A DNA stretch of 64,000 bases. Source: Sphagnum compactum. Lineage: Eukaryota. Position numbers and translations under genes: made by a program. This document shows positions 1 through 64,000 of the stretch, in pieces. Below the pieces are notes generated by a model. It saw only the letters and a program-made list of their open reading frames with translations, made no database searches and was not told the origin of the DNA. Where the stretch lies: NCBI GenBank assembly GCA_965153455.1, contig OZ234493.1, positions 28,696,213-28,760,212 of the forward strand, read 5' to 3'. Every line of letters begins with the position of its first letter. The stretch's first letter is position 1.

Positions 1-326
1 AAAAACTAAGCCCATTTTCACACCCTTGTGATGTTGACTTCATCCAAAATTTGGTATGAATCATTTTGAGTGAAACTATCGAAACTACTTTTATCCCTTG
101 TTGCACACAAAATTTAAGAAAAAGGAGTCTTTAGTAAAGGAGTGGTTAAATTGCAAAAGGGATCAATAAATAATATGCCAGATTTTTTTTAACGACATTG
201 AAAAGATTAAAATATAAAATCCCATATTTGAAGTGAATCTTTCAGATTTTGACCTATGAAAAGTTTCAAAATTTAATGTGTGATGTCTCAAATTGCAAGA
301 GCGGATTTAAAGTTTTTTCTTTTGGT

Positions 327-456
327 GGAGACTTATGTTCATCCTTCTCTGCAAGAGTGCACCAAGTGTTTGAGAGTTTTGTCTCTTTTTTATGGAGACT
401 TATATTCATCCTTCTCTGCAAGAGTGCACCAAGTGTTGAGAGTTTTGTCTCTTTTT
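327..456. repeat. Two-copy ~66-bp tandem duplication
   Basis: ggagacttat(g/a)ttcatccttctctgcaagagtgcaccaagtgtt(t)gagagttttgtctcttttt occurs at ~327 and ~394. Confidence 0.9.
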
Positions 457-1097
457 CGGAACTTGGAAATCGGTGGGTAAGGGTAGTAGGGTTAAATGTA
501 TGCCCTTGGATCAACAATGCTCAAAAATCAAAGGATTGGGTTTCACCCTTGACCAACGGTTCTCAATAATCAATCCTTGAAGCGGGTTTTTTTTAAAAAT
601 AAAAGAACCTACACTAAACCACTAGAGTTTTGTCAATTTGATCATGAAACCCACTGGTTATGAGAATGTTTAAATACTCCAACCAAAAGGTTCTTTATTA
701 ACCAAATCTGAGAACTGCACGACAGTGGAATCATGTATGCTTCTCTACACTACCATTGTGCTTATCATCCTCCCTCAAATATATGGGAAATATAGAATCT
801 ACACAAACCAGATTGAAAGGGGTTGAGGGTTAACTGAACATATCTTGTTGTTTGGGTACATACATGTTGCGGTTATGTCCAAACAAGGAAAAGAGAGAGA
901 GAGGAAAATGCAGAAGCTTTCCTTGCCAAACAAACACCATACTACACATGTTTATCTATCTCCAAAAAAGAATGAAAAGACATAGGAAAATTAGACATGA
1001 GCACACAAACAAACGTACATCAGCAAAAGGCAATATGACAATTAAAAAACAATTAGTCTCAGCACATTCACACCTCAACTATTACTACTAACCAGTG

Positions 1098-1120
1098 CTC
1101 TCTCTCTCTCTCTCTCTCTC
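1098..1120. repeat. (CT)n microsatellite
   Basis: Perfect CT run. Confidence 0.95.
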
Positions 1121-1945
1121 ACTTGTTCTGTAGTTCATGCAACAGCTCAATGCAACATTTGCTTGTACTGATATTCAGCTGTTGATTGATAAGTGCAAAA
1201 AACCAGCAGCTGTGTAAGGTTTGTCATACTGCTAATATGAATCTCAATATTTCATTTGGGTGACAGCATCTCCAATTGTTGATATGTTAAGCAAAGCAAA
1301 ACAGGATTCCATTCTCTTCTGTATCTGACTACCACACCAGCAGTTTTGTCTTTTTCATCTGTCATAAGCAAAACCTCCAAAGCAAAGAAGCAGATTTTCC
1401 CAGTTCACCTCGCTTGCAAACCAACACAAGGAATCACAAAGCACAAACCCAGGAATCATAGGGGAGAAAGAAAGATGAATCTGGTGTATCATCTGTAGAT
1501 CGAAGTTCAAATGAGTAAGTACCAACTCTCTTACAGGAAGGAGACCAACTAACCTTCCATAGAAAGCATTGTCTGGTATTTGTCTCAGCATGAACAATTA
1601 TCTACAAACAATTCATACATATAGCAGTCGAGAAAGAGTAATGTAAGGTGCAGAAAAGAAACACATGAGAAATTACAAGGGTGCTCAGTACTGAGAGAAC
1701 TCAATGTGTATACAACACAATGAATACTTTCTTTGCTTGATAAACAGGGGGCAGGTACAGGAGTTTTCAATAAATTCACTCCGTTCATCTCAAAAGAATC
1801 CCCGATGTTCAAAAATTTAGGAACAAGAATCAGATGAATTGAAAGCTTCATCTAAATTAAGCCCTAAAGAGCAAAAAGAAATTGGGAATAAAAATCAGAT
1901 GAAAAGAATCCCTGGCTACCATGTGTGTACATTCATGTACACAGT

Positions 1946-4900
1946 TTAGTCAACTTCCTCAATCTTTGGTCCAGCACCAGATGATGGAATATCATCATCA
2001 GCATTACCATAAGAGGGAACTGGACCATCAGCACCACCAGCACCACCTTGGTACATGCGTGCAATGATTGGGTTGCAAATACTCTCCAGTTCCTTCATCT
2101 TATCATCAAATTCATCACTTTCAGCAAGCTGGTTTTGGTCCAACCATTGAATGGCAGCTTCGACAGCATCTTCAATCTTCTTTTTGTCAGCTGGGTCCAA
2201 GTTGCTTGCAATCTTGTCATCCTTGATGGTGTTCCTCATGTTGTAGGCATAGTTCTCCAAGCCATTCTTTGACTCAATCTTCTTCTTGTGATCTTCATCC
2301 TCGCTCTTGTACTTCTCAGCATCTTGCACCATCTTCTCAATATCATCCTTGCTCAACCTGCCCTTGTCATTGGTGATGGTGATCTTATTCTTCTGGCCAG
2401 TAGTCTTGTCCTCTGCAGACACGTTCAAGATGCCATTCGCATCAATGTCAAAGCAAACGGTGATCTGAGGAACACCTCGTGGAGCAGGTGGGATCCCAGA
2501 AAGCTCAAACTTTCCAAGCAGGTTGTTATCCCTAGTTCTGGCCCTTTCTCCTTCATAGACCTGGATCAGCACTCCAGGCTGGTTGTCAGAGTATGTGGAG
2601 AAGACTTGCTCTTTCTTAGTGGGGATAGTGGTGTTGCGAGCAATGAGGACAGTCATAACTCCTCCAGCAGTCTCCAGACCCAGTGACAAGGGTGTAACAT
2701 CAAGAAGCAGCAAGTCCTGCACCTTCTCATTACCCTCACCACTCAAAATGGCTGCCTGTACAGCAGCACCATATGCAACAGCTTCATCAGGATTGATGCT
2801 CTTGCAAAGCTCCTTTCCATTGAAGAAATCCTGAAGCAATTGCTGCACCTTGGGAATTCGAGTAGATCCACCAACCAACACAACATCATGAATGGAGCTC
2901 TTGTCCATCTTTGCATCTCGCAGACACTTCTCGACGGGCTCCATGCACTTCCTGAACATGTCCATGTTCAACTCCTCAAATCTTGCACGAGTGATGGTCG
3001 AGTAGAAGTCCACACCTTCATACAAGGAGTCAATCTCAATTGTGGTTTGAGCAGTTGATGAGAGGGTACGCTTCGCCCTTTCAGCTGCAGTCCTCAATCT
3101 CCTGAGGGCTCTTGGGTTGCTGCTGATGTCCTTCTTGTACTTTCTCTTGAACTCTTGCACAAAGTGGTTCACCATTCGGTTGTCAAAGTCCTCACCTCCA
3201 AGATGAGTATCTCCCGCAGTGGCCTTGACTTCAAAGATACCTTCTTCAATGGTGAGGAGGGAAACATCAAAAGTTCCACCACCCAAGTCAAAGATCAACA
3301 CATTCTTCTCACCAACACTTGTAGCCTTCTTGTCAAGACCATATGCAATGGCAGCAGCTGTGGGCTCATTGATGATCCTCATCACATTCAGACCAGCAAT
3401 GACACCAGCATCCTTAGTGGCTTGTCGCTGAGAGTCATTGAAGTAGGCAGGAACAGTGACAACAGCGTTTTTAATGGTGGAGCCAAGGTACGCCTCAGCA
3501 ATTTCCTTCATCTTGATCAGGACCATAGAGGAAATCTCCTCAGCAGCAAAGGTCTTCTCCTCACCTTTGTACAGAACTGTAATCATGGGCTTGTCTGCTG
3601 CCCCAGGAGTGACCTTGAATGGCCACAACTTAATATCACTCTGGACTGAGGCATCACTGTATCTCCGGCCAATCAGTCTCTTAGCATCTGCACAATAAGA
3701 AGTAGCATTAAGCCCATCAGATCAACCAGTCACAAAAACAAGATATGCATATTAACCCAATACAACCTCACGAAAGCAACGGATCATACAGTGACATTTA
3801 TTCAAAACAACTGTATCAGAAGGCATGAATATGTAATCAAACAGAGACATTTACCAGGCACTAGGTAAATCTAAAACTAAGGATATGCTCCAACAAATGT
3901 CATCCCTTAGCTCAGTAAAAACAGGGTTACCAACCAAATCTTCCACAGCATCAGAAAAGAATGATAAAACGTGCCAAGCAGAAAGACAAAGAAAACATGA
4001 GATCTAGGCTAAAGACTTAAACTACACAAAGTGACGGAAAGCTGAACATGGTCGACAGTACACTACTAGTGCCACATCAAGTTTATAGATCCACATCTTC
4101 AGGGCATCACAGAAACGACAACAACGATGTCCAGCAGACACACAAAAAAGTTAGCAGAAGCACAGGACTGAGTAGGTGTATGCTTAGAACTCATGATAAA
4201 CAGGAACATGATGACGTGCACACACAGGAAGAAAGGCAACCCGTGGCAAATGGAATGTCCAAAGAGACTCCCATAAAGCAGGTCCACAGTTCTTTAAACC
4301 AGGAGACGACACTAAAGCTATAAAACCTGAAAAAATGCACTCCACAGAAGACTACAGTAGCGATCACACATGGAGACGCAGCGAGACAGTAAGATCCAGG
4401 ATGAAGCAAAATATCTAAAATCACAGATCTGAGTACAATCGAGAACAGATCTAACGAAGACTCACGCAGATAGCCGCAAAGCCCCACCCCCAACTACGAT
4501 GACTCACAAGGAGGTGACAATGATGAAACCACCAACCAGAACCAACATCAACAACAAAGTAACAACAACACCGAAAGAACAATGAAGTCGCAAACCACAA
4601 CAAACATCAACAACAACACCGAGACGACAATGAAGCCAGCAACCACAACAAACATCAACAAACGAAGTAACAACAACATCGAGAAAATAATGAAACCAAC
4701 AACCACAACAAATATCAACAACACAGAAACAGCAACATCGAGACAATAATGAAGCCAGCAACCACAACAAACATCAACAACAAAGCAGCAACGTCAAGTA
4801 TCAAGAGTCATGAAGCAACGGAGACGTACCGAAGACGGTGTTGGTAGGGTTCATGGCCACTTGATTCTTAGCCGCATCGCCAATGAGGCGCTCAGTATCA

Positions 4901-5037
4901 GTGAAAGCCACATAACTGGGAGTGGTTCTGTTCCCCTGATCGTTAGCGATGATCTCGACACGATCGTGTTGCCACACACCAACACAACTGTACGTGGTTC
5001 CTAGATCGATACCGATCGCCGGTCCTTCTCCAGCCAT
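1946..5037 (-). CDS. HSP70: Cytosolic heat shock protein 70 (HSP70/HSC70), 649 aa; exons 5037-4830 and 3687-1946
   Basis: Exon 1 reads [45 protein letters not shown]...NTVF. A phase-1 GT..AG intron (4829-3688) splits the Asp of VFDAKRLIG, the conserved plant HSP70 intron position. Signatures [18 protein letters not shown] and [14 protein letters not shown] are present, and the C-terminal GPKIEEVD marks the cytosolic class. Confidence 0.97.
4510..4790. repeat. Degenerate CAA-rich ~50-60-bp minisatellite in the HSP70 intron
   Basis: Repeated aatgaa(g/a)cca(g/a)caaccacaacaaa(c/t)atcaacaacaaca...gagac units, about 5 copies. Confidence 0.85.
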
Positions 5038-5239
5038 GACTGCAAACTTCTCTTGTTCGGAAAAAGTAAAAGAACACCAAAACACAGAAAATAAGATGTC
5101 ACTACTGCAAACTCGATCAAAGCTATCAAAACTACAGCTCGGAAAGCGCGAACGAGCAACAGGCGATGAAGGCAAGCTCGATCACGACGAGCTGCGAAGA
5201 GAGTCGAGCAGAGGGAAGAACTCCGACGGCGCTCGCGCT

Positions 5240-5582
5240 GCTTTCTAGGGCGCGCCCCTCCTCGTTAACCCCAGATCTTAACCGCGGTTAGTTTTCGGCT
5301 CTTTCTAGAACATTCCCAGAGGGAAATTTAACTAGAGAAGCTCGTGTTGTGCTTTTCTAGGGCTAAGTCGGCCTGCTGATTAACCCCGGATATTAACCGC
5401 GGTTAGTTTTCGGCTATTTCTAGAACGTTCCAAGGGCAGAAGTAAACCAGAGAAGTGAACGTTGTGCGCTCGTGTTGTACTTTCTAGGCCTCGACAGGCT
5501 GTTGGTTGAGCCCGGATATTAACCGCGGTTAGTTTTCGGCGCTTTCTAGAACATTTCCAGAGCAGAAGTAAACCAGAGAAGC
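5240..5582. promoter_or_regulatory. HSP70 promoter: three tandem ~115-126-bp modules, each with a heat-shock element and a TAACCGCGGTTA palindrome
   Basis: TTCtaGAAcaTTC at 5303-5315, TTCtaGAAcgTTC at 5418-5430 and TTCtaGAAcatTTC at 5544-5557. ttaaccgcggttagttttcggc starts at 5278, 5393 and 5519. The HSEs lie about 270-520 bp upstream of the ATG. Confidence 0.88.
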
Positions 5583-5924
5583 GACGGTGGTGAAACTAGC
5601 CCGTTTGAAATTAAATAACCATGGTTAAGTTAGTGGAAAGAAACCGACCACACAATGGATACCCCTAAAGTAACTCGTTTTCTTCTTTTTTTTTCCTTCC
5701 ATCTTTCGGGGCGGAGGAGGGGGGGGGGGGTGCTAGTTTTATTTTATTCTCGGAAAATAGGAAAAACCCAATTCCAACTGAAGTTTTGGAGCGTCAGCCA
5801 ATGGCAGCTCCTTATTTCTCCCCCCTCCCTCCCCCAAAAGAACAAATCCCCAGGATTTTGTCCAAAGTGGGATTTTTAAGCCCGGAAACGCGATCCGAAC
5901 ATTCTGGGCCAGAGTGAAGCATCA

Positions 5925-6305
5925 CCCACCACCAGTGCACGATGAAGGATGAAAGGAAACTGGACAGGAAACAGTTCTCTGTTGGGTTCCAGTTGCTCAG
6001 CTTAACCATGGTGGTTAGCCGAGTTGCTTCTTATTTTTAACTACCTACCTTTTACCAACTTGCTTGAGGGTTGATACTGAGAAGGTAGTAAAAGCAGTCC
6101 TTGCCTATTATGTATAACCCACTACTTACCTTTGTAGTCACCTGTTGTCCGTCCTACCTATCTACCCATATCTAGGACTTACTTTTGACACAAGGGGTTA
6201 CTAAGGTGGAATCAAATCTTGACTAGGGTTTAATTATTAACTTTAGTTGAGGTTCATCCACAACTAAGTCATAATGGGCATCCAATGGATGGTGCGCTAG
6301 TAAGT
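5925..6305. mobile_element. Non-autonomous MITE-like dispersed repeat, copy 1
   Basis: Colinear homology with 38754-39091 (ccaccagtgcac.atgaaggatgaa...ctgttgggttccagtt...aaccatggtggtta...ttgaggttcatccacaact...gggcatcca.tggatggtg). Ends are imperfectly inverted. Confidence 0.75.
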
Positions 6306-6579
6306 GGGTGTTGTTGGTTCACATTGCTTCTCAATGGACTCAACCAACATGGCTCCGAGATATCGCCTTGTTGATGATCCAACCGTCCATCACTCCACTC
6401 GCCAGTGAGAACGTGAGAACGTGTTCCCAGAAATCTTCCAAAGCCAACCCAATTTGCAAAAAGTTTGTTCTCTGTGTTCCAATACAAGGACTAAACAAAG
6501 GGGTTAAACAAAGGGTTAGTTTAAGCTTTTGTTTCATTTGTCCCCTTTTTTGTTTTGCCTATCGGATCTCAAAAGAGGA

Positions 6580-7140
6580 GAGGACCTAAAGAGCTCAGCT
6601 AGGAGAGGTCCAAAAGCATCATCAAGAGGAGCAAAAATTAGCTAGAAGAGGTCCATAAACATCATCAAGAGGAGGAGAGAATAGTTAGGAGAAGACTAGA
6701 AGCACGATCCAGAAGAGCTGAGTTCAGTTAGGAGAGAACCAGAAGCACCATCCAGAGGAGCAGAATTTAGCCAAGAAATGAGTAGAAGCACCATGAAGAA
6801 GAGCTGAGTTCAGCAAGAGGAGGATTAGAAACATGATCAAGAGGAACCAAACTTAGCTAGGAAAGCACTAGAAGCATGATCAGGAGGAGGATGAGAAGGG
6901 GAGGACCATAATCATAACAAAGAGGAGCCGAAGTCAATGAAGAGAGGGCCAAAAGCACGAACAAGAGGATTCAAACTCAGCTATGAAAACACCAAAAACA
7001 CCATCAGGAGGGTGAAAAGAGAACTAAAAGCACGATTAGGAGGATTTGAACTCAATTAAGAAAGCACTAGAAGCACGATTAAGAGGCTAAGAAAAAGACC
7101 AAAATCGTGATTAGTAGCCAAATTCAACAAGGGACTAAGA
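6580..7140. repeat. Degenerate purine-rich tandem array (~45-bp units)
   Basis: Recurrent agctaggagag...agaagca(c/t)(c/g)atcaagaggag motif. Confidence 0.75.
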
Positions 7141-7199
7141 GGATCCAAGCTTGGAAACGTAGCTAGCCTTCAACAGAGCACTAGCATGCACAATTTTTA

Positions 7200-7450
7200 A
7201 ACCTATATTTTTTCTTGGTTAAACTTATATTTCTTGGCTAAACTTCTATCTCTTGACTAAACCTATGTATCTTGTTGGCTAAACTTCTATCTCTTGACTA
7301 AACCTATGTATCTTGTTGGCTAAACTTCTATCTCTTGACTAAACCTATGTATCTTGTTGGCTAAACTTCTATCTCTTGACTAAACCTATGTATCTTGTTG
7401 GCTAAACTTCTATCTCTTAACTAAATCTATATTTTTTCTTGACTAAACTT
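7200..7450. repeat. 41-bp minisatellite
   Basis: ggctaaacttctatctcttgactaaacctatgtatcttgtt: three perfect copies plus degenerate flanking copies. Confidence 0.92.
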
Positions 7451-10400
7451 ATTAAAATTCAACAATTTTTTTGATAATTATGATTAATAATTTTTTCATC
7501 CATCTTGTAGATGGGATAGGTGAAGTTTTGTAATCAACATATTATTGTTTTGATAATAGGTGTCAAAGCAAGTTATCATAAGATGTTATGTGTTTGTCTA
7601 AATTTTTTCCTCATTTTTAACTACCCTAAATTTGGTGGGGCATATCTTTATCATTTTCCATCCAAATTGAACAATTTAAAAGCATGTGGGTGCACAATCC
7701 AATGGTCTACACTTTACCTTCAGACTACAAATAGAATGGAGGCCACCTATATAAAAGCTCGGTGATTGAAACTATTGATGTTCAATCATTGGCCTATTTA
7801 CCCTAATGGGGTTGGGGCTAGTTTTTTCTAATAATTTGCTTATGTATATAATTATTTGATATTGAAAATTTGGTGAATTTTTCTATTTCTAAAATTAATT
7901 GATATTTTACCACTTTTTCTTTTCTTTTCAAATTTGTGGAGTAGGTGGGTTGATGATCATGCATAAAAGGACTTAGCTAGATTTGGCTCAAGGTCAACAA
8001 AAGGCAAGTAGAAAAAATTAGGATTCTTCCTATAATTTGACAACTTGAGCCCATTTTCTTCAAAAAGAATCCATTGAACTTTTCACACCTTCCTTTTTTC
8101 TCTCACCATGTCGTCAATATATTTATTTATTTACACCCAAAAAAAAATTTCTCAACTTTTTTATTCGAAAAACAACATAATATATTAGGGGAAAAAACAT
8201 TGAAACTTGGGGCAAATAGACTATTTCATTGTTCCCCAAGGATTCCAGAATTACTCCAAGGACTCAAAGGAAAGCCATGAATGGGACAATGCAATGGTAT
8301 TATGCCCCTTTCCCCCCTAACAACTCAAACAAGGGAGAGCAAATTACTTGAATAGTTTTTGAAAATCGCTTACCCATTGACAACCCAATCATTTTATTGG
8401 TGATAAGTTTGTTATCATCACTACCATAACACCTTGGCAACTTCAACACATGAAAATCTAATTAATTTTGAAACTTTCATTTGGACACGTAAATTTTTTT
8501 TGAAGATTCAATATTTGCTTTCACAAAATTCTATTCTTTAGGAAAAAAATTGAAGAAATTTTATGTCTTAGTGATTTTGAACTGGTTTAAAAGGCTAAAA
8601 TTTAAAGTTCTACATGTGCTACATATATAAAAATGGAGGTAATGATTTGGTATTTCATTTATTTCAAAAGTTATATTCTATTGCTTTGTTAGGTATAATA
8701 ATATACGAATATGAATCTAAATTTGAAGTTCAAATTATAATTTAAAATAAAAAATTAATGAAAATATCATGGCATAAACCTTCTACATTTTACACCTTTA
8801 TTATTTTAACAAGAGCAATAATGATTCCTACCTACAACTTAAACAATGTGTGTCAAATAAAAATTAAGGCCATGGGCTTTACCAAAATAAGGGCATGTGT
8901 GAGGTGGGGCAAGTGTGGCGGGGCAAGTGTGGCTTGATGGGTATAATGGAAAATAAAAGGAAAAAAATGTGGGGCATTTTGAAAATGGAATGCTTGCCAA
9001 AGTGGACGTCCCATTTTTTTTAAATATCACAAATAACAAAGGAAAAATATGCTAAATAAGGTGCTTGACACACCCAACGAAACAAAGTAATGTTGAGACC
9101 ATTCAATGACACATGTATTGAGTTGAAATGAGGGCCAAGCTCAGGCGAACACACAAAGGCTTACCTTGGCAACAATGGAAGATTGCATTGAAAGAAAACT
9201 TGGGCAATTCAAGTGTTTGGCTAAATAAGAGCCAACATTAAGGCAAATGAAAATGCCTTGAAAATGTATGTTAACCCAAAAAGGGACCTAAGCATTGACT
9301 CAATGCAACATGTCACATATTGTTAAATTTTTGGTGCCTTGATGAGACCAAGATAAGAAAATAACCTAAGTGTCACAACACCACAAGGTAAAGGACTAAA
9401 TGTTTGATGCAAGGTTCAAAGTGAATTAAATTAATGATGACTGTGATGTGCAATCAAGGTAGTTTAAGGAACAACTTGCGCTAGGTTTTGGACAAGCACA
9501 AAAGGAGCTTGGAAAAAAAGGTGCATTAGTTGATATTAAAGTTGGTTTTTGCCACCTTATGTGAACATGGATGGGAAGTGTTGAAGAAATTGTTGCCCAA
9601 TTTATACATAAGATAAAGAATAACATGCTTCAAAAGGATGGGATGGAGGATACACCTATCAAGAATGACATAAAGAACTTGGGAGTGAAAGAAATTGCAT
9701 TGACACCTTTAGACTTCCCGTCAAAAAGAAAGGGAAAAAACCTCATAAGGTGTTCTCTAAGGAGCAAAAATATGTGCTAGTGAATGAGGTAACATGTCAA
9801 GGTGGTTACAAGTTAGACTTGCACATTTTCAATATATGCCACATTCTCAAAAATCCATATTTTAACACTAAAATGAAAAAAACCCCTAAAAAATCATAAT
9901 TAATTGTAGATTGTGTGGTGATTAATGAACTAACAAAATTCAAATGAACAAGACTTCAACTAAACAACTTTTTGACAACATAAATCCAACAAAAAAATGA
10001 CTAAAATGGGGACTTTTGAAAGTAAGTTATTTGATCATTCAAAAATTCATAGTTTTATTGGTTTAGGTTTTTGGAATTCATGTCTACTTTTAAACATATA
10101 TCACATGTTGAATATCTATAAGACATTTTGAAATGAAATGATATTGTGAAATACATTGAACTTCATGCAAATTTGAGATCACAATCATCACTGCATTTCA
10201 AAAACCCATTATCATATATTTGGTGTATATTTATTGAATTTTATCATTATATACATATTTTATCCAAATTGACAATTTTAATCCATATTTTTAATATGTC
10301 ATATTGATGATTTTATCATATGTTTATGACATTTGAATAAATTACAATTTTGTTCACAATTCAATGTGATGCAAAAAGTGAACCACCTTATTTTACAATG

Positions 10401-13239
10401 ACCTCACAAAGAGTCACTAACAAAATGATTTAGGAAATTACTAACCAAGTAGCACATGAGGGAGAATCTCATGGTGAAAAGGCCCAAGGCAAAGTAAAAT
10501 CAAATTTGGGAGCAAAACTTGTGGCCTTTCCTATAGACTCAAATGCAACAAATTATTTGATGATCATAGACATAGGTCAAAAGGTTTTAGAACTGGAATT
10601 GAACTTTAAGGTACCTCATGGGGATGTTGTAATTCTTGAAGTTCCTAAAGAAGGGAAAACCTAGAAGAAACAAATCCCTAAGCCACCTAAAACACTTAAA
10701 GTCACAATTATTAGCAGAGGCAAAGAAGTTTGCATTGGAATGGAAATTGGCCCTAAGTTGAATAAAACCAAGGATGCCAAAGTTTGTGTTGCGTCATTTT
10801 CAATGTTTAACAACTCCACCTCCCAACCAATTAATGGCAAAGTTGACAAATTTGATGGAACTTGAACATTGATGTGACCTTCACCCTTGTTGAGCAAAAT
10901 CTAATTTTGTTATCCATACAACTGTTGAACCATCAACCTTTTTTGGGACCAACTAGTGGCTCATCAAGTATTCAAAAGATTTGAAAAACAAACATCACCC
11001 TATCGAGGTATGTTTCGAAAAAAATGCAATGAAAGATGAGGAAGTCAAGCACGAGGCCAACATAAGGATTTTGTTTGAATCCAAGTTGCTCAAATCCTTC
11101 ATTAAGGAATAAATCTCAAAGAATGAAATGTGGCACTAGATAATGTAACTTGAAATGCATTACAATATGCATGGTGTCATCGATAGTAGGTATCATTGAT
11201 GGTTGGTGAAAACCTTATTGTGTAGCCATGTCTTGGAAAACTGGGTGATGGAAAATGTAAACCATTCATTAGTTTATGTGGAATAAAGTAGAATAATTTC
11301 AAGTTGATGGTCAAAGAGATATTTGTTTTGAATAACCTAACTTTGAAAAGGTGGAATGGCCATGATGGAATTGAAGCAAGTGTCATGGATTGATGGTGTG
11401 GTACATTGAACTTTAAAATCTAATGTTTTAAACTACATGTGCCAATGAAAGATAAATACGCCAAGAAAGCATCCTTTCGCCACGGGTTGTGGCCTTGGGG
11501 GCACAATTTTTATCTTTCAACATAAGGAGGTGCTCAACACTTGCAATGAATTTATTGGGTTTGTTAAGTGCTTGGGAAAACCTTATATTTGGGAAAGATT
11601 TGTGGGAATTGGAGCTGACCATAAACGAAAGGATCAAGGTAGCAAACATAAATGGGGGTGAGAAGGCTATCATTATTTGGTTTTTTTTTTAAAAATTAAT
11701 CGTTGGTCTCAACTTTTTTTTTTTTTTTTTTTTGGATGGAGCATTTAGTCTGGTCTTGAAACCAATTTTTTTGGATTGATAAAGCATTTGATTTCAATCA
11801 TTTTCAAAAATAATTTAAAGCTTATCCAAATTTTAAAAGGTTTAATTACATTTTCATTGCACACAACTAACCCAAACAAATCTAATTAGTTTGCTCAACT
11901 ACTACACACACTCCAAGATAAAAATGAAATAATATTAAATCATATATAACCGATCAAATGGAATAACTTGTTTAAAATTTTAGATAATTTTCAATCAAAT
12001 TATAAGTTCGTATACCTAAAAACACAAACCCTTTAAAAACATGGAAACACCTTTGGTTTAGTTTCTAATTCAATGTTGAAAATAAGTTAATTTTTCAATT
12101 AAGTTCCATTGGCGATTCCAAAAAAACTTGAAGCCCCTAGTCCCAAAAACATTAAACTTTATCCTTGTAATTTGACTTTAACCTATTAAAATCCAAAGAA
12201 CCTACCAACACGAGATGAGATATATGATAACAATAAAATATCTTGCCCTAACTTGAATAAAAAACTATGGAAGGACCTAGGCAAAACCAAATGCTACAAC
12301 TACAAAAAAATTAGAACACTGGAATGTTATCAATTTTAAAATGGTTCAAAATCATCTATGGGTATTAATTATGAAAGAATTAATGAGCCCATCGAAGTGC
12401 AATCAACAATGTGAAATAAAACAAACATTAAGATAGGTGTGGGCAAGATGTTTCAAATGGGGAGCTTGTGGAATTACTAAAGACTTCATTATGTTATCAA
12501 GTAGGTTTTGGGGCCCACATCATTTTATGAAGGGTTAATCCTAAGTTAATTTCTTTAACAAAAAGAATTAGACCCATGCCCTAGTACTTTGGCCAATTTG
12601 ATACTAATTATATTATTTTTAAAAATGTTGAAAAATTTCAAAATTATTTTTTCAAAATCAAAAAATATTGTGAAAGATAGTAGTGAATATTTAAAAAATT
12701 CCATTTGTTGAAATGAAAATTTCATAATTAATTAATTATTCGATGGACAAGTGTTGAAATGGCCAAGGTACTACAATAGTATTGGGATGAGTTTAGTGAG
12801 TGCAATAATAGAACTAAAACAACACTCAAAGTGTTTGAACAACTAATTTTTATTTTATTTCAATTCATTTTTTGAAGAAAATTTGCAAAAATGTTTATTT
12901 CATTTAATTTTGCAAATGTATTTTTTCATGATGGGATGTTATTTTGAAGACTTGGAATTCATTCCAACTTGTTGTAAAACTTGAATCAGCATTTGGAACA
13001 ACTTCAAATATGAATCCAAGGTTTGAAAAATCTAGATTTTTTTTTGCAAAACTAAATAATTTTTTAAAAAAGGTTATAATCTAGATTAAATGTTTCAAAA
13101 ACTAAGGGAAAGTAAATTTTACATGAGCTAAGGTGAAAGAAAATTGCATGATTGAAAAACAAGTTTTTAATGTACATGTGTAGTTATTGGGATTAAATTG
13201 AAATCAATCCAAAAGAAAAGGAAAAAAGAAGCCAAATGG

Positions 13240-13860
13240 GGTTTATAAGGCTAATAATGATCAAGTTGAATGGATCATGATCCCCTCAAATTGGCAAACT
13301 TTTAAGTAAGTTCATTTATGGTTCAAGTCATAGCCAAACAACTTAATAACCTCCTTAAGAAGAAAGGTGAAAGGTTTTATGTGAAATGGATAATTTTTTT
13401 TTAAAAATAAGAAAAATGGAAAGGATGACTTTCAAGGCATGCTCATGTTGGAGTTCTTAAACTTCTCATGATTTTGTGAATGCATCATGACGCAAGTGAT
13501 TTGTGTTTGGGTGTGTCGATGTGGTTTATGTTGAAGCAATTGCACATCACCTTACTTGGGAAGGATACTTTCTAAAGCAAAAGAGTTGAGTAAAGTGTTA
13601 ATACATGGCCCATTGTTTGATAAGAAAGTTGGCAATTGTAATCTATTACTTCAAGCATTAATAAGTCCATACTTGGTTACTAAAGGCAAGTGCGACTAAA
13701 AGTTTTGGCAAGTGCGTCATTGGGATTCCCCAAAACACAATTGTCATATCAAGTAGTGGTGGTGATGGTGTGAGTACATCTTAGGACATGTGATTTTACG
13801 TTCACTCATGAGTTGGGTATTTGCATGAATATTGCCAAAGTGTTAAGTCATGTAGAAATG
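13240..13860 (+). mobile_element. Heavily decayed Ty3/gypsy RT-RNase H relic
   Basis: Broken frames give LANF..KFIYG...IAKQLNNLLKKK, DASD and WPI..KLAIV motifs, resembling the RT thumb/RNase H junction. Many stops and frameshifts. Confidence 0.5.
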
Positions 13861-14199
13861 GAAATATTAGGGAAAACCTTTGTATGTGAAACAAAGTAAG
13901 TCCACAATGAAATGTGCATTAGGCAAATAAGTTGGAACATAGGGCTAGTGGTAATAAGTCAAGTACCACCTTGTGAGTGAATTATTTAAGCATGAGAAAA
14001 TGCACATTTGGATTTTGATTGGCAATTGTGTTCGTAAGGCCATACAACATAAGACATGACATTCTAATTAAGTGGGGACACTATGGTGAATAAACCATGA
14101 GTTGGTCATAAGCTTATGTTTTATGGGGCAAGTTTTGAACACACATGTGTGTGCTTGTGTTAAGTGTTGTAACGTTACATTCAGGTGGGTGGTAGGGGC

Positions 14200-14900
14200 A
14201 CTAATACAAAGGTTTTATGAAAAGATAAAGGTTTAGTTAAGAAGCAAAAAGGTTTTGTTGAGAAGCAAAAGTTTAAAAAAAAAATAGAAATGTTTTACCA
14301 ATAAATAGAAATTTAACTAGGAAATAAGGATAAGGAGGTTCTGTCGAAAGATATAGGTTTAACCAATAATAGATGAAGATTTTGTTGATACATAGAGGTT
14401 TCATTATGAAATATAAATGGTTTGTTAAAAGATAAATGTTTAACCAAAAAAAGATAAAAGTTTTATTGAAAGGCATAAATTTAATTAAGAAGATGTAAAA
14501 GTTTGATAGAAAGATAAAATTTTAACCATGAAATATATAATTTTTGTCACAAAATAAAGGTTTAGTAATGAAGTAATGAGGTTTTGGTGAGAAATAGAAG
14601 TTTAACTAGGAAACGATAAAAGTTTTATTGAGAGATAGAAATTTAATTAATAAAAAAAAAGTTTAACCATGAAAATATAAAAGTTTTGTCAATAGGTAAA
14701 AGTTTAACTAGAAAGTTGAAATTTTTTGTTGAGAGGTAGAGTTTTTAGTAAAAGAAAAAAAAAATTATCAATAAAAATTTGTTTAGCAAGAAATAGAGAT
14801 TTTATTAAGTAAAGGTTTAGCTAATAAGAGAAAGGTTTTCTCCAAGAGATACATGTTTAATTAGGAAAAGATTAAAAAGTATGTAGGTAATGGGGTTGGT
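14200..14900. repeat. Degenerate AT-rich tandem array
   Basis: Recurrent (a/g)gtttaa(c/t)(c/t)a.gaaa.ata units, roughly complementary to the 7200-7450 motif. Confidence 0.6.
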
Positions 14901-15628
14901 TGTTATTTGATAAAGAAGCCCAAGATGTAAGTCAATAGGGTAGGCAAGTGGGAGGGTAGTATGGATTCTAAAGGTTAGGGTTGAAAAAATAATCGCCACA
15001 AAAAAATTAATGTCATCAACCGAAATAGGTTGACCATGATACAATGTTGGTTAACATAAGATGAGGAGTTGGATGAAAAAATGCAACCCATCCCATGGAC
15101 AAAATGAGCAATTGGTGCATTGGTGGGCGCTAGTGATCGCACCAACGATATTTTTTTCAATTTTTTTTTTTTTTTTTTTGATGCTATGTCATTGGCTAAC
15201 ATCTGAAGATGCAATTAACATTAAATGGCAACATTTTTTAAAAAGCCTATATCTACATAGTGAGAAAACAAGATTGAAAAATGCTACAACTATAAAATCA
15301 GAGTCCAAATGTGATGAAAAAGAATATCGTGACAAAATATTCCCCTTAAATCAAATAAAATTTGGTGGCATTTTGGCAAAATTTTGCACCCAAAAGAAAA
15401 AAACTGGATGACACCTTCTACAGAAGGTCCAATGTTTTGTTTTTCAAATTTGTGAGGTAGGTGGGTTGGAGATCATCCATCCACAAGAGGAGTTAGCCAA
15501 ATTTGGCTAGAGCTCAAAGAGAAAAGTAGAAAAATTTAGGAATTTTGCTATGTTTTTGGCTACATGCTAAAAACCGATTATCTATCCACACATGATGATT
15601 TCAAAAAAAATTCCCCTTATATTGTGGA

Positions 15629-16203
15629 CTCATTTGAAGCAAATTGAATCCTTGAGTTGGACCATGCCTTGGATCGGTTCATCAAACCACGAGCTCTCCT
15701 TTTGAGGGGTTTTTTTTTTCGTTTGGGGTTCTAACCAATTGATTTTTGCTCCAAAATGGTGCCATGTAGGTTTAGCCTCAATTTTGCCACTATTTGGTCT
15801 TTCACCCTCATCTAAAGGCCATGGGTCCAATTTATGGCTCTCATCCACTAGGATTGCTCCATTTCATCGGACCTTGAACCTTGTATGCTTCATCTAAAGT
15901 GGGCCCGCTTTAGAGCCACTATACATGAGGGTCAAAGGTCGAATGAAATAGAGCAATCCTATTGGATGAAAGCCATAAATTGGACACGTGGCCTTTAGAT
16001 GAGGGTGAAAGACCAAAAAAGTGGCAAAATTGAGGCTAAACCTACATGGCACCATTTTGGAGTGAAAATCAATTCGTTCGGACCCAAAAAACAAAAACAA
16101 AAAAAAGAGCTCAAAAGGAGAGCTCATGATTTGGAGAACCAAGATGTAAAGCTAAGGTCCAAGGCATGGTCCAACTCAAGGATTCCACTAGCTTCAAATG
16201 AGT
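15629..16203. mobile_element. Two head-to-head Tourist-like MITEs of the 33577-37863 Harbinger family, forming a ~575-bp hairpin
   Basis: The left arm (ctcatttgaagc...catctaaagtgggccc, to 15906) is the reverse complement of the right arm (gagccact...gcttcaaatgag, from 15913). Arm sequence matches 33577-33810. Confidence 0.85.
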
Positions 16204-16654
16204 TCAAATTTGTTCCTAGGAATTTGGACCCTAGACATGCATCCTTAGTGAGCATTAGTGTATTTTTGAAGTGGCAAAATTGAAGCAAGTTGGAGAGACT
16301 CTCAATTCATTTGTGTCCCTTTGCCACCTTCTTGAGTGGCAAGAAGGTGGCCTGCTTTGGAGGGGGGAGAAGTGACTGCAATTGTGAATGAGTGGGGTTA
16401 AGAAAGAGCACACACACATGCACGGTCATCACACTCTCTCTCTCCAACTTGAAGTTATCATGGAGCTAGCTACATTGACTCTGTCCAGATTGCGTCCGAA
16501 ATTGATCAAAACTCAAAACTTAGATCTTGAATGCGTTGGCAGTGTTGAATGATTGAAGGTACAGAGGAAAAACCCGCATAAAATTCTCAATCATCAAGCA
16601 AAAGGATTTTTAATAGTTTAGTCACAAATTGCACCATTGGTTTTCTTTTTTGCA

Positions 16655-17178
16655 TTTTTTGTGGCAATTGTTGTTGCTTTGCCCTAGTAAGGTCTAGTGC
16701 AGATGTGTTTTTTTGCAAGGGAACTTGAAACCCAAATTGTTGATTCATGGGGGAAAAGAAAAAAGAGGTTCACGAAACCGAAATTCTGGTTTCTGTTGCA
16801 AGTTTTTCCACATGTTGGAAGTCTAGCTCAATCAAGCATGCAGGATGCAGAAAGGACTTGGGTTTGTTTCAGCATAAAAATTATGAGGAAATTTGAGATG
16901 GGTTAGAGACCAGAATTTGCTTCTTTTTTTTTGTGGTGCAATTGTTGTTGCTTTGCCTAGTAAGTCTACTGTGGATGTGTTTTGTAAGGGAACTTGAAAC
17001 CCAAGTTATTGATTCATGGGGGAAAAGGAGGAGAGAAGTTTTGAAACTCAAATTGGTTTTCTGTTGCAAGTTTTTGCAAATGTTGGAAGTAGAGCCAGCT
17101 AGCTCCATCAAGCAGGATGCAAAAAGGTTCTGGGTTTCAGCATCTCAGATTTATGAGGAAATTTGAGATGGGTTAGAG
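16655..17178. repeat. ~275-bp two-copy tandem duplication
   Basis: caattgttgttgctttgc...aagggaacttgaaaccca...gattcatgggggaaaag...ttatgaggaaatttgagatgggttagaga occurs twice. Confidence 0.88.
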
Positions 17179-18021
17179 AAGGATTAAGAGGGAAAATAAA
17201 GGGGTTGAAGGGTTTCTGGGTATGCTGCAGGCATCCAAAGATCCAGGTTAATTAATTTGGGTGGTTGAAATGGATAACAGATGGACCGCAGATGTGCCAA
17301 CTGAGGAGCCTGTGCTCCTTACTTGTGGATTTAGAGTTTTTGCTGATGATGGGTGTGAGCAAATTCTTCATTCAGAGGAGTGGGTGCCAAAATCCTGTCA
17401 TATGTTGATGGTGTTACTACCACCAGCTGAAGATGCAGAAAGGCTTTGAGATTGCTGCAAAATTTCAAGGAGAGAGAGACACACAGCCAAGGGGAGGAAG
17501 ATATGGTGAGAGAGATAACAAGGCCAGGCAGAATGATGGGGGAGGAAAAGAAAAGAGGAGCTGAGGAAACTTGGCACAAACATTACATGTGCAAGGATGT
17601 GAGGACCCCACTCCCAAGTCCTGGAGGATTTGAAGCGGTTGCTGCAACCACCAGCAGCCATGGCAGTTACTACTTTCTGGACCTTTTCTGAACCTCTTCA
17701 TCAGCTGAAGAACTCCAGAGGTAATGGATACCGTCATGAATAACAGCAGCATCTCCTTCAAGAGCTTCTCAGAGTCCCCTGAGAACTGGGACCTTGCTAT
17801 TTCTTTTTCTTATTATCGCCACAAGAGCTGAGCTGAACACTTGCTGTAATCTCAAGTCTACGAATGCTGCTGGCTGGCTTCAGAAACAAAACACTTGTTG
17901 TTTCTTGAAAGCTGCTCCTTGGATGAGTGTACTATTGTACAACTACCTTGCAGTTCTGTAATGTCCTTGAAACCCTAGAAAAGATCGAAATCCTAGAAGG
18001 AGGGAAAAACAACAACTGACA

Positions 18022-21000
18022 ATGGTTGCAATGGTGAGGGGGAAGGTCATTCCCAGTAGTATGGTGAGAAGGGACACCATTTCTGAAAGGCTGTTGCCGG
18101 ATGTGATACGACAAAAGAGTGCATCTCCAACAACTGCTCATGCTGCCATTGGAGGTGGCCGTGAAAGCAGCATCAGCCTCCTGCAGGCCAGCCTGCATGT
18201 TACAAAAGCAAGGCAGAGCCAGCGGGGGATTAGTTGGGTTGATTATGAACAACTTCTCAAAGCCAGACAAGATGTGAGGTGCTTGCAGGTGTCAAGATTC
18301 GCATGTCGGCAGCAGAGGTCCTTCTCTGCTGGTGGAGGCAGTGTGAGCAGATCACCATCTCGAGGTCCTTCCCAACCTGATGTTGAAACTGATGATGCAG
18401 AAGAGGAGGAAATTCTTGCTGCTGCAGATGATGATGATGATGATAATGCTGCTGCTGAAGATGTTCAAGGAGATCCAAATGAACGACCGCATGTCAGATT
18501 CTCTGTTTCTCTTCCAGTACGACCGAGTGAAAGACTTGGCTTCACTCCAATTGGAAGGAAGACAGGGTCCAGGTCGCTATCTCGTCCCTCGTCTGCTGCA
18601 CAAGTCATAGGTCAATTTCTCAAATACTCTTCTTGTGCCCCCTTCGCATTTTGCCCCTCACAGATGTGATTTCATACTCATGCAGGATGCGTGTTTTACA
18701 TGTGGAATTGGATCCAAGAGACATCCCTACCCCCCCCATCCAGTCTTGATCTAGAGTGGAAATTGTTTCAGATTCCAGATAAGAATTTGTTTTGGCTTTT
18801 GCTGCTGCTGCAGATCACCGGCGGCGCAGCAGCTCTGTGTCCAGCTCTTTGTGGGGAGCAACAACACCTGAGGTGGGAGCTGAGAGATCCTTCAATGGGG
18901 AGCTCCATAAAGAGATTGGGCAGGCAGTGATTCTGACACCAAGAATCCCAGGAGATGAAAGATGGGGAGACCCACCATCTGCTGCTGCTGCTTATAAGGA
19001 AGCTCCATCAATCACACAAAAGCTGGAGCAAGAAGGATTAGCAATGCGGGTACCTGATTACCTTGCAAACCTGAGAGGAGAATCTCGAGACACACAAATC
19101 AAATGTGTTGTGAGCTCTCAGGGGGTTCCATTGCTGGGTAGCAGTCGCCGCAGCGCATTTGTAAGGACAGTCAAGGCCCTGACTAATATTGATGGAATTG
19201 TTTGTGCTGGTCTTCGCACCAGCAAATACATCACAGTCTCACCCAAGGCACGACTGAGCACAGTGATTGTGCCTGTGAATGCCAAGCAATGGCTGTTGCA
19301 GTCAATGCGCTTGAGAGATACAGAGCTGCGAGATCTGTTTGACCAGGTAAAAGAATTAGAAACTCCTAATTTTTTTGGAGACTGGTTTTTTGGAGAAACC
19401 CAATTGAACACAGTGTTTGTTGTTGTTGTGCTGCTGTGGCTGCTTCTTTCTGTAGGTGGATTTGGTACCTCAGCTTGCAGCTGATCATATCCGACAGGTG
19501 AGGGCAGAATGGGAAGCACTTGAAGCAAAAGAATTGCAAGTGCCTGCAGAAGTGGATACACTTGTAAAGGACCAAGCATTGCTGGCCACAGTAAAGAGAC
19601 TGCTTACACACTTCATTGAATCCATCATTTTTGTGCCGCCCGGTGGTGACCCAAACACAGTAGATGAGAAAAAGGATCGAGCATCATCATCATCATCAGC
19701 AGCAGCAGCAGCAGCAGAAAAGAGTGATGATGAAACCAACATAGAGAGAGGGAGCTGTGAGCCAGCATCATCATCAGAGGGGATGACAACGATGATGATG
19801 CGTTCTACTCCCACCACAGGAAGGTCATTGTCTCGTAGTTTTTCAAGGATGTTCCAGGTACTTATGCGATTGTTTGTTTGTTGTTTGGTACAAATGTCCA
19901 ATACTCTTTTTTCCTCTGCAGTAACTTGTGTATCTCAGAGTACCTATTTCCTGAGGGATTTTGCACGGACTATGATTGATCTGCAGGGCTTTGAGCATGA
20001 TCGAGAAGGGGGATTGTCACCAGTTTTTGGAATGGGTGCAAGTCTCTGTCGTTTGTGTGGCCAAATCAAACCACGAGGTATTGGAAGAGATAGTCACTAC
20101 CTATCTCCAAGCTTTCAGCAAGGTCCTCTCCCAGACTCACCATTGTTTCCTGTTGACAACCGTTCTGAGAGGCAGCTCTCGATCACTCAGGTATCAATCA
20201 ACTGCTCCTAGCCCCGTGTATGCATTGATGTGTAGGTACTTTGAAGAAAGAGATTGATTTGATCATCGTCATCACACACATGTTATGGCTTTTTCTTTTC
20301 TTTTTTGCTTTGGTACCTATCTAGAGAGAAGAGGGAGATAGTGGCAGTATTGGAAAGGCTGCTCAGGATGTGCATCGCATGGGGAAGAGGGTAGAGTAGC
20401 TGTTGGGCCTTGAGTCGATGGACCAAAAGCCAAGCTACAGTCCTAATGACAAGCGCTGGTTTACAGTGCTCTTTCCAGCTCTCCAGGTCCACTCACTCTT
20501 TCCCCATCTTTCTTTCTTCACATGAAAGACTCAGTTCTTTCTCACATTCTTCTGTAGTTTTGGAAGATTCTCAACTTTCTTCACTGATGATGCTGATGAT
20601 GCTGCAGCTGCTGGTGATGACGACGATGATGATGACAGAGGTCAAAGAACAAAAGATTTGAAGCTCCTGGCAAACCTTAGGCTCAAACTGATTGGATATT
20701 TTATTGACTGTCGGTATTGATCTGTAGCCAGGGAAAAGGGAAGATGTGCAGCTGCTTGGGGAGTGGCTCAAACATGCAACCCAACGAAACCAATGTGAGG
20801 ATTCAAATGGCCACATTTCCGATGTGGATTGTGCATTTGTCTTGAATTCCATAGCGTTCCTGGAAGTTGTGCGCCAGGTACAAAACAAAGCTAACATTAT
20901 AATTTCCATTGGCAGGAAAAAAAAAACTTATATATGCATACTTCTTTGGTGAAGAAAAGCACAGCCCAAAAAAAGAAAAAAACTTTGGACCGTTGTCTTT

Positions 21001-22900
21001 GATAAGTAAGCATGATGGGTGCTCTGTATCTGTTGTGTTTCTGAGATTGGTGGATAGCTTTCATGCCATGAATTGGGGTACTTCAGGTGCGTCTACAATG
21101 TGAAGAGAGGGGCGACATGTTGCTGTATGTATGGCGACAACTTCTCCGTATATTCAGCCAGGTTCTTATTCTCCCGGGTTAGCTTCTGTGCTTCTCCATG
21201 TGTGAAAACTGTTTCGGCATTCCTAAGTTGGTCCTGCTGCAATTTAGAATATAAATTATGGTCTTTCCATGTGGTTGTTTTTTTCTCTGTCAAAAAAAAG
21301 AAAGAGAGAGAATGATGGGGTGTTGAAGAATCATTCTTCTTTGTTTTGTGTCTTAGGTGCTAGTTCGTGCAGAGCCGAAGCTAATAGCCATGGAACTGGA
21401 TGTGAGTCAGTTAAGGGAAACTCTATCTGCTGGCAAGCAACAAATTGCAATGATTTTGCAAGAAGTAGCTATTGCAACTAAGCAATGTGAGGTTTTGGAG
21501 ATGGTCCTCAAGGAGAAGGAGCTTCAATGGTCCAAGTTGAAGCGGTGTCGTCTGTGTCTGGGTGAAAATTTGACTACCCAATTGCGTGAGAAATCACTCC
21601 AACAAGGTGGTGGTTCAGGTACAGGACGTAGTACATCTGAGCTAGGAGACGCAAGCCTGGATGCTGCTTCACTGAAGAGTAGTACTACTACTGCCAAGGA
21701 AATAGGTACTAGATCTGTAATGAAAATCTCTCAAGAATCAATCAAAACTCCCATTTGAAGAGCATGAGGTAGGTACTTTGAAGCACGTCCTTTTGCTGAT
21801 GATAAACCCTAAACCCATGGCTCTGATACTGGAATTGGTATTACTCTGGCTTGTGTACTATGCCCAGGGCATGAGGATGAGAGAACAGGAGGAGTAGATC
21901 AGATGGATGGCAGTGGTGAACAGTTGGATCAACACCAAGGGGATGATGGTGCAGAGGCTGCAGAGGCTGCTGGTCTAATGGCAATTAGTGATGGTGGTGG
22001 TGCTGCTGATGGTGAGATGGGGAGTGAGCTCATGGTCAGTAGTGGAAGCAAACATGCTTATAAACCAGGTGTGATTTCGCAGGGATTTGCGCATGCAGAT
22101 GGGCTGCATGTGGATGTGGGAGTACAGACAGATCCAGACATGAAGGGAAGAACGCCCTTCTTTGCAATCCTACAGAAACCCACAAGTGCACCAGGAAGGA
22201 TGATGACTGCGGTAATCGAAGAGTTTTTGTTGGCGAGTGGTGTGGTTCACAGAGACCGACAAGAAGGGGAAGAGGAAGAAGGAGCTGGAGATCAGTCAAA
22301 AGATCAACTTATGGGTGGTGGGTCTGAAGACAGCAGCACTGTGGATACTGACAAAGGCAGCAATGCTCAAGATGAAGGTGAAGATGGTAGAATGAGCAAG
22401 TCATCTTTTAAGGCCCTGGCTGCAGACACTATTGATATTCTGGAGCAACTACCTGATGTAGATACTGACATGGCTGAGAAGCTCCAAGGTATCATTGCAA
22501 TGTTTCAACGCTTGAAAAGCTCAACGAGAACTGTAGTTGCAAGTGGGGATGATGAAGGATCTGATGCAGATGGGGATGAAACCGACAGTTCTAGACGAAA
22601 AGGCAAATTGAGGTTAGTTAGTAGTTTCCATGAGTCTACAAAACAATCAGAAGAAAACTTGTGAAAAATCTCCAACGTCTGGTTTATTCTCTACCTGAAA
22701 TGAAGTTTTGGGTGAGAGTAGTAGAAGAGCACAAGTCTGAATTTCTGCATCTCCTTTGTACAAAATGTGACAATAGGGGTTGGAGCCAATTGAGGAAGGG
22801 ACTAGAGAACAGCAAACAGCTTTCTGATAAATTTTTCTCCATTGCTAAAGAGCTTATGACCAAGCAAAAGAAATTACAAGCCAAAGGGTACTATACATTG

Positions 22901-22950
<50 letters not shown>

Positions 22951-25916
22951 ACAATTCATGAACTTTGGTGTCTCTTCTTCAGGTCTAAATGGGATAAGAT
23001 GACCCACAAGCACTTCCTTTGCCGTATCTACATAGTCTTGAAAATGGATGACTATAGGTTTGACATGGCAAATTGGGATTGATTGGTTTGTGCATTTTAT
23101 TTTTCCTTCATTGATTACATTGCTTAAATTGTACTGAAAAGCACTGATTATAGTGATACCGCTACTTAAATTGTGCTTAAAACCACCGGTTGCAGTGGTT
23201 ACATTGCTTAAGCAGTGCTTAACGAATGCTTTTGAGTACTCTATGATATGCTCATTAGATTCATTTCAAATTTATCATATTGTTGCAATGATATGTTACA
23301 AACATTGTTGTAAAAACACAACACACATTTTCATCATTAACTTAATTTATCACTTTAAAACATGTAAAACAAGAAATGGGTACGAGTTGGAGTGGGTAGT
23401 TTTATTACATCCCTTCTTCTTCTTCTTCTTCCTCATGATGCAAATATGAAAGTTTTGTATATTTTTGATAACCCAGTTCTTCATCATCATGATGCAAAAG
23501 TATATGGGGATTTTTTTTCTTTTTTCCTGCAATTTGATTAGGACCAAGCCGAAAGACCTGCCAAATGTTCCACTAGGATTTTCAAAGATGATGAAAGTCA
23601 ATGTAATTCCCAAGGCTGTGAAAAGCTTCAATGATCGACAGGTTCAATCTTTAAAACTTGACTCAGCATGATTGAAGTGAACTTTGACAATGTATGATAT
23701 ACTTAAATGTCGTAAAATCTGGTCTTAACTTGGACCAGCATTAAACAAAAAGACAAACAAACTTGTCATTGTTTAGTTTTGACAGATGATCTGAATCAAA
23801 CGTAGTGAAGGAAAAAATATGAATTAAATCTAGAGAAAAGCTGAAGGAATTTCTCCTCAGCAGAGTACCACAATATTAATCGCAACTGCACCCGGGCTTC
23901 TTTTTAAAACTGTGAGAGTTGGGGGTTGTGAATATATTGCAGCTTTTGAAGCTTGTTGAAAGCATTTACAGTGCAAAGATAATTGCAGATGCTGTGGATG
24001 ATTCTCAAGAAAATGATCGACAGAACATGTGCGAGTTTATGTATGATTTCATGCTCAATTCGTACGGGCTCAAAGGATTGGCAGAGTCAGCTGTCCATGG
24101 AGTATTCAAAAGAATCAAACAGCTAATGATCACTAAGGCCATTGATAAACACCATCGGGTACGTAAGCAGCTCATCATCATCATCATCATCTTCTTCTTC
24201 TTCTTCTTCTTCTTCTCCAGCTCCTAAATTATTTTTATGTCTTCTCCTCTTGATGCATTGTTATGTATGTACCCATGCACAAGTTGCCGGAGGAAAGAAA
24301 GAAAAAAATTTAACTGAAAGGATTTGGACTAGAACTTCAATCTGTTGAGAACTGTGAGTATACATCAGAACCAGTTCTCAGATTTTTTTGAGAACTGCGG
24401 TTACTGTATGAGAGGACTGATTTGTTTGCTTAACTTTTTGGGAGAATCACAGTTGTGTATCTTTGAGAACCTCTGGTTATGAGGTTCCATTTTTTCCATA
24501 ACCATCCACCCCACCCACCCAACACGGGTGTTGCCATTTTTCTGAGCTAGTTGTTGCTGCTGCTGCTGCTGCTGCTGAAGCATTGAATAATGAATTGATC
24601 ATCAAAAGACATTCATGGTGGGATTGCCAAATTTTTGAATATATAGTATAAAAGCTTTCTTTGGCCAAATATCCTTTGTTTTGTTTTGTTTGGTTTTCGG
24701 TTGTTGGGTTGCAGCTGCGGTTATTTCAAAGGTTCTGCAACTATGATCCACTGAGAGGGTACATGGAGGCCGAGCTCTATCTCTACCTCAAGACTCTTGC
24801 TAAAGCAGAGAGCAAACTAGGTGTGCTTCTCCCAGCTACTGATGCCGAAGATGGTGCCAACTTCCTCAATTGTGCCCAACTGGAATTCCTTCTAGAGGAG
24901 CCCACCTTTGTTGCCCAGTTCCGAGGTAATAAAGACATTGCTTCAGGCTTTCTTCAACAAGTTGCTGAAGAACATGGAATCCTTGAGAAAGCCTCAAATG
25001 AGGTAAGCTTTTTTTTTTTTTTTTTGGTGGAATCAAATTATATTAAATTAAATTAAATTATTTATTATCTCAACCTTCAAACCCTTGAGAAAGCCTCAAA
25101 ATGAGGTAAGAATTTTTTTTGTGGAATTAAATTAAATTAAATTAAAGTATTTATTATCTCAACCTTCAAACCCTTGAGAAAGCCTCAAAATGAGGTAAGA
25201 ATTTTTTTTGTGGAATCAAATTAAATTAAATTAAATTAAATTATTTATTATCTCAACCTTCAAACCCTTGAGAAAGCCTCAAAATGAGGTAAGAATTTTT
25301 TTTGTGGAATTAAATTAAATTAAATTATTTATTATCTCAACCTTCAAACCCTTGAGAAAGCCTCAAAATGAGGTAAGAATTTTTTTTGTGGAATTCAATT
25401 GAATTGAATTAAATTATTTATTATCTCAACCTTCAAACCCTTGAGAAAGCCTCAAAATAAGGGGTTTTTTTTTTTGTGGAATTAAATTAAATTAAATTAT
25501 TTATTATCTCAACCTTCAAACCCTTGAGAAAGCCTCAAAATGAGGTAAGAATTTTTTTTGTGGAATTAAATTATTTATTATCTCAACCTTCAACCCTTGA
25601 GAAAGCCTCAAAATGAGGTAAGAATTTTTTTTGTGGAATTAAATTAAATTAAATTAAATTATTTATTATCTCAACCTTCAAACCCAAACCCAACCCAGCT
25701 CCTTTTTTTCTTTTTTTTTAATACCCTCCTTTCAGTCGGAGGGTATTATTATTTTGCTATCCAATTTATAAGTTAGATAAATAACATGTATGTAATTAAT
25801 TTTGGATTAAATTGTTAATTTTTGAACTTTTTATATTTGATGGTAATTAGGATCAAATTTTCTGAACAAAAACATTAGAAATACTTTTTTGTTGGATCAT
25901 TTAGCGAGACAAAATA

Positions 25917-25952
<36 letters not shown>

Positions 25953-28900
25953 CATAAACATGGTGGTCCCCAAATCAAAAAAAATTAAAAAATTAAAAAT
26001 TTCAATCTCCAAACAATCATTTGTTAATTTCGAATTTTTCAAAAGTTGATAATTAACTAAATACATGCTAAATACTATTATTTACTCTTGTTTATTTATA
26101 AATATGATGGTTTTAACAATTTCATAAATATTTAAATGATGTTGCAAAGAAAATAAACATCCTCTAATTATTTTCAAACAACTTGTTCATTTCTACAAAC
26201 AAAATTTAAATATTTTTATTTTTTGTGTTTTTTTTTTCCTCTGTTGTGGACAGGTGCAAAAGATCACAAAACTGAAGGAAATCACCAGACTTGACTTTGA
26301 TGTTCTAATGGAGATGATTATTGATATCAACCCTCACAAAGTGGGTATTTTATCAATCATGTACTTTGTGGAGTTTTTGCCCTTTTTTTATTAAAAAAAA
26401 AATTCTTATGACAATTGGATGTTGTAATAATTTAATAATTTTCCTTTGTTGTGTTCACTCATATGTTGTCAAATCTGAAAATCTCTATAACTCTATCTAA
26501 TTTTTATTGGGTAATGTCTCAATATTTCCATTCAGCTCGACACATTAAATCATAATTAAGTAATGATCAAGAAGGCCTTTATTTATTTATCCATGTATTT
26601 ATCTATTTATTCATGCCATGTTATATGAAGTAGATAAATATTTTGTGTATGAGCCTAATATATATTTATATTTATATATTCATGTAAAAAAACTGAAATA
26701 TATATATAATTTTATTTACTTTTTTATTAAAAAAATTATGAAGATTACCACAATGGTTAATTGATTTCAGGAGATGCTTCGGAAACCAAGTAAAGCTAAA
26801 GTGGCACCTAAGGTCATACCTTTGTCAAAAGAGGAGGTCAGATTTTTCCTCACATTTTTTTTAAAAAAAACTCTTCATTACATTGTTCTTTGTTTGGTGC
26901 CAAATTTTGGTTCGAAGAAAGTAAGTACAAAATGATAGTTTTAAATAGTCTAAATCCTTAGGGTGTGAGCATTCTCAAAATAAGCGGTTATGGGGATGTC
27001 ACATGCCCATAGTCTTTAACCTTGGGTTTACCTTGGGTAAAGCACAAGGCAAAAGTTACCATAAACATATGTTGAGCATGAGGCATAGGAGTGGGAGGGT
27101 TTTCATATTAGTCCTTAAGAGTGAGAGAGATCTTTTGTTGTCGATAAGTAGGCATAATTCTTTTTCACACTCTTTAAAGATTCATATTAGTCCTTAAGAG
27201 CGAGAGAGATCTTTTGTCGTTGATAAGTAGGCATAATTCTTTCACACTCTTAATGAGCAAGCCATAATATCCCTCCTCGTTTCTAAGAGCGATATTCATG
27301 AATGTAATAATGTTCCCTCCAAATACACTAGGAACTTCCTCTGACTGGTTTATTTTAGTTTGTTGTAAAAGAATGAATAAAAAGAGCTAGGAACTTAATC
27401 AATCTTCATGTAATATGTGTGATTAGCCAGTGCTCTACTGATCATTAATTAATTTGTCGAGATATTATTAGAGTTATCTGTAAAGTAACCCTCTCTTTGG
27501 GCCTCCTTTCAGCCCCTATCCCTCTTTCAGTGGTATCCACAAAGTAAAGACATTTTATCAAATCCCATTTTGAAATGCTGCAACTCAGTTCGAAATGCTG
27601 CAATTCAGCATTTAATGCACGAGGTTCGAGACTAATTATAGTAGTTGTACAGTTAGGAGCAGTGAAAATATATGTAGCAGCAGTGGAGGCTATAGTAGTT
27701 GTACAGTTAGGAGCAGTGAAAATATATGTAGCAGCAGTGGAGGCTATAGGAGTTGTACAGTTAGGAGCAGTGAAAATATATGTAGCAGCAGTGGAGGCTA
27801 TAGTAGTTGTACAGTTAGGAGCAGTGAAAATGTATGTAGCAGCAGTGGAGGCTACAGTAGTTGTACAGTTAGGAGCAGTGAAAATATATGTAGCAGCAGT
27901 GGAGGCTATAGTAGTTGTACAGTTAGGAGCAGTGAAAATATATGTAGCAGCAGTGGAGGCGATCAGGAAAAAGGAAAGAGAGGATGAAACTCAGTTTACC
28001 ACCAAAATGAATGGTTTTCTCAGTTTCATCCCCTGTTGAATGCTAATGTACTTTTTTTTTGCAGGTTTTTTTTAAAATCTCACCCTGTGTATGACCAAAC
28101 TCAAGGTTCTCGTGCTGTGTTTTTCTTACTTTACAGATAATTCCATCGTGTATTTTGGGGGGTTTTGAACATGTTTTAGGAAGTGGAGCTGGAGAATCTC
28201 TTCATAGCTGGTGATGCAAACCAGGATGGTGTGTTAACCTTGAATGAGTTCCGGGAAATCGTAAGTTCAGCTGATGCATCTGTCTCAGAGACAAATGCAC
28301 TGCGCATGTTCAGAGAGACTGTTACTCTCATGCCCGATGGTGGCGACAGCATTAGCCCAACTGCCTTTGCAATCGTCGCGCATGCTCATGGCCTTAAAGC
28401 TCCTGCAACAGTTGTGTTTGGACTTCTCAAGAAGACATGGTTGCAGGTATATATATATATATAATTACTGGGAGTAATAATGTTCTCCATGCACCACAAG
28501 AAGTTTGATTTTTGTGTGTGATTAATTCTAGGGTTTAGGGTTTAAGTTCAATTAATCCCTTACATCTTGGTTCACATTTCAACACTGAAAAATTGAATTC
28601 TCAGTCCTCAATTCTTGTCAATTGGGAATGGAATTTTTTTCAAGCTACAACTTTGACATTGGTGGTATGTTGTTTGTTTATATACATATATCTGTAATCC
28701 CCCCTACTTGATTTTCAGATCCAAGATGATGTCAATGAGGAGAAGATGAGAGAAAAGCATAAGAAGAAAGAGGCTGAAGAAATGCGAGCTTCCTTGAGGG
28801 AGATGTTCAAGGAGAAAAATGATGTGAGTCGAGCTGTGCAAACGTTCCGAAGCTTTGTTCTCAAATTCTGTGGTAGCCCTGATCATGATCATGATGAGGC

Positions 28901-29000
28901 TGAGATCAATGTGCTGGAACCACCACTAGTTGAGCAGCAAGAGGATCAGGAGCTACCTTCTCTTGAAGAACCTCTCAGTCAAGAGGAGGAAGCTGGATGA
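18022..29000 (+). CDS. Putative flagellar/axonemal protein: axonemal dynein light-chain (p28/DNALI1/AXDND1-like) domain, coiled coil and EF-hand, 1505 codons; in-frame TAG in exon 5 (possible null allele or pseudogene). Exons 18022-18610, 18814-19346, 19456-19857, 19987-20190, 20325-20486, 20728-20877, 21087-21161, 21357-21705, 21868-22612, 23542-23641, 23943-24158, 24715-25002, 26254-26340, 26771-26836, 28180-28446, 28719-29000
   Basis: All 15 introns are GT-AG with consistent phases. Exons 5-7 join to VLFPALQPGKREDVQLLGEWL...IAFLEVVRQVRLQCEERGDMLLYVW, resembling the p28 consensus FDELIRQVTINCAERGLLL. Exon 15 has the canonical EF loop DANQDGVLTLNE. The start codon is uncertain. Confidence 0.78.
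22903..22946. repeat. (CT)n microsatellite in intron 9
   Basis: Perfect CT run. Confidence 0.95.
24981..25684 (+). repeat. 8-copy ~73-100-bp tandem array of an exon end plus 5' splice site
   Basis: ccttgagaaagcctcaaa(a)tgag|gtaag...gtggaatt(aaatt)n atttattatctcaaccttcaaa at ~24981, 25083, 25172, 25266, 25350, 25439, 25522 and 25595. Confidence 0.95.
27105..27252. repeat. ~78-bp two-copy tandem duplication in intron 14
   Basis: catattagtccttaagag.gagagagatcttttgt.gt.gataagtaggcataattctttt...cacactctt occurs twice. Confidence 0.9.
27639..27960. repeat. 54-bp minisatellite, six near-perfect copies, intron 14
   Basis: tagtagttgtacagttaggagcagtgaaaatatatgtagcagcagtggaggcta x6. Confidence 0.95.
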
Positions 29001-29085
29001 TGAACACATGAAGGCACCAATATCAATACATATCTATAGTGATGTCTGTCTATCTGTGTGAGATCTTTGAACCCACTTGCAGTCT

Positions 29086-29572
29086 TACCTATCCACCTAC
29101 ATCTCAATCAAGAGGAGGAAGTTGGGTAATAAGCCCTTGAAGGCACATCTATGGACAAATTCCATGTGTGTTGAATTTCATTCATTACCATAACCCGAAA
29201 CCCTAAACCCTAAACCCTTCAATGCATGAAAGGTACAATTCATTTGGACTTGGAATTTCATCCATTCAACATGAATGAAACTGATCACACGAAAAATTTG
29301 GTCACATAGATGAAATGGATATCAATTTTGTACCTATCCAAATACCTTTCAATCAAGAGGAGGAAGTTGGGTAATAAGCCCTTGAAGGCACACACACATC
29401 TATGGACTAATTCCATGTGTGGTGAATTTCATTCATTAACATAATTCGAAACCCTAAACCCTTCAATGCATGAAAGGTACAATTCATTTGGACTTGGAAT
29501 TTCATCCATTCAACATGGATGAAATTGATCACACGAAGAATTTGGTCATATGGATGAAATGGATATTGATTT
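29086..29572. repeat. ~245-bp tandem duplication downstream of the stop codon, including echoes of the last coding bases
   Basis: tacctatcca...tcaatcaagaggaggaagttgggtaataagcccttgaaggcac...gatgaaatggatat starts at ~29086 and ~29331. Confidence 0.9.
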
Positions 29573-30929
29573 TGTTTTGCATCGTGGTTGAAATTGTATT
29601 TGAAGATGAAATGTTTTACATGAATGGAATTTGTCACATGGATAACACTTTTTTTTATGGATGAACTATGACCATATGGATTAAATTCAACATGGAGGAA
29701 ATCACACATTGAGGTGAACAATCTTTATGATTGAAGGATCATTTAGATGAAATAGATAACATGTATGGTGTTGACCACATGGATGGTGACATGATGGATG
29801 GAATAAACTTGTAAATGAAAGTGCCCATCATCCATATAGTTGAATTTCATGGTTGATAGCATTTATGTGAGCAAAATTCACCACTTAACCTATTTTCATT
29901 CATTGAAAGGAAGTTTAATCCATTTGTTTGATTTTGTTTCATTCATGCAATCAATTTCATCCATGTCTTTGAATATCATTCATATATGCAAGCCATATTA
30001 TTCCATGTCATCAATTTTGTGTGTGCAAAAATATCGTCCATGTCAAGTTTGTCCCAATGCATCATTTCCATCCTTCCATATGGTTTGAATGTCATCCATG
30101 TGGAAGTTTTAATTTTGCTTCATAATGTCATCAATTCCATCCATATGCATCCAAATGTTATAATATGGAAAGTTTTAAACTTTTGCTCTATATCATATGT
30201 TTCATCCATGCCCAAAAAAGTTTCATGCTCAAGGAGCATTATGAGGGAACAAGTGAACATTATGTACGAACATGACCAAGAAATGAACTTGGTCATATTA
30301 TTAATAATAAGTTTTTAAATAATTTCTACATACTAAAAAGTAGGCATCCCAGAAGTATTCACCTACCTAGTAATAGAAAAAAATCCAAATCCTTTGGTCA
30401 TCATTAGACTACTAGGGACCTATGTAGCTATTGTATAGGTGCTTCCAAACTAGGGATTGAAGGGTCTTTCCTCTTCACTATCTAGGCACCTATAAAGTTA
30501 ATTGGTAGATGCTTGCATAGTAGGGGTCTAGGGATCTAGTGGTTTAGGTGGGGCCGAAATCTTACCCTTCATATTGGACTAAGTAACTATAAAACTACCC
30601 TATTGGTAGATGGTTTTAATATAGGGGTCTAAGGATTAACAATTTGGGCCCAGATTCTATCTATCATTATAAACTAAGTACTTACAAAGTTTCTAGTTAC
30701 ATGTACTTTTAGAATAGGGATCTAAAGACTTGCATGGGCAGCAATGACTCCTATGACACCATATATAAAAATTCAGTTTATATCTCGATATCGAACAATA
30801 GTGACATCAAAAAATTTGTGGCACATAAAGTCATAGATGTGATTTGGTAGTCACATTTCATATTTTTGCTTTAAAAACCTCCAAAAACACACATGTTGTA
30901 ACTGGCAACTATTTGCCACTTACACAAAT

Positions 30930-33150
30930 TAACACAATAGTGTGGTTTGCCAAGCCATTGGCAATGGACTATTCATAAAGAAAATTTTGCATAGTGAAAA
31001 AATGTTGGTTGTAGAATTTGGTGTAGAGGTCCAAATGTGGGTGAAGTTGGTTGTGTAATCTGTTTTTCATGAAATTGATTGTATTAAATGTGCATTCATC
31101 AACAAAACCAAGCACTTGGAGTGTTGCAATTTCAACCAATTTGATAAATTTCGAGATTTTATGGTTGATAATGGCAGAGGCAAAAATCTTACACCAAATC
31201 CTAATGAGAGGATTAAACTCATTCTCTTCCTGCAAAATTGCCTTAGACTGATGCAACATGGTCACCTTCAAAAAAAAAGTTTGCAAATCAAAGGCTTGAC
31301 CAAAAAGCAATGCAAGAACATACTTCCCACTTTCACCCACCTTCTAAAATACACAAAACAAGGCCTTCAACACATTCAAGTGACTAAACAAGGCCTTCAA
31401 CACATACAAGTGACTAAACAAGGCCTTCAACACATTCAAATGACTATGAAAAATCTTCTCTTGGGTTAGTAATTTAGAATTGTGGGTAAACTACACCAAG
31501 AGTTGTCATTAGTTCATATTGAGGGAAGTAGTATTCAAGTTTTGCAATGACGCCTCACGTTGCACCCTCACATTCATCTTTAACTTTGTTGATGGCCTAA
31601 TTGAAAACATCCTTGGTGACATGTTGTAGATTTCTAGTAACATCAAGGCGAGATTGGTAAATAGGGTATTTCCAATCAACAAAGGGAAAAGAAAAATAAA
31701 CATTGGCATTTCCATTTAAGTTAGAAAACCAACTCATAGATAGGTTGTCATTGGTTAAGGCTACAATGGAATTGGAATCATCAAATCCATGATCTTCATC
31801 CTTGGCATACGAATCACAATAGAGTCAATACAACTTTTGTTGGGCTAACTTGACAAATTCCACAAAATCACATACGAAAATATCCCTGCTATGTGCAATC
31901 TTGATTGGTGCATGCACACACTCAAGCATAATGAGGATACATGGGATTCCAAGGATGACCTCAACACCACAAAGAACATTCAAGTTCCTCAAAATTGGTT
32001 CATTCCTTACACTTTCAGTGTGCATCTTACAATGAGTGGGTGATATTTTAAATGAACCTACTTCACTGGAAATAACATAGAAATCCACTTGGTTTTGACG
32101 TTCTTCAACAACTTGTTCCCCTTGGTGTTTAGCAAATCAATAAGCTTTTCTTGGAATTTCTTTGGACTATGTGCAAAAAAAAATACAAGGCCTACAACAT
32201 GCTTTCAAGTTGTTGCACCAAATCCAATTATGAAAGAATAGCAACATCCAAGTTTATTTTATGAGCAAAACAATGGACACCACTCAAAAAGGGGTTGACC
32301 TTTTCTTTGAACTGCATTGTACGTAACACCAGTTTGATGCCCCTAAAACACACTACTGATGTCACAACCCATGTTAATTAGCTTGGATCCCAACTCCTCA
32401 AGCCCTAATCCACCAAAATTCAACAAACTTTTAACCGTCAACCTGAAAACATTGTTAGATGTGGCAAAAAGTCCCATAATTTCCACACATAGGTGGATTG
32501 GAATTCTTTTCCAACCATCAACAACATAACAATGGACTAACAACCACTAAGTGTTGTCAATTGTTGTGACTTCATTTGTATAAATGTTTATGAAGGCAAC
32601 AAATGCAAATGCAAGTTTTGTAGCTTCCAATAGTGTACCATGCATAATTTTTGCAATACCCCAACTTGATGAGGTAGACAAATGTTTTTTGGAAACATTA
32701 TTCACAAACAACATCTTGTACAATGCGTTGAAACCTTCAAAATCAATCATAGGACATCCATGAACAAGAATGTGAAAAATAGTGGCAAATTGAACATATT
32801 TCCATTTGTGATTAGAAGAAACATCACATTGGAACAAGTCCACAACATAAGGGTGTCAACCAATTATGTATTATTGCTCATTCTTGGCATGCACAAAATT
32901 TTTGTTCATGTAATATGAACCAACATCCACCCCAAGAATGGAAACTTTTGTTTTGTGACAACCAATGAGCTTTTGTAAGCTATTTAATTTTGGAGCCAAT
33001 AACTTTTCTTTACCTTCCACAACTATGCAAATCATGCATCACACTTGTACACTTTTCCTTTCTCATTAACCATTAACTTAGCCCAAGGTAAGTGAATAAT
33101 CAAGCATCCTGGAATTTTTGAGCCCCTTCATATAGTTTCCCTTTCTTTTG
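30930..33150 (-). mobile_element. Decayed hAT-superfamily (ZNF862-like) transposase
   Basis: Fragmented ORFs: YVQFATIFHILVHGCPMIDFEG, EVTTIDNT*WL.VHCYVVDGWKRIPI, MGCDISSVF, and a C-terminal dimerisation-like KLVEIATLQVLG..DECTFNTINFMKNRLHNQL. Includes a 30-bp x3 repeat at 31355-31445. Confidence 0.7.
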
Positions 33151-33913
33151 ATCAGGACCTTACTTGGATAAAACATTATAAGTGGAATCACAAACAACAA
33201 TGGGTGGCAGTGGTGAAGAAAAAACTAACAGATAGGACAAAATTTGAAGTTTTTGGGAATTTGTAAAAGGGACATCTTGCTTTAGGTTTTGAGAAATCAA
33301 GTAGAATAGCAAAATTGAAATCCAAACCCTAAAATGTCAATTTGTAAAAAATTATAGGAATAAACATTAGAGATGGATATGGGAATTTGAAGGTTTGATC
33401 AAAACCCTAAAACCCCAATATGCATAAAACTAAAAGCCCGAGATGAAGCTTCAAAGGATAAGGATGGTTTGTTCAAAACCCCAAATGCTCCAATAAAAAA
33501 TAACTACAAGAGTAAAGGAGATGGGTTTTGGAATGTCTTAGCTAAGAAAAAATAGTTTGTTTTTTGTTAGAATTTAAAGCCACTTTAGACGAGGGACCAA
33601 GGTCCAACAAAATGGAGCATTCCTATTGGATGAAAACCATAAATTAGACCCAAGGCCTTTAGATGAGGATCTGAAACCAAATGAAACCAAATTGAAGTGG
33701 TATCTACATGGCACCATTTTGGAGGGAAATTCAATTGGTCCAAACCAAAAATGGAGCTCAAAGGAAAGTTCATGGTTTAAAGAACCAAGATGTAAACTAG
33801 GGTCCAAGGTTGTTTCTTCCATTGTTTTTCATTACTTTTCACTATTTTTCATTGTTTTCATTGTTTTTCAAGGTTTTTTTTTCACTTGTTCTTGGAGTTG
33901 AAATTGTGCAAGA

Positions 33914-35228
33914 ATGGAAAACATTTCATGGATGGAGGAGGACATTGTTGAGTGCACACCCACCATTCCATTTTTGAACACATCTAGTGCTAGCACAATT
34001 GCTTTTGTAGATCCACTCAAGGTTGTTGTTCAAAGGAGCGCATTTTTAGTTTTTGGAAATATTCAAAATGAAGGTGTTTCAGAAGTGAGGACAAAAAGTT
34101 TTGGTCATGGAGGGTTGAACACATTCATTTTCACAAGTGGAGGGAAATTTGGATTTATAAGAAATCCTTAAACCAGCCCCCCTTCCCCCAAAAAAAACAA
34201 AAAATAAGTTAGTTATAGTTATAATGAAAGAGGAAGATGAGGAAGGTGATAAGGCTGAGAAGGTTGGAAAAAATTGGGCGGATGGTGAAGTTTTACATTT
34301 GATTGCACTACAAGGAGAAATGGAGTTTGAATTTACCAAAAATACGAAAAAACAAAGTAAATTCCAATTTATTGAAACCCTATAAATTTTTCTAGATCTA
34401 ATTTTTGTTTTGTTTTCATAATTGAAACTTGGATGTAATGATAGGATTTTCGAAAGCAAAGTAGGCTCAAAAAAATCTAATTGGGCTAATTGGGCCTTTT
34501 AAAGGTCCCCCTTTCCCCCATTAAAGGTCACCATTTCGACCACAATGAATTTGAACCCACATCAGCTTGGGGGGGAGGAAAGGAGCTAACCACAAAACCA
34601 ATTTTATTTCAAGTGTTGTGATGTGGTTTGCATTTGTTTTGTTCATGTAATCAATTTTGATTTTTTTGTTTCAAGGACTATTTTCAACCCATAAGTCAAG
34701 GTTTTTGATCCTGATTTTTTTTTTATTTCAAGGGTGGATACATGGGTCAAATTGCACACCCGAATGTTGGCTACATTCATTGGTTTTTCAAGGACTCCAA
34801 TTTTGCAAGCAGAAGTTCAATGCAATTTACAAGCAATACAAAGATGCCAAAATTGCAAATGGGATTTCAAGTAATGATCATCATGAATGTCTTTTTTATG
34901 ATGCATTGGATAATTGATGGCACTGAAATGGAAATGTGATGAAACATGTGAATGTCACTGCAAATGCAATTGATGAAATTATGGGCAATCCATATTTTCA
35001 AATAGATTTTGATAGTGGTTCTAAGGATGATGCTAGTAAAGAGCCTTTAGATAGACCAATCACTCCAAACGAAGTTATAAAACAAAACAAAAGGCAGAAG
35101 GTCAATGTCCTTGAACATTTTTCAACCATGGCTGAAAATAACATAACAATGTTATAATAATTTGCAAAAACTAATGTTTTGTTCAAAAATATGGATGTCC
35201 AAATTGGACATTTCATAGATAAGCTATA
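33914..35228 (+). pseudogene. Harbinger Myb/SANT-like DNA-binding protein, disrupted
   Basis: KNWADGEVLHLIALQGEMEFEF and CKQKFNAIYKQYKDAK...FYDALDN motifs, with stops and frameshifts. Confidence 0.72.
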
Positions 35229-35439
35229 GGTTACGTAACATATGAGTTTTGAGTGATTCACCACAATTTGACCCGAAATTTGATGTATTCAGGAAAGCAA
35301 GATTGCCATTTTTTCTCAGACGAACTTCAAAGAAGTTTTTTGCTAAAAGTTCATGAGTTGCCATAACATCCATCAACATTTTCTTGATCCTTTCTTCTTT
35401 TGCTTTCTTACTAGGATTGTTTTCAATGGTTGTCACATT

Positions 35440-37590
35440 TACATCTTCACCTTGATGTTATATGTCCTCCATGTTAATCCTATCATCATCCATTATCCCT
35501 AGATTTTGTAGCCTCTTCATCTGTTTGATTGTTTCTTAAGCCACTTTGAACAAATTAACTCCTTTGATGTTGCCAAATGTTGAATTTGATTTTGCTTATG
35601 CTTCTCTTTGAGCTTCCAAAGCCTAGTCCATATCAAAGCCATGGCAACCTACATGTTATGCATACATATGTAATTCATCACCAAGTTTAGCATGTGGTGC
35701 AATGGAATGTCTACTCTCTTGAGTAAAATTTTAAACTTTCCTTTCAACATTTTGAAAGCTCTTTCAACTAACATCTTCATACTTGATTGGATTTAATTCC
35801 AGTGTGCTTTGTATCTTGGCAACCCATCTTTCTCACCTTTGAATCGAGAGTAGAACCATGGTCGCATTGGATAAGTAGCATCTCTTATCAACTTGTAAAG
35901 TAAAAATTTGTTTTTCATCACTCAATTTCCTAATTCTAGTTTTTGGAAAAGAGCCTAATCATGAATACTACATGTCCACCCATAGTCATAATCCCAGAAA
36001 CTACATTTTGCATGTTGCAACCCTAACATTGGGTTCATGACTAAACGTGAAGTGCAAGGGCCATGAAGCCAAGAAAGTGCGTTCGGGTGTGAAACACACT
36101 TTCACAAATGGGGGATAGTGCAAGGGATGGAGCTCAATGACTCCCAAGTGCACTCATATTTTGAGAGTTACACTCATGCAAGAGTCTTGAATGTTTATAA
36201 CCTTGGTTGGAAAGGCAAACAAACATCAAATTGGGCCCCCAACAAGTCTTGAAGTGTAGATGCCTAAAGTGCCCTCTGATTGTTCATGTAGACCTGATAT
36301 GCATGAATTATGATAAAAAGAAAAGGTAAGAGTCAAATTGGGAATTTGACTCCTGACCACAAATCCCCTTAGAGTAGGGGTCAAATGATCTCCAATTGAG
36401 GCGTGCAATACACCATTAAAAAGATATTTTTGAAGGCTATAAGATAGTGCCCTCACATGCTCCAAACATGCTTGATCTGAGGAAAATATGAATGTACAAA
36501 GTTTTAGGACAACAAGAGTCCCAATTTTGGGACTCCCATTTAGGAGTCCCGGGAAGAAGTGCCATTTGGATGTAGCTCACACAGAGAGTCACATAGTATA
36601 CTATAGGGAGGGGAATGGTGCCTCTTCCCAAAGGTTGCAAGTCGTGTAAAACTTATGTTTAAGGTTGTCCTTACTAAATCCATTGCACCATTTGCATTCA
36701 ACTTACATTAATTGGCTTCTTTCCTTAATTTTATATGTTGATTTCATCTTGAATTCTTGCTTGTGAGTTTGTTGAAGTTCCATCTCAAAACTCCAACATG
36801 GTTTCTTACCCCCGAAATGTTGCGAACTAGAGAGCATGGTTCGACTATTTCTTTTTTAGTTGTTTCATTCTGGGACCCACATTTGTGTATCTTAAGGAGT
36901 TTGGGGGTGTGTCATTGCATTTATAACTCCTTGAATCAATGTGGAATAGAAACTTTTCTGACAATAATATGATTTGGGATTTATTTTAGGTGCAATAATT
37001 CGAACATGACTACCATCTATGGTACCTAAGATGTAAGGAATTCCATGTAAATGTTCAAAACCAATGATAATTTAATTGAAGTATCACCAATGGTTGCAAG
37101 TTTTTTCTAATTGTTACACAAATTTCTCTCATTATAATGGATGCCGTACTTTTTGCAATGCCATAGACCTATCCACACATTTGTAATGAATTTCCATTAT
37201 CCAATCTTGCAAGAGCCATTACTACTATAACTTCCATAGGGATGTTTTTTCTCATGTTTATATTTTTTCGTTCAAGACTTGGACCTACAACCTTAATCAA
37301 AGCACAAAATGTGTCAAAGTTTAACCTTGTACGTTGTCGAAACATCTTTTTCGAAAAACTCCCAAAAAGTTGATTCTTCATATATTCAATTGCCCTCTCA
37401 TACCTCCGTATGTTCCAAAGTCTTGGCGGCATGTCCACAAACTCTTAAAAAAACAGCAACACACTCATCATACTCTAATGTTGTGTAATAGTTACTCCTT
37501 GCAATGAGACCACTTGTGCAATGACTTGATGGATGGCCATAGTAAAAAGTAGGACTACCAATATCTTATGCCTATGCTCATCCATTGTGT
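35440..37590 (-). pseudogene. Harbinger DDE transposase (HARBI1/DDE_Tnp_4-like), disrupted and split by a solo LTR
   Basis: FRQRTRLNFDTFCAL, MALARL.NGNS, GIPYILGTIDGSHV, GWTCSIHD, DATYP and VERAFKMLKGKFKIL motifs. Confidence 0.85.
36013..36914. mobile_element. Solo LTR (902 bp) of an LTR retrotransposon
   Basis: Begins TGttgcaaccctaa and ends ggggtgtgtCA. The 5-bp TSD TTGCA is at 36008-36012 and 36915-36919. Removing it rejoins the transposase. Confidence 0.9.
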
Positions 37591-38753
37591 TTTTGTAATA
37601 GAAAGCACACAAAAAAACAGAAAAAACAAGAAACAAAGAAAAAAACATGAAAAAAAATGAAAAAAGAAAGAGAAAGAAAAACAAAGGACAACCTAATCCT
37701 CTCTATGTGAATCTCACTTTTTTACTAATTGGACCTTCAAATTGAACCCTATGCCTTTACACACTCTCATTGTACCTTACAAGAAAGTGTTTTTTTAATG
37801 TGAAGAAGGGTCCAATTTAAAGATTCAATTCGCTTCAAATTGGTCCCTCGTCTAAAGTGGCCCTTAGAAGTTAGCACCATGATCTAGAGACTGAAATGTG
37901 CACCTAACCCCCAAGTTTCAACTCTGAAGTTGAAATGTGCACCTAGCAAGCTAGCCCCCAAGTCTCACAAACAATTTGTAATCAAAATTCAAGAACTTAA
38001 CAACCAAAATGTGTAAAGTTTACTAGACCGTACCTGTAACCTAGTTCCTAGACTGAGAATGAAACTTTAAATTCTACTATTAGGTTTTCGAATCGTTGCA
38101 GCTGCACTCCGTAAAGGAAATCTCAAATCTTTGGTTGTTGAATTATGAGACTATTGCAACTTTTGCCATTTGGATGCTTGCAGCCAAGGTCATTACTCTA
38201 GCAAGGTGGTGTCTTGTACACGAGATCTTGTTTTCAGATCTTTTCAAATCTCCCCCAATTTGCCTCCAAGACTTAAGCAGTGAAGCAAAAGCTACAACTT
38301 CCAGTGCCTCTCAGAATCCATGAGGATGGACCGCCAAAAAAAGCCATGTTTCTTCAATTTCAAATCAAACATGGAATTCAATATCCAAATTTTACAATTA
38401 CTACAAACTAGTTGATTATACTAAACTACCGTCACCATGCAAGTGCTGGTGAATTTTAGGTGTGTTCATGTCGCCACATGCTGGCGATTTCTTAAGGTCA
38501 CTCATGTCATTGCTTGCTGGTGAATTGACAAATCCTGTACAAGGAATGGTGGCAAGAAGATCTATTGCAATGGCAGCCTAACTTGGTGAGATGGTGATGG
38601 GAGGGAGAGAGACAATGGCAACCTCAATATTTAGAATATACTAGAGATTTCGGCTAACTAGTCCAAATTTTGGCCTTATCTTTACAGTGGGGTTGTCACA
38701 AGCCCATTTGTGTGTGTGACATTTTGACGATTTTTTGCAAAAGAAAAGGCTGA

Positions 38754-39091
38754 CCAGCACCCACCAGTGCACCATGAAGGATGAATAATAAGTGGTCATA
38801 AAACAGTTTTCTGTTGGGTTCCAGTTCCCTAGCTAACCATGGTGGTTACCTCGGTTGCTATTTTTTTCAACCTACCTACTAACAACCCACGAGCGGGTTT
38901 TGAGTAGGTAGGTAGTAAAAACAGCCCTTACTTATGTATAAACCATCTACATACCTAGTAACTATCTATTTTCCTACCTATCTCCCTAAACCCTAAACCC
39001 TAACCCTAAACCAAGGTGAAAACAAATCATTAACTCAATTGAGGTTCATCCACAACTGAGTAATACTGGGCATCCAGTGGATGGTGTGCTG
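38754..39091. mobile_element. Non-autonomous MITE-like dispersed repeat, copy 2, with internal telomeric repeats
   Basis: Homologous to 5925-6305. Ends are ccagcacccaccagtg and cagtggatggtgtgctgg. CCCTAAA x~4 lies at 38984-39012. Confidence 0.75.
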
Positions 39092-40092
39092 GTTCACTGT
39101 GGCCCTAAGTAAGCAGCTAACTACCACATTTAGCTATGGAATAGGGGGAAAATGAAAAAGTGTTTTCTGGTCCACACACCATCCATCCATCCAGCATGAG
39201 ACCCAGTGCAGCATGCAGGATGGATGATGTGTGTCAAACAGGAAACACTTTTTCATTGGGCAGAATGTAGTTCATAAGGGTCTGCAATCAGTGACAGCCG
39301 GCATGGCCATCCCACTCGCTAAGTCCCTCAGACAAGGCTGTTACCAGAATTTGGTGCTGCAAGCAGCAGCAGCCGTGTGTGTGCATGCCTTATTTTTCCA
39401 TTTGGTTGCACCTCGAAAAACAACCGACTTGCACTCCCCTACATACAAACAAGTGTTGGGTGGTTCTTTGATTTTGTTGATAAGCTCTGGTCTCGAGCAG
39501 CAACAAATGGCACTGACCACCAACCATTCATTGCTACTCACTCCCTGAGCTCCCCAAACATGGGCGTAAATATTTAATCCGCTGGAAATTTTTGGGAAAG
39601 AACCTTGTACAAAGTCTGTATCCTGAGAGTTTTTGTCACGATTCCAGAAGCCATGGGAACACTCACTCCAGATATTAGCTAGTAATCAAAGAGACAGCTA
39701 TTGGAAAAATTGTCAGCAGTTTCCGGTTCAACCTGCCGTAAGCTTGTGATGGGTCATTTTGCCTGGCTCCTGTACAAGCTGGAATCAAAGCCTCAGGTAT
39801 TGAGGGATCTGCATAGAGAAGGTTATGACTTACAACCTCCTCTATCTGAACCAGTAGAGCCCCTAAGAACTACCCAGCGACACTACAAGGACACTAAAAA
39901 CTAGGTAACACTTTCGGTGAGGAAAGTGAAAGTCTGACAGATAATATTGAGGAAGCGACTTCAATGATGTCATCCATGGCCAGACAGTCATGTGCTACGA
40001 AACTACTCTCGTGTCAATATTCAGCTGCTAGGACGCAGATTAATAGAAGCAAAGTTTTGACATTGCCAAACATGTGAAATGAGTTTCTTGTA

Positions 40093-43000
40093 CTATCTCT
40101 TTCTACCACCACGCTCCTTGAACCCTAACGAGAGGACCTCTGCAGGCCCGATGTTGTAGTATGCAAGAGACAAGTTGTCCTTGAGAAATCCTGCACGACC
40201 GCTCAGTTTCTGCTTGTTGGCAGCCAGAGCTATTTCCGTTGCAATCCTTTCCTTCAGGCTTCCGATTGTCTCCGTCAAAGTTGTGATCATGAGCTCTAAA
40301 GTCTGGCCCCTCAAGTTGCCTTCCCCTTCCACAGCTGGTACTGCCACACTAATCCGCACAGCACCCTGCCCAGAATTCCCAAGAAAATCAGTACTTTGGG
40401 ACTTTCGCTGAAATGGAAAATTATCATAGTACCAACACAGATTTTCCAAATGAGTTACATGCCATCTCTATACTGGTCGACATACAACAGGTCAGCCAGA
40501 GAGTTTCAGACTCAGGATGCAGCTTGGATGGAGAATGAGCAGCTTATTAAGGGGGAGCAATGTCTGTTTTGGGGGAGGAAGCAACAGCATGACAGTGACC
40601 ATTAGCTGCACAGAGGTCTCGCTGCCACAGTGGGACTATCCATGTTTGCATCAAATCCATTCTGGCCTTCCAAGACAATGTAGTGGACTTCAAACTCAAC
40701 TTCAGAAAGCAGCACATGAAGGTGCACACAATGAAGTCATCAAACTGTACTAAATAGTCATCCTCTGATGGGAGACCCCCAGTGAACGCATTAACGAAGA
40801 AAATTGATCTCTTCACCTCCATTGAAGGGGAGACAAAGAAAGAGGGGGAGAAAGAGAACAAACTAATCAACAACCATTTCTCAGTAGATTCCAAGGTGTG
40901 GGATGTGGAGGTCAAGGACATAACCATCACAGGTCAATAAAGCACCACAGCAAACCACCAGCCTCAACAAAACAAGGACTAAGAACACATTCCACTTTTC
41001 TCAAGTGCCCATGACCAGTGCGGGAAAGAGGCACATACCGGATGCTGAGCAAGAAACTGGTCCTCTGGTATTAGAGGGAATTCATCCACCTTCTGGCGTT
41101 TGGGTTCTGGCTCCTCCGGAGGCGGCGGGGGAGCTTCCTCTGGGGGAGGGGGTGGAGGCATGGCAGACAGCTGAGGAGGTGGGGGTGGCAATGGCATTGC
41201 TGGAAGAAAAGGCCTCGGTGGTGGGGGCATCGGTGCATATTGAGCCATCGATCCACCTGGAGGTCCTAAGGGCTGTTGAACCACTGGAGGTGGCGGGGGC
41301 ATAGGAGCTGGAGGTCGTGCAATCAAAGGAGGTCCAGGAGGCAGAGTCTGGGGAGCTGGAGGTGGGCGCAACGGCGGTGGGGTGGTGAGGATTGCAGGCC
41401 TTGCAGGCGTGGGGGCCAATGGAGGCGTCGATGCTGCAACAGATTGTCCGGGCACATTCAGAGGGCGAGGGATGTTCAGGGCCAGGCCAGGAGGAGGAAG
41501 GGGAGGCCTGGCAGGCGTTGCGGCAAGCTTGGGAACAGGTGGTGCCACCGGGCCTGGAAGAGGCCGCCCGTCAATGGTCAGGTTCGCCTTTTCTCTGTGA
41601 ATTGCAGCAATTTGCTCTTCCAAGGTCATAGTTTGGGCCATGGCTTGGGTTGCGGTGCGGCTGATACTGCCCGTATGCCCATCCCAAATCACTTGCTTAG
41701 GGTCTTCCTTCTTCACCTCAATCTCAGCCTTCACCGCATTCGAAACCTCCTCCTCCGTGGTTCCAAAAATATCAGGCCGAGTACGAGCCAAACCCACAAT
41801 GTTGCGAGAAATCTCATCATCTGTCGCGAGTGTCGTCTCCCTCAGCTTAGCCATCATACGCTCCTTTTGCTCCTTGTACTTAGGGTCGATGAGAGAGATT
41901 CGCATGTGCTCTGCCATCTCGTTGACAGGGATGAGCTCGTTGGTGATGGGTGACACCACGAACTTCAGAGGGTCCTTCTCAGCCGCAAGCCGTTCTTCCG
42001 GTCGCTTCCAGCTCGTTACAATCCTCATCGGTGCCTCATCTTCATCGTCAGGTGGCGGCTGTGCATCCTCTGCACCTTTACTACCGTTGCTATCTGAGAT
42101 TGTCGTGGACTTCATTCCCTCCTCCACCAAATGCAACTCCTCTTCGTCCATCTCCATCTCAACTTCCTTACCCCCCTCAGTGATATCCTCCACGACTTCC
42201 TCCGCAGCTAGAGCCTTGCTTCTCCGCACCACTTCCTCGATTGTCATGGGCTGTGGGAGCTCGTCGTCCTCCTCCTCCGCAAACTCAATGGTTTCGACCA
42301 CCACAAAGTCATGCCAGTCGATAAGCGCCATCTGCAGGCGCTCCTGTTCAATTTCGTCCTCTGCTCTCTGTCTGGCTCTCTCCTGGGACCTCTCCCACTC
42401 CAACCGATGAAGGCAGCGTTCCAGAACAGCTGTCTTATTATCCACATCTTTCTTCAATTTCTCTACGAGCCCCTTGGGAGGCACGAGTACCTTGGAGTAG
42501 GCATCGGCCAGGGTGATGAAAAATGTGAACATGCTGTGTGTTGGCTTCAAGAAGTTGAACTGTGGATTGGCGTGCTCTCGACTCGTTAACCCCGTGAGAA
42601 AACTCTTCCCATTCTGCGCAACAAATTGAGCTGTAAGCTTGATGATATCATGTTCTAAGCTCGTGATTCCCTCCGGCAATCGCACCGTGTACTGATCCTG
42701 CTCCGGAGGCTCTATCACTTTGGCCGGAGCCTTGGTGGCAACTTCGACCGCGGCTGTATCTGCCCCCGCTTGCTTACCGGGGAGGGGAGTGCCGCTGTCG
42801 TCCAAGTTGGGAGCAGCAGCAGCAGGCGTAGCGCCTGCCGCTTGGTTAGGCGCCTGTGCGGGCGCAGCGAGCTGTGCCTTGAACTCGCTAACCCTATGCT
42901 GGTAGTAGGCATGATAAGGATCCGAGGAATTCAAGAAATTGAACTTCACATTGTTCTTTTCGTTAGCGAGAATGCGCTTCTCGAACTCAGGTCCATTGCG

Positions 43001-43240
43001 AGCCACGAACTGCGCTGTTTTATCAACGATACTACGAATGTCTGGAGGGGGATGGATCATGCCTATAGTCTTGGTTTGCGTAGCCACCGAAGGAACAGGT
43101 CGAGTCGCCGCTGCCGCCCCGGCGCCATTCTCCTGCTCTCCGTCCACCATGTCCTCCTCAACGACCTGCGATGGCGGTAGCGGCCCAAGACCATCCAGCA
43201 AAGGTGCTGGCAGAGCCAGCACCTCTCCGATCCCCGGCAT
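40093..43240 (-). CDS. SF3A1: Splicing factor 3A subunit 1 (SAP114/Prp21), copy A, 824 aa; exons 43240-41039 and 40365-40093
   Basis: Two SURP/SWAP domains (IVDKTAQFVARNGPEFE; IIKLTAQFVAQNGKSF), a Prp21 region (IDWHDFVVVETIEF), EHMRISLIDPKYKEQ, a Pro-rich tract and a C-terminal ubiquitin-like domain ending KERGGRKR. One phase-0 GT-AG intron. Confidence 0.95.
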
Positions 43241-43427
43241 TTCTTCTACGCCTCTCCAAAATTCTCTGCGAAAAAAGAATCTCGATCACGCCACACACAA
43301 TCGTAATGTCTCTCTCACAGGCGCATACGCACACAACCCCTCCACGACGCCTCGGGTCTGATGTCGCGACGAAGAACCAGGTCGCAAGTCGCGAAGAACA
43401 TCAGGACAGGACTTCTTCGCGAAGAAA

Positions 43428-43465
43428 CAAACCCCAAACCCTAGGGCTTCGGGAACCCTAACCCC
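43428..43465. promoter_or_regulatory. Telo-box-like motifs upstream of SF3A1 copy A (mirrored at ~49011-49048)
   Basis: aaaccctag and aaccctaaccc lie about 200 bp upstream of the ATG. Telo-boxes are typical of plant translation and RNA-processing genes. Confidence 0.5.
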
Positions 43466-43553
43466 TTGCGCTGGGAGGTGGGTGGTCGATCCGGGTATCA
43501 AGATGGGTATAAGTTGTAGCCCCATCCGTCCGAAATTGGGTCCCTTACACTGC

Positions 43554-46500
43554 CTTGTGTTTCGTTGTTCCCTTGTGTTTCACTGCTCATGTGTTCCTGC
43601 GTGTTTCACTATTCCTTGTGCTTCGTTGCTTTCATGTGTAGCTATTTTTACATGTGGCAGTGCTTTATGGGTTGGTGTTTTGGTATGCATCACTAGTCCC
43701 TAGTGTTTTGCTACTCCTTCTGTATGATTTGTTTTCTAATGTCATCTGACAAAATATATAAAGAAGGTACCTTTTTTCTATTGATTTCACATTAAAAATC
43801 ATGTGTGATTTGGGATGAGCTCGAAGAAACATAACCTAAAAATTGGAGCATAAGATAAAATAAAAGTATTTACCTCGTTATTTTTTGATTCGCTACCTTT
43901 CTACCTCATTACCTACCTTCCTACTTAAGTAAATAGGTGTGTAAGTAAGTTCTTAGGTACGTATGTATCTTAGGTAAATAGGTATTTTTATGCACATAAT
44001 TTTATTTACCTACCTATGTAAGTTTTTTTTTCTTTTTTTCTTTTTTCAAAATTTTGTCAATATGCCTAAGTGACAATTTTTTATTATGCCACATGTCACA
44101 GTTTAAATACATTTAAATTAAATAATCGTAAAGGATGGTTGAAATCAATATTTGAATAAAATTTGAATTTGAATAAAAAATTATTCCAAATACCATGTGC
44201 AAATTTTCCTTTTTTTCCAAGTGTCATCATGTAAAATGTTGAAATTGGACCATGTTGATTTTTTTCATTATATATTACATAAAATCATTTAGAAAAAAAT
44301 CCAAGTTTTGCCAAGTGGCAAAATCTTATTAAAGAATGTGTTTGAATCTATGGCCATGCATAATGAATGGCTTAGATTAATAATTCAATAAAAAAAAAAT
44401 CCCAAAAAATCATCATGTTGAAGGTATGTTGACAAATGGCAATTATTGATAAGGTTATTTAGTAGTTACAAAAAATGGCTAGTAATTGCAAATGTTATAT
44501 GTTAGTTAAAAGATGTTATTGTGTACATTGATTGTATACTTCATCCATGGGAAATGTGCTGACATCACACTAAGTCATCATTTGGAACTAAAAGTTTAAT
44601 GTGACTTCACTAATGCAATTAAAGGATTTTTTTTGTTGTAAAGTTGATTGCAATTGGTTTTCAATCACAAATTAATGTTTTTTTACTACTGCGGATGGGA
44701 GAAGTTGACACAATTGTGCCAATGAGAATCCCTTTCAAATCCAAAATTCAAGTTTGATTACCATTTGTAGGAGCCAAATATTTCCTCACTTTCCAAATGG
44801 GCAATTCTTGTTGTTAAGGTTACCCCAAGGGCGCATTTTTGAACAACATCTTCAAGTTGAATAAGATCACTAAATATGGTCGTTCTTTGCAAAAGGAGTT
44901 CAATTCTATCGAGTCCCTAACTAAAATGACCACCTTTCTTGAATAAGTAATATAATGTCATTTACTTGAAAGTTTCGACATAATTATCAACTATCATAAC
45001 ATACAAACAAGATCCCCTTTTCCCCAATTATTATAGCCAAATATTATGCACAATATCTGACAAGTTGTACATAGGCATGTCTATAACCTTTTTTAGAATA
45101 AAATTATGCAAAACAACATGCATCTACGTCAATTTCTTTTTTAGTTACGTTATAATATTTTGTGAAGATGTAACGAAAAAGGGATGAAATGAAGGATTCG
45201 GTAGAGTGTTTAGAACTTGACATGTTTCATAAACCTTCCCCATTGCCATACATGAAAATGCCAAAAACTAAGCCAATTCTCCAACTTTTGAAGTCCATAT
45301 TCATCAACAACCCTTGAGGAATACCACCAACAACGAATGGCCACATACTAAACATTAGCCTCTTCCAACGATGTGGCATTCTTGTATTTTTAACACAATG
45401 TTTTATGTCGTTCATGCAACTTTGGATTAATTTGTTGTATTGTGTGTCTATCCATGGATTGAGTCCAATGAAAGTAACAAATACACTATTTGTCAACCAT
45501 AGGTTCATTTGGGTCACTTAAATTGTACACAATGCACAAACCTTCCAATTCCCCTAAAGACTATCAGCCATCAAACCTTTGAAGTTTGGATGAGGAACAC
45601 CATTTTTTGCCATCGCCTTGTTTAATTTTTGCCACATCACACACTAAACATATGTGTTTTTTAATTACATGTCACAGACTACACTAATATCACTTTATAA
45701 TAGACCAAATTATACACATGGCAAACCAATATTGTACATCCATTGACATGTTTCACATGATCAAACATGATCCAACATCTTTGAAAGTCACCTTTAGGCT
45801 ACATCCTTGCACCAAATCAGATCCATTAACATTTCCTTGCATGGAGATTTTGAAAATGAACATTTTTTTGAAAATATTGTTAACTTCGAAAATAGTTGTC
45901 CTAAATGTAGTTGTAATTACCTCTATATTTGAAGCCAAAATGTAGGAAAGGTAGTTTTGGTTCCTTGAACAATGCTTTAGGGATGAAATTAAGTTTTTGT
46001 TGGGAAAATATAACTTTACAAATCTGTTCGTCACATGATTTAGTTTATCACCTTGAAGAAGTTCCATGAAGCCATCACCATCCTTGTTCAACAATTGCAT
46101 AGACAGAAATGTCTTGCTTGTGGCCAAAACAATTATAAAATTTGTTGTAAATGATGTCTACAAAACTTCTTCCTCGAGCAAGAGGTTGATTTGTGGGACA
46201 ACGTCTCCACACCTTTCATTAACCACTAAATGGTAATGCGTACTAAGATGAATCACCGTTCGAGTCAAATTGCACTACTTGTGGACAATGTAATACATGT
46301 GTGTGGCACATGTGTTAACACAAAAGGGAGGAGTGAAGCAAACTATGCATAATGGTAGAACAATACTAGGTGTTTGTTTACTGAAATGAAAGACAATGTC
46401 ACTAGTCCAAGCGATTTTATTGTTAGAACCATTTAATAAGAAGGAAATATTCACATTTGTCATTATAACATTACAAATGACCCAAACACTAAACCTTGTG

Positions 46501-48195
46501 GAAAACAAGATTGAAATCATTGTTTATGTTCATTATCTTCACCTTACCCCAAGCATGATTATCATATTTCATGTCCATTCCTTGCATCTTGCTAGAATGG
46601 CCTTTGGAATTTTCAATTAGAGGAAGTTAAAAAATGACATCAGACATTGAATTTGATTTGAACAAATGGAACCTTCTAAATCAACAATTTATCATAATCC
46701 AAAGAATGTAATTCAAAAGTGGTGTGAAGGGCTTAAGACATGGCCTGAAGGTGATCAACAACACTAAAAAAAATGAAGTACTAACAAATGCCAAAAAAGG
46801 AATGGATTGCAAAACTTCATGCAAATCCAAATGGACCAAAAGTGAGGATTTTGAAAGGTAGGAAGAATTAGGAGCACTTTGTCATCATTAAAGGAGTTAC
46901 ACAAGTCAATGAACGATGAATCATGATTCAGACAAGGCAACAAAAGTTAATTTTTAAAGACAAGTGGTTTTTGTTTGACTTCCACACCATATTCAACGTC
47001 ATTGGTCACATGAGCGATAGTTTATAACATGAACACAACATTCTACAAGGTTTTGGACATATTATCATTGATAATCCTAAATTTATCGGCATTAATCAAC
47101 TATTGTAAACTTTACGAATTGGAGAAGGGAACCTAATAAATAGATTTGGTGACATTGTCGTTATCATTGTATGCATCCTCTTTTGAAATGTGCACAGTCC
47201 CAGGCTCGAGGCCAAACATTCCACACAAAGTGAAAAATAAAACTCCATAAGCATCTAAAAAGATGGTGAGCTCAAGCTTTCCTTCTAAATGGAATGTTGG
47301 CATTTTGCACAAAGACTTGTAATTGAAGGCCGAGAAGAAAATATCAATGTAATTATTTGAAAAGACAAAAGGAGCAAAAATTACTTTCGAAACAAGCAAA
47401 TAAACAACACACCCCAAAGACCAATCATGTAAAAAAAGTTAACACAACACCTACTAATGAACTCACATCACCACAAACTACATCCTATTCCATTGTGCAT
47501 TATGCCCAACAATGGGTGGAAATGTCAAAATCCACTATATTAGAAATTGACTTTGGTCCAATGGTCATTGCTAGGAAATGGGTAGTGTGGCAACAATTCC
47601 ATTCACTAATTCACATTACAACCCATTCAATGGTTATTAGGCAATGGTTTTTTTTCCCCACTTTCAATTTTTTTCTTTGTTCATTTTGTCTAGTGGATCA
47701 ATTCATGAAAATGTGTTTAATGGTTCATTTTATTCATATTAATTTGGTGATTTTTTCCACCCACTTGTTTTTTATGGTTTCATTCATTCCATTCACTTGT
47801 GTTTGGTGGTTTCATCCACTTTGTTAGTCATTTTAATGATTTCGTCCATTGCACCCATTTATTTTTAGTGGTTTCATCCATCACATCATTCATCATGGTT
47901 TCACCCACATTTTGGTTTTTTTAATGGTCTTGTCCATTATGCTAGTTTGGTTTTTTTAGTGGTTTTGTCCACCATGTTAAATTTGGGTGGGTTATGTTTT
48001 TATGGTTCCAAGAGGAGTAGCGAAACACTAGGGAGTAGTGAAACACAGAGGAACACCGACCCATAAAAAAACATTGACACATGTAAAAATAACGACGCAT
48101 GAAAACAACAAAGCACAAGGGAACAGTGAAACATGCAGGAACACATGAACACTAAAATACAAGGGAACACAAGAGCAACGTAACACAAGGGAATA
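43554..48195 (-). mobile_element. Decayed Mutator-like (MULE) element: diverged ~170-bp inverted repeats (43554-43719 / 48012-48195) around transposase relics (~44700-47330)
   Basis: The left ...ccctagtgttttgctactcct pairs with the right aggagtagcgaaacactaggg.... Minus-strand fragments read HVKHVNGCTILVCHVY, NFKGLMADS, CYFHWTQSMDRHT (CxxH-like) and LENWLSFWHFHVWQWG. No TSD found. Confidence 0.6.
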
Positions 48196-49235
48196 ACAAA
48201 ACAAAAGGATCACAAGAGCAATGAAGCACAAGGGAACAACAAAGCACAAAAAAACATCAAAACATGGAAGAGTGGCAAAGCACGAAAGATAGAGAAGTTA
48301 GGGCCAAGCTGCAACTTCACCCCCTTTTTAAGAAGAGCGAGAATCTTCTTCATGAAACTCTTGCTGATTGAGTCGTTGAAGGAGTTGTTGAAGAGGCTAA
48401 TGTCGCCCAAACTAAAACCTAAACCTAACTAAACACTAAACACCTTGAAAACTGGTGCCCTCATGTTTTAATACCTTGAAAACTTATCACCTTAAATGTC
48501 CAACTGATACCCTTTGAGGTTTTCAAAAAGTCGACTCTCACTTGGACGAAAACAAACAAACATGTCTTAAAAAAGGTTATCACCTTTTGTGAAAATCTCC
48601 GATTCTCATTTCAAAAATCAAACTGAAAAACCTTAAAGGTTTTCATAAAATATGTGAAGAACTATCGTACACTGGTTTTGATCAACGACATAGTAATGAA
48701 CCACACATCATTGGAAAAACTGTCATTTAGGGTTAGCTTGCAAAAACAACGAATGTGCCCCAGGTTTGTCATTGGGCCAAGTAGGGCAATGCCGAGCAAG
48801 TTCTTTGTAAGTCTCCCTAACATCAGGCATCAGATTGTTAGCAGCTGGCTAGTACCGATCTGCAAAAATTGCGTGGAAAATTAGAAAACAATCTCCTACG
48901 CTAACGGGGAATTTTTGAAAGCTCAGGGTAAGGGACCCAATTTCGGACGGACGGGGCTAAAACTTATACCCAACTTGATACCCGGATGGACCACCCATCT
49001 CCCAGCGCAAGGGGTTAGGGTTCGCGAAGCCCTAGGGTTTGGGGTTTGTTTCTTCGCGAAGAAGTCCTGTCCTGATGTTCTTCGCGACTTGCGACCTGGT
49101 TCTTCGTCGCGACATCAGACCCGAGGCGTCGTGGAGGGGTTGTGTGCGTATGCGCCTGTGAGAGAGACATTACGATTGTGTGTGGCGTGATCGAGATTCT
49201 TTTTTCGCAGAGAATTTTGGAGAGGCGTAGAAGAA

Positions 49236-52200
49236 ATGCCGGGGATCGGAGAGGTGCTGGCTCTGCCAGCACCTTTGCTGGATGGTCTTGGGCCGCTACC
49301 GCCATCGCAGGTCGTTGAGGAGGACATGGTGGACGGAGAGCAGGAGAATGGCGCCGGGGCGGCAGCGGCGACTCGACCTGTTCCTTCGGTGGCTACGCAA
49401 ACCAAGACTATAGGCATGATCCATCCCCCTCCAGACATTCGTAGTATCGTTGATAAAACAGCGCAGTTCGTGGCTCGCAATGGACCTGAGTTCGAGAAGC
49501 GCATTCTCGCTAACGAAAAGAACAATGTGAAGTTCAATTTCTTGAATTCCTCGGATCCTTATCATGCCTACTACCAGCATAGGGTTAGCGAGTTCAAGGC
49601 ACAGCTCGCTGCGCCCGCACAGGCGCCTAACCAAGCGGCAGGCGCTACGCCTGCTGCTGCTGCTCCCAACTTGGACGACAGCGGCACTCCCCTCCCCGGT
49701 AAGCAAGCGGGGGCAGATACAGCCGCGGTCGAAGTTGCCACCAAGGCTCCGGCCAAAGTGATAGAGCCTCCGGAGCAGGATCAGTACACGGTGCGATTGC
49801 CGGAGGGAATCACGAGCTTAGAACATGATATCATCAAGCTTACAGCTCAATTTGTTGCGCAGAATGGGAAGAGTTTTCTCACGGGGTTAACGAGTCGAGA
49901 GCACGCCAATCCACAGTTCAACTTCTTGAAGCCAACACACAGCATGTTCACATTTTTCATCACCCTGGCCGATGCCTACTCCAAGGTACTCGTGCCTCCC
50001 AAGGGGCTCGTAGAGAAATTGAAGAAAGATGTGGATAATAAGACAGCTGTTCTGGAACGCTGCCTTCATCGGTTGGAGTGGGAGAGGTCCCAGGAGAGAG
50101 CCAGACAGAGAGCAGAGGACGAAATTGAACAGGAGCGCCTGCAGATGGCGCTTATCGACTGGCATGACTTTGTGGTGGTCGAAACCATTGAGTTTGCGGA
50201 GGAGGAGGACGACGAGCTCCCACAGCCCATGACAATCGAGGAAGTGGTGCGGAGAAGCAAGGCTCTAGCTGCGGAGGAAGTCGTGGAGGATATCACTGAG
50301 GGGGGTAAGGAAGTTGAGATGGAGATGGACGAAGAGGAGTTGCATTTGGTGGAGGAGGGAATGAAGTCCACGACAATCTCAGATAGCAACGGTAGTAAAG
50401 GTGCAGAGGATGCACAGCCGCCACCTGACGATGAAGATGAGGCACCGATGAGGATTGTAACGAGCTGGAAGCGACCGGAAGAACGGCTTGCGGCTGAGAA
50501 GGACCCTCTGAAGTTCGTGGTGTCACCCATCACCAACGAGCTCATCCCTGTCAACGAGATGGCAGAGCACATGCGAATCTCTCTCATCGACCCTAAGTAC
50601 AAGGAGCAAAAGGAGCGTATGATGGCTAAGCTGAGGGAGACGACACTCGCAACAGATGATGAGATTTCTCGCAACATTGTGGGTTTGGCTCGAACTCGGC
50701 CTGATATTTTTGGAACCACGGAGGAGGAGGTTTCGAATGCAGTGAAGGCTGAGATTGAGGTGAAGAAGGAAGACCCTAAGCAAGTGATTTGGGATGGGCA
50801 TACGGGCAGTATCAGCCGCACCGCAACCCAAGCCATGGCCCAAACTATGACCTTGGAAGAGCAAATTGCTGCAATTCACAGAGAAAAGGCGAACCTGACC
50901 ATTGACGGGCGACCTCTTCCAGGCCCGGTGGCACCACCTGTTCCCAAGCTTGCCGCAACGCCTGCCAGGCCTCCCCTTCCTCCTCCTGGCCTGGCCCTGA
51001 ACATCCCTCGCCCTCTGCATGTGCCCGGACAATCTGTTGCAGCATCTACGCCTCCATTGGCCCCCACGCCTGCAAGGCCTGCAATCCTCACCACCCCACC
51101 GCCGTTGCGCCCACCTCCAGCTCCCCAGACTCTGCCTCCTGGACCTCCTTTGATTGCACGACCTCCAGCTCCTATGCCCCCGCCACCTCCAGTGGTTCAA
51201 CAGCCCTTAGGACCTCCAGGTGGATCGATGGCTCAATATGCACCGATGCCCCCACCACCGAGGCCTTTTCTTCCAGCAATGCCATTGCCACCCCCACCTC
51301 CTCAGCTGTCTGCCATGCCTCCACCCCCTCCCCCAGAGGAAGCTCCCCCGCCGCCTCCGGAGGAGCCAGAACCCAAACGCCAGAAGGTGGATGAATTCCC
51401 TCTAATACCAGAGGACCAGTTTCTTGCTCAGCATCCGGTATGTGCCTCTTTCCCGCACTGGTCATGGGCACTTGAGAAAAGTGTAATGTGTTCTCAGTCC
51501 TTCTTGTTTTGTTGAGGCCGGTGGTTTGCTGTGGTGCTTTATTGACCTGTGTTGGTTATGTCCTTGACCTCCACATCCCACCCCTTGGAATCTACTGAGA
51601 AATGGTTGTTGATTAGTTTGTTCTCTTTCTCTCTTTTATTCTCCTCCTCCCCCTCTTTCTTCATCTCCCCTTCAATGGAGGTGAAGAGATCAATTTTCTT
51701 CGTTAATGCATTGACTGGGGGTCTCCCATCAGAGGACGACTTTTTAGTACAGTTTGATGACTTCATTGTGTGGGCCTTCATGTGCCGCTTTCTGAAGTTG
51801 AGTTTGAAGTCCACCGCATTGTCTTGGAAGGCCAGAATGGATTTGATGCAAACATGGATAGTCCCACTATGGCAGCGAGACCTCTGTGCAGCTAATGGTC
51901 ACTGTCATGCTGTTGCTTCCTCCCCCAAAACAGACATTGCTCCCCCTTAAGCTGCTCATTCTCCATCCCAGTTGCATCCTGAGTCTGAAACCCTCTGGCT
52001 GACCTGTTGTATGTCGACCAGTATAGAGATGGCATGTAACTCATTTGGAAAATCTGTGTTGGTACTATGATAATTTTCCATTTCAGCGAAAGTCCCAAAG
52101 TACTGATTTTCTTGGGAATTCTGGGCAGGGTGCTGTGCGGATTAGTGTGGCAGTACCAGCTGTGGAAGGGGAAGGCAACTTGAGGGGCCAGACTTTAGAG

Positions 52201-52401
52201 CTCATGATCACAACTTTGACGGAGACAATCGGAAGCCTGAAGGAAAGGATTGCAACGGAAATAGCTCTGGCTGCCAACAAGCAGAAACTGAGCGGTCGTG
52301 CAGGATTTCTCAAGGACAACTTGTCTCTTGCATACTACAACATCGGGCCTGCAGAGGTCCTCTCGTTAGGGTTCAAGGAGCGTGGTGGTAGAAAGAGATA
52401 G
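49236..52401 (+). CDS. SF3A1: Splicing factor 3A subunit 1 (SAP114/Prp21), copy B, 824 aa; exons 49236-51437 and 52129-52401
   Basis: Same domains as copy A. Donor CCG|gtatgt, acceptor gggcag|GGT. One visible amino-acid difference (PRPLH vs PRPLN). Confidence 0.95.
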
Positions 52402-53897
52402 TACAAGAAACTCATTTCACATGTTGGGCAATGTCAAAACTTTGCTTCTATTAGTCTGTGTCCTAGCAGCTGATAATTGATGCGAGAGTAGTTTCGTAGC
52501 ACATGACTGTCTGGCCATGGATGACATTATTGAAGTCGCTTCCTCAATATTATCTGTCAGACTTTCACTTTCCTCACCGAAAGTGTTACCTAGTTTTTAG
52601 TGTCCTTGTATGAACGACTGGTGACTACCAAGTCACTGGGTTGTCCTTGGGGGCTCTACTGGTTCAGATAGAGGAGGTTGTAAGTCATAACCCTCTCTAT
52701 GCAGATCCCTCAGTACCTGAGGCTTTGATTCCAGCTTGTACAGGAGCCAGGCAAAATGACCCATCACAAGGTTATGGCAGGTGGAACCGGAAACTGCTGA
52801 CAATTTTTCCAATAGCTGTCTCTTTGATTACTAGCTGATATCTGGAGTGAGCGTTCCCATGGCTTCTGGAATCGTGACAAAAACTCTCAGGACACAGACT
52901 TTGTACAAGGTTCTTTCCCAAAAATTTCCAGCGGATTAAATATTGACGCCCATGTTCGGGGAGCTCAGGAAGTGAGTAGCAATGAATGATTGGTGGTCAG
53001 TGCCATTTATTGCTGCTGGAGACCAGAGCCTATCAACAAAATCAAAGAACCACCCAACACTTGTTTGTATGTAGGGGAGTGCAAGTAGGTTGTTGTTGGA
53101 GGTGCAACCAAATGGAAAAAGTGTTCCTGTCGATCCATCATCCATCCCTCAGTTACACTGTGACTGTCAGTTCTCTGTGGTGTTGTTCTCTGGGTGTGTG
53201 TGCGTGTGTTGGGGTGTTGGGGGTGGAGGAGGCAACACTACCAGCTCTGATATAGTTGTGATCTTCGAAGACGAATGAAGATTTCCCCTAAATCTTTGGG
53301 GATCTCTCCTGTTTCCAAGGCCTGAGGAGTGAGGCAGGGTACCTCTTGCACCAACATGTCAGACTTGACACAAGAAAATCCCACCCACCTTTGGCATGAA
53401 GTTGACCAGGGTGAACCAGTTAGTAGGTAGCAAATGGAAGTAGGTAGGAGGTAGATAATATAAGGTAAGGGAAGTAATAAGTAGGTAGGGAATATTATTA
53501 TATATTAAGTAAGTGCTTATTATGTAGGTAGGTAAATGGGTAATGCGCTTGGTGTCTACTAGGTAGGTAGATACATGTGGATGGATGTTGTTGCATAGCT
53601 AAATCATTGTGGATAGCCACGGGACATACATGAATATGATGAAAAATGATGAAAAATTGTATCCTGTTCGTTCGCACATCATCCAGCCGGCATTCTGCAG
53701 TGTTTCACTTCTGCTTGGTAAAAGTTTCACAACCCGGATGGATGGTGTGTGGACAGGAGAACACCCTCTTTTATTGAATTATATTCCTATTCCGTGGCTA
53801 ACCATGGTGGTTAGCTATGTATGTCGGGTAACTTGGGTGGTTACCTACGGAGTTTGAGAGGGATGCTGGAGGGTTTATCGAATAGGTTAGCAACCAA

Positions 53898-54210
53898 AAT
53901 CCCTAGTTCCCCACAATGATAAGCCCTAGTTCCCCTAACCATGATTCAGAGAGATGCCAACCCTTGATGAAACCACAATTGGGTCATAACTAGCATTGGT
54001 GTGTGCTAGGGTTACATAATCCCTAGTTCCCCCAACAATGATTCGGAGTGGGTGCCGGGTCACATAAGCCCTAGTTCGTTCCCCCAACAATGATTCGGAG
54101 AGACGCCAACCCTTGATGAACCACAACTGAGTCATAACGAGCATTGGTGTGTGCTAGGTCACATAATCCCCTTGTGCAGCGGACAATGATTCATTCGTAG
54201 AGACACCAAT
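53898..54210. repeat. Compound tandem repeat
   Basis: ccctagttcccc.acaatgat recurs about 4 times, and gccaacccttgatgaa...agcattggtgtgtgctagg..acataatccc occurs twice. Confidence 0.85.
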
Positions 54211-54699
54211 CCCCTCCCCACCCTCCCCGCATTTTCCTTTGTATTGCATTGGACACTATGGAATGAAGGAAGGAGATTTTTCTATCCCATATAATGAATT
54301 CAATGTTGTTACCTACTCAATTGTTCTTGGAAGCCAAAAAAAAAAAAAAACACTCTACGAAGAAGATGTTTGACTTTATTTGCAAAAGTTAAAAAACAAA
54401 AAAGAATTGTTAGGGAATTTTTTTGGCTCCATTTTGGTTGTTGTGTCTGAGCAGAGATCACACGAATAATGAGGCCCTGTTTTTAGGTACACTCATGGCT
54501 TTTATTGGCCTTGCCTACCAAGGCAAGGATATTATTGTGTTGGGATTCATTATAGAGTGTAGTAGCTTAAGGGATTTTAATAGGCCCCTAGGTAATAACA
54601 ATAGGTCTATTTTTTATATGAGGATTTTTGAAAGATGATATTTTGGCTTGTGTTGAAACTTGAGATATTAGTTATTATATCTGTAAATTTTTTTTTTAT

Positions 54700-54950
54700 A
54701 TTAATCCCATAACAGCCCTTGTATACAATTTTTTATACAAATAATCACATAACAACCCTTCTATACATTTTTTAATACTAATCCCATAACAACCCTTGTA
54801 TACATTAAAAATATTAATCCCATACCCAACCCTTGTATATATTTTTTAATACTAATCCCATAACAACCCTTGTATACATTTTTTTTAATACTAATATCCC
54901 ATAATAGCAATTTGTGTTATATTTTTCTAATACTAATCCCATAATAACCC
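54700..54950. repeat. ~38-bp minisatellite, about 7 copies
   Basis: taatcccataacaacccttgtatacattttttaatac units. Confidence 0.9.
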
Positions 54951-56635
54951 AAAACAAAGAAGAGACATTTCTGACACATATCTGACACCTCCCATCAACT
55001 CCTAATTAAACAGAACCCAAGTGAATTGGGCAGAGTTGGCAGGAGGGGGATTTGATCAATTTGCATTAAATTCTCCATCTGAGCCTTCTTGGCTTTCCTT
55101 TGTCCTTGTTACAACTCTCTGCAAGTTAGCCTAGTGTTGTTGCTTTTTCTTCTCAATCTTGGCATTTACTTCTGCACATTTTTTGTCTGGTGCCCTACTT
55201 CTCCTCTCTACACAATAATGTTACTACCCTAATAAGGCACATCTGCCACACTTGTGTTGCATGTGAGAGGAGGAGGAGGAGGAGGAGGAGGAGGGTAATG
55301 CCACTCTGAAGCCAGCCAAGCTTGATTGAGGTGGCCCTTTTTCAGGCTGTGAAGCCCCCCCCCCTATTATCAATTGTGAAAAATAGTTGTGGGGTGCATC
55401 CAATTATTTATTTATTTTTAATAGTATATTTAATTTTAATTTTTTAATTTTTAATTTAATTTTTTTGGGTGGTGGGTCTCTTTGATTAGTCCTTGCCCCC
55501 CCCCCCCCCCCCCCCAAAAACCACTCACACTATGCCTGAATAACCTGCTGAGAAAAGAGAGAGAAAGAGAGAGAGAAATTATACATACATACATACATAT
55601 ATGTGTACATAAATTATATGTATAATATATATTATTATTGTAAATGTACATTTTTTACTTCCCTTCCCTTTCATCCACTTAGTCATTGGCAGGCTCACCA
55701 TAACATGGATGCCAAATAGATTCACCATGGGAATTGATCATCCATCCATCATCAGCATCATTATTTCCCAATAGGTGCTCTCTCACAAGGCTAGTGGATT
55801 TATTTTTCAACAAATTTCGACCTTTTTCAACAAAAAATGAAATAAAATTTAGGAAATTTTTTATTCAAATTTTTTTTTTCTATTGTAAAATTGACAAAAT
55901 CTCCTAATATTTTTTAGGCAAAAAGTTGCCAAATTTTTTATATCTCAAAATTGGGGCAAAAAATAATTTTTACCAGCTTGCATTGCAAGGTAACCTAGAG
56001 GAGGAGTAAAGTGGGTGGGATGTGCATTTTGTTTGTTGCTTTTGCTTTTTGTTTATTCTAGTGTAAAATTCACCCTAAATTTTCTACCAAAAATTTGGAA
56101 AATAGAAAATGATTTATTTTTTTATTTTAATATTTTGATTTGACCAAATTGAATTAAACCTACCCTGAAATTTCTAACTCATGTCTTTACTCATATTTTA
56201 ATTAGTCTTCTTTTAAATACTCGTTTTCTAACTACTTTGTTTTTCAAACCACTCGTATTAAAAATTTGCCAAAAATTTGATTGATATCACAAAATTGAAA
56301 ACAAAAAAAAAAAATTCTGAAATTTCTAAGGCCATATTTTCACTCGTATTTTAATCATTCTTTATTTTAACTAAAAATATTTTAAATAGATGTATTTTTT
56401 TTCTCCGCCCGTATTTTCACAACTCGTATTTGAACCACTCGTATTTTGATTTGTGTACGTACAGGTCGCGTAGCAGTCGTCGTGGTATGCCTGGGTCCGT
56501 TCGTTCTCCGTGCGTTCCATCCGCGTTCACAACTAGTGGACGGCAAGTGGGGTTTCTGAGAACGCCGAGTCGCCCCTCTCTCTCTCTCTCTCTCCTGTGT
56601 TTTTTTTTTTTTTTTTTGGGTGGCAATTTCGTGTT

Positions 56636-57175
56636 ATAGCCAAAGTGGCGATGATCCACAGCTCGATTTAGCCAAATTTGGCTACAAGCAAAATATGAAA
56701 GTGAAAATATATGAAAAAAATAAAAATCCTTCTATATTCTTGGCTACCCTACTTGAACCATGTACAGAAATCTGGCGATTTTTTTCCCTTAAATTTTGGT
56801 CAAATTATGTCTATTGAAAATCTCAAAAAGCACATGTTTTTAGCACTTTTTATTTTTTATTATGGCATTTTGGCTACATATAGCCAGCCAAAAAAAAGGC
56901 AGAGAGCCTTTTTTTTTTCGCTTGCTTTATACTATAGCCTAGAAAGCTATATTAAAATATAAAAGTGTGAAAATCAAGTGCGTTTTGAGATTTTAAATAG
57001 CCATAATTTCACCAAAAGTTAAGAAAAAAATCGCCAGATTTCTGTACTTTATTCAAGAAGGGTAGCCAAGAATATAGAATTTTTTATTTTATTTATTTTT
57101 ATATTTTCACTTTCATATTTTTCTTGTAGCCAAATTTGGATAAATCTTCCTGTGGATTTCGCCAGTCTGGCTACA
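56636..57175. mobile_element. MITE-like element with ~155-bp inverted arms just upstream of the RME-8-like gene
   Basis: tagccaaagtggcga...ccaaatttggctacaag...tacagaaatctggcgattttttt (56636-56790) is mirrored at 57020-57175. Related fragments occur at ~7930-8060 and ~15445-15610. Confidence 0.8.
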
Positions 57176-58140
57176 TCGCAACAAAACTGACGAAAAAAAC
57201 ACTGCGGGTCCCCTCTATCTTCGTCTTCTTCGTCGCCGTCGTCGTCGTCGTCGTCGTCCCGTCCTCTCCGCGACCGCGTAAACCGCGTTTTACCGCTTCC
57301 GCATTTGGACGCTTCCTTGCCCGGCTCACCCAAGTTCTCGTCCCGCACTCTCCCTCTGTGTGTGTGTGTGTGTGTGTGTCTCTCTCTCTCTCTCAGAGAC
57401 AGGATTCGGTAAGATCCAACTTTCATGCCTTGATCACTCGAGATCCAACAACTACAAGAAAAAAGAAGGGAAAAAGGGACTATTAGTTCTAGATGCATGC
57501 AGTGGCTGGATTTCCATGGCAGATCTAGAAGAGTGCCTGCCTCCAATCAATTTGTAGACGCTGCTGCGGCTTGCTTGGTTTTGTGATTGCAATTTTTCAT
57601 TTCTGCACATGCTCAATGTGAGATTAATCTCACGTATTTTTCAAAAAAAAATCTGGGTTTGATTTTGTTTTGGGGGGGATACTCTTCAGGAATGGTTCTG
57701 TTTTTTTGGCAAGCACCTTCGACTCCGATTTTCAAAAAATTTATGATGAGTTGTAAGCTTTCTTCGACTTCTGTGGGTTTGGCTTCCAACTCTCGTGACT
57801 AGACACAAGCTGGGGTCGAGTACGTTGGGGGAAACTTCAATATTGTGTACAAGCTGCTGGTTGATGAGTTCTTTGTTTTACTATGCTTTTGGGGGAGGAG
57901 GCCTTGCATTTGATTATTGCGAAGGATCCAATCATGGGTAGCTTGGAAGGCGAGGAGTAATTGCGGAAAATGGAAGTTCTGGATGCTGCTCTAGTGAGGT
58001 TGCAGTGAATGGGGTGGTGGGTGTTCTACTATTGCTGGCATTTTTTGTTTTCTGGGAAGCTCTGGTAGAGAGTACTAGAACTCTAGTAGATCCAGGAGCA
58101 GTTGAGGAGTTGCTGTTGTGTGGAGGCGGAGGACATCATC

Positions 58141-61100
58141 ATGGATTACCAGGTATTTCTGGTGCGGCAAGGAGGAGGAGGAGGTCGTTCCTCATCGCGA
58201 GCTGGGATGCGTCTTCTTCTTCTGCGAGTGCTTGAACATGGAATCTCGGTGCTACCATTGTCGACGAATACCAATTCTTCTTCGGCGGTGCAGCTGCAGG
58301 AGGAGTACAGCTTCGAGCATATTGCCAAAGTGACGGCCTCCCAGGACGATCCTACAGAACTGTGTTTGGAAGTTCTTGACATGACCGGGGGCAGCTCCAG
58401 ACAACAAGGTGGTGGTCTTCTGCGCAGCAGCAGCAGCAGCAGCTACGACACTCTTCGCTTCTTCTGCGATTCTAGATCTCACCTCCTCACCGTTCTCCTC
58501 AACAGAATCGACGATTTCAACGGCATTGGTGAGTTCTCACAGTTGCCATCCCACGCCCCCCGCCAGTCCCTCTTCAGAACGCTGCCTTGCTCTTATACTC
58601 TGGCACAAACAGCATTGCAAGAATTCAGGGAGAAGATTCAAAGCCCCAACTACCCAAGATGCAGAAGAATCTAAAAACCCTAGAAATTCGCATTAGATTC
58701 AACGCTCCAACTACCCAAGATGCAACGGAAGAATCTGAAAACCCTAGAAATTTGCATTAGATTCAAATTTCCAACTACCCAAGATGCAGCAGGAGAATCT
58801 GAAAACCCTGGAAATTTACATTAGACTCAAAGCTCCAACTATCCAAGATGCAGCAGAAGAATCTGAAAACGCTAGAAATTCACACCACCAGATTTGACAG
58901 ACTTGAGATCTCTAGGGGGAAGCTCTGGGTGGTGCTGGTGCTCCATTTGCAGCTCCTCCTTATACACCCAATGGAACTAGGGTTTAAGGCATTTTGATTG
59001 ATTCATAAGGCTGAAGCTGCTGCATTGTTGACAGAAATATTATGGTATTACTTGTGTGGCTAGAGTCTTGATGAGAGTCTTAAGAGCCATGGTTTAGGGT
59101 CAGCAAAGACTGACCTGATTGAGTAGATCCGAGAGCTGCACAAATGCTTTGGTACTTTCTCAATTGGAATTTTGCAACTAGACCTGCAGCTTTTGGGGTC
59201 TCAGATGGGTCCATCCACATTGTTGCCTGAAACCCTATTTCAATAGCTATAGGTGGGAGCTTCTGCTGGAGCTCTTAGAATGCAACAGATGGGTCGTCTT
59301 GCAGCATGAGGCAGGTGGATCAGAGATTGTTGTTTTTTGTTGTTTTCAAAAGTATCAGATATATGGTGAGTCTTGAGGTGACAATCAGAACATGAGCTGC
59401 TTACAATCTACTTTGGCCTTTTTGTGTTTGTGTTTGGGTGATTTGGACTACCAGGTACAGACTTTGTGCTGAAGAAACACAGCAACCAACGAGGAGGGTT
59501 GACAGATACAGTTCTTCGAGTTCGGAGCACCTCAATTATCAAGATGGTTAACACTGGCCACCGACAAGAGCGGCGCCGAGTAAGTAGAGACTAGGCTGCA
59601 TTTTGAAGAGAACAAATGTGTTGAGGGTGGGCTGCTGGATGGATGGATTTCTGATTTGGGTCCCAGTGCTTTGATGAATTTACACTAAGCAATCTGGAAA
59701 CTGTTATGTGTATATGTAATATACGGTTGTTATTTCTCATGTTATGAGGACAATTTCCATTACAGATGAAAGCAGCAAAGAGAGTAAATTTCATGGATAT
59801 CGTGAAGCTAGAAACCCTCACCGATGAGGAGCACATTGTGCTGGTGTATCTCAACTCCCGTGTCATGCGACTTTCACTGAAGGACTCACTTCCATTTTTA
59901 CTTGCTGTGCAACGAAACATGAAGGTGAGGGGAACTGTTTTGGCTGCCAGATATACATATATATGCCCTTAGACTACATGAAGAAGCAGGTTGTTGTTGT
60001 CTCTTGATGCAGCAGTGGATGAGTTTTGAGCAATCGCCACCCACCCTTTGGAAAGCAATTTGGAAAAGCTTCAAAGGAATCTCTTCATGTCACCAATAGC
60101 TGTGATTTGCTACTCAAATGGCACATGCATGTGATCCTTGTTGCTGCTGTAATCTGGCATTAAGCAGAGTTTGTTGTGTTGGGTTGCAGTCAAATTTGAA
60201 ATTGGATATTGAGATTGGGAGGATTACAAGTTCAATGATGGTTGAAAATGTTGCAGCCTACGTTAGAAAAACGGTAAGCCACCTGCTGATAAAAGACAGG
60301 GATTCAAATTTATATTCTCTAAAGAGTCACGGAGGAAGAAAAAGAAGAAGAAGAGGACATGCTATAATGTTTTCTGTTGTACGAAGAAAGTTGCATGGGT
60401 TTTGACAAGTGTAGAATCTGAATTGTTGAATTTTTCCTAAGTGCATTGAAAGGTGATTTCGATGTAGACCTACTTATGGTGGTTGTCTTCAGCTGCTCCT
60501 CCTGGGGTGTTGTTCTGCATCCTGCATACTGAGAGCTTGGTTGACTCTGGAATTAATGCAGAAAGAATCAGCAATCATCTGTGAATTTGAAGTCACAAAG
60601 CGGCAGGATTCAACCAAGCAAGAAAGGCATCGCAAAGTGTGTATGACAAAGGACTACTTTATTGAGATGTGGATTGATCATGTTGTAAGCATTCACAGGT
60701 TAGACCCGACCTTTTTCTTCAGCTCCAAGATGATGAATGTTTTTGCAGAATGCAGAATATTGTTGAGAATGGTACTCCTTAAGAACTTTGGAAGAAATGT
60801 CGGCTACTTGCAGCTTGAAGGACATACTAGGCATTATAGTGAGTGAGAAGGACATGAAGGAAGTGACGCTGGAGTTCCGGTCATGGAGAGCCACCCAATA
60901 CTTCCTTGACGATAGAGATGACTTTGTAGCCAGTGTGACAGACTTGATTGGTATAGGCAAGGGCACTGAGTTCAGCATTCGGCTGGAATCGTTCTTCTCC
61001 CACACGCTCCCGGAGAAGCCACATCCAGCATACCAGGTCACTTTTGTTTACTTGCTAAAAACTGTTTTCCTTTATTATCTTTAAAGGGTTATATGTGCTT

Positions 61101-64000
61101 CATATAACAATATAGTCCAGTTTGCAGATGAATACGATTCTGACTATGCAGATCACATTTTTTTGTGCAGCATGAAGTTGAGGCATATTTCTTAAACCGG
61201 TTCATTGGGACTTTTTATTCCATTCGAGACCCCACTGCATTACACATCGCTCTGAAGGAATATGCCTGCAATGTGCATGTACATCTGCTTGCCTCTTGCA
61301 CCTTTTCTTGAACGCAGGAGGACTAGATGTACTATTGGGTTTTTTCATGGAGGGGTTTATCTCTGCATCTCATTGGATTCGGGTTGTAATTAGTTTGGTT
61401 CTGGTGTGTCAACAACATTTTCATGGTTCTGGAGATGTTGGGGCACAGGTGGGAGATTCACAATGCAATGATTCCAAGGTTCTCCAAGCAGTTGCAGATA
61501 TTCTGAAAGAATGTCTAGGTGAGAGCTCTTCAACTAAAGAGTGAGGGTAGACTCTAGGATCTCAATTGACTTTCTCTTCTTTTCTTCCCCTTTTAAGGAG
61601 TTGGGAATTTGAAATGGTGAAAGAAGTAGCTAGGACACACACAATGTATGGACATTTCACACAAGAAATGTGTTTCTTATTGGCAGTTTCCTTGGGAACT
61701 CCCCTTTTCTTATCATGTTGTTCAAAGTCTTTTTGGATAGTCTTGAATACCACAGTTGCATTGCCAAACCAGGGAACCCTGGCCAGGATTTTGTCCGTGC
61801 CACCACTTGCTGCATTGTGCTACAAAGGCTTTTGGCGTCTCGACCCTGCTTTGAGGCTATCAGAACCATGCCTGATGTTGTTGCAGTGATTTTTCAGGTA
61901 ATAAAAAAAAAATAGTTAGTGTTCCCCACTCAGGAAATCCCAGTTCTGTCAAATTGAAATGTAGGATTCATTTGTGCCTGCAACAAACAGGCTGATGATT
62001 TGCCTCATAGGGTCTCTATGTCTATTCCATTGTGCATGCATGCACCCACTTATAGGAACATCTGTTGTGCTTAAGGTCCAGTTTTTGTGAAGCTGTTTTA
62101 TCATCAAGTTTGTATAGCCACTCTTGATGTGAACCCTAAACCCTATCATGAGATGTCCTGATTTATATATATCCTAGCAGACACCCATTGTGGTCATTGA
62201 GATTTTGACAGTGCCGGCCAGTATTGATTTGCAGTGCATCCGATCAGAAAACAATGTTCTTGTATATCTTGCAACAGTGGTTATCCGTGCAGCCATCAAG
62301 CTTGCAGCGGAACCTGGCACCACAGAAGGTGGCAGTCTTTTGAGGGTGAGATGATTTTTCTGAAGAGAAATGAATCTTTTTTCTATCTCATAATACCTAT
62401 GAGATTTGGAGTGGACACTAGGCTGACCAACTGTTGATAGAAACTCTCATGCAACTAGATCTAGCTCACTTTACAGTCAGTGTCCAGAAATTATCATTGT
62501 GACTACTATTGCTCTGTCCTTTTGTGAACTGTGGGTTTTGTTCGTGTTTGGTGGCTTATTGGGAAAAAGTTTCTTATCCTCAAGAAAAAAGTTGTGGGTG
62601 GGTTGTGGTGGTTGTGCAGCAAGAGTTTGCAAACAGGTTGATGGTGCTAAGTGCTGATAATCTGCAGCAACTAGTGGCTTGTCTTCACACTCATTCACTT
62701 GCCCGGAATAATTCTCTACAGGTCCTATTATATCCATTCATCTAAACTCTATATCTGCATTACGCTTTTGGCTTGCACGGTGACTTATATTTTGGTGCCT
62801 TGACTAAGATGTACTACTTCTTCTTCTGAACTTACCCTACCTTTTGTGGAACTATTCTTCAGGTTGTGGGTCTTTTGGATACATTAGCATTGGTGCTTAA
62901 TTCTCCATCAGTAGACAATGACACAGGACGGATGTGGTTGAAGGTACTCTGAATCTACTGGACCCGGAAATTTTGAACCTGCTGCATGAATAGAGCCTTG
63001 TACTGGACCCATGCATAAAATATTTGTTTTATGGTTTTACCCAGGCTTTTGAGGCATCGATGATGGCAGCAGCAGATATTTTCTGTGCAGTTTCTAGGTC
63101 TCCCAGTGCTGCTATTTTAAAAAGGTACCATCTATTATTCTCTACAAGCAATTTTTCTGATGAGTCCAATAAGAGTGGCTCTATCAGATCTCCCATTCAA
63201 ATCTACAATTTTTTTTTCCTGTCTGACCTTTTCTGTGGTCACAACTCACTTCAATATGAGCTGTGTAATTGCTTGGGAGATATGATGATTGGTCTCATCA
63301 GTGGAAACCACGATCATTAACCGAATATGTGTTATATACAGTAATTCAGAGCTGTTGAAGGCGCTCTTCACAAGGACATCACCACTTATCTCCAGCCATT
63401 TGCAAGTAAGTCTCTACACTGTATTTTTTTCTAGTAGGTACAGGAGAGAAGACAAATGAAACAAATGGCACCCACATGACAGAAGTTATCAGCCAGAGAA
63501 GAAATGAAAGAGAGGGTTTTAGGGCTTGGGGGTTAGGGGCTCAGGTGGGTATGTCCAATCACAGCTATTGGACTGATATAGATTTTGTCCAAGAGGAATA
63601 TGAGCATCACTGTTCTGTCGATAGATCAGAGAGAGTCAATACAGTACTGTCGCTCAAGAATGAAGAACTCCCAATTATGAACTCTCTCTTACTTGCTAAC
63701 AGAGGTTGTTGTGAAATAGGCCACCACTCCTTGTGCCAAAGTAAACATTCTTAAATTTCAGAGCGTTGAAGTTGATGACAATGTGTTAATGGGTAGTTCT
63801 TTTCTTCTGCTGTTATTGACACTGTTTGTGATTGATCAGAGGTTATTGACAGTTGTTTGTGTCTGAGCATTTAGGGTTTAGGGTTCTGAGCATGGTGGCC
63901 TTTTTTTGTGCTTTGCTTGAACTGCAGAAAGTCTGTCTAGGGCGCTGTGTGGTATTACTACACCTAAAGATGTCAATCTTTGCAAAACAGAGCCATGTCC
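58141..64000 (+). CDS. Divergent RME-8/DNAJC13 (GRV2/KAM2)-like protein, 5' part, truncated by the window edge. Exons approx. 58141-58528, 59455-59579, 59766-59924, 60190-60273, 60562-60698, 60784-61036, 61171-61278, 61449-61518, 61728-61897, 62235-62345, 62620-62721, 62863-62943, 63045-63124, 63342-63405, 63928->64000
   Basis: A phase-consistent GT-AG exon chain. Motifs are colinear with the RME-8 N-terminus as I recall it: TLRFFCDSRSHLLT, ICEFEVTKR...RKVCMTKDYFIE, TLEF...YFLDDRDDFVAS, QRLLASRPCF, LRQEFANR, GLLDTLALVLNSP, SPSAAILK, LLHLKMSIF. A probable 5'UTR exon ends at gattcg|gtaag (57408). Confidence 0.72.
58635..58885. repeat. ~63-bp minisatellite x4 in the first coding intron
   Basis: gattcaaa..ccaactacccaagatgca...agaatct.aaaaccctagaaatt..catta units. 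Confidence 0.92.

Follow-up and report, generated by a model that had tools for sequence, protein, structure and literature searches.

An old inverted SF3A1 gene pair in Sphagnum, probably kept alike by continuing arm-to-arm gene conversion

Introduction

When two almost identical copies of a housekeeping gene stand head to head on the same chromosome, is the duplication recent, or is it old, with its copies kept alike afterwards? The question is raised by a stretch of 64,000 nucleotides of Sphagnum compactum DNA (contig OZ234493.1, positions 28,696,213 to 28,760,212; hereafter the window), in which a first-pass annotation had described a "young or actively homogenised" palindrome with one SF3A1 gene in each arm. 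The SF3A1 family has an essential function in the U2 snRNP. Searches of titles and abstract openings, limited to top matches and covering subscription journals thinly, returned no description of the locus, nor, within the same scope, any test of conversion in inverted pairs of Sphagnum.

The palindrome and its two genes

Self-BLAST aligns 39393-43552 in inverted orientation with 53120-48924 over 4,200 columns, at 97.5% identity and with 63 mismatches and five gap openings. The two arms lie 5,371 bases apart, so that the annotated layout, arms of about 4.2 kb around a 5.4-kb spacer with the genes pointing away from it, is borne out (Table 1). In the 464 kb formed by the window and 200 kb on either side, within a genome of 382 Mb, this is the sole duplication of at least 700 bp and at least 85% identity. 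A weak match outside the arms (39115-39257 with 53649-53816) was rejected as a sign of longer arms because the hairpin repeat family to which it belongs is abundant (scoring 40 of its 136 candidates gave 66 matches).

Each arm carries, as previously described, an intact two-exon ORF, of 824 codons plus stop in both cases and with a GT...AG intron. Its assignment to SF3A1 is confirmed by Pfam matches above cut-offs (PF01805, SURP, in two stretches; PF12230, PRP21_like_P; PF00240, the C-terminal ubiquitin-like domain) and by 99% identity of the protein to a named Sphagnum SF3A1. The two coding sequences differ at six of 2,475 bases and in a single residue (N595H), all six differences falling within 50651-51047, where coding SNPs had been noted. 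As for the 308 bp of upstream DNA said to be shared, the figure holds if counted after the first mismatch, but the continuous stretch, from the arm start at 48924 to the ATG at 49236, measures 312 bp. A DNA and protein search of the genome, which returned at least two matches and one weak 57-residue SURP match, found no third SF3A1 copy, for example from whole-genome duplication.

Table 1. Features of the SF3A1 palindrome and its surroundings, in window positions
Feature	Positions	Strand	Remarks
Short hairpin repeat outside left arm	39115..39257		66% alike copy at 53649-53816
Left arm: SF3A1 gene, 312 bp upstream, ~700 bp downstream	39393..43552	-	
Left SF3A1 exon 2: ubiquitin-like domain, stop	40093..40365	-	
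Left intron, 673 bp, GT...AG	40366..41038	-	
Left SF3A1 exon 1, 734 codons: two SURP modules, PRP21-like domain, proline-rich region	41039..43240	-	
Remnant a, decayed inverted homologue of 48009-48249	43553..43722	-	Joined directly to position -312 of left gene
~1-kb dispersed repeat, truncated at 43723 (junction J1)	43723..44700		J1 common to contigs L030 and L031
Decayed dispersed repeat(s)	44692..47447		67-79% alike to other copies
Repeat truncated at 48008 (junction J2)	47475..48008		
Upstream block a' + I of right gene	48009..48923	+	Repeat-family part 48009-48680 plus 240 bp
Right arm	48924..53120	+	
Inner 101 bp of arm	48924..49024	+	7 differences; mirror 43452-43552
1,626-bp tract without arm differences	49025..50650	+	Mirror 41826-43451
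Right SF3A1 exon 1	49236..51437	+	
Right intron, 691 bp, GT...AG	51438..52128	+	20/670 aligned bases unlike left intron
Right SF3A1 exon 2	52129..52401	+	0/273 differences from left exon 2

Could the palindrome be an artefact, either of two haplotypes wrongly joined or of polishing that made the arms look identical? Among the contigs listed none spans the whole stretch, and the Hi-C run X21, with a depth of about 1-2, is uninformative on copy number. Against this, contigs of run X3, which belongs to an independent study, cross both arm-spacer junctions with no differences (43449-44100, and 48422-49024 plus 367 further letters), and the listed arm contigs have a depth of 13.3-15.1 against 5.6-10.9 for the spacer, an arm-to-spacer ratio of 1.6 (2.0 in run X11), bearing in mind that contig depth is not copy number. 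In addition, four pairs are annotated in three other species, and RNA from another plant is monomorphic across exon 1, yet contains two 3' UTRs. We regard misassembly as very improbable.

Both copies are intact and expressed. Stranded RNA depth is 18-53 in exon bins and 0.8 in an intron bin (40530-40884), the SF3A1 splice joint not being among the 15 of 158 joints listed, and both 3' UTR types occur in RNA run X22, in 15/29, 14/28 and 5/14-16 reads, or about 1:1 to 2:1. The suggestion that the copies might be regulated differently finds no support in these counts, which come from one RNA run.

Age of the duplication

Adjacent SF3A1 pairs are annotated in S. fallax (BDL97_08G065000 and 08G065200, with one identical protein), S. 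jensenii (CAK9277400/1 and CAK9881234/5) and S. troendelagicum (CAK9234013/4), that is, at least four pairs in three species. This count is drawn from a listing of 15 of the cluster's 60 members, in which S. divinum does not appear. Ceratodon and two Marchantia species have a single SF3A1 entry each in their respective clusters. Two further lineages, represented by metagenome contigs, have a spacer junction and flanks in common with the window: L029 matches the left flank out to 31531, and L030 and L053 match the right flank out to 54699 and 56319, respectively, none of them spanning both genes, and short-read metagenome contigs can collapse or mis-join arms. The adjacency, the common junction and the two different downstream flanks together suggest that the pair is head to head in these lineages as well.

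A single young duplication was rejected in view of the pair's presence in other lineages and of several age strata along the arms. Lineages that have the pair and its spacer junction in common are separated by about 9-10% at synonymous sites, against 0.8% between the arms; of the two ages offered by the first-pass annotation, "actively homogenised" stands and "young" does not.

Homogenisation of the arms

The two arms differ at five of 594 synonymous sites, against 54-62 of about 593 in comparisons with the related contigs L028 and L030 (5/594 versus 58/593; Fisher test, p 2.5e-13), and non-synonymous differences between lineages amount to 0-5 in about 1,875 sites. With a protein so strongly conserved, could an old duplication owe its coding identity to purifying selection alone? 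For exon 2, which has no derived changes, no conversion is needed. Synonymous sites, however, change by 9-10% between lineages and the changes are present in both arms; these common derived synonymous changes refute selection alone for exon 1, and it is hardly tenable as a general explanation.

The changes derived in the window lineage are distributed very unevenly along the arms. In exon 1, 27 are found in both arms and five are private to one (27/32), whereas the corresponding counts are 7:15 in the intron and 4:23 in the 3' flank (together 11/49; exon 1 versus intron plus flank, p 5e-8), and 3:7 in the upstream region plus 5' UTR. The tract without arm differences (Table 1) contains 18 derived changes common to both arms and none that is private, and probably represents a recent conversion tract, whereas the inner arm edge (48924-49024), judging from its differences, appears to be without recent conversion. 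In sequence comparisons the paralogous arms come out closer to each other than to orthologous arms, clearly in exon 1 and the intron and weakly in the 3' flank. There, the arms differ from each other at 32/700 positions and the left arm differs from its left-flank relative L029 at 49/700 (p 0.066), and the two window arms are not resolved as a clade in the tree. Among the common derived changes a GC bias (23 versus 11) was not significant (p 0.058), and GC-biased conversion was rejected on that ground.

Alternatively, each lineage may have rebuilt its second copy, by loss and a new inverted duplication or by one wholesale overwrite. None of the left/right differences in the 3' flank of the window is clearly common with the differences between L029 and L053, and J2, the junction upstream of the right gene, arose in the window lineage, both of which would fit such a history. 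One event, however, gives one age, and the arms show at least three (the common-to-private ratios of 27:5, 7:15 and 4:23), which weakens this explanation; moreover, V771 marks the second copy in three of the four annotated pairs, across three species, and individual-specific variants are present in both copies. We consider repeated re-duplication unlikely.

Another possible template is reverse-transcribed mRNA instead of the other arm. Upstream of the intron there are 30 common derived sites, none of which lies outside the transcribed region or farther upstream than 43346 on the left gene, and the intron is less alike than the exons, as conversion from cDNA might predict. The intron has nevertheless been retained, with seven common derived sites of its own, and homogenisation is weakest in the transcribed 3' UTR, whereas cDNA-driven conversion should show a 3' bias. 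An mRNA template is very unlikely.

Traces of homogenisation also occur in other species, where G149 is found in both S. troendelagicum copies, A138 in both S. fallax copies, and S632 in both copies of one S. jensenii pair. A second individual, sampled by run X22, has its own variants in both SF3A1 copies. This plant carries the species label of its best-matching records and may be a close relative; the comparison covers 40 of 718 variant rows and 16 of 8,549 contig pieces, with four of the 23 listed sequencing runs compared. Its RNA is monomorphic at 41849 (46/46) and 42851 (21/21) for letters that neither the window copies nor the relatives have, and shows the ancestral letter at 43329 (18/18), where both window copies are derived. 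At four sites that differ between the window copies it is again monomorphic (right type in 38/38, 0/50, 0/55 and 0/42 reads). Hi-C DNA reads from that study, though few, match the RNA (2/2, 1/1 and 1/1), which argues against RNA editing.

The reading that we favour, with a probability of about 0.8, is that the inverted SF3A1 duplication is old and that gene conversion between its arms, centred on the 5' UTR and exon 1, continues to keep them alike. The duplication would predate the split of at least three Sphagnum lineages, and both copies would have remained active while being repeatedly homogenised by non-allelic conversion. When one arm breaks, homologous recombination may use the other arm of that chromatid or of the sister chromatid for repair; in the haploid gametophyte these would be the only homologous templates. 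As indels accumulate in the intron and the 3' flank, those parts would drop out of conversion; its concentration on the 5' UTR and exon 1 is probably due to purifying selection, which keeps the long exon free of indels and hence a good substrate.

Comparison with other systems

Gene conversion has been suggested from high similarity for identical tandem genes of Physcomitrium patens (Lang et al. 2008, cited in PMC3045890 and PMC3729371), and moss gene expansions prominently include housekeeping subunits of multi-protein complexes (PMC3729371). The Sphagnum pair is likewise a moss case of adjacent (5.4 kb apart) and near-identical (6/2,475) genes in concerted evolution. The identical tandem pairs of Physcomitrium are reportedly mostly on opposite strands. 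Unlike the suggestion for P. patens, as the two citing papers give it, conversion in Sphagnum was tested against outgroup lineages and a second individual.

The palindromes of mammalian X and Y chromosomes have arms of more than 10 kb that are over 99% alike, carry testis-biased genes, are older than the species that carry them, and have spacers with deletions and inversions (bioRxiv 10.1101/800185 and PMC8327919). The Sphagnum locus resembles them in its gene-bearing inverted arms around a spacer, in predating the species that carry it, and in having paralogues closer than orthologues; it differs from them in arms of only 4.2 kb, 97.5% alike and unevenly homogenised, and in carrying a housekeeping gene. 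It also appears to be autosomal: the S. fallax locus tags belong to chromosome 08 and the window's contig measures 37 Mb, whereas the Sphagnum sex chromosome is chromosome 20, of about 5 Mb (PMC9946827). Closer in scale are the inverted hsp70 pairs of Diptera, which are reportedly small, autosomal and in concerted evolution, with a homogenised coding part and diverged flanks, as in the Sphagnum pair. Whereas hsp70 is a stress-inducible multigene family, no SF3A1 gene beyond this pair was found in the genome.

The locus turns the Physcomitrium suggestion into a measurable case, with outgroups, dated arm strata and variants common to both copies in single plants, and places palindrome-type concerted evolution on an apparent plant autosome, where it covers the whole SF3A1 complement found. 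Two warnings follow: a Ks close to zero is no guide to the age of moss duplicates, and Sphagnum SF3A1 will be misreported by short reads and by single knock-outs. Why have two copies been retained? Dosage of a U2 snRNP subunit, mutual repair and structural persistence are all candidates, dosage or persistence being as likely as repair. It is conceivable, though rather doubtful, that in haploid-dominant peat mosses the autosomal palindrome serves an essential gene as Y palindromes have been proposed to serve testis genes: it would act as a standing repair template where tissue lacks a homologous chromosome, kept by selection through the Sphagnum radiation, with conversion rapid enough to fix within-species variants across both copies of a plant. 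If so, the locus would serve as a natural reporter, on the scale of populations, of mitotic conversion between arms, with a hotspot at the 5' end.

The spacer and upstream DNA

The spacer was rejected as one transposon. It is a patchwork in which at least four dispersed repeats take part, all of them decayed (66-82% alike to their other copies). The 1-kb repeat at 43723-44700 is possibly CACTA-like, going by its other copies, which terminate in ...ACTAGTG. A transposon end as the inner arm boundary was likewise rejected, J1 lying at least 40 bp inside this repeat; the start of a' is internal to its own repeat family, and J2 cuts within another repeat, in an element that continues in L031 and in a copy at G000:C1:19.62 Mb, which makes J2 derived in the window lineage.

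Upstream of the genes, 43553-43718 pairs in inverted orientation with 48013-48249 (about 82% alike). A single element with these two as terminal inverted repeats was also rejected; the pair is unique to the spacer except for one 38-bp match, and both copies are internal to the repeat family. The right-hand partner of this homology is displaced by about 0.7 kb that the left gene is without. Block a' + I, whose repeat-family part (48009-48680) has internal units of 35-45 bp, is present upstream of SF3A1 in L028, L029, L030 and L031, and mostly absent at the left gene, which appears to have lost about 0.7 kb carried by all four related contigs with upstream sequence. Either both ancestral genes carried a' + I, or a staggered inversion may have produced remnant a and J2. 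The view that the copies have different neighbours beyond -308 is only partly right, a decayed 170-bp homology going on past that point.

J1 faces the left flank in the window and shares a contig with the right flank in L030. The spacer inversion that the palindrome was said to allow is suggested by this one metagenome contig, which may be an assembly chimera, and it is only to this extent that inversion can be set beside the unstable spacers of X/Y palindromes. The spacer as a whole seems to have been unprotected, taking insertions, deletions and possibly an inversion.

Structure and validity of the palindrome

The SF3A1 palindrome is regarded here as real, old and actively homogenised. Self-alignment of the window recovers the inverted duplication proposed in the first-pass annotation, with arms 97.5% identical and 5,371 bases apart, the sole such duplication within the surrounding 464 kb. 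An intact two-exon gene had also been proposed for each arm; it has 824 codons and an intron bounded by GT...AG, and is confirmed as SF3A1 by Pfam and closest among named proteins to Sphagnum SF3A1 (99%); the two coding sequences differ by 6 bases and 1 residue. DNA and protein searches detected no third copy in the 382-Mb genome, two being a lower bound for the copy number.

Read evidence comes from 4 of 23 runs, extends from the left arm through the spacer to 101 bases of the right one, and rests on the best-supported rows (40 out of 718 for variants, 15 out of 158 for joints and 16 out of 8,549 for pieces). In X3, a run from a different study than the best-matching one, each arm-spacer junction is crossed by one contig with 0 differences. 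Arm depth is 1.6x that of the spacer among the X3 contigs listed, and 2.0x in X11, a run from another organism, contig depth not being equivalent to copy number. Both 3' UTR types are read in the RNA run X22 (15/29, 14/28, 5/14, 5/15 and 5/16). These sequence data argue for a real palindrome, and not an assembly artefact.

Features of the window, with differences between arms and changes derived on the window lineage
Feature	Position (strand)	Arm differences	Derived changes, both arms:one arm
Left arm	39393-43552 (-)		
Right arm	48924-53120 (+)		
Inner 101 bp of arms		7	
Exon 1			27:5
Identical tract, 1,626 bp	49025-50650	0	18:0
Exon 1 outside identical tract		6	
Intron		20/670	7:15
Exon 2		0/273	
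3' flank		32/700	4:23
Remnant a, joined to left gene	43553-43722 (-)		
Remnant a' and block I, upstream of right gene	48009-48923 (+)		
Open frame, 591 residues, ending EEVD	1946-3721 (-)		
Self-complementary stretches, ~550-600 bp, 81%	15625-16206; 56637-57173		
Partial copy of the first of these	33573-33809		
AT-rich tandem array, ~90-bp units	24978-25685		
54-bp tandem repeat, 97% identity	27637-27968		
High-copy, sharp-ended repeat	38753-39093		
Multi-exon gene	58090-64000 (+)		

Age and relatives

Of the two readings first offered, young or actively homogenised, youth is not supported, as the pair and junction J1 (43722/3, remnant a to a truncated repeat; identical in the window and in metagenome loci L030 and L031) are common to three lineages that differ by 9-10% at synonymous sites. 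PMC9946827 dates the divergence of the two reference Sphagnum species, which belong to different subgenera, to about 16 million years before present (range 7-20), and we infer a similar depth for these three lineages. Among 15 of the 60 cluster members, S. fallax has an adjacent pair (BDL97_08G065000 and 08G065200) sharing one identical protein. In S. jensenii there are two pairs with consecutive accessions and in S. troendelagicum one adjacent pair, all of these pairs being known as adjacent from cluster data that give no orientation. Five of 28 metagenome loci are close (protein identity 99-100%): L028, L029, L031 and L053 form a single lineage, and L030 sits on a contig of 19,870 bases given for P0123, a protein of the S. 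fallax type. L029 contains the left flank of the palindrome (89% across 12 kb), L030 and L053 contain its right flank, and L031 contains spacer sequence.

Homogenisation between the arms

Identity is uneven along the arms, which differ at 5/594 synonymous positions, versus 54-62 to relatives. When changes on the window lineage are polarised with L028 and L030, exon 1 has a higher ratio of both-arm to one-arm changes than the rest (p 5e-8). In the exon-1 tree the two window arms group together (support 100/100); in that of the 3' flank they and L030 are unresolved, so that conversion there is old or rare. Species-specific residues occur in both copies of three protein pairs, and in 3 of 4 pairs V771 distinguishes the second copy.

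A second individual points the same way. At 41849 (46/46 reads; chance at most 2e-9 if a single copy carried the letter) and 42851 (21/21), X22 is fixed for letters that neither window copy nor the relatives have, and at 43329 (18/18), where both window copies are derived, for the ancestral letter. It is monomorphic at four sites separating the window copies, one of right and three of left type. The copies of this plant still differ at 43346, as the ancestral letter appears there in 5 of 13 reads. Homogenisation is thus still going on, as X22 reads both copies and yet has fixed letters at several sites. This plant, linked to the best-matching runs by nothing more than a common species label, may be a close relative. 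Active homogenisation, the other reading first offered, is supported by the few synonymous differences, the shared derived changes and these letters fixed across both copies.

Both SF3A1 copies are active, the pair is of shared ancestry, and new variants pass between copies, most strongly at the 5' end and in exon 1. A break in one arm would be repaired from the other by homologous recombination, and conversion may be favoured where selection keeps the sequence indel-free.

Spacer history

Decayed repeats form a mosaic in the spacer, within which 43553-43718 matches 48013-48249 at ~82%. Block I is lacking from the left gene and present in 4/4 related contigs with upstream sequence, hence the left gene most likely lost ~0.7 kb. 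Junction J2 (48008/9) is derived, because the repeat truncated at that point continues both in L031 and in a further copy within this genome; an X11 contig departs from the window at the same base. J1 faces the left flank in the window and lies on the right-flank contig in L030, and block I is joined to a left-type 3' end in L028 and L029, which would reflect either inversion of the spacer between lineages or chimeric assembly of a contig. Both a' plus I in the two ancestral genes followed by two deletions, and one staggered inversion, fit these observations.

Upstream of its gene, L030 has a ~9-kb insertion (414-9485) with decayed Rep/helicase-like frames, presumably Helitron-like from their motifs. 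In S. fallax, the gene model whose number falls between those of the two SF3A1 tags may correspond to this insertion.

Comparison with known systems

The SF3A1 palindrome works like mammalian sex-chromosome palindromes (bioRxiv 10.1101/800185; PMC8327919) but differs from them in size, identity and location. The pair agrees with the pattern of identical tandem genes in Physcomitrium, where conversion has been proposed (as cited in PMC3045890 and PMC3729371). Literature searches listed no paper on the Sphagnum SF3A1 locus, an unusually testable case of an already known kind of homogenised gene pair.

Other features

In L042, a distant locus (56% protein identity), SF3A1-like copies at 6110-7628 and 10001-12429, in the same orientation and spaced by ~4.4 kb, represent an independent tandem duplication. 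In the window, a Pfam search with the first frame of the multi-exon gene gave no match. We take the frame ending in EEVD, from our reading of the sequence, to be exon 2 of a cytosolic HSP70, and the self-complementary stretches are probably foldback or MITE-type elements. The high-copy repeat, 70% alike to 5929-6301, reaches depths in the thousands in contig runs, with many loose contig ends at 38753 and 39093. Elsewhere in this genome, G000:C9:14415651-14416202 and 14451384-14451935, two matches with equal scores and spans that lie as direct copies at a distance of 36 kb, are perhaps a young local duplication.
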